In this document: positions 1 through 64,000 of the stretch, in pieces
How positions within the stretch are numbered: the first letter of the stretch is position 1
How the letters are laid out: every line of letters begins with the position of its first letter
Origin: Myxococcota bacterium
GTDB lineage: Bacteria; Myxococcota_A; UBA9160; UBA4427
Direction: 5' to 3'
Assembly: GCA_965250285.1 (NCBI GenBank)
Contig: OZ252299.1
Coordinates: forward strand, 1,408,001 to 1,472,000
Length of the DNA stretch: 64,000 nucleotides
Program-made: the position numbers and the translations under genes
Notes under the pieces: model-generated
What the model was told of the DNA's origin: nothing
The model's input: only the letters and a program-made list of their open reading frames with translations
Databases searched by the model: none

Positions 1-4
1 GCAG

Positions 5-2746
5 ATGGTGTACGACGGTGAACAGCGATTGATCGAGCGGATCTCTCCCGAAGGCGACTACGTCTCGTTTACATACGATGATCTGCACAATGTCCTCTCA
101 AGGACACGTCATCCGAAGCCGGGTTTCGTCGTTGATCCGATCGAAGAGATCTACACGTATGAGCCACTCTTCAGTCAGATAGAGACGTATACAGACCCAA
201 TGGGAGAGGTGACGACCTACTACTACGACAGTGCGGGCGACTTGGATCGCATCGAACGGCCACCGGTTGAAGCGGGAGTCGCGACTACGAGGTTCATCTT
301 CAATAGCCTGGGGCTGGTGGGCGAAGTCGAGGATCCTGAAGGCATGGTCACGAAGTTTGGTTACGACATGTCAACTGGGGAGTTGATATCCAGGATCGAA
401 GACTTCGGTGGACTCGGCATCGAGTCAGAGTGGGATCACTACCCGACTGGAGACGTTTGGTGGTCTGAGGATCCTTTGGGTCGCCGAACTACGTACTTCT
501 ACGACGATATGCGTCGGGTCGAGAAGGAGGTGGCCCCGGGTAGTTCTGCCTACGAGACCGAATACAAGTACGACTCAGAAGGCCTGCTTGAGTATGTGCG
601 TAGAGAGACCCTAGCCCCTGCGGCGCCCTGGCAGGTCAACAGCTGGACCTATACGGGATCCGGCAAGGTCGAGACGGCCGTGGATCCTGAGCTGTCTATG
701 ACGACAAGCGAGTACGACGAACTCGACCGGCTGTGGAAGGTTGAGGATGCAGAAGGGTATGTCACAGAGCGAAGCTACGATGCACGAGGCTCGCTCTGGA
801 AGGTGATCGGGCCTTCAGGCCAAACGATGGCCGAGTACACGTACACACTGAACGGTCTTGTCGAAACCATGACTGACCCGAACGGCAATGTGACGGAGTT
901 TAGGTATGACGGTTTCGATCGTCTGAAGAAGACGATCTATCCGGACGACTCCTATGAGGAGCTTGGGTACAACGATCGGTCTGATGTTGTGTCTCGGAGG
1001 ACGCGAGCGGGCGTCACGATTGACTACGTCCCCGATGCTCTGGGGCAGATCGTTCAGAAGAAAGTCCCTGGAGAGCCGCTCGTCGAGTACAAGTATGACC
1101 TAGCCGGGCGGCGAACAGCCGTCATTGATGATTGGGGGCGCGTTGACTACGACTTCGATGACCTTGGTCGACTCGAGGGTGTGCGGCGTTCGGACGGCCT
1201 AGACATCACGTACACATACTATGACGATGGACAGCCCGAGGTCTTCACCTACCCGGACGGCTCCTCGTTCTGTCATATGTACGACGATCTTGGGCGCCTA
1301 GACGGCATACATACTGATTGCGTCGGGGGTCCTTACATCGCTGACTTCGGGTGGGATGCTCTATCCCGGTTCGGCGGGATGTTCCATGAGAACGGTGTGG
1401 GTACGGGGGTTGTGTACGAGCTGGATAACGACGTAGAGGCCTGGACCAATGCATTCCCAGGAAACTATGTGATCTACGAGTACGGCTACGACCGGTTGCA
1501 CAATCGAACGTCAACGATGGTCGATGATCCGAGCTTCGAATTTGACCTGTTCTCGGTGCAGCAGCGGCTGTTCGTGCCTGACGAGCTGAATCAGTATGAC
1601 GCGGTGAACGGTGATGCGTTCATGCATGACCTTGACGGCAATCTCACATCGGGCGCTGGGCGTGACTTTGAGTTTGACGCAGAAGGGCGACTAATCCGTG
1701 CTGGAACCTCGACCTACGACTACGATTCGGATGGTCTGAGGCGCAGCAAGACAGTCGATGGTGTTACCACTCACTACCTCTATGACCGCGGTCACGTTAT
1801 CGGCGAGTATGATGACGCCGGGACGATGATCCGCCAGTACCTGTTCGGTCCTGGCACCGACATGCCTGTCCGGATGACTGCGGCTGACGGCAGCAACTAT
1901 TACTACCAGCTGGATGCTCATGGATCGGTCGTTGCGCTTACCAACTCCAGCGGATGGATTGTTGAGCGGTACACGTATGGACCCTTCGGTGAGACGCTGA
2001 GTGCGAGCGTCCTTGGGAGTCCTTTCCGGTACGCGGGGCGGGAGTGGGACCCGGAGACAGGTCTCTACTACAACCGTGCTCGGTACTATGATCCGGAGAT
2101 GGGACGATTCATCCAGCCCGACCCGCTGAAGCACGCAGACGGCCTGAATCTGTATGTCTATGGACGGAACAACCCCGTGAGGTTCGCCGATCCGCTGGGT
2201 CTCTTCGCAAAGGGGAGCTTTGGTCCAGCCCAGCAGTCGGGGCTCGGTGGCGACTTCGGCGAGGGGATAGTTTCCCTGCCGCGAGGATTGGGTAGATTTG
2301 CTCGGCAAGAGGCACGTCGGCTGGGCTTCCTCGGTACGGGTCAGCAGGTGCAGTCGACACTTATTGAAGATCGGCTACTCGGCGAGATCGCGGCGGTTGG
2401 GATGAACTTGATCAACGAGTTTCCAGGACCGGCGTCTGAAATGGCGCGCGACGGAGTACGGGACAACGCCGGGCGGATCGCTGGTCGCTTCACTGCAAGC
2501 CAGATTGCAAGGAGCGGGATGTCGCGCGCTGTCGGGCGGGTCCAGGCAGGAGCACTTGGACTTGGCCTTACAGAGTTGGCTGTCGCGGGAGACGCGCAAC
2601 TCGCAGTTGAGAATCTTGCCTTGAGGAATCAGGTCTTTGTGACAACAGTGGACTTGTCGCAGCCGATTCTTCCGCAGATCAGTGTCGATGGTCTCGATGC
2701 GCTTACAGAGGTGTTGAATGCGATCTCGACCGGGCAGGCTCAGTAG
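5..2746 (+). CDS. Rhs/YD-repeat polymorphic toxin, 5'-truncated by window edge
   Basis: Many YD repeats; Rhs core (FRYAGREWDPETGLYYNRARYYDPEMGRFIQPDP...YVYGRNNPVRFADPLGL) followed by a ~180-aa variable C-terminal domain. Confidence 0.95.
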   Translation: MVYDGEQRLIERISPEGDYVSFTYDDLHNVLSRTRHPKPGFVVDPIEEIYTYEPLFSQIETYTDPMGEVTTYYYDSAGDLDRIERPPVEAGVATTRFIFNSLGLVGEVEDPEGMVTKFGYDMSTGELISRIEDFGGLGIESEWDHYPTGDVWWSEDPLGRRTTYFYDDMRRVEKEVAPGSSAYETEYKYDSEGLLEYVRRETLAPAAPWQVNSWTYTGSGKVETAVDPELSMTTSEYDELDRLWKVEDAEGYVTERSYDARGSLWKVIGPSGQTMAEYTYTLNGLVETMTDPNGNVTEFRYDGFDRLKKTIYPDDSYEELGYNDRSDVVSRRTRAGVTIDYVPDALGQIVQKKVPGEPLVEYKYDLAGRRTAVIDDWGRVDYDFDDLGRLEGVRRSDGLDITYTYYDDGQPEVFTYPDGSSFCHMYDDLGRLDGIHTDCVGGPYIADFGWDALSRFGGMFHENGVGTGVVYELDNDVEAWTNAFPGNYVIYEYGYDRLHNRTSTMVDDPSFEFDLFSVQQRLFVPDELNQYDAVNGDAFMHDLDGNLTSGAGRDFEFDAEGRLIRAGTSTYDYDSDGLRRSKTVDGVTTHYLYDRGHVIGEYDDAGTMIRQYLFGPGTDMPVRMTAADGSNYYYQLDAHGSVVALTNSSGWIVERYTYGPFGETLSASVLGSPFRYAGREWDPETGLYYNRARYYDPEMGRFIQPDPLKHADGLNLYVYGRNNPVRFADPLGLFAKGSFGPAQQSGLGGDFGEGIVSLPRGLGRFARQEARRLGFLGTGQQVQSTLIEDRLLGEIAAVGMNLINEFPGPASEMARDGVRDNAGRIAGRFTASQIARSGMSRAVGRVQAGALGLGLTELAVAGDAQLAVENLALRNQVFVTTVDLSQPILPQISVDGLDALTEVLNAISTGQAQ

Positions 2747-3063
2747 TGGGGGAGGCCGGTGCGTCCCGTCGATTCGCAGTGCGGTGCAACGCTTGTGGCA
2801 CGAGGGGCATATCGCCCCTGTCCGTCGTTTCGATGCGCCGCGGGCGCCGGGTGACCTGCTCGAGCTGCGGTTCGGAATTGTTCTTGAAGGGTTGGCTCGA
2901 TGAGGTTGTTGCGATAGCAGAGCAGGCGGCTTTGCTGGCTTCCATGATTGCGTCGGTTGCGATGAGTTCTGTGCTTCCCTTTTTGGGAGTCTGTATCGGT
3001 TTGTTGGCGGTCGAGTGCTACGTAGTGCCTCGTTGGTTCACTGTCGTTGGCGACGAGGAATGA
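2746..3063 (+). CDS. Putative cognate immunity protein (CxxC...CxxC zinc ribbon + 2 TM helices)
   Basis: GTG start overlaps the Rhs stop; CNAC and CSSC motifs followed by two hydrophobic segments. Confidence 0.65.
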   Translation: MGEAGASRRFAVRCNACGTRGISPLSVVSMRRGRRVTCSSCGSELFLKGWLDEVVAIAEQAALLASMIASVAMSSVLPFLGVCIGLLAVECYVVPRWFTVVGDEE

Positions 3064-3259
3064 GTGGCGTCCATTCTGTCGCCGGCTTCGTTTGTAGTGA
3101 CCTGTGTTGAAGGGGCCCTGCTGCGGTCTTCGGGGAGAGCTCCTGAACGTAGGTCGCTTCCGAGGAGGGTCTCGACTGGGGTGGTTGCGGCCGATCAGGT
3201 GAGTGGATTGAATGGGGCCGAGGCGCGAGCGGAGAAGCTCCGTTCGGCAGAGAAACTGC

Positions 3260-3577
3260 GTGCTGACACTCAGCCAATATGAGTGGGCGCTTGCTACGGC
3301 TGTCGTGACGCTCTTGTGGTACGCGTTGGTCGTGCTTCAGACCATGCGGCTGCGTAGGTTAGGGTCGCATCGGAGCGAAGACTTGAGCTTCATTGCATTT
3401 CTCGTAGCCCCGAATGGTTGGGTGTTGCGAGTTCTCCGCTGGTTGTTTGGCTTTCAGTATCTTCGCGAGCGAGACGGTATCCTGACGGCGATTGGTACGT
3501 GCGCAATCGCTACGCTCTCCTCAGCGGTATTCTTGATACTCGGGCCAGCGTTTCGATGGGTGATCATTGCCGGTTGA
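3260..3577 (+). CDS. Small membrane protein, paralogue of 7199-7516 (putative orphan immunity)
   Basis: Aligns end-to-end with 7199-7516 (YEWA.AT..TLLWY, RSEDLS, PNGW.LR.L.WLFG.Q.LRERD, LILGPAFRWV); GTG start at 3260 chosen from the alignment. Confidence 0.75.
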   Translation: MLTLSQYEWALATAVVTLLWYALVVLQTMRLRRLGSHRSEDLSFIAFLVAPNGWVLRVLRWLFGFQYLRERDGILTAIGTCAIATLSSAVFLILGPAFRWVIIAG

Positions 3578-4178
3578 ACATCAGAATGGCCCCATCTCGC
3601 TAGTTGCGTGGCGGGATTCGTTTTGGGGTATCGGGTCTAGGCAAGCCTGGGCGGACTCTTCCTCTCTAGAAGTGCGCCACTGTGCGTACCAACAGCGTCG
3701 GCCATTCAAGCGACAGATCGTCGATCCGGACGCGGCGATAGACGGGATCGACTGTGTTCGACTGCTCTCTCCACCGAAGCGCGCCTGTTGCCTGGCAGCG
3801 CCCGCTGGGAGTTAAGCAGACACGTCGCGTCGTCGACGCTCGTCCCGAGAGTCTCGTCCATCCCTGCTGTCTCCGATGCGAGGGCGGCCGCTCGGCAACA
3901 ACCTGGGGCATTCGTCCGGCGGTAGCCGTGGGGAGTCGCGACCATAGGCGCTTGTCTGCGTCGGTTGCGCAGGCAGTCACGCTGGGATGGGTCGCGGCAA
4001 CGTATTGAAGCGTGGCCGGGCACCGCGGAGATTCGATGAGCGAGCGAAGTTCACGAACTCCCAACCGCGCCAATCGATCTGGATCTCGGTTGGGGCGCTC
4101 GGCGTTGAGTGCGACGCGGTGATCCTTGGGCGGGGGCGGTTCGCATCTGTTGCCGAAGCTCCACGGGGCTGAGCGTTC

Positions 4179-5015
4179 CTAGACGCGGAGGGCCTGACGG
4201 TGGCGCAGGTGATTCACGCTTGCCGGCTTGGGCTTGCTGAGAGCGAGCGCGTAGCAATAGAACCGAACGTCTGGCGCGGTCGGATCGACACGCTCAGCCC
4301 ATGTCAGGTGGTAGCTGTATTCACGATCCTCGCCGTTGTCGTCGGTGAAGCGGATCGTAATGCGAACTTCATCGGCGCTCCTATTCTGGCTCAGCGGGAC
4401 ATAGAGGCCGTGTGTCCGATTTGCGCTCGACGGGCCGCGCGGCTTGACAACGTTTGAGGACTCGTCCTCCAGTCCCGGAGGGTCAACCGAATACGTGACG
4501 TGGTCGACTGGCGAGTCGTAGGTCTGCCAGTGCATGCCGCGAGCCTTCGCGAATCGGCCGCCGCTGCTGCGATCCCCGTGTTCGCCCCATCCCGGGTTCT
4601 TCACGTTGTCGTAGACGTCGATCCGAACGCGGGGTGCGGCCCGTCCGCGCTCAATGGATCGAAGCCCTTCAATGCCCTCGATCGTCCTGTCGAGACCACG
4701 TAGCGCTACCTCGAGATCCCGTCTCTGGAGTTCGAGCTCGTCCTGTTGAAACTCAAGGGACTGACGTTGCAGGATCAAGTTCCAGACGAGAAATAGCAGG
4801 GCCACCGGCTGGGAGATTCCGCCGACGAAGTCACCCCACGATCCCGGCTCGAACGAAACGCCGAGAAGATGTAGCCCGACGGGCGCGAGTAACAGAAACG
4901 CGAGCAAAGCGAACGCCCAACCGCCGAGCCGACGAAGTCCGCCCTTTCGCTTCTGTCGAGACTCGCGGCTCTTCTGGACCCGCTGCATGAGCTCGTCGCG
5001 TCTGTTGTCGTCCAT
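4179..5015 (-). CDS. Hypothetical membrane protein (2 TM + coiled coil; WGDFVGG...LQR..LE.Q..EL motif)
   Basis: 278-aa ORF; N-terminal architecture recalls putative abortive-infection (putAbiC-like) island proteins. Confidence 0.65.
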   Translation of the reverse strand: MDDNRRDELMQRVQKSRESRQKRKGGLRRLGGWAFALLAFLLLAPVGLHLLGVSFEPGSWGDFVGGISQPVALLFLVWNLILQRQSLEFQQDELELQRRDLEVALRGLDRTIEGIEGLRSIERGRAAPRVRIDVYDNVKNPGWGEHGDRSSGGRFAKARGMHWQTYDSPVDHVTYSVDPPGLEDESSNVVKPRGPSSANRTHGLYVPLSQNRSADEVRITIRFTDDNGEDREYSYHLTWAERVDPTAPDVRFYCYALALSKPKPASVNHLRHRQALRV

Positions 5016-5072
5016 TCCGAGAGACTATCTCGGGTCCTGCCTGGCCACGAGCGCCACGGGCGGCCGTCGCGG

Positions 5073-5942
5073 CTACGTCCCGTCCCCATGGCGGCAGTCT
5101 GCGTCGCTGTCGCGCTGGGTCCGCATCATGATGCGACCGTCAGGGAATCCGTAGACGCGAACCGTACCGTCGCGGTGGGTGCAGAACAGGTCGGACTCAC
5201 CCACCGCGTCGATGTAGTCGTCCACGGCCTCGTCATGGGGGTGGCCATGGGTGGAGTTCTGGCCGACTGAGATCACGATCTTCCGGGGGCCGACCGCGTC
5301 GAGGAATGGATCCGTGCGGCCGTTGTGGCTGCCGTGATGCGATGCCTTGAGGACATCCGCCTCGAGCTGGTCAGCGTGGTTGTTGACTAGGAATCCGATG
5401 GTGTCGAGCTCCACGTCCCCCGTGAAGAGCATCGAGAAGTCGCCGAAGGTCATCCGGACGACTCGGGTGTTGTCGTTCTCATGGTCAGGGCAGTCGGCCG
5501 CGTTCGCCGGTACGGGGAGAAACTCAAACGTCACGCCGTCGATCGTGACTGACTCTCCGGGGCTCATCTGCTCCGCGCCTTCGTCCTCGAGAGCCTCCCG
5601 CCACGTGTCGTCCGATGTGCGATTCGGACAGTCTTCCATGTTTCCATAGAAGCGCTCGACTTCGAACTGCTCGATCACCTCGTCCATACCCCCGTGGTGG
5701 TCGAAGTGGCGATGGGAGACGACCGCGAGAGCGACGGTCTCTATGCCCATCTCTTCCATGTAGTCCGCTTGATCGTCGTTCGTGCCGGCATCGATCACGA
5801 TCCACTCTTCGTTCGGAGTGCGGATCACGATGCCGTCCGCTTGGCCGCGGTCGAGTACCTGGACGCGGACGGATTGGAACGCGAAAGCGGGGCCAGCCAA
5901 TCCCACTACGGTGCAAGCCAACGTGAGAGCAAGCGTTCTCAT
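5073..5942 (-). CDS. Secreted ComEC/Rec2-like metallo-beta-lactamase-fold hydrolase (putative nuclease)
   Basis: Signal peptide; LDRGQAD, IDAG, SHRHFDHHGG, LFTGD, ASHHGS, HGHPH motifs. Confidence 0.9.
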   Translation of the reverse strand: MRTLALTLACTVVGLAGPAFAFQSVRVQVLDRGQADGIVIRTPNEEWIVIDAGTNDDQADYMEEMGIETVALAVVSHRHFDHHGGMDEVIEQFEVERFYGNMEDCPNRTSDDTWREALEDEGAEQMSPGESVTIDGVTFEFLPVPANAADCPDHENDNTRVVRMTFGDFSMLFTGDVELDTIGFLVNNHADQLEADVLKASHHGSHNGRTDPFLDAVGPRKIVISVGQNSTHGHPHDEAVDDYIDAVGESDLFCTHRDGTVRVYGFPDGRIMMRTQRDSDADCRHGDGT

Positions 5943-6032
5943 GCCAGTAGTCCTTCAGCTGATCCGTTCCGATTCTGCCGTTCCTGAGTCTCGTGCGAGT
6001 GTGGGCTCCGGGCCTCGCGAGTTGAGATCTGG

Positions 6033-6647
6033 ATGTGTCACCCCGTACACATCTCGAAGATCGAGAGATCTCGCGGCGATGTCTGCCGGCTAGAGTGGCG
6101 TAGCGTGTGGGGCAAGGGTGGGCATCAATTGGCTGGTTCGACAATCGGCAGGATTGCTGAGCGGCTCCCGTACTCCGACGGGTCCGGTCGCCGCAGGCTC
6201 ATCGCAGGAGCCTTCGTTCTGTCGACGCTCGTGGCCGTGGCTGGCGGCACCGGGTGCGAGGAGACGCTTGATGGGGTGCTCGAGTCGAAGTGCGAGAAGG
6301 CTGCGGTCAGGCTGGCGCGGAACGAGTGCCGAGCGCTCCATTCAGAGAGCGTGCCTACCGACCCAGCGATAGATGAGCGCAGGTCCGAGCTCCTCCGATG
6401 CACTCAACGCGCGTGCGCAGACGTTCCGTCCGTCTGCGACAAAGAGGGTGGGTCTTACAACCTCGAGGAGCTCTCTGCTCACTTGGCGTGCATGCGCGAG
6501 GTGATGCGGGGCTCGGGGCAGGACCCGAACCACGAGTGCCGGACGGACGAGCGGGTGATGGGGCCGTGCGTGGAAGAGTGTGTCAACGACGCGCTCAAGT
6601 CAGTCCAGCACGCGCGCCGCATCCTCGAATGCGAGCAAGGGCGCTAG
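6033..6647 (+). CDS. Cys-rich hypothetical lipoprotein (start uncertain, probably downstream)
   Basis: Hydrophobic stretch ending GTGC (lipobox-like), followed by many Cys. Confidence 0.55.
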   Translation: MCHPVHISKIERSRGDVCRLEWRSVWGKGGHQLAGSTIGRIAERLPYSDGSGRRRLIAGAFVLSTLVAVAGGTGCEETLDGVLESKCEKAAVRLARNECRALHSESVPTDPAIDERRSELLRCTQRACADVPSVCDKEGGSYNLEELSAHLACMREVMRGSGQDPNHECRTDERVMGPCVEECVNDALKSVQHARRILECEQGR

Positions 6648-6659
6648 GCGGGGGGGCGG

Positions 6660-7151
6660 GTGGGTCGGTATCAGCTAGCCGTATCGCTCATCGTCGTGGC
6701 TGTCGTCTCATGCGGAGAGGAAGCGCTAAGTCCGGAGCAAGAGTTATTCCTAGACATGCCCCGATTCGAGCGGATTCGCCATGTGTCCGCCCAGCCCAAC
6801 GACGTGCAGGTCGAGCTGTACCTCTTGACCGTCCAGCGGGTTCACCCGCCGGATGCAATCATGACGAAGCGGGTCGCTGCGACCGATGGGATCATCGTTC
6901 AGATCACGAACCGATGGCGCGACCCCGAGACGACCTTGCGTGACCGAATACACCTCTTGCGGCTGGTGGCCTACGTGCACCTGAATGGTGCATGGGAGCC
7001 GTCACGTGATGAGGCTTTTGCTCAGGAGATCACAGACTTCGTCGACGGGATCTGGGTGCCCTGGATTCGAGAGGACGTCGCGTGGCTAGAGCGGTCGCTA
7101 TACCGCGAGACGACGTCTCGTGCCGAACGGTCGGGTAAAGATCTTCAGTAG
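6660..7151 (+). CDS. Hypothetical lipoprotein
   Basis: Signal peptide with VVSC lipobox; tightly packed with neighbours. Confidence 0.6.
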   Translation: MGRYQLAVSLIVVAVVSCGEEALSPEQELFLDMPRFERIRHVSAQPNDVQVELYLLTVQRVHPPDAIMTKRVAATDGIIVQITNRWRDPETTLRDRIHLLRLVAYVHLNGAWEPSRDEAFAQEITDFVDGIWVPWIREDVAWLERSLYRETTSRAERSGKDLQ

Positions 7152-7198
7152 GGTGCCGTGGTCTCCCGCGCGTCGCGCATCGGTCTTCAGGGGGTCGC

Positions 7199-7516
7199 AT
7201 GCTTGTTTTCGATCGATACGAATGGGCAATCGCGACCGCGGCCGCAACGCTGCTGTGGTACGTGCTGCTTGCGCTTCAGACGAAGCGACTCGCCGACATC
7301 GGGTCGCCCCGGAGCGAAGATCTGAGCCTGACTGCGTTCTTTGTGGGACCGAACGGTTGGTTTCTGCGAACGCTCTTTTGGCTCTTTGGCCTTCAGTTCC
7401 TCCGAGAGCGGGATTGGGTGCTGGCGGCGATCAGCACATCCGCGCTGGCCACATACGTCGCGGCGGTGGGTCTGATCCTTGGGCCGGCTTTCAGGTGGGT
7501 CGTGATCGTCGACTAG
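7199..7516 (+). CDS. Small membrane protein, paralogue of 3260-3577
   Basis: End-to-end similarity to 3260-3577; GGGG RBS-like sequence upstream. Confidence 0.8.
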   Translation: MLVFDRYEWAIATAAATLLWYVLLALQTKRLADIGSPRSEDLSLTAFFVGPNGWFLRTLFWLFGLQFLRERDWVLAAISTSALATYVAAVGLILGPAFRWVVIVD

Positions 7517-7568
7517 GTCTCGGGGATGACGGCCCATGTGCCGGGAGGGGGCGCTCCGTGGTGCTCGC

Positions 7569-8093
7569 ATGGTGATTGTCTGGCTGGCGACTGCGATTGC
7601 TGCTGCGCTGCTACTGCTCGCGTGGTGGTGGTACACGTATGCAGAGACAGTCAAATGGCAGGACCTTCCCGGCCGAGTCGGAGGTTTCTCGACATACGCG
7701 GCGGAAGGCGGACGCCTCAGCATTAAGCACGTCGGGTCGGGTAGAACGATTGAGTTTGCGCTTTCGCAGGATGGCGACAAGCCCGTTCGCGCTGTCGAGT
7801 TCGCCCTTCCTGATATGGCTTGGTCGGCTGATTTCTTCGACGACTTCGTATCAGCCGCTGAAAGCGAAGGATTCGCATGCACTGTCGAGTTCGCACCTGC
7901 GCGCGACTCTGCCGTAAGGCGGTTTGCGAGTGTCATGTGCGTCGGCTCGCAAGACGACGTGGTTCAGCAATCAGCACAGCTACTCGCGACTATCGCCGGG
8001 TTCATCGGCGCCAGCCCTGGCGACCAAGCGAGGATTCGGTTCCGGGGCGCTATTCGCACATCGGTGATTGAGGAGGTCGGCGCCTCCCGCTGA
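7569..8093 (+). CDS. Hypothetical protein with N-terminal TM anchor (possible orphan immunity)
   Basis: Hydrophobic N-terminus then globular domain; co-oriented with the cassette string. Confidence 0.6.
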   Translation: MVIVWLATAIAAALLLLAWWWYTYAETVKWQDLPGRVGGFSTYAAEGGRLSIKHVGSGRTIEFALSQDGDKPVRAVEFALPDMAWSADFFDDFVSAAESEGFACTVEFAPARDSAVRRFASVMCVGSQDDVVQQSAQLLATIAGFIGASPGDQARIRFRGAIRTSVIEEVGASR

Positions 8094-8516
8094 GGAGCAA
8101 CAGCCGCTTAGGCTCTCCGGGCAACACCCTTCACCACAGCCCACCGCGAGAAATCGATTCTGAGGTCCAGAAAGGGCCACTGTGGGGCTGTTTTCGGGCC
8201 TATCTCTAGACGCTGGACCTACACCCCACGGACGGAGATAGGGTCGAGAAAGGTCGATTCTTGGGGTCGGGTGAGCGGTGTAGGTCGAGGCTAGAGGGGG
8301 AAACGGATTTCGGTTCGCATGATAAGACGCGATATACCGGAGGGTGAGGAAGCGCGTTTTTGGGGGTACCCCCACCCCCTTCGAAACTCCCGACAACAGC
8401 AGGTCGACCCCCGCCCCCCTCGCAATCTGAGCGAGCCTGCCCGCCCCACTGGCCATGTGAAGCCACGCCCGCCCCGGCACCACCACCCGGCTCTAGGACG
8501 CCTCATGGCCGATATC

Positions 8517-8542
8517 GTGTGCTAACCGTTCGGATGGCACAC
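8517..8542. promoter_or_regulatory. Candidate serine-recombinase crossover site (12-2-12 inverted repeat)
   Basis: GTGTGCTAACCG-TT-CGGATGGCACAC, arms 10/12 complementary, 16 bp upstream of the recombinase start. Confidence 0.6.
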
Positions 8543-8558
8543 AGTCGGGGAGGCGAAA

Positions 8559-9332
8559 GTGGCGAGACGAACCAAGCGAAAGGGCTCGGCCGAGACGCTC
8601 AGGCTCGTGGGCTACGCCCGGGTGTCGACTGACGAGCAGGCGAGTGAGGGCGTGAGCTTGAACGCCCAGGTTGAGCGCCTCAAAGCCTACGCCACAGCCC
8701 ACGGTCACGAGCTCGTGAAGGTCGTCCGCGACTCGGGCGTGTCGGGCAAGACGAGGGCAGAGGACCGGCCCGGCATGGGGCGTGTGCTGAGGGCGCTTGA
8801 GAAGGGCGAAGCAGACGGCGTCGTCGCGATCAAGCTCGACCGCTATTGCCGCGATACGCGCTGCACGCTGGACCTCGTCGAGCGGTGCGACCGTGAGGGC
8901 TGGCGGCTGATTAGCGTGGGCGAACACCTCGATACGGCGACGGCGGCTGGGCGTCTCGTGGTTACGGTCCTGGCAGCCTTGGCCCAGATGGAGCGAGAGC
9001 AGGTCGGTGAACGCACCACGTTCGCCCTCGAGGCCATCGCTCGCGAGGGCAGGGGACGAAGCCGCATCGTCCCGTTCGGCTGGCGCACGGCCTCAGGGAA
9101 GACGACGAACGCGGCCGGCGACCGACGCCCGCTCAAGCCCCACCAGCCCGAGCAGCGAGCACTGGCCCAAATCATCGAGCTGCGAGACGAGGGCAACGGC
9201 GCTCGGCGAATCGCCAAGGCGCTAACCGGGAAGAACCCGCGGTCGGGAGAGGCTTGGACCGTCGGCAGCGTGGCAGCCATCCTCAGGCGCCTGGACCGGT
9301 GGGCCGAGGCCGGGGTCGAGCCGCTCGCGTAG
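8559..9332 (+). CDS. Serine recombinase (resolvase catalytic domain + short recombinase-type DNA-binding domain)
   Basis: GYARVSTDEQ catalytic Ser, DSGVSG...RPG, KLDRYCR, LAALAQMERE, PFGW, IAKAL...W...SV..IL. Confidence 0.93.
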   Translation: MARRTKRKGSAETLRLVGYARVSTDEQASEGVSLNAQVERLKAYATAHGHELVKVVRDSGVSGKTRAEDRPGMGRVLRALEKGEADGVVAIKLDRYCRDTRCTLDLVERCDREGWRLISVGEHLDTATAAGRLVVTVLAALAQMEREQVGERTTFALEAIAREGRGRSRIVPFGWRTASGKTTNAAGDRRPLKPHQPEQRALAQIIELRDEGNGARRIAKALTGKNPRSGEAWTVGSVAAILRRLDRWAEAGVEPLA

Positions 9333-9466
9333 GGCAATCAGGTTATTTCAGTAGCGATGTAAATAGATTCGCGTGTGCGTGGTCAGGGGAGACATCAACG
9401 TCACGAAATAATGCACCTGTATTAATCCTCAACCGCCCCACACACCACGAGAGGTAGGGGAAAATA

Positions 9467-9496
9467 GTGGTGTCCGGTGGTGTCCCGTGGTCTCCG
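9467..9496. repeat. 3 x 10-bp tandem repeat GTGGT(G/C)TCC(G/C), iteron-like
   Basis: gtggtgtccg gtggtgtccc gtggtctccg, next to an AT-rich tract (~9340-9430). Confidence 0.7.
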
Positions 9497-9743
9497 AAAC
9501 TGCCTAAACGCGCTCTAGGCCGTCGAATTCAGCCTTCCTGAACCAGGGAGGGCCAGGGATGAGCGTCATCTGCCAGAGGGTGGGGTCGTGGTTGGCAGAT
9601 TCCCGCCGCGATCGCCGACGTGGTGGGGAGAGTGGTTTGGACGATGGTCGCTCTTCGAACCCGCCCTGGACGGACGGACGGACGGGACGCTTAGAAAAGC
9701 GTCCGCGTCCATCCGGCCAATCCGTAGGGAATCTCCTCGTCCG

Positions 9744-11333
9744 TCAGTCCCAATGGAGCTGGACAACCTCCGCCGCGCGTCCATCCGTGTCCACCGTCCG
9801 CGGGTCTTCGCTGACCGCCCACGCCCAGCCGTCGAACACCCGGGCGCCTCGCCACTGGCCAAGGTCTTCGATTGATCGGCGCCACTGGCCGCGCAGTCTC
9901 TCTCTCAGCTTCTTCTCGGAGTCGCCCGGCGTCGCTTCCCTCTCCGCCTCGAACGCCTCGCGCATGAACATGTCCTTGAGGGTCGCGACCTCGACGCCGT
10001 TGATCGGTACGTCCGGGTCCCATCCCCACTCGCGCACCTGGGCGATGAACCCGCTATCGGCAAGCGCGGTGGTGGGGACGTAGGTGACGCCGTCCCGGGC
10101 CTGGATTCGCTCCATCAAGTCGAGGAGCCTCTTCGCCCCCTTCGGCACCTTCGGTCGCTTCTTCTGGGAATGCTTGCGGGCTTCGGCGGCCTCGCTCTCG
10201 TCGAGGTATCGGACGATCGGCGCTTTGTTCTCCTTTCCGCTCGGCGCGATCCCCACGACCGCCAGCTTGGCTCGGTAGGCCCACCCGACACCATCAGGCC
10301 CGTCCTTCACCTTGTGGGCGGTGACGGTGAATAGGCGCTCTTCGAGCTCCTCCGCGTCGTCCCTCTCAACCTCGAACAGCCAGTCGAAGTCACATTCGAT
10401 CGTGCTCGAGCCCCGGTAAGTCTGGCCATCCTTCTTCGGGTGATGGACGCACGCAGCGGCCGGCGTGAAGCCGTCTGAGTTGCGATCGGCGACGCGCTCC
10501 GCGATGAGCCGGGCATTGGCTTCGACAGCACTGATGACATCGTCGCCGCTGTCTGACTGGCCGGGCGTGCACTTCTTCAGCGTGTCGAACACGAGCGCCC
10601 GAATAGGCATGGACAGATCGGGCACCACCTCCTCGGCGAGATACTCCGCGAAGTCGACCGCCTCGATGTCGTCGGCGAGGTTGACCGGACTAGAGATGCC
10701 CACGATCGCGTCATGGGGAAGACCAGCGTGCGCGTCTCGGATCGCGGCGATGCGCTTCTCGATGGCGCCCTGACCCTCTGCGGCGACGTAGACGGTCACT
10801 CCCTGCTTGGTCTTTCGGCCTCGAAACTCTTTGCCGACACCGACGTGGGCGGCGATATCGAGCATTTGTTGGGTCTTGAGCGAGCCGGTAGGCCCGAACA
10901 GAATTCCGACTGTGCCTTCATGGATCAGGTCTTCGATCACAGCGAGATGCTCCTTGTTTCCGTCCGCGTCACCGCTTAGAAAGTGCTTCCAGCGACGGCG
11001 CCTGGGCGGCGGTTCAGTGTTCGGCGATGAGTTGGCTGGTGTTAGGTCGGACGGTTCGTCAAACGTATCGACCTCGAAGCCGTCTTCCGTTTCGGTCACG
11101 CGATACGCGTCGCTCTCGGCCCGTCGGAGCGCACCCCAGATGTCCTTCGCCGAGCACCCGCCCGACGACGTGGGGTCGCCGAGGTCGTCGAACTCGAATT
11201 CGTGAGGGCAATGGTCCGGGTACTTGCAAGGGCACTCGGTTCGGTCTGTGTGGATCAGGTCGTGCATGTGCACTTCCTGCATCCGTGCTCGGAACGCTTC
11301 GAGCCTTTCTCCGTTCCGGTCAGAGGGCTTCAT
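9744..11333 (-). CDS. RepA-like (AAA_25, RecA-fold) replicative helicase of a mobile element
   Basis: Walker A GPTGSLKT, YVAAEG, Walker B LVFDT, VHHPKK...RGSS motifs. Confidence 0.88.
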   Translation of the reverse strand: MKPSDRNGERLEAFRARMQEVHMHDLIHTDRTECPCKYPDHCPHEFEFDDLGDPTSSGGCSAKDIWGALRRAESDAYRVTETEDGFEVDTFDEPSDLTPANSSPNTEPPPRRRRWKHFLSGDADGNKEHLAVIEDLIHEGTVGILFGPTGSLKTQQMLDIAAHVGVGKEFRGRKTKQGVTVYVAAEGQGAIEKRIAAIRDAHAGLPHDAIVGISSPVNLADDIEAVDFAEYLAEEVVPDLSMPIRALVFDTLKKCTPGQSDSGDDVISAVEANARLIAERVADRNSDGFTPAAACVHHPKKDGQTYRGSSTIECDFDWLFEVERDDAEELEERLFTVTAHKVKDGPDGVGWAYRAKLAVVGIAPSGKENKAPIVRYLDESEAAEARKHSQKKRPKVPKGAKRLLDLMERIQARDGVTYVPTTALADSGFIAQVREWGWDPDVPINGVEVATLKDMFMREAFEAEREATPGDSEKKLRERLRGQWRRSIEDLGQWRGARVFDGWAWAVSEDPRTVDTDGRAAEVVQLHWD

Positions 11334-11719
11334 CGCGCGCCCCCTCTCGCCTTAGCGGCCATCGAGACCGGCCAGAGCGGGCAACCGACGATCTCGCAGC
11401 GCTTCGCCTCCACCAGATCCCATGCGTTGCACTCGACGCATTTCAAGTCGATAGCGGCGCGCAGGGAGCCGTTTGCGGCCTTCTCAGCTCTGGCCCTATG
11501 CCGGGAGCGGGGCGATTGCTTTTGGTTCGCGAACGGGGTGCTGGGAGCCCCTTTCAGCAGCTCAGAAACGACATCCTTGCGTCGCCGCCATTCGGGGTCG
11601 CTGTGCTGGTCGCTCAGAGTCGCTTCATTAGGCTGGGCGGCCTGCCCCGCGGTGTTCGAGGCAGAGGCGCCCGCCGGTTTGCACCGGTCGTGCTCGTTGC
11701 TTACGCTAGTCACTATCAC
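11330..11719 (-). CDS. Small phage-type Zn-binding protein
   Basis: AIDLKCVEC...EAKRCEIVGCPLWP four-Cys motif; stop overlaps the helicase start (ATGA). Confidence 0.65.
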   Translation of the reverse strand: MIVTSVSNEHDRCKPAGASASNTAGQAAQPNEATLSDQHSDPEWRRRKDVVSELLKGAPSTPFANQKQSPRSRHRARAEKAANGSLRAAIDLKCVECNAWDLVEAKRCEIVGCPLWPVSMAAKARGGAR

Positions 11720-11947
11720 ACGTCCTTAGAACGCCCTGTATTCGGTGCGTCTACACCGTCTGCGGGGCGTTCTTGTATCAGGACGACGAATCCCCGCAGA
11801 TAGAGCGTTCATGAGGGAGAGCTACGACATCGTGTCGAGCCCTCCAGTTGAGGGCCCAACACCGTGTCGGGGCCGGTCAGTTGCTGCGCGGACGCAGCTA
11901 TGCACCATCGCCGTGGTGGGCGAGATGTGTTTGCTTTCAGGACTGAG

Positions 11948-11969
11948 CTTGAGTCCCGCTTGAGTCCCG
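11948..11969. repeat. Tandem 11-bp direct repeat CTTGAGTCCCG (candidate integrase arm-type sites)
   Basis: Two exact copies ~70 bp inside the att fragment. Confidence 0.55.
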
Positions 11970-12040
11970 CTCTCAACCGGCGGTGGCGGACTGTCGCAAG
12001 TCGCTGGAATTGCTAGTGTGCCGCGGTTAGTGGGGTCTGG

Positions 12041-12072
12041 TGTCGCTGGTTCAAGTCCAGCATGCTCCACCA
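12041..12072 (+). mobile_element. att site: 3' fragment of a tRNA (probably tRNA-Ala)
   Basis: TGTC-GCTGG-TTCAAGT-CCAGC-ATGCTCC-A-CCA gives a T-arm, acceptor 3' strand and CCA; no D/anticodon arm upstream; U70/A73 fits Ala identity. Confidence 0.8.
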
Positions 12073-12124
12073 CGCCTTCCACGCTGCGGGTCGAGGTCGC
12101 CCTCGCGAACCCCCGCAGCCCCGT

Positions 12125-12201
12125 GGCCCGGTAGCTCAGCTGGATAGAGCACCAGCCTCCGAAGCTGGGGGTCGCGCGTTCGAATCGCGCCCGGGTCACC
12201 A
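12125..12201 (+). tRNA. tRNA-Arg(CCG)
   Basis: Full cloverleaf: GGCCCGG/CCGGGTC acceptor, GCTC/GAGC D-arm, CCAGC-CT-CCG-AA-GCTGG anticodon arm, GCGCG-TTCGAAT-CGCGC T-arm, encoded CCA. Confidence 0.97.
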
Positions 12202-12257
12202 CCCCATCACTCGAGCGGCTCACGGGAGGTCGATCTCGCGCCAGCCAGCTGAGGGCA

Positions 12258-12396
12258 CCGAAGCTGGGGGCGAATCGGCGAGCGAAGAGCGAGCCGATTC
12301 GTATGAATTGGCTCGAGGCGCTGCCGCCAGGCGGCGCATCGAGCCGAGAAGGGGAGCGCGTTCGAATCGCGCCCGGGTCACCACCCCATCACTCGA
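12258..12396 (+). repeat. Interrupted duplicate of the tRNA-Arg 3' half (tRNA-linked repeat)
   Basis: 12258-12270 = 12159-12171; 12356-12396 = 12174-12214 (41 bp exact); two hairpins lie between. Confidence 0.85.
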
Positions 12397-12409
12397 ATGG
12401 AGCGAAGTC

Positions 12410-12901
12410 ATGCACGTTTCCACCGCACACGTCGGCGTGCTGTTGCTCGTCGCCTTCTCGATCTCCTGCGCGCAGCCATCGTGGAGCCCGCCGCCCAGCG
12501 AGAACGAGCCACGTCCGCACGTGATGGTGCGGTTCACGGATTCGTCGCTGCACCCGACCGTCGCGCGCGTTCTCGAGGGCGGCAGTGTCTCGTGGGTGAA
12601 CGAGGCGTCGACGTTCGCGGCGACGATCGTGTTCTCCGACGCCGTCGCCGAGGCGTTCACGTGCGACGACCTGCGGCCGAACTGGTCGAAGAGCGGCACC
12701 GGCTATCAGTCGGTGCCGATCACCATGGGCGGGGCGACCGACGATCTCGAGCTCCCCTGTCCGCTCCGGCCGGGCACCTACGATTATGAGATCGGGCTCT
12801 TCTCCGGGCCGATGGCGGGCGGTGCCGGCTTCATGGACGACCCGCAGCTCACGATGCCGGGGCAGATCGTCGTCGAGCCGAAGGGGGAGAGCGACGAGTG
12901 A
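12410..12901 (+). CDS. Lipoprotein, possible cupredoxin-like beta-sandwich
   Basis: GGAG RBS; SISC lipobox; 'GGSVSWVN' and 'PGTYDYEI' patterns. Confidence 0.7.
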   Translation: MHVSTAHVGVLLLVAFSISCAQPSWSPPPSENEPRPHVMVRFTDSSLHPTVARVLEGGSVSWVNEASTFAATIVFSDAVAEAFTCDDLRPNWSKSGTGYQSVPITMGGATDDLELPCPLRPGTYDYEIGLFSGPMAGGAGFMDDPQLTMPGQIVVEPKGESDE

Positions 12902-13058
12902 GCACGGCCTCGTTGCTCGAGCCGCCTCGTGCTGCGAGCGCGCACGCTCGTTTGCCTGAGCAAGAGAGATGCGCGGCCCGATCCCCTCGGTTCGCTTTCG
13001 CTGGATCGGCGCGCCCTGCGGCGTGTACGATCGCGCGAAACAGGGGGAGACCTTCTCG

Positions 13059-13898
13059 ATGAGCGCATCTGCTGGAACCTGGGACGCCGTGGCGCCCGCC
13101 GACGAGACCTCGACCACCGACGGCCCCGTCGAGCGCACGCTGACGCCCAGCGCGCGCACGTTCTTCGTCGCGTGGACGGCCGCCTGGTGGGGCGGTGTCG
13201 GCGTCTGCGCCGTGCTCTTCTTCACCGGCGTGCTCGACTACCTGGTGAGCACGAAGCTCTCGCTCTACGGCATCAGCATCTGGCTGAACGGCTGGATGAT
13301 TCCCTGGTTCATGCGCCGCAACGAGGGTGGCTCGAAGCTGCAGCTCTATCACGACTGCCTCGTCATCTGGATGCTGTCGTACATGCTCACGAACGTGCTG
13401 TGGGAGATTCCCTGGGTCGTCTTCTCGCCGATCCTGTTCGTCGACATGCACAGCATCGATCAGGTGCTCGCGCAGACCGGCTACATGCGCGAGAGCATCC
13501 TGCACATGTACTACTGGGTGATTTCGTCGTTCAGCTCGGTCGACCTCCGCACGATCAACCGCGACCCGACCTTCTACAGCGTCGAGATCTTCTCGTTCGT
13601 GAACGTGGCCTCGGTGCTCTACTTCCTGCACCTGAACAAGAAGCGCTCGCCGTACCGCTACGTGGTCGCCGTGCTCGGCTGCGGAGAGCCCGTCGCCGCG
13701 ACCTTCATCTTCTCGTTCGCCGAGGTCTTTGGCGGCTTCGAGAACATGACCGGCGGCTTCGCCGACACGCTGCTCGCACTCGTCTGGACGCAGTACCAGT
13801 ACTTCTTCTTTCCGCTCGTCTTCGGTGCGTTTGGCATCGTGCTGCTGCGCGACGACTGGCGACGCAGCCGGCTCGGCGAGGACGAGCCCGTCCGCTGA
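13059..13898 (+). CDS. EBP/EXPERA-family (emopamil-binding, sterol isomerase-like) membrane protein
   Basis: Multi-TM; WE.PW and W...SSVDLR....DPTFYSVE resemble the EXPERA D-x-R...E pattern; GGGGAGA RBS. Confidence 0.65.
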   Translation: MSASAGTWDAVAPADETSTTDGPVERTLTPSARTFFVAWTAAWWGGVGVCAVLFFTGVLDYLVSTKLSLYGISIWLNGWMIPWFMRRNEGGSKLQLYHDCLVIWMLSYMLTNVLWEIPWVVFSPILFVDMHSIDQVLAQTGYMRESILHMYYWVISSFSSVDLRTINRDPTFYSVEIFSFVNVASVLYFLHLNKKRSPYRYVVAVLGCGEPVAATFIFSFAEVFGGFENMTGGFADTLLALVWTQYQYFFFPLVFGAFGIVLLRDDWRRSRLGEDEPVR

Positions 13899-14053
13899 CC
13901 GGTTCGCTGCGTCGCGAGGCGTCACGGGGCCTCGGTGATCGGCGAGGCGTGTGCAGAACGGGCGCGCGAGCCGCGCGGGGCCGCTGTATCATTCGGGGCC
14001 CACTCGACGCCGGCGGCCGATCGCCGTCCCGCACAGGAGCCCCGCGACCCTCC

Positions 14054-14224
14054 ATGCCCCAGCTCGAACTCGATGCGAACGAAGCGAGCCTGTTGAAGGA
14101 GACCCTCGACAGCACCGTCTCCGAACTCGGCTACGAGATCGCCGACACGGATTCGAAGGACTATCGGGACAAGCTCAAGGCGAAGCAGGCTCAGCTGAAG
14201 GCCATCGCAGAGAAACTCGGTTAG
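14054..14224 (+). CDS. Small helical hypothetical protein (56 aa)
   Basis: MPQLELDANEASLLKETL...EIADTDSKDYRDKLK; host-like codon usage; AGGAG upstream. Confidence 0.75.
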   Translation: MPQLELDANEASLLKETLDSTVSELGYEIADTDSKDYRDKLKAKQAQLKAIAEKLG

Positions 14225-14237
14225 GCGCGCTCGACCG

Positions 14238-15200
14238 ATGGTTGCGACCGCCAGCCAGCCGGTACTGATCGAGGGCCTGATCGATGATCTGGCCCGCGTC
14301 GAGGCGCTCTACGCGGCCTGTGCGCCGTACACGCCGCTCGGCGGCTGGTTCCGGCCCGATCAGGACGGCGCCGAGGCCCGCAGCCCGATGTGGTTCCAGG
14401 GGGACTGGCTGCATGCCGACTTCGCCGCCCCGGGCGTCGAGCTCTTCTCGCAGAACCCGCGCTACTTCGAGTCGGCCCGCGCGTTCAGCGGCTGCGAAGT
14501 CATCGAGCCCCATACGGTGTACGTGAACCTGATGGCGGCCATGGCCGAGAGCGGCCCGGCGCACACCGACAATCCGATCTTCAGCGGCCGAGATCGAACG
14601 AACACGCCCATGATGCTGCTCCGCACCATGCTCTGGTCGGGGCTCTTCCGGCGCTGGGAAATCCCCCAGGTCACCGCCATCTGGTGGATGAACGACGTGG
14701 AGGAGGGCGGGTTCTCGTATTGGCCCGATGGCGCCGATTGCCCCGCGCATCGGCACCACGGCGCGATGGCGAACACGGCGCTCGTCGGCGACAACCATCA
14801 CATGTTTCATCAGGTCGAGCCGGTGGGGCCCTTCGACGCGGGCACGCGGCTCGTGCCGGCCTCGGCCGAGCTCGCGCCGACCGAGGACGGCAGCGGCGAC
14901 TGGGCCGTGACCCACGCGGGCGAAGAGGTGTACCGGGCGCCGTTCTCGACGTACCGCGCCAGCGTGCTCTGGAAGGCCAACGTCTATGCGGACGAGGCCG
15001 AGCGGCAACGACTGGCGGGCGATCCGCTCACCCTCGAAGAGGTCGCGCGCCAGTTCGATGCCGATCTGGCGCGTCGCGGCGAGCGCGGGCGCTTCGACCT
15101 CGACCGGCTCGAAGAGCCGGGGTTCGCGACCGAGCTGGCTCAGATCTACCCCGAAGCCGCCCCGCTCGGCGCCGGTCGGAGCATCTTCGACGCAGCCTAG
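14238..15200 (+). CDS. Putative 2OG-Fe(II) oxygenase-like protein
   Basis: HTD and distal MFHQV motifs; EGGF.YWP. Confidence 0.6.
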   Translation: MVATASQPVLIEGLIDDLARVEALYAACAPYTPLGGWFRPDQDGAEARSPMWFQGDWLHADFAAPGVELFSQNPRYFESARAFSGCEVIEPHTVYVNLMAAMAESGPAHTDNPIFSGRDRTNTPMMLLRTMLWSGLFRRWEIPQVTAIWWMNDVEEGGFSYWPDGADCPAHRHHGAMANTALVGDNHHMFHQVEPVGPFDAGTRLVPASAELAPTEDGSGDWAVTHAGEEVYRAPFSTYRASVLWKANVYADEAERQRLAGDPLTLEEVARQFDADLARRGERGRFDLDRLEEPGFATELAQIYPEAAPLGAGRSIFDAA

Positions 15201-15323
15201 ACGACGCAAAGCCCGATCGAAACCCGCGGGGCAGCCGGGCAGGCCGTCGACGTGGCTTTTTCCACACCCCTGCCCGACACATGCGCGATGCCAGGGCCAC
15301 TCACTGGCCGGGAGAATTCAGAC

Positions 15324-16259
15324 ATGATCCGCCACACCACTGCTTACACACACGCCCGCATCGAGCCGCGAGTTGCCGCTCGCTCGCTGCTGCAGCGGGC
15401 GCTCCTCGCGCTGGCCTGCCTGTTCGTCGTCGCGGGCGTCGCCTGCAAGAACGATGGCAGCAGCGACCCCGACGTGCCGCTGGTCGAGGGCACGTACGCG
15501 AACGCCGCACCTTCGATGGCGTCGGCCGGTTCCGCTTCGGCTCCCGACTGCCCGATCGACTTCGACGCATTCGCGATCGTCGAGAGCGGTGTGAACGTGA
15601 TGCTGCTGCCGGGTCTCGGCGGCGGCTCGGGCAACCCGATTCCGGGCACCCTGACCGAAGAAGACCAGCTCATCATCGACTACGAGGCCACGGACGTCGG
15701 CACCGGCACCGTTTCGACGATCGTGGGTACGCTCGACGCGTCGAGCGACGACCAGCTCGTCGGCAGCATCACCGCCGAGATCACCCCGATCAGCGACCCG
15801 ACGCTCCTCGACTGTGGTCCGACCGTCTTCGCCATCAACGCCAGCCGCAGCACGACCGGGCTCCCCAGCGCGAGCACGCTCGTGGGGCAGGCCGACGGCC
15901 TCTGGCTCGTCTCCGTCGACGAGTTCGATACGACCTGCAGCTCGATGGAGCCCCCGTTCTCGTTCGAGCTGGCGGTCGTGACCGACGTCGACAACGACTC
16001 GGCGGTGCTCACCTACGACGAGGAGGGCGAGATCTTCAACGTCGACGCGATCCTGACTGACGACTTCATCGTCACCGAGTTCAACGTCGACAACTCGCTC
16101 GAAGACGTTCGCAACCTGACCGCTGTCCGGTACGAGTTCTTCAGCGCCGGTTCGCTGGAGTTACTCCTCGGCGCCAACACGTCGGCGATCGAGGACGACG
16201 AGGGCAGCTGCACGGCCTGGGAGTCGATCCTGGGCATTCGTCCTCCGCCCACGCTCTGA
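15324..16259 (+). CDS. Acidic hypothetical lipoprotein
   Basis: VAGVAC lipobox; D/E/T-rich beta-type sequence; start uncertain. Confidence 0.7.
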   Translation: MIRHTTAYTHARIEPRVAARSLLQRALLALACLFVVAGVACKNDGSSDPDVPLVEGTYANAAPSMASAGSASAPDCPIDFDAFAIVESGVNVMLLPGLGGGSGNPIPGTLTEEDQLIIDYEATDVGTGTVSTIVGTLDASSDDQLVGSITAEITPISDPTLLDCGPTVFAINASRSTTGLPSASTLVGQADGLWLVSVDEFDTTCSSMEPPFSFELAVVTDVDNDSAVLTYDEEGEIFNVDAILTDDFIVTEFNVDNSLEDVRNLTAVRYEFFSAGSLELLLGANTSAIEDDEGSCTAWESILGIRPPPTL

Positions 16260-16671
16260 GGCTCTGCCCGACGCCGCGCCGGCGAAGCCGCGCGGCGTCG
16301 GGGCTCCCCGGCGCGGGCGCCAGCCTCGCCGCATCGGGGTCCGGTCTCTCCGGAGCGGGCTCCGGGACAGCTCATCGGCTCGAAGGCCGTGTCGGCGTCC
16401 AGATTCGAGCCCGCGCGCCCGGCCGTCTGCGCCGGGCGTCGCCGCTCTGTGTCTTCATTCGCTCGAGGGGGCCGCGTCCCCCGAGGCGCCGCGGGCTTCG
16501 CCCGTAGATCTGGACACAAAAAAAGCGGTCCCCGCGAAAAAAATTGAATTTCTTCGACACAGAGGAGCGTCCCGCACCACATCTCCCCAGACACCGGTGC
16601 GCGCGCCCCACGCGTGCGCCTGCCCAGCGAGGAGTCTGCTCAGGCTTCCTCGAGGGGACTACTGAGGGACG

Positions 16672-17430
16672 ATGGACATGCTGAGCTGCAACCTCGAAAC
16701 CAACACCCGTGGAGCGTCGCCCCGCAAGGCGCTTCGAGTCATCCTGGCCACCGCGATCGCGATGATCGGCGCGACCACGGCCCAGGCGGCCACGATCTTC
16801 ACGGGCGATCAGACGACCGTGCTGGTCACCTCCTTCTTCGCCCTGACCGATGCGGGCTTCACCGTCGCGCCGCTCGGCTCTGCGGTGGTCGGCGACGACG
16901 TGGCGAAAGACGTCATCCTCGACGTGCCGCGCGTGCTGGCGGCCTTCCCGATCACGGGTGGCGGGATCAACACGATGACCGGCGACGTGATCGTCGAGCA
17001 CGACGGCAGCGGCCTCGAGCTCTCGACGGACACGCCGGCGAGCGTGGCGCTCGAGAACTTCGAGATCCTCCTCGACGCCACCGCAAGCGGCAACGTGCTG
17101 GGCACGCTGTTCGGCGACGTGACCATCAACGGCGGTGATCCGATCGTCGGCGCTGACATCTTCACGCTCACGGGCTGCGGCCTGGGCCTCGAGCCGGCGT
17201 GCATCGACAGCGACGCGAGCACGATCCTGAACGGCGTTCGCCTCGGTCTCACGTCGACCGCGGCGGGCGTTCTGAACGACACCTTCGACGTCGACGTGTT
17301 CGCCGAGGGCGATCAGGTCGGCATCGCGCGCGTCGACGTTCGCGTCGTGCCCGAGCCGGGCACGCTGCTCCTGACGTCGCTCGGTCTCGTTGGCCTGGCG
17401 TACGCCGGTCGCAGCCGCCGCGAGGCCTGA
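16672..17430 (+). CDS. PEP-CTERM sorting-domain protein
   Basis: Signal peptide (AQA) and C-terminal VPEPGTLLLTSLGLVGLAYAGRSRR. Confidence 0.92.
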   Translation: MDMLSCNLETNTRGASPRKALRVILATAIAMIGATTAQAATIFTGDQTTVLVTSFFALTDAGFTVAPLGSAVVGDDVAKDVILDVPRVLAAFPITGGGINTMTGDVIVEHDGSGLELSTDTPASVALENFEILLDATASGNVLGTLFGDVTINGGDPIVGADIFTLTGCGLGLEPACIDSDASTILNGVRLGLTSTAAGVLNDTFDVDVFAEGDQVGIARVDVRVVPEPGTLLLTSLGLVGLAYAGRSRREA

Positions 17431-17495
17431 TCCAGGTCGAGCGTCTGCTCCGTCCCCACCCGCGGCACGGGGGCGAATGCGCAGAGCAAGAATGA

Positions 17496-17538
17496 AATGG
17501 GGCGTCACGGTTCAGGCCGTGGCGCCCCGTTTGCTTTT
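17496..17538 (+). terminator. Rho-independent terminator
   Basis: aatggggcgtcacgg/ccgtggcgccccgtt hairpin followed by tgctttt. Confidence 0.7.
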
Positions 17539-17609
17539 GGGGCCCGGTGGCGTGGGACCGGCGGGCTGGCAGGGCGAGAGGCGTGCGCGCCATGCGGGCC
17601 GGCCGCCGG

Positions 17610-19064
17610 TCAACGTCGCCAGAAGTGCGGCAAGGCGAGGGCCAGCACGGCGAAGAACTCGAGCCGGCCCAGCCACATCAGCAGCACCATCACGAGCTTC
17701 TGCCAGGGTGCGAAGAACGCGAACGAGCTCGTCGGGCCGACCTCGGCGAGACCCGGGCCGATGTTCGACAGCGTCGCGAGTGACGCCGAGGCCGCGGTCA
17801 CGATGTCGGTGTCGCCCACCGAGAGCAGCAGCGCACCGAACCCCCAGCCGAGCACCCAGAGCAGCAGAAGCGCCACGACGCCGCGCTGCGACTCCTCGGG
17901 TACCAGCTGTCCGCCGACGCCGATGGCGACGACCGAGTTCGGGCTGAACGTGAGTCGCACCTCTCGCATCGTCACCTTGAAGCCGATGATCAGGCGGATG
18001 ATCTTCGCGCCACCCGCCGTCGAGCCCGCACAGCCCCCCGCGAACATCAGGCTGATGAGCACGGCGTGGGCCATCCCGGGCCACTCGGCGAAGTCGCCGG
18101 TGCCGAACCCGGTCGTGGTGAGGAGCGAGACGACGGTGAAGGCCCCTTCGAGCGTGGCGTCGCCGACGGTCGGCGTGCTGTCGTTCAGGATCAGGTCGAA
18201 GATGATCAACAGGCTCGCGCCGAGCGCGAGGCCGAGATAGACCCGCAGCTCGACATCCCGCAGCGCGCTGAAGTCGCGGCGACGGGCGACGGCGTAGTAG
18301 AGCGCGAAGTTCACGCCCGCGGCGAGCATGAAGACGAGGATCACCAGCTGGATCGCGGTGCCGAAGTGGGCGACCGAGTCGGCGTACGGTGAGAAGCCTC
18401 CGGTCGAGACCGTCGAGAACGTGTGGACGAGCGCGTCGTAGAAACTCGCGCCGAAGATGATCAGCAGGCCGATCTCGAGCAGGGTCAGGATCATGTAGAT
18501 GCGAAAGAGCGCCACGGCGGTGCCGCGCACGCGGGCGTGCATGATTTCGGCCTTCGGGCCCGGCACCTCGAGCTTGAACAGAAAACGGGCGCCCGGGCCG
18601 AGCTCGGAGAGCAGCGCGACGAACAGCACGACGATCCCGATCCCGCCGAGCCACTGGGTCATGCTGCGCCAGAACAGGATCGGCTTCGACACCGCCTCGA
18701 TGTCGGTCAAGATCGAGGCGCCGGTCGTCGTGAAGCCCGAGGCCGACTCGAAGAAGGCGTCGACGACACCCGGGATCGCGCCCGAGGCCACGTAGGGGAT
18801 CGCGCCGACGATCGAGGCGAGGCCCCACGAGCCGACGACGACGAGCACGCCCTCGCGGCGGTACAGCTCGCCGCCCTCGACCGGACGGCCTGCGGCGGTG
18901 CGCAGCCCGAGGCCCACGGCCGCGCTGGATCCCGCGCCCACCAGCAGCCCCCGCGCCGAGTCGAGATCGAGCGGCGCGATGCACCACACCAGCGGCACGA
19001 GCTCGGCGGCCGCGAGCACGTAGAGCACGAGGCCGAGAATGCGCATCACGGGGCGCAGGTTCAT
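17610..19064 (-). CDS. trkH: Trk potassium uptake permease
   Basis: FFESASGFTTTG, QWLGGIG, STVSTGGFS, GGCAGSTAGG, SNIGPG, MWLGRLE motifs. Confidence 0.96.
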   Translation of the reverse strand: MNLRPVMRILGLVLYVLAAAELVPLVWCIAPLDLDSARGLLVGAGSSAAVGLGLRTAAGRPVEGGELYRREGVLVVVGSWGLASIVGAIPYVASGAIPGVVDAFFESASGFTTTGASILTDIEAVSKPILFWRSMTQWLGGIGIVVLFVALLSELGPGARFLFKLEVPGPKAEIMHARVRGTAVALFRIYMILTLLEIGLLIIFGASFYDALVHTFSTVSTGGFSPYADSVAHFGTAIQLVILVFMLAAGVNFALYYAVARRRDFSALRDVELRVYLGLALGASLLIIFDLILNDSTPTVGDATLEGAFTVVSLLTTTGFGTGDFAEWPGMAHAVLISLMFAGGCAGSTAGGAKIIRLIIGFKVTMREVRLTFSPNSVVAIGVGGQLVPEESQRGVVALLLLWVLGWGFGALLLSVGDTDIVTAASASLATLSNIGPGLAEVGPTSSFAFFAPWQKLVMVLLMWLGRLEFFAVLALALPHFWRR

Positions 19065-19197
19065 CGTCGGCTCCACGTGCGTCGGGCGTCGGGGCCGCCG
19101 ATCCGGCCCGGTCGCCGCGCCGCACCGGCATGTGCACTGGGGTCGTGCACCGGGCAGCGCACGCCGACGGTGCGCGGGTTGAGCCGGGGGCGGGCGG

Positions 19198-20574
19198 TCA
19201 TGCGCGCTCGCGTTCCTCGGGATCGGGCCCCGGGAAGAGCAGCTGCACCATGTCGCGCTCTTCGCGCCGTGCGAAGAGGATGACGTCATCGCCCACCGAC
19301 AGCTGATCGCTGCCGCGAGGGATGATCGCGCGCCCATCGCGCAGCAGGGCGGCGACGATCAGGCCTTGCGGGATCTCGACGTCGGCGAGCGTGCTGCCTG
19401 CGACCGGGCTCTGGCCGTAGACCGTGCGCTGCACGAACTCGGCGGCGCCGCTCTCGAACGAGACGATGTGCGACTCGTAGTTGTTGTCGATGTAGCTCTG
19501 AATGCGCCGTGCGGCGGTCATGCGCGGCGAAACGATGTCGAGCAGGGCCACCTTGCGCCACAGGGTCGACGTCTCGCTCTTCTGCACCAGCGCGGTGAGA
19601 TCACTGGCCCCGAGCTCCTGCGCGAGCAGGCACGCCATCAGGTTCGTCTCGTCGTTGCTGGTGAGCGCGATGAAGGTGCGCGCCGATCCGACCCCCTCGC
19701 TCTGGAGCACGGACATGTCGGTCGCGTCGCCGTGGATCACGTCGCAGTCGGGAAACTCGGCGGCCAGCTGCTCGCAGCGCGAGCGGTCGAGCTCGATGAT
19801 CTTGATGCGTTTGGCCTGCCGCTCGAGGCCGGCGATCACGGCCTGTGCGGTCTGTCCGCCGCCGGCGACGACCACGAGGCCGAGACGCCGAGAGTGCTGG
19901 CTCACGCGCCGCTCGACGGCATCGACGGCGGAGGGCGTCCCGATCACGAGCGCGTCGTCGCCGACCTGAGCGCGCGTCTCGCCCGTGGGCACCGTGATCT
20001 CACCCTCTCTCGAGATGTAGGCCAGGACGAGCGAGTCGGCGGGCAGATCGGCCTCGACGAGGCGCTTCTCGGCCAGGTGGCTGCCCGCTTCGATGGACGT
20101 GCGGCGCACCTGCAGGGCGCCCTGGGCGAGGTACTCGACGTCGAGGGTGTTGTAGCCGAGCACGTGGTTGAGCACGCGGGTCGTCGTGAGCAGCTGCGTC
20201 GAGAGCAGCAGGTCGGCCTGGAACGTCGTCTCATAGACGCGCCCGTAGCGGGTGACGCCCTCTGAGCTGCGCACGCGCACGACCGTGCGGCGCGCGCCCA
20301 CGCGCTTGGCCAGCAGGGCGGCGGCGAGATTCGCTTCGTCGGATGAGCTCGCGGCCACGAAGAGGTCACACTCGGCCACCCGAGCGGCCTCGAGTGTCGG
20401 TACGTGGGTGCCGTTGCCGAGCACGAAGGCGGCGTCGAGCTGCTCCTCCACCAGGTGAGCGACGCTGGGGTCGCTGTCGATCAGCGTGACTTCGTGCCGC
20501 TCGGCCGAGAGGCTGCGTGCCAGATAGCGGCCGACCTCGCCGGCCCCCATCACGACGAATCGTTTCGCGTCCAT
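19198..20574 (-). CDS. trkA: Trk potassium uptake NAD-binding subunit
   Basis: Two RCK-N/RCK-C pairs (GAGEVG; GGGQTA); adjacent to trkH. Confidence 0.95.
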   Translation of the reverse strand: MDAKRFVVMGAGEVGRYLARSLSAERHEVTLIDSDPSVAHLVEEQLDAAFVLGNGTHVPTLEAARVAECDLFVAASSSDEANLAAALLAKRVGARRTVVRVRSSEGVTRYGRVYETTFQADLLLSTQLLTTTRVLNHVLGYNTLDVEYLAQGALQVRRTSIEAGSHLAEKRLVEADLPADSLVLAYISREGEITVPTGETRAQVGDDALVIGTPSAVDAVERRVSQHSRRLGLVVVAGGGQTAQAVIAGLERQAKRIKIIELDRSRCEQLAAEFPDCDVIHGDATDMSVLQSEGVGSARTFIALTSNDETNLMACLLAQELGASDLTALVQKSETSTLWRKVALLDIVSPRMTAARRIQSYIDNNYESHIVSFESGAAEFVQRTVYGQSPVAGSTLADVEIPQGLIVAALLRDGRAIIPRGSDQLSVGDDVILFARREERDMVQLLFPGPDPEERERA

Positions 20575-20681
20575 CCCGCTCCCCCGGCGCCCCCCGAAAG
20601 GCCGGCGCCGCGCGCGGTGCCGAGGCCATCCGACGCCCGGCCGGTCGCGCGCCGGCCCGGATCGGAGGGGCGGGCCAGAAC

Positions 20682-21920
20682 CTAGCGATCCTCGCGGGGG
20701 ATGTCGTAGTGCGCGAGGTAGAACGCGAAGCGCTCGCTCTCGGCTTCGGGGTCGAGCCCGGTGCTCGCTGCGCTGTAGCGGTGCACACCGCCGGCGCCCT
20801 TTGGCCGGCTGGCCGCGTAGGCGGCGATCGCGTCGCGGGTTTCGTCCGGCCAGGGCCAACCCAGCCGTTCGTAGATTCGGCCGATCGTTCCGGTCGGGTC
20901 CCGCACGACGTCGGCGAACTGCACGTCGATGAACCGGTCGTCGGGCAGGGCGCCCGAGGCGCGATCGTCGATCTCCTGTCGATACGCGGCGGCGAAGGCC
21001 CGGGGGATCGCCTTGGCGAGCGGAGCGAGGTCGACGCGGTCGCTGCGCATCCACATGAGCGTGCCCGTCAGGTTGAGCATGCTCGGAAAGCTCTTGAGCG
21101 GATCGCGGTGAGTGCGAATGATGCGCGCGTCGGGATAGACGTCGAAGAGAGTCCGAAGCTGCGACTGATGGCTCGGCGCCTTGAGCAGCCAGCGCTGCGC
21201 GCCGCCACGGCTCTGAAGCGACTGCAGCACCCGGCGATGGGTCTCATAGGCGAGATGATGATCGGCCTGCGCGAGGTGGCGCTGGTAGCCGAACGCTCCG
21301 TACTGCGATCCCCAGATATCGGACAGGAATGAGAGCATCGTCATGAAGATGCACTCGTTCGGTTGGTGGCCCGAGTTTTCATGCATCGTCGCGTATTCAG
21401 GCGCGATCGAAGGCAACGACAGCTCGAAGCGGTGCGCGACCTCGCGAAGGTCCGTGCCCCGTGCGGCCTGTGCCGGATGATGCATCTCCCACATCGCCGG
21501 CGCGCGGGTGGCGGGATCGTGCGCCATCAGCTCGAAGAGGATCGACGTGCCCGTGCGGGCGCCGCCGACGATGAAGACCGGTGCGTCGATGCGCGCGTCG
21601 AGCAGATCGGGCTGCTCGGTCCAGAGCGCACTCAGCTCGAGCCGGTTCTGCAGCGTTCGCAGCAGCTCGGTGCGGGCGAGCAGCCGGCCGACCAGATGCA
21701 GCTCGGCGTCGCGATTCAGCGACGTCATGAAGGCGTCGAAGTGCTCGCGCCAGCCGTCCTCGCGAAAATCGTCGAGGCCGGTCGAAGCGCGGGCGGTGTC
21801 GAGCAGATCCTCGGCCTCGAGTGACACCAGGCCGTCGGCGCCGCGGACCGCCTCGCCATAGGCCAGCAGTCGGTCCACCCAGTCGGGGCGCGGCGGCGGC
21901 GTCCAGGACGCCGCCGTCAC
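20682..21920 (-). CDS. Sulfotransferase family protein
   Basis: PVFIVGGARTGTS PAPS-binding loop, WLLKAPSH, THRDP..S. Confidence 0.92.
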   Translation of the reverse strand: MTAASWTPPPRPDWVDRLLAYGEAVRGADGLVSLEAEDLLDTARASTGLDDFREDGWREHFDAFMTSLNRDAELHLVGRLLARTELLRTLQNRLELSALWTEQPDLLDARIDAPVFIVGGARTGTSILFELMAHDPATRAPAMWEMHHPAQAARGTDLREVAHRFELSLPSIAPEYATMHENSGHQPNECIFMTMLSFLSDIWGSQYGAFGYQRHLAQADHHLAYETHRRVLQSLQSRGGAQRWLLKAPSHQSQLRTLFDVYPDARIIRTHRDPLKSFPSMLNLTGTLMWMRSDRVDLAPLAKAIPRAFAAAYRQEIDDRASGALPDDRFIDVQFADVVRDPTGTIGRIYERLGWPWPDETRDAIAAYAASRPKGAGGVHRYSAASTGLDPEAESERFAFYLAHYDIPREDR

Positions 21921-23101
21921 TGAAAGCGGTCCCAGGCGGCCTCGCGGCGTGCGCGCAAGCGTTGCCGCCGCTCATCGGCGTCGATCGACGGATGGTCTTC
22001 GGGGAGATGCGCGCGCACCTCGGTCATCGGCAGCCGTGTCGCGGCGGGGGCCGGGGCCGTGCGTGCCCAGACCCAGCGGTACACGAGCAGGCCACGCTCG
22101 CGCGCCTCGATGTCGATCCAGTTCGGTGTACCCGGGTCACGCATGGCGAGCACGACGCGCATGCGGCCATCGGCGTCGACGTGCAGCTGATCACCGGAGA
22201 GGCTCGTCTGACGATCGGCGAAGTCGCCCGACTCGAGCCAGCCGAGGGTGTGGATCGTGAAACCGAAGTAGTCGGCGTCGGGCACGTCGCACTCGAGCAG
22301 CAGCGCTTCGTCGGGCTCGAGCTGCCAGAAGCAGCTGCCGTACAGGATGTTGTCGGCGCCGCCCTTCGCCGGCGTCGGGGGCGCGGCGACGTTCGGCGTC
22401 GCGTGATTCCAGCCCGCCCCGGTGTAGGCGTTCCAGTAGCGCGCGCTGGCCTCGATCCAGGTCGCGGCCCGGTCGAGGCCATCGACGACCCCGGCCGGGG
22501 CCAGCCGAGGCGGGGGCTCGCCCTCGGCGCCGATCCGCTCGATGTGGAAGGCCGGTGATGCGTCGTTCGCCCAGTCGCTCACGTAGATGCGGATGCCGAA
22601 GATGCGCGCGTCGGGGTGCATCTCGATCCAGTTGCCCGGGGCGGGGTCGGCCGAGATCGTGATCTCGAGTCGACCGTCGTCGCCGACTTCGAGCGCGTTG
22701 AGCGACGTCTCGCCGTAGACGCCGTACTGCTGCAGCTGCATGTCGCCCTCGTGCAGCGAGAAGATCGCCTGGCGCATGCCGCGAACGTCGGCCCAGACCC
22801 GGTAGCGCTCGTTCGGGTCGACGTTGGCGCGCAGGTAGGTGTTGTCGGGATTGGGCCCGCCCCATTGCAGGTCGGGCGTCTCGTAGCGGACGAAGCGGGG
22901 GTGCAGCGGGTCGCCCGCTTCGATCTCCATGCGCGTGGCGTAGGTCGCGAGGCGGAGCAGCCAACGCAGGCCTTCAGCCTGGTCGCGCGGCGGCGAGGGA
23001 AAGCCCTCTTCGAGGATCGCGTCGCCGGCAGCTTCGAGCCGGCGACAGAAGCGGCGCCACGCGTCGCCGCTCGAGATGGCCTTCGCTTCGTCGTCGTTCA
23101 C
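21917..23101 (-). CDS. DUF1214-like protein (sulfotransferase-associated)
   Basis: WGGPNPDNTY, GNWI, DPG.PNWID motifs; overlaps the sulfotransferase start. Confidence 0.8.
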   Translation of the reverse strand: MNDDEAKAISSGDAWRRFCRRLEAAGDAILEEGFPSPPRDQAEGLRWLLRLATYATRMEIEAGDPLHPRFVRYETPDLQWGGPNPDNTYLRANVDPNERYRVWADVRGMRQAIFSLHEGDMQLQQYGVYGETSLNALEVGDDGRLEITISADPAPGNWIEMHPDARIFGIRIYVSDWANDASPAFHIERIGAEGEPPPRLAPAGVVDGLDRAATWIEASARYWNAYTGAGWNHATPNVAAPPTPAKGGADNILYGSCFWQLEPDEALLLECDVPDADYFGFTIHTLGWLESGDFADRQTSLSGDQLHVDADGRMRVVLAMRDPGTPNWIDIEARERGLLVYRWVWARTAPAPAATRLPMTEVRAHLPEDHPSIDADERRQRLRARREAAWDRFQ

Positions 23102-23196
23102 GCAACGCGTCTCCAGGTGTGGATCCCTGTGTCGACTCGGCTCGGTCGAGCCATCCCGAGTCGGGCGCTTGCCGGCCTTCCCGCGCGGCTTCGCGT

Positions 23197-23661
23197 CTAG
23201 GTGTTGGCCTTCCAGTCTTCGACGAGGAGCTCCATCGTGACGTCGTAGAGGACGTTCATGTCCTCATCGAGCAGCTCGTAGAGACGCCCCGAGTCGGAGT
23301 GGTTGCCAAAGAAGGCGAGACCGCCTTCGGGCCCGCCGCGCTCGAGGTGGGGCAACGGCTCGCCGGTCGTGAGTGCGTAGTCGCCCGCGCGGCGAACGCG
23401 GTGCTCGGCCTTCGAGCCATCGGGGTTCAGATCCCAGAGGTGCTGCTCGCCCTCGAGCACGAGGACCGTCGTCGTCGACGTATGGCGGTGGATCGGGCAA
23501 TGCCCGCCGTCTGCGTGCCAGCGCACCACCATGTCGAGCGTGCCTGCGTCGAAATCCCAGCCGAGGATGGTGTAGTCGTGATGCACGAAGTAGGACTGGT
23601 TGGGCTCGCCCTTGACCTCGCGCCACTTGTGCCGGCCCGCGTCGAAGTGACTCTGGCGCAT
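23197..23661 (-). CDS. Cupin-domain protein
   Basis: HRH...VLEGEQH...PH.E cupin motifs; GGAGG RBS. Confidence 0.8.
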   Translation of the reverse strand: MRQSHFDAGRHKWREVKGEPNQSYFVHHDYTILGWDFDAGTLDMVVRWHADGGHCPIHRHTSTTTVLVLEGEQHLWDLNPDGSKAEHRVRRAGDYALTTGEPLPHLERGGPEGGLAFFGNHSDSGRLYELLDEDMNVLYDVTMELLVEDWKANT

Positions 23662-23684
23662 GATCGATCCTCCCATCGAGAAGC

Positions 23685-25493
23685 CTAGCTCCGCTCGAGC
23701 CCCTTCATCGTACCGTCCTCCCGCCACGCGCTCAGCAGGTCACGATACTCGTTGGGTTCGCCGAAGAAGAACCCGTTCTGGCGGCTCAGCGGCGAGGGGC
23801 GTCCCTCGCTGTTGTAATAGCCCGGCGTGCAGCTCTCCTGAAAGCTCGTGCGCTCGCCCGCGAGCCGCAGCACGGTGTCGACCCACTCCTGCTCGGCCGC
23901 TTCGCTGACCTCGAGCCGCTCGATGTCTTCCTTGATCGCGCGCCCGATCGTGTAGGCGATGTGGCGCGCCTGGAGGTCGAGCAGGTAGGGGAAGTTCACG
24001 CTGACGCCCGACTGCGCGATGCTCATCATGTAGCAGTTGGGGAACCCGCGCATGTGGATGCCGTGGAGGGTTCGGATGCCCGCGCTCCATGCGTCTTGCA
24101 GGCTGCGCCCCTCGCGTCCGACGAGCGTGTAACCCGCCCGGCGCTCGAACTCGGTGTTCACCTCGAAGCCGGTCGCGAAGATCAGGCAGTCGAGCTCGAC
24201 CTCGTCGCCGTTCGAGATGACGCCGCGTTCGGTGACGCGCTCGACGCCCTTGCCGTCGGTGTCGACGAGGGTCACGTTGGGCCGGTTGAAGGTCTGCAGG
24301 TACTCGTCGTGAAAGCACGGCCGCTTGCAGAACTGTCGGTACCAGGGCTTGAGCGATTCGGCGGTGGCCGGGTCGTCGATCAGGTCTTCGACCCGCTGCC
24401 GAATCTCGTTCATCTTGAGAAAGTCGGCCTTCTCGACCTGGGCCTCGATGTCTTCGGGCGACGTGCCGCCCTCGGACGACTGCATGACGAAGAGCACCTT
24501 GGCCACAATGTCGGTCCAGCCGTCATGGACCAGGTCTTCGGCCTCGAAGCCGCCGGTCGTCAGCGTCTGGAAGTTTTCCATCCGTCGCTGGTGCCAGCCC
24601 GGCTCGAGGGTCTCGACCCAGGCCGGATCGGTCGGGCTGTTCGCTCGCACGTCGACTGAAGACGGGGTGCGCTGAAAGACGAAGAGCTGCTTGGCGTCTC
24701 GCCCCAGGTGCGGGATGCACTGCACGGCCGAGGCTCCCGTCCCGATGATGCCCACCCGCTTGTCGGCGAGCTTCTCGAGCGCGCCGTTCGAGTCGCCGCC
24801 GGTGTACTCGAAGTCCCACCGACTCGTGTGGAAGGCGTGGCCGGCGAATTTCTCGATCCCGGGCAGGCCCGGCAGCTTGGGCTTCTGCAAGAACCCCTGG
24901 GCGAGGCAGACGAAGCGGGCGCGCATCGCATCGCCTCGATTCGTCTCGATGATCCAGCGCCCCGCCTCGTCGTCCCAGCGGATCTCGCGCACTTCGGTCT
25001 GCAGGCAGATGTCGCGGTAGAGGTCGAACTTGCGAGCGATCGCCTGGCAGTGTTCGAAGATCTCTTTGCCGCGGCTGTACTTCTCGGTCGGCATCGTGCC
25101 GACCTCTTCGAGCAACGGCATGTAGACGTACGACTCGATGTCGCACGCGATCCCCGGGTAGCGGTTCCAGTACCAGGTGCCGCCCACGTCGCCGGCCTTG
25201 TCGATCAACCGGATGCGATCGACGCCGGCCTCGCGCAGGCGGGCGCCGGCGATCAGGCCGCCGAAGCCCGCGCCGATGACGGCGACGTCCACCTCGTCTT
25301 CGAGCGGCGCGCGGGTGAAGCCGGGCTCGACGTATGGATCCTCGACGTAGTGCGCAAACGCGCCCGTCGTCTCGATGTACTGCTCGTCGCCGTCGTCACG
25401 CAGGCGCTTGTCGCGTTCGATGCGGTACTTCTCGCGCAGCGCATCCGGGTCGAGCGCACTGGGGTCGGCAGGTTGGTCGGCGTCGTTCGGCAT
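23685..25493 (-). CDS. Baeyer-Villiger / flavin-containing monooxygenase
   Basis: GAGFGG, GGTWYWNRYPG, F.G..FHTSRWD, GTGASA, ATGF motifs. Confidence 0.95.
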   Translation of the reverse strand: MPNDADQPADPSALDPDALREKYRIERDKRLRDDGDEQYIETTGAFAHYVEDPYVEPGFTRAPLEDEVDVAVIGAGFGGLIAGARLREAGVDRIRLIDKAGDVGGTWYWNRYPGIACDIESYVYMPLLEEVGTMPTEKYSRGKEIFEHCQAIARKFDLYRDICLQTEVREIRWDDEAGRWIIETNRGDAMRARFVCLAQGFLQKPKLPGLPGIEKFAGHAFHTSRWDFEYTGGDSNGALEKLADKRVGIIGTGASAVQCIPHLGRDAKQLFVFQRTPSSVDVRANSPTDPAWVETLEPGWHQRRMENFQTLTTGGFEAEDLVHDGWTDIVAKVLFVMQSSEGGTSPEDIEAQVEKADFLKMNEIRQRVEDLIDDPATAESLKPWYRQFCKRPCFHDEYLQTFNRPNVTLVDTDGKGVERVTERGVISNGDEVELDCLIFATGFEVNTEFERRAGYTLVGREGRSLQDAWSAGIRTLHGIHMRGFPNCYMMSIAQSGVSVNFPYLLDLQARHIAYTIGRAIKEDIERLEVSEAAEQEWVDTVLRLAGERTSFQESCTPGYYNSEGRPSPLSRQNGFFFGEPNEYRDLLSAWREDGTMKGLERS

Positions 25494-25637
25494 CTCGGGG
25501 CTCCGCGGGCAGGGGCGGGCCGGGTGCGGCTCGCTGTGGGTCAGGATCGAGGCAATCGGGGGCGCGGGCAACCGTTCTCGGGTGCGAACTGGGCGGAATG
25601 CTGCGCCAGGAAGGAAGCGAGCGAGCACGGCCTGGGC

Positions 25638-27134
25638 TCACTGTGCGGCAGTCGAGTCTTCGTAGTACCGCTCAGCGGCCGGGTGCAGCGGGACGGCGAG
25701 GCCGAGCCGCATCGTCTCGGGCGAGATGAAGCCGGCGCGAAAGTAGCTATCCGACAGCGCGCTGGCCTGATCGACCATCATCTCGAGCAGGCGCGTCACG
25801 GCCGCATCGGAGACCTCTTCGGTCGTGACGAGCGAGGCGGCGAGGCCGAGCGTCATGAAGGGCGCTGCCTGGTTCGGGTAGGTCCGGGCATCGACCTCGA
25901 GCACGTAGTAGGCGAAGCGTTCCTCTGCGAGTCGGTGGACGACGGCCGGGTCGAGCGACACGAATCGCAGATCGGCGCGCCGGGCCGCGAGCGCCTGGAG
26001 AGCCGCCGACGGGACTGCGCTCGTCAGGAAGAGAGCGTCGATGCGTCCCGCCTCGAGCGCACTGATCCCGTTCAGCCCGCCGACATCGACGATCTTGGGG
26101 GGCGGATCGATCGTCGCCCCCGCTGCGATCGAGAGCGCGACGACGTTGAAGCGGGTGCCCGAGCCCCGGGCGCCGACGCCGATCTTGCGACCCGAGAGAT
26201 CGGCGAGACGCTCGATCCCGCTCGATTCGAACGTGATCAGGTGCACCGCCTCGGGCCACAGGCTTGCGACCGAGCGCAGCTCCTGGTTGGGCAGGATCCC
26301 GTTCTCGGTCAGGCCGAGATACAGCGTCTCGGCGACGTCGCTCTGCACCAGCGCGAAGTCGAGCAGCTCGCCCCGCAGCAGCGCGCCGTTCTCGAGGCTG
26401 CCCTCGCTCTCATAGCTGTGCAGGGCGAAACCCGAGCGATGCGCGAAGTCACTGAGCGCCAGGCCGAACCGGTGGTACGTGCCGGGGCTCGGGCCCGAGC
26501 CGAGCGTCCGCTTGTCGGCGAGATGCGCGAGCTTCAAGTCGATGTGGGCGACCGCCGTCCCCAGCTCGTCGAGAATGATGCCGTCGCGTTCGGCCGGGTC
26601 GCGACCGGCCGCATCGTCGAGCGCGCTGCGGATCTGCGCGAGCAGGCGGCGCGGGCCGGAGCCCAGCGTGTCCTGGGTGCGCCGCTCGGGCGGAGGTGCG
26701 GGCACCGTCGCCGCGTCGGCGGGGCGCCACGCGTCATTCGAGGCCACGTACGACAGGCGGCCATGCACCGACAGCGTGTCGCCGGCGGCATTGCCGCCCG
26801 GCTGGATGCCCGAGATCCCGCCATCGGTCGCGCCGACGACGAACGCGAGTGTGCCGACGTTCAGACCCTTCCACGACGTGAGCGAGTAGTCGCGCTGCAG
26901 CTCGAGCCGCGCGTCGTAGTACACATGCAGGCCTCCGGGCTGATCGCCCTGGGCCGGGAACGTCGCCGAGCCCATGCGCCGGAAGGTCTTGACGTCGAAG
27001 AGGCCGGGCTCGAACGCGACGTCGAGCTCGTTCTGGAGATCGGCCCAGAGCGTGTCGGTGTCCGGGCCCCGCTGGCAGCCCATGGTGGCGGCCATGCACA
27101 GGCAGATCACGATCAGCCACGCGGTGTGTCTCAC
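25638..27134 (-). CDS. TAXI-family solute-binding lipoprotein with long N-terminal extension
   Basis: GSG...GTYH.FG, SEGSLENG, VQSD, GARGSGT, VPLHPAAERYY; lipobox TMGC. Confidence 0.9.
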   Translation of the reverse strand: MRHTAWLIVICLCMAATMGCQRGPDTDTLWADLQNELDVAFEPGLFDVKTFRRMGSATFPAQGDQPGGLHVYYDARLELQRDYSLTSWKGLNVGTLAFVVGATDGGISGIQPGGNAAGDTLSVHGRLSYVASNDAWRPADAATVPAPPPERRTQDTLGSGPRRLLAQIRSALDDAAGRDPAERDGIILDELGTAVAHIDLKLAHLADKRTLGSGPSPGTYHRFGLALSDFAHRSGFALHSYESEGSLENGALLRGELLDFALVQSDVAETLYLGLTENGILPNQELRSVASLWPEAVHLITFESSGIERLADLSGRKIGVGARGSGTRFNVVALSIAAGATIDPPPKIVDVGGLNGISALEAGRIDALFLTSAVPSAALQALAARRADLRFVSLDPAVVHRLAEERFAYYVLEVDARTYPNQAAPFMTLGLAASLVTTEEVSDAAVTRLLEMMVDQASALSDSYFRAGFISPETMRLGLAVPLHPAAERYYEDSTAAQ

Positions 27135-28369
27135 AGCCCGAACACCGGCAGGGCGAGGAACCCCTGGATCACGAGCGCGTTGGCGAAGTCGATGAAGAAG
27201 GCGCCCATCAGGGGCACGACCAGGAACGCCTGGGGCGAGGGGCCGTGTCGCTGCGTCACGGCCTCGATGTTCGCGATCGCCGTCGGCGTCGCCCCCATGC
27301 CGAAGCCACAGTGTCCGCCGGCGATGACCGCGCCGTCGTACTTCTTGCCCATGAAGCGGAAGGTGACGAACGTGGCGAACGCCATCATGCCGATCGTCTG
27401 CGCCGCGAGCATGACGGCGAGGGGGCCGGCGAGACCGATCAGCTTCCAGAGCTGGATCGACATCAGGGCCATGGCGAGGAAGAGGCCGAGCGACAGAGAG
27501 CCGATCGCGTCGACGGTCTGGCGGTTCAACGCGAGCGCCGGTACGACCGAGCGGAGATTGCGGATCGCGACGCCGATCATCAGGCTCCAGACGAAGCTTG
27601 GCAGCGTGAACCGAGCGCCGGCGAAGGCCTCACCGAGCAGCTGGCCCCCGATCACGCAGACGAGCACCATGAAGAGGGCGCGGAGCAGCGTGGCGCCGGT
27701 CATCGGCGCGTCGAGCAGCGCGCTGCCGAGGTCGGGCGACGCCTGGCCGCCGGCGTCCGATTCGCGTTCGGCCGCGTCGTCGTCGGTCCCGGGGCCATGC
27801 AGCGCGTAGCGCGCGATCAGGCGACCGGCGACGGGCCCGCCGATCAGACCGCCGATCACGAGGCCGAAGGTCGCGCAGGCCATCGCGAGCTCCATGGCGC
27901 CCGCGATGTTCTGCACGTCGCTGAAGCGCTCGGCGTAAGCGGCGCCGGTGCCGTGCCCACCCGAGAGTGTGATCGATGAGCCCAGCAGGCCGACGAGGGG
28001 ATGCAGATCCATCCCCCGAGCCGCCAGCACACCGATGGTGTTCTGAACGACGAGGTAGGCGACGCAGATCGCGCCGAACACCGCGAGTTGCGGCCCCCCA
28101 TCGCGCAGCTGGCGCAGGTCGGCGCCGAGGCCGATCGTCGTGAAGAAGGCGAGCATCAGCGGCCCACGCAGTGCGTCGTCGAAGGCCAGCTCGACGCCCA
28201 TGCCCGCGTGCAGGGCGGTCCCGGCGAGAGCGAGGATGATGCCGCCCACCACGGGGATCGGGATGTCGTTCTCGCGCAAGACGCGCACGCGACGGATGAC
28301 GGCGCTGCCGACGAAGAGCACGGCGATCGCGAGTGCGAGGGTTTGCGTCGCATCGAAGCTGAACGTCAT
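27131..28369 (-). CDS. gltS: Sodium/glutamate symporter
   Basis: IPIPVVGG, FFTTIGL, GGHGTG, ATFGLVIGGLIGGP, GHCGFGMGATPTAIAN. Confidence 0.95.
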   Translation of the reverse strand: MTFSFDATQTLALAIAVLFVGSAVIRRVRVLRENDIPIPVVGGIILALAGTALHAGMGVELAFDDALRGPLMLAFFTTIGLGADLRQLRDGGPQLAVFGAICVAYLVVQNTIGVLAARGMDLHPLVGLLGSSITLSGGHGTGAAYAERFSDVQNIAGAMELAMACATFGLVIGGLIGGPVAGRLIARYALHGPGTDDDAAERESDAGGQASPDLGSALLDAPMTGATLLRALFMVLVCVIGGQLLGEAFAGARFTLPSFVWSLMIGVAIRNLRSVVPALALNRQTVDAIGSLSLGLFLAMALMSIQLWKLIGLAGPLAVMLAAQTIGMMAFATFVTFRFMGKKYDGAVIAGGHCGFGMGATPTAIANIEAVTQRHGPSPQAFLVVPLMGAFFIDFANALVIQGFLALPVFGL

Positions 28370-28557
28370 GGCGTCCCCCCGGATCGAGATCGGCGATGCC
28401 GAATCCCTACGCCTGCGATCGCGATCGCTGGAGCGTAGCGCGCATGGTCTGGGAGCGGCCGGTGTGTTTCGAGCGCTTCGACGGGGCTGCGCAGCGCCAG
28501 ACGATGTCGCATGGTTCTTTTCATCGACATCGAACTGGGCGAGGAGCGCAACACACC

Positions 28558-29685
28558 ATGAAAGCTTGGCTGAGCCACTCGATCGTTTCGCGACTGGGGG
28601 TCGGCCTCGCGCTGATGCTCTCGGTCTCGTGTGCGCAGCTCGGCCTTGGTGGGTCGTCCTCGTCCGAGACGCCCCAGGCCGAGGCGGCGCTCGCCCAGTC
28701 GGCCACCCCCGACACGACCCAGGCGACCGAAGTCGAAGACCTGGTCGCTCTGCAGGCCCTCGTCGACGCGGCCCATGCCCGGTTCGAGAGCGACGACGAA
28801 GGCCAGAACGCCGACTACATCCCGATCCTGGCCACGATCCCTTCCGATCTCTTCGCGGTCGTCATCGTGACCCGGGCGGGTACGGTGCTGCAAGCGGGCG
28901 ACGCCGAGTACCGATACTCGATCCAGTCGGTTGCGAAGCCCTTCACCGCCGCGCTCGTCATGCAGCAGCAGGGCGGTCCCGAGGCCGTGATCGAGAAGAT
29001 CGGCGTCGAGCCGACCGGGTTGCCCTTCAACTCCAAGCTCGCGCTCGAGCTCTACGACGCTCGGTCGGTGAACCCGATGGTGAACGCCGGGGCCATCGCT
29101 GCCGTGAGCCTCGTGAAGGCCGACAGCGAAGACGAGCGCTGGAACCTGGTGCTCGACAATCTCCGCGGTTTCGCCGCCGACGCCGAGCTGCCTCTCCTCG
29201 AGGAGGTGTACCAATCCGAGTACGAGACCTCGTGGAGCAACCGCGCCATCGCGAATCTGCTCTACAACTACGGTCGCCTCTACGCCCAGCCCGAAGAGGC
29301 GCTGCGCGTCTACACGAAGCAGAGCTCGGTGGGTGTGAATACGGTCGACCTGGGGTGGATGGGCGCGACGCTCGCCAACGAGGGCGTGAACCCGAAGTCG
29401 GGCCGGCGCATGCTCGATGCGTCGAGCGTGCCCGAGCTGCTGTCGATCATGCTCACGGCCGGTTTCTACGACGAGTCGGGCCTGTGGTCGGCGCAGACGG
29501 GCCTGCCGGCCAAGACGGGGGTCGGCGGCGGCGTGGTGGCCGTCGTGCCGGGCCGGCTGGCGATCGCCGCGTTCTCACCGCGGTTGAACGCGGCGGGCAA
29601 CAGCGTGCGGGCGCAACGCGCGATCCGGTACATCGCCGGCGAGCTCGGCGCCGGGGTCTTCGGGGCCAATGGCGACGAGTCGTGA
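28558..29685 (+). CDS. glsA: Glutaminase A with N-terminal (lipo)protein signal
   Basis: ADYIP.L, SIQSVAKPF, GVEPTGLPFN, NPMVNAGAI, GLPAKTGVGGG, SPRLNAAGNSVR. Confidence 0.93.
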   Translation: MKAWLSHSIVSRLGVGLALMLSVSCAQLGLGGSSSSETPQAEAALAQSATPDTTQATEVEDLVALQALVDAAHARFESDDEGQNADYIPILATIPSDLFAVVIVTRAGTVLQAGDAEYRYSIQSVAKPFTAALVMQQQGGPEAVIEKIGVEPTGLPFNSKLALELYDARSVNPMVNAGAIAAVSLVKADSEDERWNLVLDNLRGFAADAELPLLEEVYQSEYETSWSNRAIANLLYNYGRLYAQPEEALRVYTKQSSVGVNTVDLGWMGATLANEGVNPKSGRRMLDASSVPELLSIMLTAGFYDESGLWSAQTGLPAKTGVGGGVVAVVPGRLAIAAFSPRLNAAGNSVRAQRAIRYIAGELGAGVFGANGDES

Positions 29686-29728
29686 GCAGCGGCGGGTCGT
29701 GCGAGTGGCCTCGGGTTCGGGGGGGACG

Positions 29729-31174
29729 ATGATCAAGTGCGGGACGCGGAGGATCGCCGCTTTACTGCTCGTGGGCGGTCTCATGATTGCCGGGCCGCTC
29801 GACGCCGCGGCTCAGCGCGAGGACGATGTCGTCGATGCGCCCATCGACGCACCCAACGACGCACCCAACGAAGCCGCGAGCGATGGGCCCGCTGCAGTCG
29901 GTTCGGACGAGACCGTCGGCTGTGACGGCGACGACTGCGACGTGCCTTCGCCGCTCGACCAGGCCGAAGCCGAGCTGCGCGAGGAATACGCCGTTCGCCG
30001 CGTGCGGGTCGAGTATCGCAACTCGATGAACGATCGGCAGGGCCCCGCCGCGCGTCCGGCCGACTACGTGCTCGATCCGGCCTTTCGAGGCTTCATCGAG
30101 ATCCCGAGTACCGTGATGCTGATGAAGATCAATCTGCGGCCGCGGGTCGACATGATGTCGAAGTCGGCGGCCACGGGCACGCCGTTCCGCTTCGTGCCCT
30201 CGCAGTTTCGGGTCGAGGGCGACACCGGCTTCTCGGATGCGTGGCGGTTCAATGGCAGCGCCAACGGCAGCCAGGTTCGGATCGATTTTCGGGCGCCGTC
30301 GCTGCCGGGCAACTTCAGACTCTTCTACCAGAACGACTTCTTCGGCGACGACCAGAAGCAGATGCGCTACCGGCTGCAGCACCTCTATGCGCAGTATCGC
30401 GGACTCGTGGGGGGCTTCACGTTCGGCCTCTTCGAAAACCCCGACGCGTGGCCCGATACCGTCGACTACGAAGGCCCCAACTCGGTGATCTTCGCGCGAC
30501 GTGCGCTCGTCCACTACCTGTGGGAGCTGCGTGATGGGCTCGAGCTGACCTTCGGCATCGAAGATCCGAATCTCGCGATCGACACGAGCGGCGACCCGAA
30601 CGCATCCGCACGGGCACGTTCGCCCGATGGCGGCCTCAATCTGCGCTGGACGTACGGCGACCTGGGGCACACCGAGACAGCGGCCATCTTTCGTTCGGTC
30701 GGCGTCGATGGCGACGTCAACCCGAGCCAGGACGAATTCGGGTGGGGCGTGAATGTCTCGGGTGTGCTGCATCCCGTCGAGCGCGCGACGATGCAGTACT
30801 GGTTCGTGTACGGCGACGGCATCGGCAGCATGGGCAACGACACGAGCTTCCTGGGCTCAGACGCCGCCTTCCGGGCGAATGGGCAGCTCGAGACGCTCGA
30901 GTACTGGAGCGCGATGGGTGCGGTCACCTACCACTGGACGAAGCGCTGGCGTTCCACGATCAGCTACGGCTATGTGAACCTCGAGAACACCAGCGGCCAG
31001 GCGCCGAACGCGTTTCACGAGAGTCACTACGCCACGGCCAATGTGATCCGCCGCATCTTTCGCCGTCTGACGGTCGGCGTCGAAGGAATGTACGGTCGCA
31101 AAGAGGTGCGCGACGGACGGTCGGCGAACGTCTTCGGCGTTCAGGCCAGCGTGATGTACGGCATCTTCGACTGA
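29729..31174 (+). CDS. DcaP-family outer-membrane porin
   Basis: Signal peptide; 'F.GFI.IP.T', 'ANGSQVRIDFR', 'YQNDFFG...YRLQHLY', PDTVDYEGPN; aromatic C-terminus. Confidence 0.8.
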   Translation: MIKCGTRRIAALLLVGGLMIAGPLDAAAQREDDVVDAPIDAPNDAPNEAASDGPAAVGSDETVGCDGDDCDVPSPLDQAEAELREEYAVRRVRVEYRNSMNDRQGPAARPADYVLDPAFRGFIEIPSTVMLMKINLRPRVDMMSKSAATGTPFRFVPSQFRVEGDTGFSDAWRFNGSANGSQVRIDFRAPSLPGNFRLFYQNDFFGDDQKQMRYRLQHLYAQYRGLVGGFTFGLFENPDAWPDTVDYEGPNSVIFARRALVHYLWELRDGLELTFGIEDPNLAIDTSGDPNASARARSPDGGLNLRWTYGDLGHTETAAIFRSVGVDGDVNPSQDEFGWGVNVSGVLHPVERATMQYWFVYGDGIGSMGNDTSFLGSDAAFRANGQLETLEYWSAMGAVTYHWTKRWRSTISYGYVNLENTSGQAPNAFHESHYATANVIRRIFRRLTVGVEGMYGRKEVRDGRSANVFGVQASVMYGIFD

Positions 31175-31195
31175 CGGCGCCGCGCGCGGCCGTTC

Positions 31196-33013
31196 TCAGT
31201 CGACACCGAACGCCTGCATCTCGACCATGCGACGATAGGGCCCCTCTTCGTGGGTCATGAGGTCGGCGTGCGTGCCCGACTCGACGATGCGTCCCGCGTC
31301 GAAGACGAGGATTCGGTCGACGCGTCGGATCGTCGACAGGCGATGCGCGATGATCACGGCCGTGCGCCCCTCGAGCAGCTTCGCGAGGGCGTCCTGGATC
31401 AGCTGCTCGGTCAGCGAATCGAGGCTCGAGGTCGCCTCGTCGAGCACGAGGATCGGCGCATCGGCGAGCAGCGCGCGCGCGATCGCGACGCGCTGCCGCT
31501 CCCCGCCCGAGAGCCTGATGCCGCGCTCCCCGACGAGGGTGTCGTAGCCCTGAGCGAGTCGGTCGATGAACGCGTGCGCGTGGGCCTTGGTGGCCGCGTC
31601 GATGATCTCGTCGAGGGTCGCGCCCGGCCGCGCGTAGCCGATGTTCTCGGCGAGCGATCGATGGAAGAGGATCGGCTCCTGGGGGACCACCGAGATCGCC
31701 TGGCGCAAGCTCGATTGATTGACCGACGTCACGTCCTGGCCATCGATCACGACACGCCCCCCGTCGACGTCGTAGAGGCGCTGCAGCAGCTTGACGAACG
31801 TGCTCTTGCCCGATCCCGACTCACCGACGAGCGCGATTCGCTCACCCGGCGCGATGTCGACGTCGAGGCCCTGGAAGATTGCATCGGGCTGGTTTCGGTA
31901 GCCGAAGTCGACCCGCTCGAAGCGGACGTGACCGGCGCCGGGGCGGAAGGCTCGGGCGCCGGCCGCATCCGAGACCTGCTCGGGTGTCTGCATGATCTCG
32001 ACCAGATCATCGAGCTCGTTGATGGCGCGCTGCGCATTCCGCAGCTGCCAGCCCACGTTGCGCAGCAGGCCGTGCACCATCAGGTAGGTCGCGATCACGT
32101 AGACGGCCCCTTCGACCTGCGCACGAAACCCGGTGGCGCGGGTGAGGACGAGGGCCAGCAGCCCGCCGAGGAGCGCGAGCAGTAGCACCGACTGGACCGC
32201 GCCCGCGTTCATGCTGCGCAGCCAAGAGCGCCGCGCGCGCAGGCGCCAGCGCTGGCTCACTTCGGCAAAGCGCGCGTCCTCGCGGTCTTCGGCCCCGAAA
32301 GACTTGACCACGCCATTGCAGGTGATGGCGTCGGCGAGGGCGCCGCCCACCGCGGTGTCGGCATCGTTCGAAACCTGATTCGCGGGGGCGACGTAGGTGA
32401 AAGACAGCCACGCGCTGATCGTCACGAAGGCGCCCACCGACGTTCCGAAGTAGATGCCGAGTGCGGGGTCGCGGAGCGACATGGCGACGGTGAAGCCGGC
32501 GAGCAGCGCGAGGGTGGGCCCGAGGTCGACGACCATGGTGTCGGCGAGCGTGTCGTACGCCCAGACGCCGCGTGTGATCTTGCGCTGGGTCGAGCCGGCG
32601 AAGCGATTCGTGTGCCAGTCGAGGCTGAAGCGCTGGACCTGTCGGAAGCCGTCGCCGAGCATGTTCCGCATCACCTGCGACGCGAGGTACATCCAGTTGC
32701 GCAGGTAGAGCTGCTTGACGACCGACACGACGGCGAAGAGGCCGAGCAGCCAGAGCGCCGCGCGCCAGGCGGCGTCGATGGGGGCCTGGTCGAGCAGATG
32801 CGCCTCGACGGCCGTCACGAGCTCGGCCGAGAGCCGCGGCACCTGGACCTCGAGGAGGACACCCGTGGCGACACCGACGGCCATGCCGGCACAGCGCCAG
32901 GGCACGGTCGCCCAGTAGCGACCGACGAAGCCCAACACGGAGGCAACCGACGTGCGGTCGGCGCGCTCCTCGTCGGACTGGGCGGCGAGAGACACCTCGG
33001 CGGACTCGCTCAT
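31196..33013 (-). CDS. ABC exporter, fused permease/ATPase
   Basis: TM domain plus GESGSGKST, LSGGERQR, LVLDEATS, IAHRLST. Confidence 0.95.
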   Translation of the reverse strand: MSESAEVSLAAQSDEERADRTSVASVLGFVGRYWATVPWRCAGMAVGVATGVLLEVQVPRLSAELVTAVEAHLLDQAPIDAAWRAALWLLGLFAVVSVVKQLYLRNWMYLASQVMRNMLGDGFRQVQRFSLDWHTNRFAGSTQRKITRGVWAYDTLADTMVVDLGPTLALLAGFTVAMSLRDPALGIYFGTSVGAFVTISAWLSFTYVAPANQVSNDADTAVGGALADAITCNGVVKSFGAEDREDARFAEVSQRWRLRARRSWLRSMNAGAVQSVLLLALLGGLLALVLTRATGFRAQVEGAVYVIATYLMVHGLLRNVGWQLRNAQRAINELDDLVEIMQTPEQVSDAAGARAFRPGAGHVRFERVDFGYRNQPDAIFQGLDVDIAPGERIALVGESGSGKSTFVKLLQRLYDVDGGRVVIDGQDVTSVNQSSLRQAISVVPQEPILFHRSLAENIGYARPGATLDEIIDAATKAHAHAFIDRLAQGYDTLVGERGIRLSGGERQRVAIARALLADAPILVLDEATSSLDSLTEQLIQDALAKLLEGRTAVIIAHRLSTIRRVDRILVFDAGRIVESGTHADLMTHEEGPYRRMVEMQAFGVD

Positions 33014-33265
33014 GTCGAGACCTCGGTGGGGCGCGCAGGGGATCGGTCCCAGGGGGCTCCGAGGGGCGCAGGACCGGAGTCTGCGGCTTCGGTCCACGTG
33101 CTGCAATGAAGCGACGCGTCATCGCCGCGATCCGCGCGACGCTGCAGCCAGGGCGGCAGACGCGGCGCGTCTGCGGCACGCTCCGCGCTCTCCCGCGCGC
33201 GCGGGCAGGACCTCACGACGACGGCTTCGGGGCCTCGCGACGGCTTCGGGCAAGGAGCGCAGCAC

Positions 33266-33988
33266 ATGGGCAAGCTCGACGGCAAGGTGGCGGTAGTGAC
33301 GGGCGGCGGCAGCGGGATCGGCAAGGCGATCACCCAGGCGTTCGCCGATGAGGGCGCGAAGGTGGTGATCGCGGCTCGCAACCTCGAGCGGCTCGAGTCG
33401 GCGGCCAAGGAGATCGGCCCGGCGGTGCATCCCGTGCAGTGCGACGTGAAGGAGGAGTCGCAGATCGAGGCGCTCTTCGACCGTGTCGATGCCGACCACG
33501 GGCCGGTCGACATCCTCGTGAACAACTCGGGTCTGGCTGCGCCGGGCCCCACCCACGAGCTCGAGGTCGAGCGTTGGAACGAGGTCATCTCGGTCAACCT
33601 GACCGGCGTCTTCCTGTGCTCGAAGCACGCGCTGCAGCGCATGATTCCGCGACAGTCGGGACGCATCCTGAACATCGGCAGCATCTCGGGGCAGAAGTCG
33701 CGCCCGCACGCGGCCGCCTACACCACGAGCAAGTTCGGCCTCGACGGCCTCACACGCTCGATGGCGCTCGACGCGCGCGAGCACGGGATCGCCGTGAGCG
33801 CCCTGCATCCCGGCAACGTCGATACCGACATCTGGCAAGGCATGCGGCAGGTGGCCGAGGCCGAAGGGCTCATCCCGCTCGAAGACATGGGCCGCGCGGC
33901 GCTCGCGATCGTCACGATGGACGATGCCGTGAACGTGCTGTCGACGATCATCCTGCCCGTGACCCAGCCCTACCTCGGTCGGGGCTAG
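33266..33988 (+). CDS. SDR oxidoreductase
   Basis: TGGGSGIG, NNSG, YTTSK. Confidence 0.95.
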   Translation: MGKLDGKVAVVTGGGSGIGKAITQAFADEGAKVVIAARNLERLESAAKEIGPAVHPVQCDVKEESQIEALFDRVDADHGPVDILVNNSGLAAPGPTHELEVERWNEVISVNLTGVFLCSKHALQRMIPRQSGRILNIGSISGQKSRPHAAAYTTSKFGLDGLTRSMALDAREHGIAVSALHPGNVDTDIWQGMRQVAEAEGLIPLEDMGRAALAIVTMDDAVNVLSTIILPVTQPYLGRG

Positions 33989-34076
33989 GCCGACGGTCCA
34001 CGGGGCTCCATCGCCGGCACGGCCAACTGGATGGGTCCACCGGGCTTCACATCGCCGGAGAAGCCCGATCGGGGCG

Positions 34077-34841
34077 TCAGGCGGGCTCCATCGCCGGCAC
34101 CGCCTGGCCGACGAGGCTGTCGTCTCGGATCACGTCGAGCACGACCTTCGCGATGTCGGAGGGCTGAAGCAGCCCGCTGGCGTCGATGACGGGCTGGAGC
34201 CAGTCGGCGATCTCGCCGCCACCCGCTTCGTACATCATCGGCGTGTCGGTGAGGCCGGGGCAGACGCAGTTGACGCGTACGCCGTGGCTCTCGGCCAGGG
34301 GCACGCACGATGCGGCGAAGTGGATCACGCCGGCCTTGGTCGCCGCGTAGACGGCCTGGTGCGGCACCGGCATCTGGCCCGCGCCGGACGAGGTCGCCAC
34401 CACGACGCCGCCTCCATCGCGCTGCAGCAGGTCGAGCGCGAGCCGCGTCCCGATCACGACGCCGCCGAGATTGACGGCGACGATCGCGGCGGCGCGCTCG
34501 GGTGCGACGTCGGGCCAGCCGGCCTCGGCCTCGCCCATGCCCGCGTTCGCGTGGAGCACGTCGAGGCGGCCGAAGCGCGCCTCGATCGCCTCGAGGCAGC
34601 GCCGGGTATCGTCGACCGACGACGCGTCGGCTTCGAGGGGCAGGGCTTGCGCGCCCGCCTTCTCGACGCGTCCGACCGTGTCGGCGAGGGCGTCGCCGCG
34701 CACGTCCGACACCGCCACCCCGGCGGCGCCGGCTTCGGCGAGGGTGACCGCGGTCGCCTGACCGATGCCGCTCGCGGCGCCCGTGACCCATGCGATCTTG
34801 CCTGCGATCTCCACGGCGATCCTCCTTGGAGCGTCAAGCAT
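34077..34841 (-). CDS. SDR oxidoreductase (start may be GTG ~34814)
   Basis: TGAASGIG, ANAG, YAATK. Confidence 0.93.
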   Translation of the reverse strand: MLDAPRRIAVEIAGKIAWVTGAASGIGQATAVTLAEAGAAGVAVSDVRGDALADTVGRVEKAGAQALPLEADASSVDDTRRCLEAIEARFGRLDVLHANAGMGEAEAGWPDVAPERAAAIVAVNLGGVVIGTRLALDLLQRDGGGVVVATSSGAGQMPVPHQAVYAATKAGVIHFAASCVPLAESHGVRVNCVCPGLTDTPMMYEAGGGEIADWLQPVIDASGLLQPSDIAKVVLDVIRDDSLVGQAVPAMEPA

Positions 34842-34931
34842 AGGCGGAGGGACGGCGCTCGCGAAACGGCCCGGTCGCAGTCACGTCGACGGATCGCTGC
34901 CGAATCGACGGGTCGCTGCTAGGTTCGCCTC

Positions 34932-36077
34932 ATGCCCGGGGCGCGCCGCCGTCGATTCGATACGCCCGACGAACAATCGTCCGAGATCATCGACGCGCTG
35001 CTCGCGCGCTCGGCCGAAGTCGACGGCCTCGATCTCGAATCCCCGGCGGCCGAACAGATTCGACAGATGATCGTCACTGCGCTGCGCCTGGCCGGGGATC
35101 AGACGCCCGACGGCGACGTGCGCCTGCTGAATGCGTCGCTCAAGGAGCTGCGGCATGCGCTGCGCGTGTTCGCTCCGTATGAGCATCGCCGCAAGGTCGC
35201 CGTGTTCGGCAGCGCGCGGACCGCGCCCGAGCATCCGGCGTACCGGCAGGCCGTCGCCTTTTCGGAGCGCATCACCCGGGCCGGGTGGATGGTGATCACC
35301 GGCGCCGGCGACGGGATCATGGGCGCGGCGCAGGAGGGGGCCGGGCGCGACGACTCGTTCGGTCTGAACATCCGGCTGCCCTTCGAGCAGCAGGCGAACG
35401 AGACGATCCGCGGCGACGAGAAGCTCATCAACTTCCGCTACTTCTTCACGCGCAAGGTCATGTTCGTCAAGCCGTCTCATGCGATCGCGTTGATGCCCGG
35501 CGGCTTCGGGACCCACGACGAGGGGTTCGAGACCCTCACGCTCATCCAGACGGGCAAGGCCGAGATCGTGCCCGTCGTCTGTCTCGACGAGCCGGGCGGC
35601 AGCTACTGGCGCGACTGGGAGCAGTACGTCGTCGAGCACCTCGCAGCCCGGCATCTGATCTCCGAAGACGATCTCGCGCTCTTCGATGTCACCGACGATG
35701 TCGACGACGCCGTGCACACGGTGATGAACTTCTACAGCAACTATCACTCGAGCCGATTCGTGCGCGACCGCATCCTGATGCGGGTCTGGCAGGCCCCCGA
35801 CGAGGCGCAGCTCGCCGAGCTGAACGACCGCTTCGCCGACGTCGTGAAGGAAGGATCGATCGAGGTCATCGAGGCCGCGCCGCCCGAACGACACGAGGTG
35901 CCGGGGCTCCCGCGCCTGTCGTTCTGCTTCGACCGACGCAAGGTCGGTCGGCTGCGGCAGCTCATCGACTTCGCGAACTCGTGGGTATCCGTCGCGGCGT
36001 CGTCGCCCGAGGAGGCATGCGCGCACGAACTCGTCCCGGGCGAGGTGCCCGAGGATTTCGACGACGTCATCTGGTAG
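34932..36077 (+). CDS. LOG family (TIGR00730-like) nucleotide phosphoribohydrolase, long form
   Basis: VFGSAR, ITGAG.GIM, FRYFFTRK, PGGFGTHDE. Confidence 0.9.
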   Translation: MPGARRRRFDTPDEQSSEIIDALLARSAEVDGLDLESPAAEQIRQMIVTALRLAGDQTPDGDVRLLNASLKELRHALRVFAPYEHRRKVAVFGSARTAPEHPAYRQAVAFSERITRAGWMVITGAGDGIMGAAQEGAGRDDSFGLNIRLPFEQQANETIRGDEKLINFRYFFTRKVMFVKPSHAIALMPGGFGTHDEGFETLTLIQTGKAEIVPVVCLDEPGGSYWRDWEQYVVEHLAARHLISEDDLALFDVTDDVDDAVHTVMNFYSNYHSSRFVRDRILMRVWQAPDEAQLAELNDRFADVVKEGSIEVIEAAPPERHEVPGLPRLSFCFDRRKVGRLRQLIDFANSWVSVAASSPEEACAHELVPGEVPEDFDDVIW

Positions 36078-36223
36078 CTCAGGTGGTCGCTCAGGCGCTG
36101 GCCGCCGCTGGCCGATGAGCCCAGGGCCTGTCCAGATCTCCGGGGCAGGCGCGACCCGTCCGTCGACGCGGTAATCTGGCCAGCCGAGCGCCGTCGGATC
36201 CGCGCCTGAGAGGAGTGCAGCCC

Positions 36224-37477
36224 ATGTCGTCCAAGCCGCTCACCACCGGCTACGAACTCGTCCACCCCGACTACTACGCCGAGCATGGCCCGCCCTACGC
36301 GCACTGGGATCGCCTGCGCGCTGAGTCGCCGGTGCACTATTGCGAAGTCGAGAACGTCGAGCCCTTCTACGCGATCACGCGTCAGGAGGAGATCAAGACC
36401 ATCTCGAAGACGCCCGAGCTCTTCCTCTCGGAGCCCGGCATCACCCTGCTGCCCACCGACCGTGAGATCGACCGCGACTCGGGCATCGGCGCGATGAAGG
36501 TCGTCATCAACACCGACCCGCCCGAGCACCGGGATCTACGCAAGGTGGCGAGCCCCTGGTTCACGCCGCGAGCCCTGCAGAGCATGGAGGCGGCAATCGA
36601 GGAGAGCGCCAAGCAGCTGGTCGACGATCTCGCGAAGGACGGCAGTGAGCAAGAGACCGACCTCGCGATGGGGATCGCCGTCAGCCATCCGCTGCGCGTG
36701 CTGTGTCGTGCGATCGGTGTTCCGGTCGAGCAGGAGCGCGACATCCTCGAGCTCTCGAATCGACTCTTCGCGCCCGACGACGAAGAACTCGGCGGCGGCA
36801 AGAACACCAGCGAAGACTTCGCCGAGCTCGGCCAGCGCTTCATGGAGCTCTTTCTGCCGATCGTGCAGGATCGCCGCGCGAACCCGACCGGCGACCTGGC
36901 GAGCATCATCGCGAACGCGCAGATCCATGGCGAAGCGATGGGGCCGATGGAGACACTCGGCTACTACCTGATCGTCTTCAATGCGGGGCACGACACGACC
37001 AAGAACTCGCTCGGCGGCGGCTTCTGGCAGCTCATCGAGAACCCGGCCGAGTTCGCGAAGATCCAGGCCGACCCCTCGAAGGTGCCCGACGCCGTCGAAG
37101 AGATGATCCGGTGGGCGTCACCCGTGAACTACATGAAGCGGACCGTCGCCGAGGACACCGAGGTCGCCGGCCAGCGCCTGAAGAAGGACGACGTGCTCGT
37201 CATGTTCTATGCGTCCGCCAACCGGGACGAGGCGGTGTTCGAGAACCCGTACACGTTCGACGTAAGCCGGCGCCCGAACCGCCACATCGCCTTCGGCTAC
37301 GGCGAGCACTTCTGCATGGGCGCGCACTTCGCGCGGCGCAGCATGGCGGCCATCGTGAATCAGCTGGCCCGGCGCGTCGAGCATTGGGAGATGGTCGGCG
37401 AGCCCGACTGGATCCGAGCGAGCTTCGTCGTGGGCTTGAAGCACTGCCCGGTGCGCTACCGGATCCGCCCCGAGTAG
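36224..37477 (+). CDS. Cytochrome P450
   Basis: AGHDTT I-helix, EEMIR, FGYGEHFCMG heme ligand. Confidence 0.97.
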   Translation: MSSKPLTTGYELVHPDYYAEHGPPYAHWDRLRAESPVHYCEVENVEPFYAITRQEEIKTISKTPELFLSEPGITLLPTDREIDRDSGIGAMKVVINTDPPEHRDLRKVASPWFTPRALQSMEAAIEESAKQLVDDLAKDGSEQETDLAMGIAVSHPLRVLCRAIGVPVEQERDILELSNRLFAPDDEELGGGKNTSEDFAELGQRFMELFLPIVQDRRANPTGDLASIIANAQIHGEAMGPMETLGYYLIVFNAGHDTTKNSLGGGFWQLIENPAEFAKIQADPSKVPDAVEEMIRWASPVNYMKRTVAEDTEVAGQRLKKDDVLVMFYASANRDEAVFENPYTFDVSRRPNRHIAFGYGEHFCMGAHFARRSMAAIVNQLARRVEHWEMVGEPDWIRASFVVGLKHCPVRYRIRPE

Positions 37478-37503
37478 CTGCGGCGCCAGCCCGGCTGCAC
37501 GAC

Positions 37504-37947
37504 GTGCCCGCCCTCCGCATCGAGGCCTTCGCGCGCGAAGACCAGGCGGCGGCGCGCGCGCTCGTGTTGCAGGGCCTCGGCGAGCACTGGGGGCAGATCG
37601 ACGAGAGGCTGAACCCCGATCTCGACGACATCTCGGCGAGCTATGCCGACGGATGCTTCGTGGTCGCCCGCTGCGGTGACGCGCTCATCGGGACCGGCGG
37701 ATTCCGGCCGCACGACGCGAGCAGCGTACAGATCCACCGCGTGTCGGTGGCGGCGGCCCGCCGTGGGGAGGGGATCGGCGAAGCGATCGTGCGGCGTCTA
37801 CTCGACGAGGCGCGTCGTCTGGGCTTCGAACGCGCGGTCCTCGAGACGACGGCCAGCTGGCGTGGCGTCGTCGCCTTCTGGAAGACCCTCGGTTTCGTGC
37901 CGACCCACGTCGTTGGCGGCGATCAATACTTCGAGCTTCGGCTCTGA
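37504..37947 (+). CDS. GNAT acetyltransferase
   Basis: V...RRGEGIG acetyl-CoA motif; LETT...FWKTLGF. Confidence 0.85.
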   Translation: MPALRIEAFAREDQAAARALVLQGLGEHWGQIDERLNPDLDDISASYADGCFVVARCGDALIGTGGFRPHDASSVQIHRVSVAAARRGEGIGEAIVRRLLDEARRLGFERAVLETTASWRGVVAFWKTLGFVPTHVVGGDQYFELRL

Positions 37948-37948
37948 T

Positions 37949-39350
37949 CTAGGTCGGCGTCGACTCGTCCTGCGCACTCGCTCGAAGGTCGAGCGCGGCC
38001 TGGATGCGCTGGTGCTCGGCTTCGTCGAGCGAGAAGCGCGCGAAGAGCAGGGCGCCGATCCCGTAGCAGACGAACGGGAACAGCGAATAGAGGCCGAGGA
38101 TCGAGCTGCGCGCGAGCGGCGTCTGCTCGACGTTGGGCGTGAAGCCGGACCACTCGAGCACCAGACCCGTCAGCATGAGCGTGACGCCGGTCGCGCTCTT
38201 GAACGTGAAGTTCCAGGCAGCGAAGTACGAGCCTTCCTTGCGCTGCCCGGTCTCGAACTCGTCGTAGTCGATGATGTCCGACTGGATCGACGGACTCATG
38301 ATCGACCCGCAGCCGTTTGCGGTGCCCGCGATCGCGGCGAGTACGCTGATCAGCACGATCGCGCCCTCGCTGATGAAGAACATGCCGCCGAACGCCAGCC
38401 CGGTCACGACCATCGAAGCCAGCCAGAGGTTCTTCTTGCCGAACCGGCGCGCGAGCGGCGGCCAGATCGGCGTCGAGAGGACGTTGGGCGCCATGTAGAA
38501 CGCGATGAACACGGCGGTCAGGTCGGGGCGGCCGACGATGTACTCGGCCACGTAGGGTGTCAGGATCGCGATGGTCGCGCCGCCCAGGCTCTCGATCAGG
38601 AACACCGCCAGTAGGAGCCGCGCGTGCCGATTGCGCCAGACGTCGCCGTAGGCCGAGAGCGGGTTCGAAGCCCCGCGCCCCTGGTACTCGGATCGCTCAC
38701 GAAGCCGCACGACTGCCCAGAGGATCAGCAGCCCGGTGCAGGCCGCGACGGCGATCGCCATCGTGTGCGCTGCGGCGCGCGGCGATGCGGCGTTGATCAT
38801 CAGCTGCATCAACACGACGGCGACGATCGAACCCAGGCTCCAGATGATGTGGCGCCAGGCGAAGACCCGGGAGCGCCCGTGGTAGTCGCTCGTCAGCTCG
38901 GCGCCGAGCGACTGGTGCGGGACGATGAAGACCGTCATCGCGGTGTAGAACCCGATCACGGCCACCGCCATCCAGAGGGTCGTCGCCGACGCCGAGAGAT
39001 CCGACGGCGGGCTCCACATCAAGAAGAACGCGAGCGCGACGAGCGGCGCCGCGGCGAGCAGCCACGGTCGACGTCGGCCGAGGGGGGACGTCGTCCGGTC
39101 GCTCAAGAAGCCCGCCACGGGGTCGGAGATCGCATCCCAGACGCGCGAAATGAAGAAGATCGTCCCCATCGCCGCCGGTGACAGAAGCAGCGCGTCGGTC
39201 GCGAACTTCATCATGTACAGCGACACGAGCAGGAACATCAGCCCGACGCCAAAGGTCGGCATCGCGTACGCGACGACCGTGCCGAGCCCGACGTCGCCGC
39301 CGGAGCGGGCGTTCGAGGGGGGCAGGTCGGTCGTGGGCGCAGTGGCGATA
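37949..39350 (-). CDS. MFS glycoside-pentoside-hexuronide family transporter (start uncertain)
   Basis: WDAISDPVAGFLSDRT..GRRRPW, DYDE..TGQRKEG motifs; ~12 TM. Confidence 0.9.
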
Positions 39351-39378
39351 AGGTCGGGTCCTGGGCGGGCGGGTCGGG

Positions 39379-40440
39379 CTACGAGGCCGTGGCGGGCGCG
39401 TGATCGGCGATCTGCTCGAAGAGTCTGCGTTCGATGCCGGCCACGCGGCTCGCGATCTTCGAAGCCCGGTCCCAGACGCCGTCGGGCGCGCCCTCTTCGC
39501 TCACCTGGGCGAGCTCGGCCGAGATCGCGGTCCAGCCGTCGGCTGCCTCCCAGGCGAGCCCCGGGGCCGTCTCGGGCACGAGCTTCTCGTCGAGTGCGCG
39601 CGCCCACTCGAGGAAGCCCGCGTAGAGCCGCCTGAAGTTGCCGCCGCCGTTGCCAAACTTCTCGATCGCGCGGGCGTTGAAGCTGGCGAGCCAGGCGGAC
39701 TTCGGGTGGTCACCCCAGCCCGGCAGGTCTTCGGCGAACGCGACGATGGCTTCGATGCCGCCGTGAACGCCAGGCGCGTTCGCAAAGGACGGCTTGTCGT
39801 CGGGGCCGGGCGGCGGCTCGGCCGGTGCCAGGCCGAGCATCTGCTCCGCACACATCGAGAGCGCCCGCGCCGCCGACTCGGGCAGGTCGTAGCCGAGCTC
39901 GGTGCCGTGAAAGCGACCCCAGAGGTTGTACGTCGACATGCCCTCCGGCGGGTTGCGACTCGTGCGCAGGGCGCCATACGAGCAGGCCTCGGGCACGTCC
40001 CGGATGCGGTCGGCGATGAAGGCCTTCTCGGTCTCGTCGTCGAAGCCGAGCAGCACGAAGCGGTGCGACGGAAAGTGCACCTTGTACTCGCGGTAATCGA
40101 GGTAGAGGATGTCGCCGGTCAGCATGGTCGGCCGGCCTGCGAGCACCTCGTCGCGCGCGATCTGCCATGCGTCGTCGTCGTCGTCGACCGTCGCCTCACG
40201 GTAGTCGAGGCCGAGGTTGCGACCGAGGTCGACCTCGAGGGTGGCGGTGCGGCCGAAGATCGCCTTGGGCGGATCCATGAAATCGGAGTCGATGAACATC
40301 GCGCCGAGACCGGCGCCCAGACCGAAGACGGCCGGCTCGGGCAGCTCGAGGCCGCAGTAGTGCTCGAGCAGGCCGCGCATCGAGGCGCTGCCACAGTGCT
40401 CGCCCGGGTAGATCCGGTAGCCCTCGATCATGTGTCGCAT
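39379..40440 (-). CDS. BtrH-like / DUF4872 papain-fold protein
   Basis: GEHC.S...LL...FGLG.GL, D..YLDY.....HF..H..V..GFD, GGGNFR.LYA.FL. Confidence 0.8.
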   Translation of the reverse strand: MRHMIEGYRIYPGEHCGSASMRGLLEHYCGLELPEPAVFGLGAGLGAMFIDSDFMDPPKAIFGRTATLEVDLGRNLGLDYREATVDDDDDAWQIARDEVLAGRPTMLTGDILYLDYREYKVHFPSHRFVLLGFDDETEKAFIADRIRDVPEACSYGALRTSRNPPEGMSTYNLWGRFHGTELGYDLPESAARALSMCAEQMLGLAPAEPPPGPDDKPSFANAPGVHGGIEAIVAFAEDLPGWGDHPKSAWLASFNARAIEKFGNGGGNFRRLYAGFLEWARALDEKLVPETAPGLAWEAADGWTAISAELAQVSEEGAPDGVWDRASKIASRVAGIERRLFEQIADHAPATAS

Positions 40441-40526
40441 GCGGGTGCCTCCGGTCTCGCTCGTCGGTCGTGGGATGCGGTGCCCGACAGGGCATCCGAG
40501 CTCAGGCCCGTCGCGGGTTCCGAACA

Positions 40527-41012
40527 CTACCCCCGCGGTCGCGGGGGCGCATCCGCCGGCAACGCTTCCGGTGCGAGCTCGAGTCGCATCCGGCGATGCT
40601 CGATTCCGGCCTCGAGATAGACCGGTCCCTCCGCGACGTAGCCGATGGCCTCGTAGAAGGGCAGCGCCTGGAGCTGTGCCGAGATTTCGATACGCGGGTG
40701 TCCCCGCTCGCGCGCCGCGTCGGTGAGAAACTGCATCAGCGCCGACCCCACACCGCGGCGCCGCCAGTCGGCGTGCACCGCGACGCGGCCGATATGGCCC
40801 TCCGCGTCGAGGCGAGCGGTGCCGACCGGGGTGTCGTCCGGGTCGAGTGCGATGGCGTGCGTGCAGTCCGGGTCAGCGTCGTCCTCCTCGATCTCGGGCG
40901 GGACGTTCTGCTCGTCGACGAAGACGGGCACGCGCACCGAGAGCAGGGCGCGGCGGTCACGTGACCAGTCGGCGAGGCGCACTCGAAACGGCGGGGTCTC
41001 TTCGGCGTGCAT
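40527..41012 (-). CDS. GNAT acetyltransferase (ElaA-like)
   Basis: VR..VFVDEQ, IGRVAV...RRRGVG, AQ..A..FY...GY, EAGIEH..M. Confidence 0.92.
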   Translation of the reverse strand: MHAEETPPFRVRLADWSRDRRALLSVRVPVFVDEQNVPPEIEEDDADPDCTHAIALDPDDTPVGTARLDAEGHIGRVAVHADWRRRGVGSALMQFLTDAARERGHPRIEISAQLQALPFYEAIGYVAEGPVYLEAGIEHRRMRLELAPEALPADAPPRPRG

Positions 41013-41046
41013 CGGACTCCCTCTCGCGTGGAGTGCCATGCTGCCG

Positions 41047-41086
41047 AAGAAGAACAAGGGCCGCCCGGCTGCGGCCGGACGGCCCC
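41047..41086 (-). terminator. Rho-independent terminator of paralogue 1
   Basis: gggccgtccggc-cgca-gccgggcggccc hairpin + ttgttcttctt on - strand. Confidence 0.75.
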
Positions 41087-41114
41087 GTCACACGCCACGC
41101 GATCGCCTCAGGCG

Positions 41115-42134
41115 TCAGTCGCGGCGTCGCAGCGCCGAGTACCCCATGAAGGCCAAGCTGCCGCCGAGGGCACCGAGCGCGGCCAGCGGGGCGAGCGGCA
41201 CCTTGAATGCGCCGTCGGTCCAGCTCGTCGAGCCGACCAGGTTGCCGCGGATCGCGTCGCCGAAGATCAGGTTGCTGAAGATCTGGTAGTCGCCGATCGC
41301 GGACGAGGCGGGCACGGCAACGCGATTGCCGTCCGAGCTGAAGTGGAAGAGGGGGACGGGCAAGGGATTGATGAAGGCCTGCAGGCCGCTGCCCCCCGTG
41401 CCGCCCCGTTCGGCCGGCGTCCAGGCTTCTTCGAGGTAGCCGAGGACGCGTGTGCAGTAGGGATCCTCGCCCGGCAGACCGCCCTCGAGGAGCTGGTCTT
41501 CCTGGGTCGTGCACGAGCCGCCGTTCAGCGCCGGGTCGCACCAGGCGTCGCAGTACGTGCCCTGACCGGGCTCGACCACGCCCGGAAAGAACTCGCCACC
41601 GTAGGGATCGTTGTTCAGATTCGGGAACTGAACGGCGTAGCCATTCTTGAACACCGTCTCGTCGGGCGTGATGCTGAGTGCGACGACCGGGAGACCCGAG
41701 AGGACGGCCTCGTTGTACGTGTCGGACTGAATCAAGACGCGGCAGCCGGCGATCGGGTCGAACGTGCCGTTGGTGGCGGCATTCGACGTCGTCGCGCACG
41801 AGAACTCCTGGCTGAGCAGGCTGTGCGTGATCGAGACCTTGAGGACGGGCAGGTCGGTGCCGAAGTTGCCGCCGGGATCGGGATCGATCACGAGTTCGGA
41901 GTCGGGCCCCTCCCACGGCGACGTGCCGATCTCGCAGCCGGTCTTCGGGTCCTGGTCTCCTACCGGCGTGGGCGGCGTGACCGGGTAGAACACGGAGCAG
42001 TTGTTGAAGACGGCGCTCGGCGACGTGATCACCAGGATCGACCCGCCGTTGTTGTAGGTGCGATCGGCTGCCAGCGTCGGTCCCGCCGCGAGGCTGGCGG
42101 CGATCAAGAGCAGCAGTGAGAGTCGAAGCTTCAT
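41115..42134 (-). CDS. Secreted Cys-rich surface protein with VP-TM-RRR sorting tail, paralogue 1
   Basis: Signal peptide (TLA|AD); 8 Cys; C-terminus KVPLAPLAALGALGGSLAFMGYSALRRRD; AGGAG RBS. Confidence 0.9.
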   Translation of the reverse strand: MKLRLSLLLLIAASLAAGPTLAADRTYNNGGSILVITSPSAVFNNCSVFYPVTPPTPVGDQDPKTGCEIGTSPWEGPDSELVIDPDPGGNFGTDLPVLKVSITHSLLSQEFSCATTSNAATNGTFDPIAGCRVLIQSDTYNEAVLSGLPVVALSITPDETVFKNGYAVQFPNLNNDPYGGEFFPGVVEPGQGTYCDAWCDPALNGGSCTTQEDQLLEGGLPGEDPYCTRVLGYLEEAWTPAERGGTGGSGLQAFINPLPVPLFHFSSDGNRVAVPASSAIGDYQIFSNLIFGDAIRGNLVGSTSWTDGAFKVPLAPLAALGALGGSLAFMGYSALRRRD

Positions 42135-42262
42135 CGAGAGGGTCTCCTGTCTCGAGATTCGGTTGCTTGGTCTTCCCCGTTTCGCTCGTCGTGACAGCGC
42201 TTTGCGACACGGCCCGGGCGCGCTGAACCGGCGCGTCCGAACGCTGAACAGCTCACGTGAAG

Positions 42263-42278
42263 AGCAAGCGCCGTGCCA
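42263..42278 (-). promoter_or_regulatory. Sigma-54 (-24/-12) promoter of paralogue 1
   Basis: TGGCAC-GGCGC-TTGCT on - strand. Confidence 0.88.
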
Positions 42279-42454
42279 CGCGTGCGAGGTGAAGCGCACC
42301 GATTTAACGAGGCGGGGCGGGGACTTGGGGGCACCCAGGCGTTGGGCGATGTTTCAATCGCGAGGCATTTTGTCACAGCGGATGTGCGGGAGACCTCCCG
42401 CAGCAGCCCGCTGGCGGCGCCAAACACACGAATTTTCAAGAGTTTCTCAGACTC

Positions 42455-42486
42455 GGGGCAATCTGCTCCATGGGGCAGGATGCTCC
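42455..42486. promoter_or_regulatory. Two tandem palindromic boxes GGGGCA-N3-TGCTCC (candidate enhancer)
   Basis: ggggcaatctgctcc at 42455 and ggggcaggatgctcc at 42472; related boxes upstream of paralogues 2 and 3. Confidence 0.6.
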
Positions 42487-42596
42487 GCGGTGTCGGTGCC
42501 CCACCCGGATCGCCGCGGCCACCTCGAGTGGGCTGTTGGCGCGGCCCTGAGTCGATCGGTTCGAAGCGTGCTCAGGCGCGAGCGTCGCCCGGGCCC

Positions 42597-42634
42597 AAAG
42601 AGAAAGGGCCGCCCAGCGCATGCTGGACGGCCCT
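42597..42634 (-). terminator. Rho-independent terminator of paralogue 2
   Basis: agggccgtccagc-atgc-gctgggcggccct + ttctcttt. Confidence 0.8.
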
Positions 42635-42661
42635 GTCTTGGAGCTTGTTGCGTCTCTGGAT

Positions 42662-43681
42662 CTACTCGCGGCGTCGCAGCACCGAGAAGCCCATGAACGC
42701 GAGGCTGCCGCCGAGGGCACCGAAGGCCGCGAGCGGGGCCAGCGGCACCTTGAAGGCGCCGTCGGTCCAGACCGTGGTCCCGATCAGGTTGCCGCGGATG
42801 GCGTCGCCGAAGATCAGGTTGCTGAAGATCTGGTAGTCGCCAATGGCGCTCGAAGCCGGCACCGCGATGCGGTTGCCGTCCGAGCTGAAGTGCCAGACCG
42901 GGACAGGCAGCGGGTTGATGAAGGCCTGAAGGCCATCACCACCGGTGCCGCCCCGCTCAGCCGGGGTCCACGCCTCTTCGAGGTAGCCGAGGACGCGCGT
43001 GCAGTAGGGCAGCTCGCCGGGCAGGCCACCTTCGAGCAGCTGGTCTTCCTGGGCCGTGCACGAGCCACCGTTGGCGGCCGGGTCGCACCAGGCGTCGCAG
43101 AACGTGCCCTGGCCGGGCTCGATGACGCCGGGGAAGAACTCACCGCCGTAGGGGTCGTTGTTCAGGTTCGGGAACTGAACCGCGTAGCCGTTCTTGAACA
43201 CCGAGCTGTCGGGCGTGATGCTGGTCGCGGCGACCGGCAGGCCGGTGAGCACGGCGTCGTTGAAGGTGTCGGCCTCGATGAACACGCGGCAGCCGGGGAC
43301 CGGATCGAAGGTGCCGTTGGTGGCCGCATTCGAGGTCGTGGCGCAGGAGAACTCCTGCGTCAGGTTGCTGTTCGTGACCGAGGTCGTGATGATCGGCAGA
43401 TCGGTGCCGAAGTTGCCGCCCGGATCGGGGTCGACGACGAGCTGCGAGCCCGAGCCTTCCCAGGGCGAGATGCCGATTTCACAGCCGGTCTTCGGATCCT
43501 GCTCGCCGACCGGGGTGGGCGGCGTGACGGGGTAGAAGACCGAGCAGTTGCCGAACTGGGCGCTCGGCGAAGTGATGACCAGAACCTGGCCGCCGTTGGT
43601 GTAGTCACGATTCGCGGCGAAGGCCGGCATCGCGATCAGGCTGCTCAGGGCGACGAGCAGCAGCGCATTACGAAACTTCAT
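42662..43681 (-). CDS. Secreted Cys-rich surface protein with VP-TM-RRR sorting tail, paralogue 2
   Basis: Signal peptide (AFA|AN); near-identical to paralogues 1 and 3. Confidence 0.9.
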   Translation of the reverse strand: MKFRNALLLVALSSLIAMPAFAANRDYTNGGQVLVITSPSAQFGNCSVFYPVTPPTPVGEQDPKTGCEIGISPWEGSGSQLVVDPDPGGNFGTDLPIITTSVTNSNLTQEFSCATTSNAATNGTFDPVPGCRVFIEADTFNDAVLTGLPVAATSITPDSSVFKNGYAVQFPNLNNDPYGGEFFPGVIEPGQGTFCDAWCDPAANGGSCTAQEDQLLEGGLPGELPYCTRVLGYLEEAWTPAERGGTGGDGLQAFINPLPVPVWHFSSDGNRIAVPASSAIGDYQIFSNLIFGDAIRGNLIGTTVWTDGAFKVPLAPLAAFGALGGSLAFMGFSVLRRRE

Positions 43682-43790
43682 TGAGTGTTTCTTCTCCATC
43701 GGTTTCCATCATCGGGCAACGCCCGCTCTGCCGAGCCGACGCGTGCAACGCACTCGCAGGGTCGCGAGGTGTCGCGATGGCCTCGCTAGG

Positions 43791-43806
43791 AGCAAGACGC
43801 GTGCCA
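43791..43806 (-). promoter_or_regulatory. Sigma-54 promoter of paralogue 2
   Basis: TGGCAC-GCGTC-TTGCT on - strand. Confidence 0.88.
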
Positions 43807-44031
43807 CATGTTGCGATTGTGTCGCGCCCTGAAAACGCAATGAAATCGGCTATTTGGGTCCTTCTGTGACAAGTTCGGGGCGATGCCTCTACGGAGCATA
43901 ATGCCCCGGATTCACCGTTCGCATCCCATCTGCTCGTACGCAGGCGGGGAGAAAATCCAGCAAAAACAAGCACTTGGCGATTTCGGGTGAATTCGCCCCA
44001 GTGCGGCATTCTGCGCCGTGCCCGGTGGCCC

Positions 44032-44069
44032 AAACAGAGAGGGCCGCCCAGCGCATGCTGGACGGCCCT
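44032..44069 (-). terminator. Rho-independent terminator of paralogue 3
   Basis: Hairpin identical to 42605-42634, followed by ctctgttt. Confidence 0.75.
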
Positions 44070-44096
44070 GTCTTGGAGCTTGTTGCGTCTCTGGAT

Positions 44097-45116
44097 CTAC
44101 TCGCGGCGTCGCAGCACCGAGTAGCCCATGAACGCGAGGCTGCCGCCAAGGGCACCGAAGGCCGCGAGCGGGGCCAGCGGCACCTTGAAGGCGCCGTCGG
44201 TCCAGACCGTGGTCCCGGTCAGGTTGCCGCGGATGGCGTCGCCGAAGATCAGGTTGCTGAAGATCTGGTAGTCGCCGATGGCAGTCGAAGCCGGCACCGC
44301 GATGCGGTTGCCGTCCGAGCTGAAGTGCCAGACCGGGACGGGCAGCGGGTTGATGAAGGCCTGGAGGCCATCACCACCGGTGCCGCCGCGCTCGGCCGGC
44401 TGAAACTGCTCCTCGAGGTAGCCGAGGACGCGCGTGCAGTAGGGCAGCTCGCCGGGGAGGCCACCTTCGAGCAGCTGGTCTTCCTGGGCCGTGCACGAGC
44501 CACCGTTGGCCGCCGGGTCGCACCAGGCATCACAGAAGACGCCCTGACCCTGCTCGACGACGCCCGGGAAGAACTCACCGCCGTAGGGGTCGTTGTTCAG
44601 GTTCGGGAACTGAACGGCGTAGCCATCCTTGAAGACCGTGTCGTCGGGCGTGATGCTGGTCGCGGCGACCGGCAGGCCCGTGAGGACGGCGTCATTGAAG
44701 GTATCGGCCTCGATGAACACGCGGCAGCCGGGGACCGGATCGAAGGTGCCGTTGGTGGCCGCATTCGAGGTCGTGGCGCAGGAGAACTCCTGCGTCAGAT
44801 TGCTCTGCGTGACCGAGGTCGTGATGATCGGCAGATCGGTGCCGAAGCTGCCGCCCGGATCGGGGTCGACGACGAGCTGTGAGCCCGAGCCTTCCCAGGG
44901 CGAGATGCCGACTTCGCAGCCGCTCTTCGGATCCTGCGCACCGACCGGGGTGGGCGGCGTGACCGGGTAGAAGACCGAGCAGTTGTTGAACTGGGCACTC
45001 GGCGACGTGATGATGAGGATCTGGCCCCCATTGGTGTAGTTGCGATTCGCGGCAAAGGCCGGCATCGCGATCAGGCTGCTCATGACCAGGAGCAGCAGCG
45101 TGAATCGAAGCTTCAT
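44097..45116 (-). CDS. Secreted Cys-rich surface protein with VP-TM-RRR sorting tail, paralogue 3
   Basis: AAGGA RBS; signal peptide; near-identical to paralogues 1 and 2. Confidence 0.9.
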   Translation of the reverse strand: MKLRFTLLLLVMSSLIAMPAFAANRNYTNGGQILIITSPSAQFNNCSVFYPVTPPTPVGAQDPKSGCEVGISPWEGSGSQLVVDPDPGGSFGTDLPIITTSVTQSNLTQEFSCATTSNAATNGTFDPVPGCRVFIEADTFNDAVLTGLPVAATSITPDDTVFKDGYAVQFPNLNNDPYGGEFFPGVVEQGQGVFCDAWCDPAANGGSCTAQEDQLLEGGLPGELPYCTRVLGYLEEQFQPAERGGTGGDGLQAFINPLPVPVWHFSSDGNRIAVPASTAIGDYQIFSNLIFGDAIRGNLTGTTVWTDGAFKVPLAPLAAFGALGGSLAFMGYSVLRRRE

Positions 45117-45246
45117 GGCGCGTTCCTTCTCCTGTGGTTCTGGTTCGATGTGGACCCGAATCGGTCCGGTGTCTGGCGGACCCATCCGGGTCCCTGTCCG
45201 ACGCCACCACGCTGACCCGGCGGGTGGCTCCGTGGTGACACAGAAT

Positions 45247-45262
45247 AGCAAGGGCTGTGCCA
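45247..45262 (-). promoter_or_regulatory. Sigma-54 promoter of paralogue 3
   Basis: TGGCAC-AGCCC-TTGCT on - strand. Confidence 0.88.
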
Positions 45263-45659
45263 GTCGGGCAGGCGCTATGCGACGCTAAAACATAAGCATT
45301 TTCAAGCACTTGGATTCTTGTGGGGAATCTGCTGCAGAAACCGAAGCCCGGCGCAAACTGCCGCGGTCCGTCCGACGTGCAGCGTTCCGCTGCAGGGGCG
45401 CCTCAGAAACCTGAACAAGTTCGATGACTTGCGCAGTAATCGGCTCAATTCACAAGGACGGTGCAGAATCCGCCGCTCGGCGAATCCCGCCCCGGCAATG
45501 CGCGCGCACACTGCGCCGTGTCGAGCGGTCTCGAGGCATGGCCGGACCCCGGCGCAGCACGTGGTGCGCAGCGCGGGTGGGCATGAGTCGGGCGGGAGGC
45601 GCGCTTCGCCATCGCGCGCAGGGCCGACCGGCCGGCGCGACGACCTCGCGCGGCGAGGA

Positions 45660-48317
45660 TCAGAAGAAGTCGGGCAGGGTGGTGATGCCGACGCGGATGC
45701 CCCAGGTGCGCGGGGGCAGGTAGAAGCCCAGTACCGGTGCGCCAATGCCGGCGGGCGACACGAACAGGAAGTTGATCACGTCCTCGTCCGTCACGTTGTT
45801 CACGAAGCCGCGCACGATGTACACGCCGTCCTCGCTCGTCCAGTCGATCGACAGGTCGAGCTTGGCAAACGGATCCTGGCTGAAGCGTTCCTCGTTGAAC
45901 ACACGGTAGTAGGTGCGGCTCTGCGTCTGCATCTGCGCGCGGGGCGAGAAGGTGCCCCAGCGCTCGAGATCCCAGTCGTACTGAACGCCGAACGAGCCCG
46001 CGAAGCGGGGCGCCTTCTCGAGCGTGTTGCCCGTCAGGTCTTCGGGCGGTCCGCCCGCGCCGTCGGTGATCGGGTTGGCGGGATCGAAGAAGGTGGGATC
46101 CCGGAGGAACAGGTTCCGCACCTTGGCGTCGAGGAAGTTGAAGTGCCCGTTGAAGGTCAGGCCATCGACCGGCATCGCCACGACCTCGAGCTCGACGCCA
46201 CGACTCAGCGCCGAGCCATTGGTCTCGCACTCGAACTGCACGCCGATGATCTGGCACACCTGGAACGGGTCGTAGTCGGTCCAGAAGAGCGTCAGGTTCG
46301 CCGAGATTCGGCCATCCCAGAGCGCGTTCTTCGAGGTGAGCTCGTACTGGGTCACCTCTTCGGCTTCGTAGATGTCCGGGGTGTTCTGGATCGGATTGTC
46401 GGGGTTCGCGCCCAGGGTGAAACCGCCGGGCTTGTACCCCGTCGTGAAGCCGAAGGCGAGCGAGTTCGAGTCGGTGATCTCCCAGTCGGCCCCCGCCTCG
46501 TAGGTCCAGGCGCTGAAGGTCGTACTGCCGGTCTGATCGAACGAGCCCGTAATGTCGTTGATGGCGATGTAGTTCTGCTGGTTCGCGGCGCTGATCTCAA
46601 ACAGCTCCTGGTAGTAGTCGCCGCAGGGGGTGTCGTTCGGGATCGACGGGTCGCTCGGACGCTCCCCGGGCGGGGCATTCGTGTATCGGACGTTTCGCTG
46701 GTCGGCTTCCTTCTGCTCGTTGGAGTAGCGGACGCCGCCCTTGACCTTGAGGTTGTCGAGCACGCGGTAACCGAGGTTGCCGTACCAGGCGAGGCTGCGG
46801 TTGTGCAGGCTCTGGTCGGTGAACGCATCCGTCAGCGCCAAATCCTGCTGAGTGTCGAGGCACTGCGTGCCGTCGACGTTCTCGTCGAAGAAGAAGCCGC
46901 CGGTCTTGAAATCGAAGCGTTCGACGTCGGGTCGTTCGATGAAGGCCTCGACCGAGCCCTGATCGGCGACCAGCGTCGAGCCGAAGTACGAGTGCGGCGT
47001 ATTCGTGCCGTCGACGTCGAGGCGGTTCTCGCGGTCGGTTCGCACGTAGCCGCCGATCACGCCGATGCGCATGTCGCTGAACCAGCTGCTGTTCTGGAAG
47101 AACGGCAGATCCCAGTTGAAGTGCGCGACCGCGCTGCCCTGTCGATTGTCCTGAAAGCCGATGTCGTCGGCGTAGGTCACGAACGGGTCGTCGCTCTTGC
47201 AGAAACCGGGGTTCTCATTGGTGCACCCGGGGATCAGGAGCCGCTGAAGCTCCTCGGGAATGTTCGGGTTCAGCAGTGCGCCGGTGCGATCGAGGCGCTC
47301 GCCGAGCAGGTGTCGCGACGGGCCGATGCCCTTCTGGTAGTTGTAGCCGCCGATCAGTCTGAGCTCGATGCTCTCGTCGGCGAAGAGGCTGCGCGTCTGG
47401 AAGCGCGTGATCAGATCGTCCGCGTCCGAAGCGTCGAAGTTACGCACACCGTACGTGCGGTTCTCCTGATAGCCGTCCCGGTTCTCGTAGGTGACGGTCG
47501 AGCGGGTCATCAGCAGACCATCGGGCAGGATCGGCACGTTCAGGGCGCCGCGCAGCAGGATCTGGTCGAACGAGCCGTACTGGACGTCGCCCATGAAATC
47601 GAGATCCTCGGTCGGGCGCTGGGACGAGACCGCGATGCGGCCGCCGTTCGTGTTGTAGCCGCCGTTGATGCCCTGGGGACCGCGATAGACGCGCACGTTC
47701 TCGACGTCGTAGATGCGCACGGCGGCGGCCGTCGGACGTCCCTGGTGGATGCCGTCGACTTCGAAGCCGACGCCCGGGGTGCCCACCGTCGTGAGGTTGG
47801 CCGCGCCGACACCGCGCAGGGTGATGACCGGCTGCGAACCAAAGTTGCCGACGTGGAGAGAGGGTGTGTTGAGAGAGAGCGACGCGACCTCTTCGATGCC
47901 CATCGTGTCGAGATCGCTCTGGTCGAACTCGGTGATCGCGTCTGGAATGGCCTGTGCGGTGGCCTCCGAGGCCTTGCCGGTCACGACCAGCTCTTCGACG
48001 CCGTAGCCGAGCGAAGTCGGGTCGTCGAAGTTGTAGTCGTCCTCTTCGTCGCTGACTTCTTCGTCTTCTTCGTCGTCGTCGCTGCCGCCTTCTTCGGCGC
48101 GGTCGAACTCGGCGAAGAGATCGTCCTCGTCGTCTTCCTGCGCGGCGCTCGTCGTCGGCACGAGTAGGCCGATCGGAACGATCAGGAGCAGCAACGCGAG
48201 CCACTTCATCCAGTGTGCAACGCGCCGGCCCTGCGGCGTCGCGGCCGGGTCGGGAAGCACCGCGGCTGCAATCCGCTCCGGTTCGTTGATCTGCGTCGGC
48301 ATCGTCGAATCAGTCAT
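45660..48317 (-). CDS. TonB-dependent receptor (start may be 48209)
   Basis: TonB box VEELVVTG, plug motif ITLRGVG...VDG...DVENVRVYRGPQG, GYKPGGF, NNVTDE, PPRTWG, terminal Phe. Confidence 0.93.
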   Translation of the reverse strand: MTDSTMPTQINEPERIAAAVLPDPAATPQGRRVAHWMKWLALLLLIVPIGLLVPTTSAAQEDDEDDLFAEFDRAEEGGSDDDEEDEEVSDEEDDYNFDDPTSLGYGVEELVVTGKASEATAQAIPDAITEFDQSDLDTMGIEEVASLSLNTPSLHVGNFGSQPVITLRGVGAANLTTVGTPGVGFEVDGIHQGRPTAAAVRIYDVENVRVYRGPQGINGGYNTNGGRIAVSSQRPTEDLDFMGDVQYGSFDQILLRGALNVPILPDGLLMTRSTVTYENRDGYQENRTYGVRNFDASDADDLITRFQTRSLFADESIELRLIGGYNYQKGIGPSRHLLGERLDRTGALLNPNIPEELQRLLIPGCTNENPGFCKSDDPFVTYADDIGFQDNRQGSAVAHFNWDLPFFQNSSWFSDMRIGVIGGYVRTDRENRLDVDGTNTPHSYFGSTLVADQGSVEAFIERPDVERFDFKTGGFFFDENVDGTQCLDTQQDLALTDAFTDQSLHNRSLAWYGNLGYRVLDNLKVKGGVRYSNEQKEADQRNVRYTNAPPGERPSDPSIPNDTPCGDYYQELFEISAANQQNYIAINDITGSFDQTGSTTFSAWTYEAGADWEITDSNSLAFGFTTGYKPGGFTLGANPDNPIQNTPDIYEAEEVTQYELTSKNALWDGRISANLTLFWTDYDPFQVCQIIGVQFECETNGSALSRGVELEVVAMPVDGLTFNGHFNFLDAKVRNLFLRDPTFFDPANPITDGAGGPPEDLTGNTLEKAPRFAGSFGVQYDWDLERWGTFSPRAQMQTQSRTYYRVFNEERFSQDPFAKLDLSIDWTSEDGVYIVRGFVNNVTDEDVINFLFVSPAGIGAPVLGFYLPPRTWGIRVGITTLPDFF

Positions 48318-49320
48318 AGTTGGGGCTCAGGCGAATGCCGATCAGGATGCTGATGTTCAGGCCGCGATCGTAGGAGTAGTCCATTCGTTCGTCCGGCCCG
48401 GGCTGGACCGGCGCAAAGCCATTGAGCAACGTCGCAGTGGCGGACGTGTCGGACAGGGCGAAGCCGACGTAGGCGTCGGTGTAGAAGCCGAACTTGACCC
48501 ACTCGTTCTCGCCGATATCGACGTCGAGACCGATCCCCGGTGCGATGCCGTGGCTGACGAGATCTTGCGTCTCGAACAGCGGCGACCAGAGGCCGTTCGC
48601 CTGGTCTTGGGTGGGTCCGTCGGCGAAGTCGTAGACGGCACCGATCCCGGCCTTCGATCGGAAGTAGTTCACCGAGGTGTTGATGCGAATGTCGTAGAGG
48701 TCGATCGGCAGCAGGAACTCGGCACCAATCCCCACGAAGAGGGTGGTCTTGGGGTCGACGGTCTGTTCGACCCGCAAGAACTTGTCCTCGCTGTTCAGGG
48801 CGCCGAGGAAGTCCTGGGCACCGAGCCAGTTGACCCGCGGTACGCCATCGCTCGCGAGCGCGCTGTTGTCCTGACGCTGCAGCACGAGCGACGCATTGAT
48901 GAACAGGCGGGGCTTTGTCGGAACGTCGAACTCGGGCATGCGCAGTCGGCCGCCGAAGTTGAGCGCGCCGCCCGCGTAGATACCGTCCCACTCCCCCGAA
49001 GAGTCGACGCACGGGAAGAGGCCCGGAGGAGGCGGGTCAGGGCAGGTCGCAAAGGGGCTGTTGAGCGCACGCGTGCGGCCACTCAGGCTCGAGCTGGCCT
49101 TGTCCCACGTGATGCCCATGCCGATGATCGCGCTGGGTTCGTAGTTTCTCCAATCGCCCCAGTCCGACGGCTCTCGCCGCTTGCGTCGCGGCTTCGGCTG
49201 GCTCTCGCTCTCCGCATCCGCGCTGTCGCCGGCCGGTTCGTCTTGGGCCCACACAGGCAGCGCGATCGCGAGCACGAGGGTCGCGATCAGCAGGCGCAAA
49301 GCCGACTGCCAGGGGTTCAT
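48310..49320 (-). CDS. Secreted protein, probable outer-membrane beta-barrel
   Basis: Signal peptide (VWA|QD); alternating-hydrophobic strands (GIGAEFLLP, GIGLDVDIG, ILIGIRL); stop overlaps receptor start. Confidence 0.7.
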   Translation of the reverse strand: MNPWQSALRLLIATLVLAIALPVWAQDEPAGDSADAESESQPKPRRKRREPSDWGDWRNYEPSAIIGMGITWDKASSSLSGRTRALNSPFATCPDPPPPGLFPCVDSSGEWDGIYAGGALNFGGRLRMPEFDVPTKPRLFINASLVLQRQDNSALASDGVPRVNWLGAQDFLGALNSEDKFLRVEQTVDPKTTLFVGIGAEFLLPIDLYDIRINTSVNYFRSKAGIGAVYDFADGPTQDQANGLWSPLFETQDLVSHGIAPGIGLDVDIGENEWVKFGFYTDAYVGFALSDTSATATLLNGFAPVQPGPDERMDYSYDRGLNISILIGIRLSPNYD

Positions 49321-50044
49321 CGGGCGCTCTCCGGGAGATCGGGAGGGGACGTGGGCTGCGCACGTTAGCGGCATCGAGTCTCGCACGCACCGAGCCACGG
49401 CGAACCGGACGCCGAGGCGAGCAGCTGGGGCCTGCTCCCCATGGAAGTGACACGACCGGCCGGGCGCTGACCGGGTCCATGGTCGGGTCGCGATTCTGTC
49501 TGCTGGCGGCGAGGCCGGAGGGCGTGAGAGCGCGTGCTCTCGGCGATTCATGTCCCGCGCATCCCGGGATCGTGATCGCCTGCTCTGGACGGTCGGCTTT
49601 GCCGCAAGCCAAACGCCCGGGCTCGAGTGGCTGCAGGGACTCCACTCGACGTTCGGGCGCCCGCTAGCTTTAACCCATCGAGTCAGGTGCTGTCGAGCAC
49701 CACGTGTGGATTTCGTCGCAGTTCGATGTCGTTGGCCATGGTTCGAACGCTCGTTGGTCATCCCGGCGCGACGCGTACCCCGAGGCGGGCGCGTCGGCTC
49801 GCTCCGGCGGGGTGACCTCGAGTCGTGCGATGTGGTCGCTGAACACGGGACGCCGCGTCCCTCCATCGGCGACGCGCAGCATCGACGGTCATGGGCGGCT
49901 GCCTGCGCTTGTGCGTGGAGCTTCACCCCCAGCTCGGTCCGGCATGGTTCGCGACGCGGTGCGGCAGACCAACGGAAGCGTACGTGGGGGCCGTCCCCGC
50001 ACGTGCGACGTCCACCGTGCGCGGCCCGTGTGTATGCTGCGCGC

Positions 50045-51736
50045 ATGACGAACCGCCGCGGTCAGCTCTCGTTGGCGATGCTCGTCCTGTCGAGTGCCAC
50101 GATGATCGCGATGTCGGGGGCGCGGCTCGTCGCCGATGCTTCGTTCTGGGGGGACGAGGCCGCCATCGCGTACAACGTGATCTCGATGCGCCCCAGCGAG
50201 CTCATGGGCGCGCTCGACACCGGCCATCAATTTCCGCGTCTCTACCTGGGGCTGATCAACCAGCTGCGCTTGGCCGTGGGCTACGAGACGATCGTGATGC
50301 GGACGCTGCCGTTCGTGTTCTTCGTCGCCGGGGTCGTGCTCTGGCACCGACTGCTGTGGCTGCGCTTTCGGTCGAACCCGGGGCTCATCGCCCTCGGGTG
50401 CCTGCTCACCCTCGTGCCGGGCGATTGGTTCGCCTATGGCGCGATGTTCAAGCAGTACAGCCTCGACGTGCTCGTCGCACTGCTGCCCTTCCTGATCGCC
50501 GATTCGACCCTCGATCGCATGTGGCGTGACGGCGAGGGGCGCGGGCGCATCGCCTTGCAGGTGCTGCCCTGTCTCGTCTCGCTCAGCTACGGCATTGCGC
50601 TCCTCGGGCGCTGGGTCGGTTACGGGCTCGGATCGGCCCGCCGCCAGGGCGTACCGCCGACCGGGACCTGGGTGGGGCTCGCCGCGGGGCTCTCGGGTGC
50701 CATGGCGCTCAGCTATGGCATCGATCTGCGCCACGCCTTCGAGAACCGCATCGCCTTCGACTTCTGGGGCGCGCGCGGTTGCCTCGCCAGCGGCGATCCG
50801 GTCGCCGACGTCACGCTGATCGGCCGTTGGCTCGTCGACTGGTTCGTCGGCAAGAACCCGTTCGGCGGTCGCCTGCCCGTGCTCCCCGCAGTCGCGACCG
50901 GCTTGCTCGTCGCGGCGGGCGCCGGGGCCCTGCGCGTGATCGGCGAGCGGGTGCGACCGGGGGTTGGACCGGGCCCCGACCTCGAGGACGCCCGCGCCAC
51001 GTCGACGCCCCCTGGCGCTGTGGCGACGCCCCCTGGCGCTGCAGCGACGCCCCCTGGTGTCGCGTCGACGCTCCCTGGTGTCGCGGAGCGCGCCGCGTGG
51101 GGCACCCGATCGCTCTCCGCGGCCGCGACCGTGGGGGGCCTCTTCGCGGCGGGCCTGCTCCTTTCCTACCCGCTCTGCGCCAACCGACTCACGCTGTTTG
51201 CCTTCTTCTCTCTACTGCTGGTGACGCTCGAGGGGGTCGCGTGGGCGGGGGAGAGCCTCGCGCGGCGCGGTCGCGGCGCGTGGGCCGAGGCGATCCCGCT
51301 GATGATCGCGCTCGCAGTGGGCCCGAGCGCGGCGGCCACGGTCGAGGCGCTCCTGACGCAGGACGCGCCCGAGAATCTGCGTCCGCTGTTGGCGCAGATG
51401 GCGCGCGCGCCGCAACGAACGGTGGTCGTGGGCTACTGCAGCGCGCCGCAGGCATTGACGCTGCCCGAGTGGATCGAGCGCGACGACATCGTCTATGCCC
51501 ACGATCGCATGGCGGAGGGTCGTTTCCCCATCCCGGTCGACCAGGACGTCTGGCTCGTGACGACCGGCGGCGGTGAAGTCTGTCGCGCCTGGACGCAGCG
51601 CGTTCGCGAGCGGGCGACCCGTTTCGACGCGGTGACGCCAGCGGGCCGGGGCGCGATGCTGTTCAGCGTGCGTGTCGACGCTGCGGCCTCGAGCGGGGGC
51701 GCAACGCCGCAACCGGGCGTCGCGCGGCGCGACTAG
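50045..51736 (+). CDS. Multi-TM GT-C-like (PMT/ArnT-type) glycosyltransferase
   Basis: SFWGDEA after TM1, 'FP..Y', 'R..PF', KQYSLD motifs; many TM helices. Confidence 0.7.
   Translation: MTNRRGQLSLAMLVLSSATMIAMSGARLVADASFWGDEAAIAYNVISMRPSELMGALDTGHQFPRLYLGLINQLRLAVGYETIVMRTLPFVFFVAGVVLWHRLLWLRFRSNPGLIALGCLLTLVPGDWFAYGAMFKQYSLDVLVALLPFLIADSTLDRMWRDGEGRGRIALQVLPCLVSLSYGIALLGRWVGYGLGSARRQGVPPTGTWVGLAAGLSGAMALSYGIDLRHAFENRIAFDFWGARGCLASGDPVADVTLIGRWLVDWFVGKNPFGGRLPVLPAVATGLLVAAGAGALRVIGERVRPGVGPGPDLEDARATSTPPGAVATPPGAAATPPGVASTLPGVAERAAWGTRSLSAAATVGGLFAAGLLLSYPLCANRLTLFAFFSLLLVTLEGVAWAGESLARRGRGAWAEAIPLMIALAVGPSAAATVEALLTQDAPENLRPLLAQMARAPQRTVVVGYCSAPQALTLPEWIERDDIVYAHDRMAEGRFPIPVDQDVWLVTTGGGEVCRAWTQRVRERATRFDAVTPAGRGAMLFSVRVDAAASSGGATPQPGVARRD
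51002..51085 (+). repeat. 4 x 21-bp in-frame VNTR ((S/A)TPPG(A/V)(V/A))
   Basis: tcgacgccccctggcgctgtg / gcgacgccccctggcgctgca / gcgacgccccctggtgtcgcg / tcgacgctccctggtgtcgcg. Confidence 0.9.
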
Positions 51737-52791
51737 CCGTCGCCGAAGCCCAGCTGGCGCGGGTCGAGCTCGTTGATGAAGGGCGCCCCGCGAAGCCAAC
51801 GCCCCACGTTCTCGTGCACGATCTCGAACACGTCGTCCATGTAGCGATCGACCGAGGGCGCCGAGTGCGCCGTCAAGAGAACGCGGGGGTGCGTCCAGAA
51901 GCGGCTCTCCTGTGGCAGGGGCTCGGTCTCGAAGACATCGAGGGCCGCCCACTCGATCTGGCCGGCGTCGAGGGCCGCGAGCAGCGCCGCCTCGTCGACG
52001 AGGCTGCCACGTGCGACGTTGACGATCATCGCACCGGGCTTGATGGCCGCGAGCGCCTTCGCATCGATCAGATGCCGCGTCTCGGGCGTGGCCGGCGCGG
52101 CGATGACCACGACATCGCACTCGCCCAGCATGGCGTGCATCTCGGTGGCGGGATACAGCGCGTCGGTGGCGGGCGAAGTATCCCCCGGCTTCGCGGAGCG
52201 CTTGCTGCCGAGCACACGCGCGCCGAGGGCGCGCGCGCGCTCGGCCACCGCGACGCCGATGTGGCCGAGGCCGACGATGCCGACCACCGAGCCCGAGAAG
52301 GTGCGCCCGTAGGTCTGCTTCCAAAGCCCGTCGCGCTGCAGCGCATCGCTCTCGGGGAAGCGCTTCCAGACCTGCAGAATGCGTGCGATCACGAACTCGG
52401 AGATGCTCTTGGCGCCGATGCCCGACGCGTTCGTGAGTCGCACACCGTCGGCCGCGACGCCGGCCTTTGCGAACTGCTCGACGCCGGCGCCGATGCTCTG
52501 CACCCAGCGCAGGTTCGGCATGCGCCGCGGCAGATCATCGGGCGTCTGCAGCGCGACCAGTGCGTCGCTTCGGGCGAGGATCTCGCGCCGCGCCGCAGCG
52601 CAGCCCTCGCCCCAGGGCGGCGGTTCGGGGTAGGGCTCAATGGCTGGGCCAACCAGGAACGCGCCCCCGGTGTCGCTCGGGAGCGCCAGCGGCTCGAGTC
52701 GCGGGTCGAGCGCCCGCAGGGCCTCGAGTCGCTCGGGCTCGGCGAGCGGGGGCACGGCGATGCAGAGCACGAAGCTGTCGGGGTCGGGCAT
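51733..52791 (-). CDS. D-2-hydroxyacid dehydrogenase
   Basis: GLGHIG, VNVARG, LDVFETEPLP, TAHSA. Confidence 0.93.
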   Translation of the reverse strand: MPDPDSFVLCIAVPPLAEPERLEALRALDPRLEPLALPSDTGGAFLVGPAIEPYPEPPPWGEGCAAARREILARSDALVALQTPDDLPRRMPNLRWVQSIGAGVEQFAKAGVAADGVRLTNASGIGAKSISEFVIARILQVWKRFPESDALQRDGLWKQTYGRTFSGSVVGIVGLGHIGVAVAERARALGARVLGSKRSAKPGDTSPATDALYPATEMHAMLGECDVVVIAAPATPETRHLIDAKALAAIKPGAMIVNVARGSLVDEAALLAALDAGQIEWAALDVFETEPLPQESRFWTHPRVLLTAHSAPSVDRYMDDVFEIVHENVGRWLRGAPFINELDPRQLGFGDG

Positions 52792-53015
52792 GATGTTCTC
52801 CATCCGGTCGGGTTCGGTCGCGAGCCCGGCAACGTTGGCACCCGCGCGGTGCGCGAGCAACGGGCCGAGCCCGACCCGGATGGCTCAGCGCGTCAGCGAT
52901 GCCGGCAGCGCGCTGGTGTGCCCGGTATCGTGCCCCTTCGCCGTGCCGATCGACTCGGCCCGCGCCGCGGGCCTGTGGCAGTCGCACGCCGAGGCATCTC
53001 AAAAGGAAGAGTCCC

Positions 53016-54356
53016 ATGCCCCGTCCGCTCGATCGTCGCGTCGACCCGAAAGCCGACTACGAGAGCCGCCTCGTCGATGCATCCGAAGCGGCCAGTCTCG
53101 TCCGATCGGGTGATCTGGTGCTGATGCCGTCGAGCCATCAGTCGCCGCAGATCCTGGCGGCCCTGGCCGCACGCGAGGACGAGCTCGAGCGCGTGACCGT
53201 GCGCAGCGTCGTGATTCCGAACATGGGCTGGTTTCGTGAGGACGCGGCCAAGGCGTGGGATCTCCAGGTGCAGTTCGCGCTGGCGCCCGACAATCGCGCG
53301 GCGCTCGGTGAGCGTCTGATCGACTTTCACCCCTTCGCGATGGTCAGTCAGCACAAGGCCACCGATCATCGTCCCGACGAGGGGCGACCGATCGACGTGC
53401 TGATCCTCGTCGTATCGCCGCCCGACGAGCATGGCTTCGTATGCATCGGCAACGCCTGCTGGGACGCGGTCACGAGCGTGGCGCGGGCCGACCGCGTGCT
53501 CGTCGAGATCTCGCCGACGACGCCGCGCACCTGCGGCGACACGACGATTCACGTGTCGCAGATCGACGCCTTCGTGATGGGCGACCGCCCGAGGCTCGGC
53601 AGTCCCGATCCCGACCGGTCGAGCTTCGGCGAGGTCGATCGCCGCATCGCCGCGAACGTCAAATCGCTCGTGCGCGACGGCGACACGATCCAGCTGGGCC
53701 TCGGCTCACACACCGGCGCGCTGCCGTTGCTCGGCGCGTTCGACGACGCGAATGACCTCGGGTTCTTCAGCGAGCTGACGGTGCCCGGCACGGTGGCGCT
53801 CGCGGAGCGCGGCATCATCACCAGCCGGCACTGCGAAGTGCACCCGGGTCGCTTCGTCGCGTCGTGCATGGGGAACAGCCTCGAAGATTTCGACACGATC
53901 GACGGCAATCCGTTCTACGAGCTGCACTCGTACGAGCACACCAATGATCCCGTCGTCATCGCGCGGCACGAGCACATGCTCACATTGAACGGGGCGCTGA
54001 TGGTCGACCTCACCGGGCAGATCGGCGTCTACGCCATGGGGCCCCACGTCTACAGCGGAACCGGCGGGCAGCTCGCGTACCATATGGGAGCAACGCTCTC
54101 GAAGCAGGGGCGCGCCGTGACCGTGATCCCGTCGACGGCCAAGGGCGGCACGATCTCGTGCATCGTGCCGAGCTTCGAAGCGGGTCAGATCGTGTCGATC
54201 CCGCGCGAGTTCGCCGACACGATCGTCACCGACCACGGCATCGCACGGCTCTTCGGCAAGAGCGTGCGCGAGCGCGCCGAGCAGCTGATCGCGGCGGCCC
54301 ATCCCGACCACCGAGATGCTCTCGAGCAGGAGGCGCGCCGCCTGTACTGGCCGTAG
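53016..54356 (+). CDS. Acetyl-CoA hydrolase/transferase (4-hydroxybutyrate CoA-transferase-like)
   Basis: VSPPDEHG, DGDTIQLGLG, SE, VDLTGQ, SGTGGQ, VTDHGIA.L.GKS..ERA..LI..AHPD.R. Confidence 0.92.
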   Translation: MPRPLDRRVDPKADYESRLVDASEAASLVRSGDLVLMPSSHQSPQILAALAAREDELERVTVRSVVIPNMGWFREDAAKAWDLQVQFALAPDNRAALGERLIDFHPFAMVSQHKATDHRPDEGRPIDVLILVVSPPDEHGFVCIGNACWDAVTSVARADRVLVEISPTTPRTCGDTTIHVSQIDAFVMGDRPRLGSPDPDRSSFGEVDRRIAANVKSLVRDGDTIQLGLGSHTGALPLLGAFDDANDLGFFSELTVPGTVALAERGIITSRHCEVHPGRFVASCMGNSLEDFDTIDGNPFYELHSYEHTNDPVVIARHEHMLTLNGALMVDLTGQIGVYAMGPHVYSGTGGQLAYHMGATLSKQGRAVTVIPSTAKGGTISCIVPSFEAGQIVSIPREFADTIVTDHGIARLFGKSVRERAEQLIAAAHPDHRDALEQEARRLYWP

Positions 54357-54368
54357 GCCGGAACCGGC

Positions 54369-55505
54369 TCAGATGACGAATGCGAAGGCGTCGCGAAAGA
54401 CCTCGCGCGCGTCTCGCTCGACGAGCTTGCCGTGCGCGAGCACGATGCGTTCGAACTTCCACGCATGGATCGGCTCGAGGGATCGCGCCAGGGCTTCTCG
54501 ATCGACGCCGAGCTTGAAGTCGGTCGGCGGCGTCGGGCGCTGACTCATCTGCGCCAGATCCATCAGCAGCCGCGCGGATCGGGACAGTGCCTGCTCGGGA
54601 TGCCCGAGATTGATGAGCATGTCCGCGAGCACGAGCGTCGCCGAGCGGGGGTGGTAGACGGCGAGCTCCCCGTGCATCGGGTGGCCCTCGAAGGGCGCGA
54701 TCTCGACGTCGTGCGCGTCGAAGCCGAGCTGCTCGGGCTCGGCCGGCCACTCGAGAGCCGGTGCGAGATCGGGGCGTCGCGCCAGCAGGCCCGGGCCGGC
54801 GAGCAGCGCCGCGTCGGGGAACGCCTCGCGCCATGGGGACGCCCAGAGATGATGGAAAGGGTTCGGCGCGACGATGCATCGCGGCTCGCCGAGCTGCCGC
54901 ACCGACGCCTCGAGCGCGGGGTCGAGCGCGACCGGAGAGTGCAGCAGGAGCCCGCCGTCGCTGAGCCGAAGCACGGTCATGCGCGTCCCGAATTCGACGC
55001 CATAGAAGGTGAGCGGGCGTTCGACGAGCCACACCTCGTCCTTCACGTACTCGAAGAGCGGTGCGTCTTCGGCCGGCGGGCGGCTCGGCCGCGCCGCCCC
55101 GTTCGGGAGGGTGTCTTCTTCGCACTGCGGCCGACGCGGCGGCGGCAGGGTGCGCGCGACGGCGGCCGCGATGGCGATCGCGAGGGCCGAGATCGCTCCG
55201 AGCACCAGCACACCGAGCCACAGCAGTGCGCCGACGAAGGCGCCCGGGGTCGAAGTCGCGAGCAACAGGCCACACGCGATGGCCAGCACGAGCGGGGGCA
55301 GCAGCCACGGCAGCCAGACCCGGAACGTGCCCGGCGCAGCCTTGCCGATCCGCCGAGCGCCGGCGGGGCGTCCGTGCAGCAGCCACGCGAAGGCATGGCT
55401 CAAGACGTGGCCGACCACCGGCTGGTCGGTCAGCTCGGGCACCCGGTTGTCGGCGCTCGGCAGAGCGACGCCGGGCTTCGGACGGTCGGACGGATCGCGG
55501 CGCAT
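54369..55505 (-). CDS. DUF4336-like MBL-fold protein with N-terminal TM segments (start uncertain)
   Basis: TRMTVLRLSDGGLLLHSPV, APNPFHHL, TLVLAD, IVLAHG. Confidence 0.8.
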   Translation of the reverse strand: MRRDPSDRPKPGVALPSADNRVPELTDQPVVGHVLSHAFAWLLHGRPAGARRIGKAAPGTFRVWLPWLLPPLVLAIACGLLLATSTPGAFVGALLWLGVLVLGAISALAIAIAAAVARTLPPPRRPQCEEDTLPNGAARPSRPPAEDAPLFEYVKDEVWLVERPLTFYGVEFGTRMTVLRLSDGGLLLHSPVALDPALEASVRQLGEPRCIVAPNPFHHLWASPWREAFPDAALLAGPGLLARRPDLAPALEWPAEPEQLGFDAHDVEIAPFEGHPMHGELAVYHPRSATLVLADMLINLGHPEQALSRSARLLMDLAQMSQRPTPPTDFKLGVDREALARSLEPIHAWKFERIVLAHGKLVERDAREVFRDAFAFVI

Positions 55506-55740
55506 CGCTTCGATCGCTCCCGCATCGGTGAGGCTCGGGACACCTTGGCCGACGACTGCAGGCCGGTCAACGCAGAACGGCGACACAAGATGCGGCCGCG
55601 CAATTCGTTGCACCCCGGGGCGAGGGCGGCGTGTGGGTCGTCACACGGCGCGTGGGGTTCGGCGTCGATGCACGCCCGAGGGAAGACCCGCGTCGATTCG
55701 GGCGCGTCATCGTCGTGAGGGAGCTGCGTTGGGTCATTGG

Positions 55741-56457
55741 ATGCAGGTACAGGAAGACCGCCGAAGACAGCTCTTCACCGAAGCGAATCGAGCCCGCTCG
55801 AAGGGGCGCGTGCAACGCGCGATCGGGATGTTCCGCGAGCTGCTCTGCGAGGATCCGGGCGATCTCGATGTTCTGCTCCGACTGGCGCCGCTGCTCGCGC
55901 GAGAAGGCGAGGGCTTCGAGGCCTGGTCTCTCTATCGGCGCGCCTGCAAGTCGCTGCTGAGCGCCGGCCGTCATGAGGCCTGTCTGGCGGCGTTTCGGGA
56001 AGCGAACCGGGTGCTGCCCTTCGAGTTCGAAGGCTGGCGACTGACGTCGGAGCTCGAGCGCAAACTCGGCCGAGACCGCGAGGCATTCGAGACCCTGCTC
56101 GAAGGACGTCGCCAGTTCAGGACCCGATTCGTGCGCGCCCAGGCGATCGCGCTGCTCGAGCTCGCGCGTGAGATCCACGCGTGGGATCACGACGTCGTGC
56201 TCGACCTCGCGCGGCTCTACGTGCAGACCGGGCAGATCGCCCAGGCCCTGCGGCTGCTCGACGGCGCACTCGCGCAGGCGACGCCGACGCAGATGGCGGA
56301 CGTCCGCTGGGCGCAGCTGCAGGCGACGCGCTCCCCCCGCTACTTCTGGCTGTGGCTTCGGCACGCGATCCACCGGGGCGCGGCGCGCGACGCGGGCGAT
56401 GAGTCGAACCTGGCGAACCCGTCGGCGGATCCACCGGTCCTCGCGCGCGTGCCCTGA
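55741..56457 (+). CDS. TPR-like repeat protein
   Basis: Helical repeats (A...F...L..DP; LA.LY..G...A). Confidence 0.7.
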   Translation: MQVQEDRRRQLFTEANRARSKGRVQRAIGMFRELLCEDPGDLDVLLRLAPLLAREGEGFEAWSLYRRACKSLLSAGRHEACLAAFREANRVLPFEFEGWRLTSELERKLGRDREAFETLLEGRRQFRTRFVRAQAIALLELAREIHAWDHDVVLDLARLYVQTGQIAQALRLLDGALAQATPTQMADVRWAQLQATRSPRYFWLWLRHAIHRGAARDAGDESNLANPSADPPVLARVP

Positions 56458-56582
56458 CTCGGCCGGGGCGTTCATCTTCCTTTGCGATCGGTCAATCGTC
56501 GACGTGCGCGGCGCCGATCCGGTAGGGCCGGCGCCGATCCGGTCGGGCGGGCGGCGACCGGGCCGGCGACTATCCTGTTCGC

Positions 56583-58625
56583 ATGCACGGAGTCGATCGC
56601 CGCCCTCCGCGCCGCGCGCGCTCGCTCGGCCTTTTAGGCGGTCTGCTTGTGGCCGCACTCGCTTCGCTCTGGGTCGCCTGCGGCGACGGCCCGCCCGCCG
56701 CTGCGACCCGCGGCGGCGTGCTCGCGCCGCCGGCCGGCTGGAGAACAGTCGGCGGTGACCCCGGCGGCCGACGCTACTCGCCGCTCGACGATGTCACACC
56801 CGACAACGTGCACCGCCTCGAGCGGATCTGGACCGCGCGCATCGGTCGTCCGACGATCGACGGCGCGCTCGAGGGCAAGACCGCGCTGCAGACGACTCCG
56901 ATCCTGCACGGGGATCGCCTCTTCCTTTGTACGCCCGACAATCGGATCCTCGCGCTCGACGCGGCGACCGGCGATGAGATCTGGCGCTTTTCCGCCGATC
57001 CGGTGTTCGAGAGCGGCTGGACCGCGACGTGCCGCGGCGTGGCCCTGTGGGAGGGGGCGGCGGCGCCGGCCGCGCGACGCTGTCGCACGCGCGTCTTCAT
57101 GGGAACGATCGACGCGCGCCTCGTGGCCGTCGACGCCGAGACCGGTGCAGCCTGCGACGACTTCGGTGAGGGCGGCGCAATCTCACTGTTGACGGGGCTC
57201 GGTGACGTTTTGCCGGGCGAGTACTACATGACGTCGGCGCCGACGGTGGCGGGCGACGTCGTCATCACCGGGGCGCTGGTCGCCGACAACCGGCGCGTCG
57301 ATCCACCGGGCGGCGTGGTGCGCGCATTCGATGTGCAGACCGGGGCGCTCGTCTGGGCCTTCGACCCCGTGCCGCCGGGAACGCCGCCGCTGCCGGCGGG
57401 TGAAGCGGGCGAGCCGAGCTTTCACCGCGGCACGCCCAACGTCTGGTCGATGCCTTCGGTCGACGTCGAGCGCGAGCTCGTCTTCTTGCCGTTCGGCAAC
57501 CCGAGCCCCGACTTCTACGGCGGTTTGCGGCAGGGCTTCGATCACTACGGCAGCTCGGTCGTCGCGCTCGACGCGCGCAGCGGCGACGTGGTCTGGCACT
57601 TTCAGACCGTGCACCACGATCTGTGGGACTACGACGTTTCGTCGCAGCCCATGTTGATCGACGTTCCGGTCGACGGCACCCGCCGACCCGCGGTGGTGCA
57701 GCTCACGAAGATGGGCCACGTCTTCGTCCTCGATCGCGAGACCGGCGTGCCGTTGTTCGCGGTCGAGGAACGTCCGGTGCCCCAGACCGACGTGCCCGGT
57801 GAGACGACGTCGCCGACGCAGCCCTTTCCGACGCATCCGCCGCCGCTGCATCCCGAGCCACTGACGGCCGACGATCTGTTCGGCTTCACGCCCTTCGATC
57901 GGGCCGGTTGCCGGGCGCGGCTCGCGTCGCTGCGCAACGAGGGCATCTTCACGCCGCCGAGTATCGCGGGCAGCGTGCTGTACCCGGGCACGGCGGGTGG
58001 CAACAATTGGGGCGGTGGGGCGTGGGACCCCGAGCGCGGACTGCTGGTGGTCACGCAGAATCGGATCGGTCAGTCGATCCGATTGATCCCCCGCGAAGAG
58101 GCGCCCTCGAAGAAGGATCGCCAGGGCGTCGGGCTGCAAGAGGGCGCGCCGTTCGCGGCGAAGAGTGAGGTGCTCATGTCGCCCTTCGGCGCGCCGTGCT
58201 CGCCGCTGCCGTGGGGATCGATTCTCGCCGTCGACCTCGAGGCGGGTGAGGTCGTGTGGGAGCGGCCCTTCGGAACGACCCGCGACATGACGCCGCTGCC
58301 CGTCGGGCTCGAGGTCGGGCTCCCGAGCATGGGTGGGCCGATCGTGACCGCAGGTGGGGTGGTGTTCATCGGCGCCGCAATGGACGACTACCTGCGCGGC
58401 TACGACGTCGAGACCGGTGAGGAGGTCTGGCGCGAACGATTGCCTGCCGGCGCCCAGGCGACGCCGATGACGTACCGGCTCGAGCCCGGCGGGCTGCAGA
58501 TGCTCGTGATCGCGGCGGGCGGGCACGCCACCATGGGCACGACGCTCGGCGACCATGTCATCGCGTGGGCGCTGCCTGAAGACGCAGTCGAGGCGGCTGG
58601 GGTTGCTCCGGGACAGGCCCCGTGA
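56583..58625 (+). CDS. PQQ-dependent dehydrogenase (glucose/quinate/shikimate family), lipoprotein-anchored
   Basis: RYSPL..TPDNV..L, CRGV, FQTVHHDLWDYD, GGNNWGG, QATPMTY; WVAC lipobox. Confidence 0.93.
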   Translation: MHGVDRRPPRRARSLGLLGGLLVAALASLWVACGDGPPAAATRGGVLAPPAGWRTVGGDPGGRRYSPLDDVTPDNVHRLERIWTARIGRPTIDGALEGKTALQTTPILHGDRLFLCTPDNRILALDAATGDEIWRFSADPVFESGWTATCRGVALWEGAAAPAARRCRTRVFMGTIDARLVAVDAETGAACDDFGEGGAISLLTGLGDVLPGEYYMTSAPTVAGDVVITGALVADNRRVDPPGGVVRAFDVQTGALVWAFDPVPPGTPPLPAGEAGEPSFHRGTPNVWSMPSVDVERELVFLPFGNPSPDFYGGLRQGFDHYGSSVVALDARSGDVVWHFQTVHHDLWDYDVSSQPMLIDVPVDGTRRPAVVQLTKMGHVFVLDRETGVPLFAVEERPVPQTDVPGETTSPTQPFPTHPPPLHPEPLTADDLFGFTPFDRAGCRARLASLRNEGIFTPPSIAGSVLYPGTAGGNNWGGGAWDPERGLLVVTQNRIGQSIRLIPREEAPSKKDRQGVGLQEGAPFAAKSEVLMSPFGAPCSPLPWGSILAVDLEAGEVVWERPFGTTRDMTPLPVGLEVGLPSMGGPIVTAGGVVFIGAAMDDYLRGYDVETGEEVWRERLPAGAQATPMTYRLEPGGLQMLVIAAGGHATMGTTLGDHVIAWALPEDAVEAAGVAPGQAP

Positions 58626-58688
58626 GAATCGAGTCGCAACGACCAGGGGCGTGGTCGGGTGGTGTTCGGGGGCCGATGGAGGCGCGGC

Positions 58689-61400
58689 GAGCTCGGCGCC
58701 GCCGCTAGAATGCGCTTTGTGATGACTCGACGATCTCGATGGGTGCGGCGCCTCGGCCTGGGCGCGCTCTGCATGGCCTTGGGCCTGTTCCTCTTCGCCC
58801 TGCCGGCGTCTTCGCAAGACGCGGCGCCGGCCAACGGGGGCTCCGCCGCGCCGTCCCCGGCGCCGTCTTCCGAGCCCGAGATCCTGCCCATCGCCGTCGA
58901 GCAGATCGGCGTCGAGAGCGAGAAGCAGAAGCGGCAGATCGCCGAGGCCCTGGCTTCCCAGGAGCCGACCGAGGCCATCGCGGCGGTCACGGCCGAGATC
59001 CCCGAGCGCGCGGCCGACGTCGAGCGCTTGCTAGCCGTGTCGAACGAGCTGCTCAGCCGCGACCCGAACCTCGTCGAGGTCGATCAGATCCGTCAGGAGT
59101 GGCGGGCGCTGCTCGAGCAGCTCGACGAGATGCAGGACGAGCTCGGCGAGCGTGCGTCGTACATCGGGCGCATGCGTGATTCGCTCGAGGAGAAGCGCGA
59201 GATCTGGCTGCTGACCGCCGAGGCGGCGGCCGAGGCCGGCGAAGAAGCCTCGGTGCAAAAGCAGATCTCGGCGGTCCTGGCCCAGGTCGATGCGGCCCTC
59301 GACGCAGCGAAGGCGCGGCAGGGTGAGGTCTCGTCGCTGCAGAGTGAGGTGGCGGGTCTCTCCGAGGCGGCGCGCGCCGACATCGGCCAGTTGATGAAGG
59401 TGCGGCGCACACTCGTCGGTCGCGTGTTCGAACGAGATCGGATCCCGATGTGGGAGCCCGCGTTCTTCGAGATCCTGACCTTCGAGGAAGTTCGCGACCG
59501 ACTGAAAGACCACTGGGGTCGCGAAGTCGCTGCGCTCAGCCGCTTCGCCGATCAGCATCGCGAGCGGCTGATCGTGCACTTCATCGGCACGCTGGCGCTC
59601 TGTGCCTTCACGGTCGCGGCCCGGCGTCGCATCCGGCGATTCCACGACCAGGTCGACGATGCCGACGACGATCCGGCGCTCGACCACATGGACGCCGTCT
59701 TCGAGCATCCGATCGCCCTCGCGTTCCTGCTCTCGCTGTTCGTCGGGCTGTGGGGCTACCGCGAGATCCCGCCTCTGGCTGCACCCGTCGTCGGCGCGAC
59801 GGCGCTGCTCCCGGCCGTGGTCATCCTGCGCGGTCTGGTGCCGCCGCCGGTGCGACCGGTGCTGTACGTGCTGCTCGCGCTCTACTTCATCGGTCGGCTG
59901 AACGAGGCAGTGGCGCCGCTGCCGGGGCTGCCGAGGCTCGTCTTCATCGCCGAGATGGCGGTGTTCCTCTCGCTCGTGATGTGGTGGCGACGCCCGGCTC
60001 GATTGAAGGACGTGCCCGCATCGCTGCGTGGCTCGGCTCCCTTCCGCTGGCTGGCGTTCGGTCTTCGGCTCGCCGTGTTCGCGGCGCCGGCGGCGATCCT
60101 GGCCGAGATCGCGGGGTACACCGCGCTCGCGCGTCTGCTCGGGGGCACGCTGCTCACTGCAGGCTACGCGGGCATGATGCTGTACGGATCGGTCGTCGCG
60201 ACCGACGGCCTCGTCGCCTTCCTGCTCCGCGTCCGGCCGCTGGCGATGACGGGGATGGCCCAGCGACATCGACTCCTGGTCGCTCACTACGTCGAGCGCA
60301 TCGTTCGCTGGCTCGCGGTGGGCCTCTTCGTGTGGGTGCTGCTCGTGCGGCTCGAGATCGTCGACACGGTCTGGGAGGCGATCGTCACGATCTGGGATTT
60401 CGCGATCCCGCTGATCGCGATCCAGATCACGGTCGGATCGATCATCGAGTTCATCGTGATCGTTCGGCTCACGTTCCTGGCCGCGCGCTTCATCGAGTTC
60501 ATGCTCGACGAAGAGGTCTACACCCGCGTGCGGATGGCGAAGGGACAGCCCTATGCCGTCTCGACGCTCACCCGCTACATGGTCCTCTTTGCGGGCTTCA
60601 TGCTGGCGATCTTTGCGCTCGGGATCGACGTGAATCGCTTCACGATCCTGGCCGGTGCGTTCGGCGTGGGCATCGGCTTCGGTCTCCAGACCGTCGTCAA
60701 CAACTTCGTCTCGGGGATCATTCTGCTGACGGAGCAGCCCGTTCAGGTCGGCGATACGATCGAGCTCGAGGGCGTGTTCGGCGAGGTGCAGCGGATCGGG
60801 ATCCGTTCGAGCACCGTCCGAACGTGGCAGGGCGCCGAAGTCATCGTGCCGAACGCACAGCTCGTGAGCGAGCAGGTCACGAACTGGACGCTCTCGGACG
60901 ATCGCCGCCGCATCGAAGTGCCGATCGGCGTGGCGTACGGCACCGATCCCGAGCGGGTCATCGCGATCCTCGAACAGGTCGCCTCGGGCCACGAGCACGT
61001 GCTCGTCGACCCCGCGCCGCTGGCGCTCTTCACGGCGTTCGGAGACAGCGCGCTCGAGTTCGAGCTGCGCTGCTGGACCGATTTGACCGGGCGCTACATG
61101 CAGATTCGAAGTCAGATCGCGGTCGCGGTCGATCACGCGCTCGCCGACGCCGGCATCACGATCCCGTTCCCCCAGCGCGATCTGCACATCGCGAGCGTGC
61201 GCCCGGCCGCGGTCGACGGTCTCGCGCGCTTGAGCGAGGCGCACGGGCAGGCCGACGGCGTCACGGCGGCCGACGCCGCGCGCGAGGGCGAGGGCGGGGG
61301 CGAGGGCGCCGCCGGTCGCGACGCCCCGCGGCGGTCCGCGCCGCGCGGGTCCCAGGCGCCCTCGGCCGCGTGGGACGGCGACGAGGGCGACATGGAGTGA
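58689..61400 (+). CDS. Large MscS/MscK-like mechanosensitive channel
   Basis: Periplasmic coiled coil, TM region, GVGIGFGLQ.VVNNFVSG, IGIRSS, IPFPQRDLH. Confidence 0.93.
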   Translation, partial: ELGAAARMRFVMTRRSRWVRRLGLGALCMALGLFLFALPASSQDAAPANGGSAAPSPAPSSEPEILPIAVEQIGVESEKQKRQIAEALASQEPTEAIAAVTAEIPERAADVERLLAVSNELLSRDPNLVEVDQIRQEWRALLEQLDEMQDELGERASYIGRMRDSLEEKREIWLLTAEAAAEAGEEASVQKQISAVLAQVDAALDAAKARQGEVSSLQSEVAGLSEAARADIGQLMKVRRTLVGRVFERDRIPMWEPAFFEILTFEEVRDRLKDHWGREVAALSRFADQHRERLIVHFIGTLALCAFTVAARRRIRRFHDQVDDADDDPALDHMDAVFEHPIALAFLLSLFVGLWGYREIPPLAAPVVGATALLPAVVILRGLVPPPVRPVLYVLLALYFIGRLNEAVAPLPGLPRLVFIAEMAVFLSLVMWWRRPARLKDVPASLRGSAPFRWLAFGLRLAVFAAPAAILAEIAGYTALARLLGGTLLTAGYAGMMLYGSVVATDGLVAFLLRVRPLAMTGMAQRHRLLVAHYVERIVRWLAVGLFVWVLLVRLEIVDTVWEAIVTIWDFAIPLIAIQITVGSIIEFIVIVRLTFLAARFIEFMLDEEVYTRVRMAKGQPYAVSTLTRYMVLFAGFMLAIFALGIDVNRFTILAGAFGVGIGFGLQTVVNNFVSGIILLTEQPVQVGDTIELEGVFGEVQRIGIRSSTVRTWQGAEVIVPNAQLVSEQVTNWTLSDDRRRIEVPIGVAYGTDPERVIAILEQVASGHEHVLVDPAPLALFTAFGDSALEFELRCWTDLTGRYMQIRSQIAVAVDHALADAGITIPFPQRDLHIASVRPAAVDGLARLSEAHGQADGVTAADAAREGEGGGEGAAGRDAPRRSAPRGSQAPSAAWDGDEGDME

Positions 61401-61422
61401 CGCGCCGACGCCCCGGCCCGGC

Positions 61423-61833
61423 CTAATCGCGCCGCTTCGGCTCCATGCCCGGCGCGAAACCGGCGTGCTGCGGCGCTTCGTCGCAGATCTCGTACCACGG
61501 CGCCTTCGACTCGAGGTTCAGGTGCATGGCCGGTGCGACGGTCGGTTCGTCGTCGAGCGTGGTCACGATCAGCATCGTGACGCCGGGGTGTTCTTCGGAG
61601 CGATTGAAGAGCCGGGTCCCGCAAGCTCGACAGAAGTAGCGTCCGACGTGGCGCGCGACCTGGTCTTCGCCCCGGCGAATCTCGAAGGCCGCATCGGGCA
61701 CCGGCGTCGTGGTGACGAACGCCGCGCCATGGGCCTTTCGGCAGAACCGGCAGTGGCAGTTGATCAGCAGCGCCGCCTCCGTATCGACTTCGATCTCGAC
61801 GGCATCGCAGATGCAGCGAGCAGTGCGCGGCAT
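61423..61833 (-). CDS. GFA/CENP-V family protein
   Basis: C.C..V...CHC..CRK..G, FC..CGT.L. Confidence 0.92.
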   Translation of the reverse strand: MPRTARCICDAVEIEVDTEAALLINCHCRFCRKAHGAAFVTTTPVPDAAFEIRRGEDQVARHVGRYFCRACGTRLFNRSEEHPGVTMLIVTTLDDEPTVAPAMHLNLESKAPWYEICDEAPQHAGFAPGMEPKRRD

Positions 61834-62062
61834 GACGGGCTCCTCCTCGGCCGATCTCTTCGCGATGAGGCGGCCGTGCGCTCGCGCTCGCCGCATCGGG
61901 GTGAGGCGGTTGCGCGTCTTCGCGTGGCCTCGCCGTGATGAGGCGACCGTGCGTTCTCGCGCGGCGCGGCGCGATCGTGCTCGACGTCGCGCTAGCATGG
62001 CAGTCTGCGAGCACGCCCGCCGCCACCGCGAGTCGGGCCTGGCGCCGAGAGGGGACCCCCGC

Positions 62063-62989
62063 GTGGCCTTCGATTACGTTGCGCTCGGACTCACACTGCT
62101 CGACGTCCTGGGGCGGCCGATCGACGCGGTGCCGGCGACGGGTGAGGTCACGCTGGTCGACGAGATTCGCCTGACGCCGGCTGGGACGGCCGCCGGGCCG
62201 GCGATCGTCGCGGCCGGCCTCGGCCTCGAGACGGCGCTGGTCGGCGCCGTCGGGCGCGACGATCTGGGCCGGATCCTCATCGAGCTGCTCGAGGATCGGG
62301 CGGTCGATCTGGGGGCGATTCAGCACGTCGACGCGCTGCGGACCTCGGCCACGATTCTCACGATCCGCAGCGACGGCGAGCGGCCGGCCTTTCATGCGCC
62401 CGGCGCCAGCCTGCTGCTCGAGCGCGACGCAGCGGTCGACCGCACGTTGGGCGGGGCGCGCTGCCTGCACGTCGGCGGGATCGGGACGCTCCCCAAGCTC
62501 GATGGGGCCCCCCTCGCTGCGCTCCTCGCCGACGCTGTGCCCGACGATGCGATCGTGACCTGTGATCTGATCTCACCCGGCCCGGGGACGGCGGCCGCGC
62601 TCGAGCCGATCCTGGAGCACCTCGATTGGTTCATGCCGACCCTCGATGAGGCGCGCGCCCTGTCGGGGCAGCACGAGCCGCTTGACGTCGCCTCCTGGTT
62701 CGGCGATCGCGGCGTGGGCGGCTGCGTCTTCAAGGCGGGCCGAGAAGGCGCATGGCTCGCGACCGATGGCGCCCTGACGAAGATTGCCGCCCGGTCCGTC
62801 GAGGTGGTCGATACCACCGGGTGCGGCGACGCGTTCTGTGCCGGCTTCGGTGCAGCGCTCGTGCGTGGCTGGGATGCCGAACGTGCCGCACACTTCGGCG
62901 CAGCGACGGCGGCGACGGTGGCCACCGGGCTCGGAACCGACGCGAACATCGTTCCCTTCGATGAGCTGGTCGCGCGCTATGCGCTTTGA
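62063..62989 (+). CDS. PfkB-family carbohydrate kinase
   Basis: AGTAAG, GAVGRDDLG, VDTTGCGDAFCAGF. Confidence 0.93.
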   Translation: MAFDYVALGLTLLDVLGRPIDAVPATGEVTLVDEIRLTPAGTAAGPAIVAAGLGLETALVGAVGRDDLGRILIELLEDRAVDLGAIQHVDALRTSATILTIRSDGERPAFHAPGASLLLERDAAVDRTLGGARCLHVGGIGTLPKLDGAPLAALLADAVPDDAIVTCDLISPGPGTAAALEPILEHLDWFMPTLDEARALSGQHEPLDVASWFGDRGVGGCVFKAGREGAWLATDGALTKIAARSVEVVDTTGCGDAFCAGFGAALVRGWDAERAAHFGAATAATVATGLGTDANIVPFDELVARYAL

Positions 62990-63066
62990 TGCCGTCCGGT
63001 GCACGGGCCGCAGCGAGTTCTCCCTTCCCACTCCCCCCGACAACAAGAGGGATCGACTTGACCGAG

Positions 63067-64000
63067 ATGAGAGAGGACGGGGCGCTGCGCGAGCGAGCGT
63101 TGCGCGTGATTCCGGGCGGCATGTACGGGCACGGTCATGCAGCGATGATGCCCGAGGGCTACCCGCAGTTCTTCGCACGGGGTGAGGGCTGCCGGATCTA
63201 CGACGCCGACGACAACGAGTACATCGACTTCATGTGCGGGTATGGCCCGAACCTGCTCGGCATGGGGCATCCGAAGGTCGAGGAAGCGGCGGCGCGGCAG
63301 CGCGCGCTCGGCGACGCATTCAACGGGCCCACGGCGCGGATGGTCGAGCTCGCCGAGCTGATGGTCGATCGCGTGACGGGCGCCGACTGGGCGCTCTTCG
63401 GCAAGAACGGCACCGACGCCACGACGGGCTGTCTCACCATCGCTCGCAGTGCGACGGAGCGCCGCAAGGTGCTCGTCGCGGAGCATGCGTATCACGGAGC
63501 TGCGCCCTGGTGCACGCCCTCGTCGGCGGGCGTCGTCGATGGCGACCGCGCGCATCTGCTCTACTACGAGTACAACGACCTCGAGAGCGTCGAGCGTGCG
63601 GTGGCCGAGGCCGGGGACGACCTCGCCGGCATCCTCGTCTCGCCCTTCAAGCACGACGCCTTCGACCACCAGGAGCTCGTCGAGCCGGCGTTTGCCAAGG
63701 GCTTGCGTCGCATCTGCGACGACAAGGGCGCTGCGCTGATCCTCGATGACGTCCGGGCCGGGCTTCGCATGCACCATGGCGGCAGCTGGGATCCGCTGGG
63801 CGTGATCCCCGACCTCTCGGCGATGAGCAAGTCGATCGCGAATGGCTACGCGATCGCCGCGATTCTCGGGCGGGAGCCGTATCGCGAGGCGACGAAGCGA
63901 ATCTACATGACGGGCTCGTTCTGGTACGGCGCCGTAGCGATGGCCGCGTCGCTCGCGACCTTCGAGGTGCACCGCGAGGAGGGCGTGCTCGACCGCATCG
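63067..64000 (+). CDS. Class-III aminotransferase (glutamate-1-semialdehyde aminomutase-like), runs off window
   Basis: Read directly from sequence (absent from ORF track): IPGG...GCRIYDADDNEYIDFMCGYGPNLLG.GH, KNGTDAT, YHG, LILDDVRAG, PDLSAMSKSIANG. Confidence 0.92.
   Translation, partial: MREDGALRERALRVIPGGMYGHGHAAMMPEGYPQFFARGEGCRIYDADDNEYIDFMCGYGPNLLGMGHPKVEEAAARQRALGDAFNGPTARMVELAELMVDRVTGADWALFGKNGTDATTGCLTIARSATERRKVLVAEHAYHGAAPWCTPSSAGVVDGDRAHLLYYEYNDLESVERAVAEAGDDLAGILVSPFKHDAFDHQELVEPAFAKGLRRICDDKGAALILDDVRAGLRMHHGGSWDPLGVIPDLSAMSKSIANGYAIAAILGREPYREATKRIYMTGSFWYGAVAMAASLATFEVHREEGVLDRI

Follow-up and report, generated by a model that had tools for sequence, protein, structure and literature searches.

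A gltS gene overlapping the gene of an elongated, predicted TAXI lipoprotein in a Myxococcota genome: a probable binding-protein-assisted symporter of the BP0402/BP0403 type

A TAXI solute-binding protein that is encoded directly behind gltS raises the question of which transporter it serves. Such a pair lies in the 64,000-nucleotide stretch of a Myxococcota genome that was analysed here (the window; contig OZ252299.1 of assembly GCA_965250285.1, positions 1,408,001 to 1,472,000). gltS (27131-28369, minus strand) is an intact gene for a Na+/glutamate symporter of the ESS family with 412 amino acids. The gene behind it (25638-27134, minus strand) starts with GTG and encodes an elongated TAXI solute-binding protein of 498 amino acids, a predicted lipoprotein of the BP0403 type. 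An earlier note on this DNA had proposed that the two may form a new binding-protein-assisted transporter. A binding-protein-assisted GltS is the best explanation of the locus; the earlier idea thus probably holds, but such a system had already been published.

The two genes overlap by the four letters GTGA (27131-27134, minus strand), in which the GTG start of the TAXI gene meets the TGA stop of gltS; read directly in the window sequence, the plus strand at these positions is tcac. Both reading frames, with the same starts, were chosen by a codon-usage filter trained on the genes of the window. The overlap is as the earlier note described it; the translational coupling named there we infer from the overlap. 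A promoter and terminator scan gave no signal above chance. With automatically chosen starts, the gap between gltS and the TAXI gene is 12 nt or less in 33 of 37 close and 73 of 74 distant scorable relatives, with a true overlap in only 3/37 and 3/74, respectively. Automatic starts undercount overlaps, since the published N-terminus of the protein at locus L194, the stand-in for BP0403 (see below), implies a GTGA overlap identical to that of the window.

The genome consists of one contig and is 95.4% complete. The DctM profile has four matches in it, all outside the window, in agreement with the earlier note, which had seen no TRAP membrane subunit in the window. Three of these are DctM genes, each adjoined by its own DctP and DctQ, and the fourth is a false match of the CitMHS type. 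The model of the TAXI-type fused 4TM/12TM permease, TIGR02123, scores at best 66.5 in the genome against a cut-off of 320.65. A cognate DctM partner elsewhere in the genome, which the earlier note had named as a finding that would refute its idea, was looked for and not found, and the conclusion that the genome has no cognate TAXI permease is supported. TIGR02123 is above its cut-off in none of 61 relatives, the window genome included. Among the 44 genomes with a long TAXI protein, which are assemblies of unstated completeness, it is above the cut-off in one, and one more has a truncated match of 307 bits; where the permease is full, it is immediately preceded by a normal-size TAXI match (locus L115). 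By tblastn, a fused permease was found at none of the 127 long-TAXI loci in the DNA examined.

The pairing with gltS is conserved. A gltS gene on the same strand is the immediate upstream neighbour at 45 of the 47 GTDB loci (44 genomes) with a close homologue of the long TAXI protein; the two others are cut by contig ends with at most 91 bp upstream. Distant loci from metagenomes (26-33% identity to the window TAXI protein; the best 80 of 556 distant-profile matches, some of them near-identical) have gltS directly upstream in 75 of 80 cases, and the remaining five reach the contig end within 205 bp upstream. The 120 long-TAXI loci with enough flanking DNA to be informative thus all have gltS directly upstream. 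Of 24 control loci with normal-size TAXI proteins, taken from a 401-genome sample of one class, 20 have the fused permease and none has gltS. The survey of gltS-TAXI pairs that had been suggested as a check thus found the pairing conserved, all misses being cut by contig ends. The occurrence of the long TAXI protein is patchy, with 3 of the 401 sampled genomes positive when three candidates were scored per genome.

The TAXI profile TIGR02122 matches the protein with 185.9 bits (cut-off 84.35) over residues 207-493 only; for residues 1-206, neither Pfam nor NCBIfam gave a match at E ≤ 0.1. The N-terminus has a basic start and a hydrophobic stretch followed by Cys20, features that predict a signal peptide of the lipoprotein type (residues 1-19, followed by Cys20; 27075-27134, minus strand). 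Cys20, the predicted site of lipidation, is invariant in 28/28 and 35/35 close homologues, and 111 of 116 distant rows have it too; the earlier note's reading of the protein as a lipoprotein is borne out as a prediction from sequence. An AlphaFold2 model built from a 28-row alignment (mean pLDDT 81.7, pTM 0.64) begins with a signal helix (residues 2-18) and an alpha/beta domain that spans about 26-138. A linker modelled with low confidence (141-158) leads to a hairpin of two helices (161-174 and 183-205), and residues 209-497 form the binding domain. The extra N-terminal domain of about 190 amino acids that had been noted is present as an extension, but in the model it is divided into the alpha/beta domain, the linker and the two-helix hairpin.

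On the minus strand, the N-terminal alpha/beta domain (NTD, residues 20-138), which has no Pfam match, is encoded at 26721-27077, the hairpin (residues 161-205) at 26520-26654, and the TAXI binding domain (residues 207-498) at 25641-26516. The hairpin is a putative dimerisation element. Its hydrophobic positions 164, 165, 172, 188, 191, 198 and 200 are kept in 35/35 close relatives; the hydrophobic moments of its helices are not clearly above those of shuffled sequences (139, 665 and 207 of 2000). When folded alone and without an alignment, the NTD gave a poor model (pLDDT 46.8). Foldseek and VIA-align searches with the whole TAXI model returned binding-domain matches only, and the ESM Atlas two sub-threshold matches (0.76 and 0.75). 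These results neither support nor contradict a PilO-like fold of the NTD, a feature of the BP0403 type.

This arrangement has a published counterpart. In 2025, Jaques et al. described the TAXI-GltS class for the Bordetella pertussis pair BP0402/BP0403 (Commun Biol 2025;8:1201, PMC12344293). According to that paper, BP0403 is a predicted lipoprotein of 503 amino acids with an NTD (residues 20-139), a helical domain and a TAXI domain (208-503), and the gene for it overlaps gltS and has no TRAP membrane gene in its vicinity. BP0403 binds L-glutamate with a Kd of 180 nM, and affinity is lost 167-fold in Y219A and 250-fold in Q263A. It dimerises via the helical domain, and the L201R variant is monomeric. 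In a 2:2 complex predicted there with AlphaFold 3, the NTD touches the GltS transport domain. The docking role that the earlier note gave to the extra domain would correspond to this predicted contact, whereas the helical part was shown to serve dimerisation in BP0403. The authors treat functional coupling as a proposal that calls for experimental verification, and leave undecided whether BP0402 can act by itself. In the open-access literature we found no functional test of hand-over from TAXI to GltS.

The window protein was compared with the near-identical 503-amino-acid L194 protein as a stand-in for BP0403, rather than with UniProt Q7VSK8 itself. The L194 protein has the published signal peptide of BP0403 and the two Trp residues of the mature NTD, and agrees with it at 8 of 9 published landmark residues; the gltS/TAXI junction of its locus is the same GTGA overlap as in the window. 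Over residues 6-492, the window TAXI protein shares 32% identity with this stand-in (E 1.8e-61), with 39% for the NTD (E 2.3e-22) and 31% for the binding domain (E 6e-33). The linker and hairpin by themselves gave no significant BLAST match to the stand-in, and their register was taken from the family alignment. In register, C20 of the window protein corresponds to C19 of the stand-in, L202 to L201, Y220 to Y219 and Q264 to Q263. Column 202, the equivalent of L201, is hydrophobic in only 20 of the 35 close relatives. Judged by its sequence, the window pair has all the sequence-testable defining features of a TAXI-GltS of the BP0402/BP0403 type. Pairs of this kind are not new: PMC12344293 had already described the class, including its lipoprotein of three domains, the overlap of the two genes and the lack of TRAP membrane genes; in this respect the claim of a new transporter class fails.

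The binding domain superimposes on that of Vibrio cholerae GluP (VcGluP, 8S4J) with a VIA-align Z of 33.5 and an rmsd of 2.7 Å over 293 residues, and on Thermus thermophilus TtGluBP with a Z of 32.6 and an rmsd of 2.7 Å. The glutamate site was mapped by a phmmer alignment on the VcGluP residues listed in PMC11574862. On this basis, Y45, S75, Q93, E125 and G156 of VcGluP are kept as Y220, S246, Q264, E295 and G326, and M201 is replaced by T371, the counterpart of Thr187 in the T. thermophilus protein with bound glutamate. Changes of Y200 to L370, H123 to W293 and S40 to P215 affect contacts listed there as minor or water-mediated. The Tyr, Gln and Glu of the site are retained in 108, 106 and 111 of 116 family rows, respectively. 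Tyr and Gln are described as dominating glutamate affinity in both VcGluP (PMC11574862) and BP0403 (PMC12344293). PMC11574862 also reports that a changed Y200 has only a 3.5-fold effect and occurs in 20% of TAXI proteins, and that VcGluP has a weak affinity for glutamine and pyroglutamate as well.

The window GltS is a full-length member of the GltS/ESS family, above the cut-offs of both PF03616 (418 bits) and TIGR00210 (440.6 against 310.75), and its gene is single-copy, with one match in the whole genome. It is conserved along its full length in an alignment of 21 rows, including the stretches GGH.T (residues 137-141) and GH.GF..G.TPT (352-363). Its identity is 47% to E. coli GltS versus 43% to the BP0402-like GltS of L194. 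In a tree of 54 rows, from which L209 and near-identical rows were excluded, TAXI-linked GltS form two separate supported clades; the data neither establish nor reject a single origin (p-AU 0.415). The well-supported clade of the window GltS consists of marine and sediment Gammaproteobacteria and records titled Myxococcota, and differs from the BP0402-like clade. Eleven relatives have a PF03616 match. All five with a GltS at least 63% identical to that of the window carry a long TAXI gene, and the remainder, with a GltS 37-42% identical, have none within the flanks examined. The proposal that TAXI-linked GltS form one subclade was rejected, since distant TAXI-linked GltS are also only about 40-47% identical and the tree splits into two clades. 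A class sample of 300 genomes contained 14 gltS loci, of which one, previously known, has a long TAXI gene; a TAXI match is present at none of the 13 other gammaproteobacterial gltS loci (flanks up to about 1.5 kb, two of them short). Three observations count against a simple picture of TAXI-GltS: the identity of the window GltS to the BP0402-like protein does not exceed that to the stand-alone GltS of E. coli, there are two TAXI-linked clades, and column 202 is not uniformly hydrophobic.

Head-to-head with gltS lies the only glutaminase gene of the genome, whose product has a lipoprotein-like N-terminus, and beyond it a weak match to a DcaP-like porin (E 3e-4, below the cut-off). The glutaminase neighbour fits the glutamate theme. 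A conserved cluster of glutaminase, porin, gltS and TAXI genes as a general feature was rejected: a glutaminase is near the pair in one of 47 close loci (L045) and 0/80 distant ones, or 1/127, and a porin in 0/47 and 0/80, or 0/127. In a genome of the same genus, gltS directly follows an ABC-transporter gene and the cassette is absent at the corresponding place. No glutaminase-porin-gltS module was found in the open-access literature. It is doubtful that the window pair provides the uptake step of a module for scavenging glutamine, in which the porin would admit glutamine, the glutaminase would make periplasmic glutamate and the TAXI dimer would capture it, the GltS clade having acquired its binding protein separately from the Bordetella-type clade. 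This proposal is weakened because a glutaminase is near so few pairs and the cassette is missing in the same-genus genome.

The mechanism that we favour, with a probability of roughly 0.75, is that a lipid-anchored TAXI dimer, as predicted, would capture periplasmic L-glutamate and hand it to GltS for Na+-driven uptake. We infer it from the model in PMC12344293 and from homology. The helical hairpins of two TAXI chains would interlock above the scaffold of the GltS dimer, and each NTD would brace one GltS transport domain. The TAXI protein would capture periplasmic glutamate at sub-micromolar concentration, and each binding domain would release it into the site, open to the outside, of a Na+ symporter that works by an elevator mechanism. 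Such delivery would raise the affinity above that of E. coli GltS, for which a Km of 13.5-30 µM is cited in PMC12344293.

GltS might instead act alone as a classical symporter, the TAXI lipoprotein being an accessory, a buffer or a regulatory glutamate sensor without hand-over. This is unlikely in view of the long TAXI gene behind gltS in all 120 informative loci, with a spacing that nearly always is 12 nt or less, and of the TAXI-GltS gene fusions reported in PMC12344293, although the window GltS is a complete and ordinary representative of its family (47% identity to the E. coli protein), most GltS stand alone, as at the 13 gammaproteobacterial loci, and a regulatory or accessory role was raised for VcGluP in PMC12718363. 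The same hand-over with a relative of glutamate as ligand (glutamine, pyroglutamate or D-glutamate) would suit a binding domain only 31% identical to the BP0403-like one, with the equivalents of Y200 and H123 changed, and likewise the weak binding of glutamine and pyroglutamate by VcGluP and the glutaminase adjoining the window pair. However, the Tyr and Gln that dominate affinity are retained, T371 has its match in the glutamate-bound T. thermophilus protein, the change at Y200 is reported as small in effect and common among TAXI proteins, and all characterised GltS carry glutamate (PMC12344293); another ligand is thus quite improbable.

Service to a TRAP permease encoded elsewhere, with the adjacency to gltS reflecting shared regulation only, is already largely refuted and has very little probability left. 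Three DctM genes are present, and a completeness of 95% leaves room for a missing gene, but each DctM has adjoining DctP and DctQ, the best TIGR02123 score is far below the cut-off, and 42 of the 44 long-TAXI genomes (completeness unstated) are without any strong TIGR02123 match. Hand-over of glutamate from the TAXI protein to GltS is the reading retained here.

The TAXI-GltS class dates only from 2025, and the feeding of GltS by a binding protein, on which it centres, is still a proposal. The locus described here adds no new concept, and the survey strengthens the genomic case, with the long TAXI gene behind gltS in 120/120 loci and beside a TRAP permease in none, versus 20/24 of the controls. 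The class is thereby widened to an environmental clade with about 30% identity to BP0403, which may overlap with the genomes of Fig. 6 in PMC12344293. The clade offers non-pathogen material for reconstitution and cryo-EM of TAXI-GltS.

Among known systems, VcGluP (PDB 8S4J/9IBO; PMC11574862) and TtGluBP (1US4/8U79) share the fold of the binding domain and the main glutamate-site residues with the window TAXI protein, but have 300-350 amino acids and lack the NTD and hairpin, both of which are present in the 498-residue window protein. TAXI-TRAP systems use a fused DctQM-type permease, whereas the window genome has no such permease. Stand-alone GltS, such as that of E. coli (ESS family, TCDB 2.A.27), resembles the window protein as a full-length family member, 47% identical to it and above the TIGR00210 cut-off; in E. 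coli, gltS is flanked by xanP and recG and has no binding-protein gene beside it, whereas the window gltS is joined to a TAXI gene. From BP0402/BP0403 the pair differs in identity, with only 32% (TAXI) and 43% (GltS) to the L194 locus, and in its neighbours, a glutaminase and a DcaP-like porin; glutamate binding was measured for BP0403, whereas the window pair is known solely from its sequence and a model. In both, gltS lies upstream and overlaps the TAXI start with no TRAP membrane gene nearby, and the TAXI gene encodes a predicted lipoprotein of about 500 amino acids with three parts at nearly equal coordinates and key residues offset by +1 in the window protein.

The genome encodes a second TAXI protein, of normal size (344 aa; L060:6935-7969 = G000:C1:1295935-1296969, minus strand), which scores 238 bits against the TAXI binding-protein model TIGR02122 and bears a lipoprotein-like cysteine. 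Its gene is flanked by a gene for an AMP-binding enzyme and by a 403-aa gene, for which a Pfam search returned no match. No permease for the 344-aa protein was found across the entire genome, and it is an orphan. A counterpart, 57% identical, is present in a genome of the same genus (L218). In principle, GltS might act in trans as the orphan's transporter. Two short NMT1_3 proteins resembling TAXI (251 and 258 aa; L064:6598-7353 and L065:5686-6462, both on the minus strand) fall below the TIGR02122 cut-off, and no transporter gene was recognised among the neighbours of their genes. Weak matches of this kind are also frequent in the relatives, themselves without TAXI permeases. Tandem arrays of three or four TAXI-like binding domains occur in proteins of 1,063-2,478 aa (P0124, P0176, P0205, P0232 and P0196), and a number of proteins of about 610-720 aa have two such domains.

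Divergently from gltS, the window encodes the sole glutaminase of the genome (glutaminase A, 28558-29685, plus strand; NF009020, over cut-off), the N-terminus of which is lipoprotein-like. It is directly followed by a gene of the same orientation for a DcaP-like porin (29669-31174, plus strand), so labelled from a weak match below cut-off (E 3e-4). Glutaminase and DcaP-like porin genes also adjoin on a short contig of the relative G048 (L117). At the relatives' loci these genes are not linked to gltS, with the sole exception of L045, where the glutaminase gene comes after the TAXI gene. Elsewhere in the window, three paralogous ORFs of 330-339 aa lie in tandem (41115-45116, minus strand), with similar N-termini bearing signal peptides.

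The closest locus (L013, from GTDB; GltS 85% identical) apparently belongs to a genome of the same genus. The record titles are at odds, L013 being labelled Spirochaetaceae whereas G045, a genome of the same family, is labelled Myxococcota. In the GltS tree, the proteins linked to a long TAXI split into clades of 44 and 60 rows, both strongly supported, and stand-alone GltS fall between the two. Two recruitments would explain this pattern, and so would a single gain followed by losses (p-AU 0.415).

Follow-up and report, generated by a model that had tools for sequence, protein, structure and literature searches.

A sigma-54-driven protein family with C-terminal sorting tails, linked to a TonB receptor and a small outer-membrane barrel: candidate surface-coat proteins from a lineage labelled Myxococcota

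Introduction

C-terminal tails of the IPTL-CTERM type pair with exosortase H (XrtH). A protein with such a tail, mela_00855 of Methylomirabilis lanthanidiphila (about 310 amino acids, with a signal peptide), is a proven S-layer protein whose gene has glycosyltransferase neighbours but whose predicted glycosylation was not found, according to the available part of the paper (PMC8671808). The PEP-CTERM system with the regulators PrsK and PrsR was described in a paper whose main text does not mention TonB (PMC1569441). Oar of Myxococcus xanthus is a TonB-dependent transporter required for the export of PopC (available part of PMC6434023).

Here, we analysed a 64,000-nucleotide stretch of DNA (the window), for which a preliminary description had proposed a surface-layer system built on three secreted, Cys-rich proteins, hereafter passengers. 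A literature search covering titles and abstract openings returned no description of the module reported below. New here are a variant of exosortase-type sorting and a new protein family and module.

Results

The passenger genes, their transcription signals and their neighbours are located as follows.

41058..41086, minus strand: terminator-like hairpin 3' of copy A
41115..42134, minus strand: copy A, secreted 339-amino-acid protein with signal peptide, 8 Cys and VPLAPL/TM/RRR tail
42263..42278, minus strand: sigma-54 -24/-12 consensus site of copy A
42454..42470, minus strand: candidate enhancer (activator site) of copy A, 14.0 bits
42605..42634, minus strand: terminator-like hairpin 3' of copy B
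42662..43681, minus strand: copy B, 339-amino-acid ORF, alternative start at 43699
43791..43806, minus strand: sigma-54 -24/-12 consensus site of copy B
44002..44018, minus strand: candidate enhancer of copy B, 14.3 bits
44040..44069, minus strand: terminator-like hairpin 3' of copy C
44097..45116, minus strand: copy C, 339-amino-acid ORF
45247..45262, minus strand: sigma-54 -24/-12 consensus site of copy C
45459..45475, plus strand: candidate enhancer of copy C, inverted, 18.2 bits
45660..48302, minus strand: TonB-dependent transporter of a module-specific clade
48310..49320, minus strand: predicted 8-stranded outer-membrane beta-barrel of an unannotated family, 8 amphipathic strands
50045..51736, plus strand: putative GT-C-like membrane protein, 8 hydrophobic windows

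The three copies show pairwise identities of 82/81/92% and carry Cys at identical positions (46, 67, 113, 131, 195, 199, 208 and 227). Each has the eight conserved Cys and the VPLAPL/TM/RRR tail that the preliminary description had quoted; neither Pfam nor NCBIfam matched any copy, in agreement with its view that no recognisable family is present. Its proposal of separate transcription units was likewise supported by a consensus sigma-54 site upstream of each copy, a feature found within 400 nt upstream of 38 of the 5158 gene calls genome-wide, and by a GC hairpin followed by a short T-rich run downstream of each. Upstream of the promoters lies a palindromic, enhancer-like motif of the TGGTG-N7-CACCA type that is common to the promoters of the module, and the matrix used to score the window copies had been trained on relatives only. 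A sigma-54 kinase/regulator pair with an NtrC-like regulator travels with the module; the cognate kinase gene contains an in-frame stop in this genome. Because the unique spacers have flank-like depth in short-read contigs (other runs of one study, possibly the source study), the triplication is probably genuine and not produced by the assembly; none of these contigs bridges all three copies. The N-X-S/T sequons on which possible glycosylation had been based are present (2, 3 and 5 in the three copies), but at chance level (2.3-2.5 expected) and with none in two relatives, and N-glycosylation was therefore rejected as unsupported. Codon bias gave no sign of high expression (40th-73rd percentile), by a marker that proved uninformative.

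Profile comparison identifies the window copies as divergent members of a larger unannotated passenger family, which comprises 74 database proteins, occurs in 12 of 225 genomes of the class and reaches up to 12 copies per genome. The profile-profile match was 99.1% over 233 collinear columns. When only the bodies were compared, the score was 26.3 versus 13.5 ± 1.9 in block-shuffled controls (0/60 reached 26.3), whereas hhalign's own measure was weak (9-11%) and its global mode gave no sensible alignment of the bodies. The relative P0005 bridges window bodies and family at 15.3 bits, and Cys195 and Cys227 of the window protein fall on or beside the invariant Cys pair of the family. With P0002 alone as query, the class search found a match in G000 only (1/225); since the class searches scored 4-12 candidates per genome and missed a known orthologue in G074 once, absences are not shown by them. 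The representative matches P0007-P0010 were unrelated long repeat proteins and were dropped. Scanning genome and metagenome contigs for patterns taken from the window alignment confirmed nothing, PDB sequence searches with the passenger and barrel families gave nothing significant, and the atlas feature matches, all below 0.9, served as leads only.

The AlphaFold model of the window protein itself was poor (pLDDT 40.5), and its fold search was uninformative (best Z 3.7). A relative from the family was modelled as an 8-stranded beta-barrel with a pLDDT of 91.7, and this fold was transferred to the window protein by profile homology. The model suggests that the family adopts a barrel that is likely soluble, as its strands have faces of mixed character (KD ≤1.5 for the best one, polar fraction 0.23-0.47) and no clean lipid-facing side. 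Foldseek returned no match for it at E≤0.001.

The TonB receptor is confirmed by Pfam (PF00593, 92.7 bits, and PF07715), as the preliminary description had expected, and is 39-67% identical to its orthologues versus 24-30% to paralogues in the genome. For the adjacent barrel-like protein, also noted before, none of the 11 family members matched Pfam, including DUF560/Slam, and no TPR domain was found in it. The linkage of the passenger to receptor and barrel is conserved: a passenger-family gene lies directly behind all seven close receptor orthologues that have a downstream ORF, with the barrel upstream. L050 was left out, since it equals L043 in length and match coordinates, and L059 and L060 were set aside as distant receptors. 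Tandem passenger copies occur in L047, L055 and G130. In 220 genomes outside the training set, the five best barrel matches all come from carriers of the passenger family. The GT-C-like gene, by contrast, is probably peripheral to the module. Its label derives only from the hydrophobic windows together with a DE pair that follows the first helix, and Pfam and NCBIfam gave no match. The three relative loci examined yielded no orthologue, so that its place as a conserved part of the system is not supported, although other GT-C/TPR genes flank the module. No sequence result of the kind that the preliminary description had named as contrary to it was obtained.

The passengers combine a signal peptide with a motif-TM-basic tail, as in the PEP-CTERM layout. 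None of the window tails matched the PEP-CTERM models TIGR02595/PF07589 (control tail at 16672-17430: 24.9 bits), the IPTL-CTERM models TIGR04174/PF18203 or any other NCBIfam model. On an HMM of 86 family tails they ranked highest among the genes of the genome (38-44 bits), with other VP tails at ≤28 and PEP-CTERM tails at ≤15 bits; on the genome's PEP tail HMM they scored 3-5 bits versus a median of 47. TIGR04174 weakly matched 12 of 77 family relatives at E≤0.1 (best E 0.00083). The tail comparisons thus identify the family's own tail (consensus VPALPL/VPLAPL, then LG..L.[YF][LM]G), a fringe IPTL-CTERM-like signal; the sorting variant proposed earlier stands as distinct from PEP-CTERM, but it is not unique to these genes. 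VPLPA-CTERM/XrtD did not fit (the tail reads VPLAP, without an NCBIfam match; best XrtD score 229.5 versus 400).

The window contains no exosortase, as noted before, but six homologues are encoded elsewhere in the genome. One of them, an XrtH-like gene at C1:1538041, lies about 82 kb from the passenger genes. The XrtH-like protein of G000 scores 80.3 bits versus the XrtH cut-off of 86, with archaeosortase B as its best NCBIfam score (96.8 versus 150), and carries the Cys, Arg and His residues expected in its motifs. It likely clips the passenger tail, judging from tail type and gene neighbourhoods: XrtH-like genes adjoin the module's regulator orthologue in G073 and, in G081, the passenger gene belonging to a paralogous module, and lie 16 kb from the barrel gene in G106. 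This assignment is indirect, because the window tails match no NCBIfam model and, on an HMM of the VP tails of this genome, reach only 16-21 bits, scores that PEP-CTERM tails also attain. Moreover, the genome encodes five other exosortases, and XrtH-like genes are so widespread (127/225 class genomes, 59/67 within this taxonomic family; cut-off passed in 60/225) that co-occurrence alone says little.

Discussion

We hypothesize that the passenger triplet is transcribed from its sigma-54 promoters with an NtrC-like regulator acting at the palindromic enhancer. The passengers would be exported by Sec, cut at the VP-x-L/membrane/Arg tail by the XrtH-like exosortase and re-anchored, and might cross the outer membrane via the type II secretion system, which is present in the genome, or via the receptor itself. 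Their Thr/Ser-rich bodies could be O-glycosylated by flanking GT-C/TPR enzymes, and the barrels would be abundant on the cell surface, where they would form a variable coat; the linked receptor and outer-membrane barrel would serve this display. Display as such a coat is likely; for the joint reading, including the parts of sortase, receptor and barrel, we consider the chances evenly balanced.

The main rival to the coat reading is that the passengers are tail-anchored co-receptors resembling TbpB or hemophilin, which bind a scarce ligand and pass it to the TonB receptor for import. The predicted barrel fold leaves room for this role: TbpB and hemophilin are 8-stranded barrels beside a TonB receptor (available part of PMC8406197), the passenger gene directly follows the receptor, and the relative's model matched TbpB (Z 7.9, rmsd 4.0, 129 aligned), hemophilin (Z 7.8; 3.0, 110) and NHBA (Z 7.5). 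However, these values tie with YceI-type proteins, stay below OmpA (9.7) and, being under 8, may reflect a common arrangement only. The partner barrel is 8-stranded and lacks a DUF560/Slam match, the family is His-poor (0.9%), its paralogues, up to 12 per genome, are dispersed away from the receptor, a second, paralogous receptor and barrel module bears an unrelated passenger, and the neighbours are glycosylation and sorting genes, so that we regard a co-receptor role as unlikely. The highest structural matches (OmpA 9.7, OmpW 8.7, OprF 8.6) would fit an integral outer-membrane barrel whose tail is removed before insertion, but this is highly improbable given the mixed strand faces of the passenger, as compared with the clean lipid faces of the module's own barrel (KD 1.1-2.9, polar fraction 0-0.23; strand limits set by eye).

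Alternatively, the passengers could be ordinary IPTL-CTERM-type exosortase substrates in an island of envelope genes, with receptor and barrel as functionally untied hitch-hikers. The genome does encode about 50 tails of the PEP-CTERM type and 26 further VP-type ones, 87/225 genomes contain distant homologues of the barrel, and in G130, G082 and G070 a more distant receptor lacks a family gene directly downstream. We nevertheless find this quite unlikely, as receptor and passenger genes have stayed adjacent in two families even though the passenger body has become almost unrecognisable, the paralogous module repeats the layout, and the barrel subfamily is found together with the passenger family in another five genera, although these kin are not independent. 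Within the coat reading, the receptor might, by analogy with Oar and PopC, be no importer but a TonB-energised export channel reserved for exosortase-processed coat proteins, which the small barrel would anchor or nucleate. This we consider very doubtful; if true, it would represent a new surface-display route for C-terminally sorted proteins, with at least two paralogous modules and different passengers.

The analysis defines three unannotated families (passenger, barrel and tail) and a compact conserved set of passenger, TonB receptor, small barrel, XrtH-like sortase, GT-C/TPR enzymes and sigma-54 regulator with enhancer, which makes outer-membrane crossing and attachment of exosortase substrates testable by heterologous reconstitution. 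It also puts forward a candidate for a major surface protein in a little-known lineage that is labelled Myxococcota in its records.

Among known systems, Oar-PopC is a precedent for a TonB-dependent transporter needed in protein export, but PopC is a secreted protease (available part of PMC6434023), and Oar is compared with our receptor by role. TbpB and hemophilin with Slam (type XI secretion; available part of PMC8406197) are like the predicted module in that genes for a TonB receptor and an outer-membrane barrel accompany that of an 8-stranded barrel protein; unlike them, the window passengers have their sorting tail at the C-terminus, where TbpB and hemophilin rely on an N-terminal lipid or are freely secreted, lack a Pfam TbpB match and are accompanied by a barrel that is not DUF560. 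PEP-CTERM/XrtA with PrsK-PrsR (PMC1569441) resembles the locus in its single-gene units, long upstream regions, sigma-54 site, 17-nt activator motif, kinase/NtrC-like pair and nearby glycosylation genes, but our tails lack the PEP motif, the activator motif here is the TGGTG-N7-CACCA-type palindrome, and the regulator pair remains far below the PrsK/PrsR cut-offs (268.6-274.1 versus 502.6; 62.9-67.3 versus 300).

By description rather than sequence, mela_00855 is similar in size, signal peptide, IPTL-CTERM-type tail and glycosyltransferase neighbours; its S-layer is proven, and the available part of the report (PMC8671808) does not mention TonB. With IPTL-CTERM/exosortase H (TIGR04174, PF18203/TIGR04177) the passengers share the [VI]P-x-L motif-TM-basic tail, the weak model matches among family members and the presence of an XrtH-like enzyme, encoded in this genome and, in relatives, close to modules of this kind. 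They differ in that the window tails match none of these models and follow the VPALPL/VPLAPL consensus, and in their linkage to a module of receptor, barrel and sigma-54 control.

Results

The genes under study are the following:
41115-42134, - strand: secreted protein, copy A (339 aa)
42662-43681, - strand: secreted protein, copy B (339 aa)
44097-45116, - strand: secreted protein, copy C (339 aa)
45660-48302: TonB receptor
48310-49320: predicted outer-membrane barrel
50045-51736, + strand: GT-C-like gene

The preliminary description of three open reading frames with eight aligned cysteines and VPLAPL/TM/RRR tails was confirmed (pairwise identity 81-92%), and each gene has a consensus sigma-54 site and a downstream hairpin. 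Such a site precedes 38 of 5158 gene calls in the genome, a single 6.25-Mb contig of 68.6% GC. The unique spacers between the copies are covered at flank-like depth by contigs of three other runs from one study, possibly the source. The N-X-S/T sequons named in the preliminary description occur at chance level. Elsewhere in the window, positions 4179-11282 have a low codon score, enclose a resolvase-like gene (8607-9332) and are possibly an integrated element.

Pfam and NCBIfam scans of the three secreted proteins gave no family match. Only three outside proteins aligned over the full length, P0004 (65-67%), P0005 (39-40%) and P0006 (33-36%), with a nearly invariant tail and a diverging body; close relatives are rare. 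A profile search of 225 genomes of the class yielded three weak matches outside the window's genome (G000), of which the one in G074 sits behind a barrel homologue and an orthologous TonB receptor (39%, 553 bits, versus 239 bits for the best paralogue in G000). Receptor alignment found four loci in genomes and 16 in metagenomes; 14 of the metagenome loci reach orthologue level. At all seven non-window loci read with a downstream gene (L042-L044, L046, L047, L052, L055), this gene codes for a secreted product carrying a VPALPL-type tail or for a member of that passenger family cut short by the contig end, in tandem copies in L047 and L055, and the barrel was present in 12 of 12 loci with sufficient upstream sequence, two locus pairs of which probably overlap. 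The proposed synteny of receptor and barrel was thus upheld, while that of the GT-C-like gene was not, BLAST from three relative loci giving no match. The barrel is co-directional in G000 and G113 and divergent in the other family; flanking genes encode TPR-bearing membrane proteins, which we take to be TMTC-like, PMT_2 and GT87 matches, and a kinase with a sigma-54 regulator. Since the family gene is absent directly downstream of the distant receptors of G130, G082, G070 and G011, and the GT-C-like gene went unmatched, a rigid cassette is disfavoured. Within the GT-C-like gene, a 21-nt tandem repeat (50994-51077) codes a Pro/Ala/Thr loop. A lipoprotein-like domain of relatives (L041:1004-1894; L042:7904-8629; L051:2718-3461) is not seen in the window and gave no Pfam match in the two instances scanned. 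It is either encoded next to the barrel gene or part of a fusion with a GT87-like protein. The record titles of L041 and L042 read Spirochaetaceae and Spirochaetales, whereas genome placement is in the window's family and order.

The passenger family, defined from genes downstream of receptor orthologues, comprises 74 database proteins and occurs in 12 of the 225 genomes, with at least 12 matches each in G130 and G070. Its members have a core of ~190 aa with optional Cys-rich inserts; only one of 77 has a credible Pfam match (IPTL-CTERM), and 12 of 77 match TIGR04174 at E<=0.1. In hhalign the window proteins are collinear with the family (99.1%, 233 columns), much of this score being supplied by signal peptide and tail. 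With bodies alone the probability is 9-11%; all 60 block-shuffled controls (13.5+-1.9) fall short of the observed body score of 26.3, and scoring the body of P0005 with the family's body HMM gives 15.3 bits. Homology, as judged from these profiles, is likely, not proven. Another distant member in G000 (L112:4416-5135; C1:2610415-2611134) has a VPVF-type tail and a body HMM E of 6e-4.

The partner barrel has eight amphipathic strands and no family match. Its five best matches among 220 non-training genomes (G106, G070, G130, G132, G082) all carry the passenger family, the nominal P of 5e-7 within two families being overstated because kin genomes are not independent; 87 of the 225 genomes have a weaker homologue. 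G000 has a second receptor, barrel and GT-C-like module (C1:480179-493317; also L129), whose sigma-54-driven, VP-tailed passenger is 27.5% identical to that of G081, its body giving no match to the passenger family.

The claim that the tail differs from PEP-CTERM was supported by model and tail-HMM scores. With an HMM built from relatives, the window tails rank top among G000 genes, followed by other VP tails; several of G000's other VP tails match IPTL-CTERM sub-threshold. Genome-wide, about 50 proteins have PEP-CTERM tails and 26 have IPTL-like VP tails, and 16672-17430 of the window encodes a canonical PEP-CTERM protein, above cut-off and without a sigma-54 site by the pattern used. G000 has six exosortase homologues, one passing the XrtT cut-off, and a T2SS secretin over cut-off. 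Its short XrtH-like gene (C1:1538041, about 82 kb from the window genes) scores 80.3 versus a cut-off of 86. As such genes are widespread (127 of 225 genomes), position is better evidence than co-occurrence: in G073 the XrtH-like gene and the regulator orthologue are divergently arranged, in G106 a distance of 16 kb separates the XrtH-like gene from the barrel, and in G081 it adjoins the sigma-54-driven VP-tailed gene of a paralogous receptor-barrel-GT-C-like module. An unannotated membrane protein immediately follows the XrtH-like gene of G000 (L010:10658-11212; C1:1538657-1539211), with similarly placed ones in G130, G073, G070, G074 and G132, and is a candidate sortase partner.

A sigma-54-type site occurs in eight of nine promoter intervals of module loci and, as a raw count under a relaxed pattern without a background rate, in 16 of 23 dispersed family members. 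A 17-nt imperfect palindrome recurs upstream of the promoters; with a matrix trained on 11 non-window sites, for which the motif had been selected by eye in the loci used for training, the three window promoters score at or above all but one of 800 random upstream regions. The kinase and sigma-54 regulator pair of G000 lies ~1.06 Mb away (regulator 57-64% identical), and its identification as PrsK/PrsR was rejected on model test. The kinase orthologue (L111:769-2034; C1:388768-390033) is interrupted after codon 86 by an in-frame TAG, which recurs in contigs of two other runs; the window promoters could be inactive or under the control of a truncated kinase.

Discussion

The three secreted proteins are quite probably some kind of envelope protein that undergoes exosortase-type sorting. 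The most likely fuller account, which we consider evenly poised between right and wrong, is that Sec would export the passenger, the XrtH-like enzyme would cleave its tail, and the protein would then be moved to the cell surface and displayed as a high-dosage, sequence-variable coat with the assistance of receptor and barrel. An S-layer protein with an IPTL-CTERM tail is proven according to PMC8671808, and PMC11980579 and bioRxiv 2023.06.07.544157 describe exosortase-type enzymes as leaving substrates surface-anchored and MYXO-CTERM proteins as using the T2SS.

The AlphaFold model of the passenger family (77 sequences; pLDDT 91.7) is closest to 8-stranded barrels, with OmpA at Z 9.7 (rmsd 3.3, 134 aligned). 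This likeness would suit an integral membrane barrel, which we regard as very improbable: the passenger strands are without a clean lipid face, whereas the module's own barrel has one, and the modelled domain is therefore likely soluble. Further matches were OmpW (Z 8.7), YceI-type proteins (7.6-8.0), TbpB (7.9) and hemophilin (7.8). The last two would accord with a co-receptor of the kind described in PMC8406197, though they score below OmpA and OmpW, and we hold this to be unlikely. That passengers are unlinked to receptor and barrel would fit the distant receptors and is opposed by the gene order at the orthologous ones; it appears somewhat less likely still. On the boldest reading, by analogy with Oar-PopC (PMC6434023), the passenger might be exported through the TonB receptor, which seems improbable.

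Taken together, the module is a new variant of exosortase-type sorting in which the passenger and barrel families, the subtype of tail and the candidate enhancer all lack annotation; literature searches found no description of the module. Although it fails the models of both families, the module resembles PEP-CTERM and IPTL-CTERM systems in its presumed working, and its regulatory layout parallels that of the PEP-CTERM system as set out in PMC1569441.
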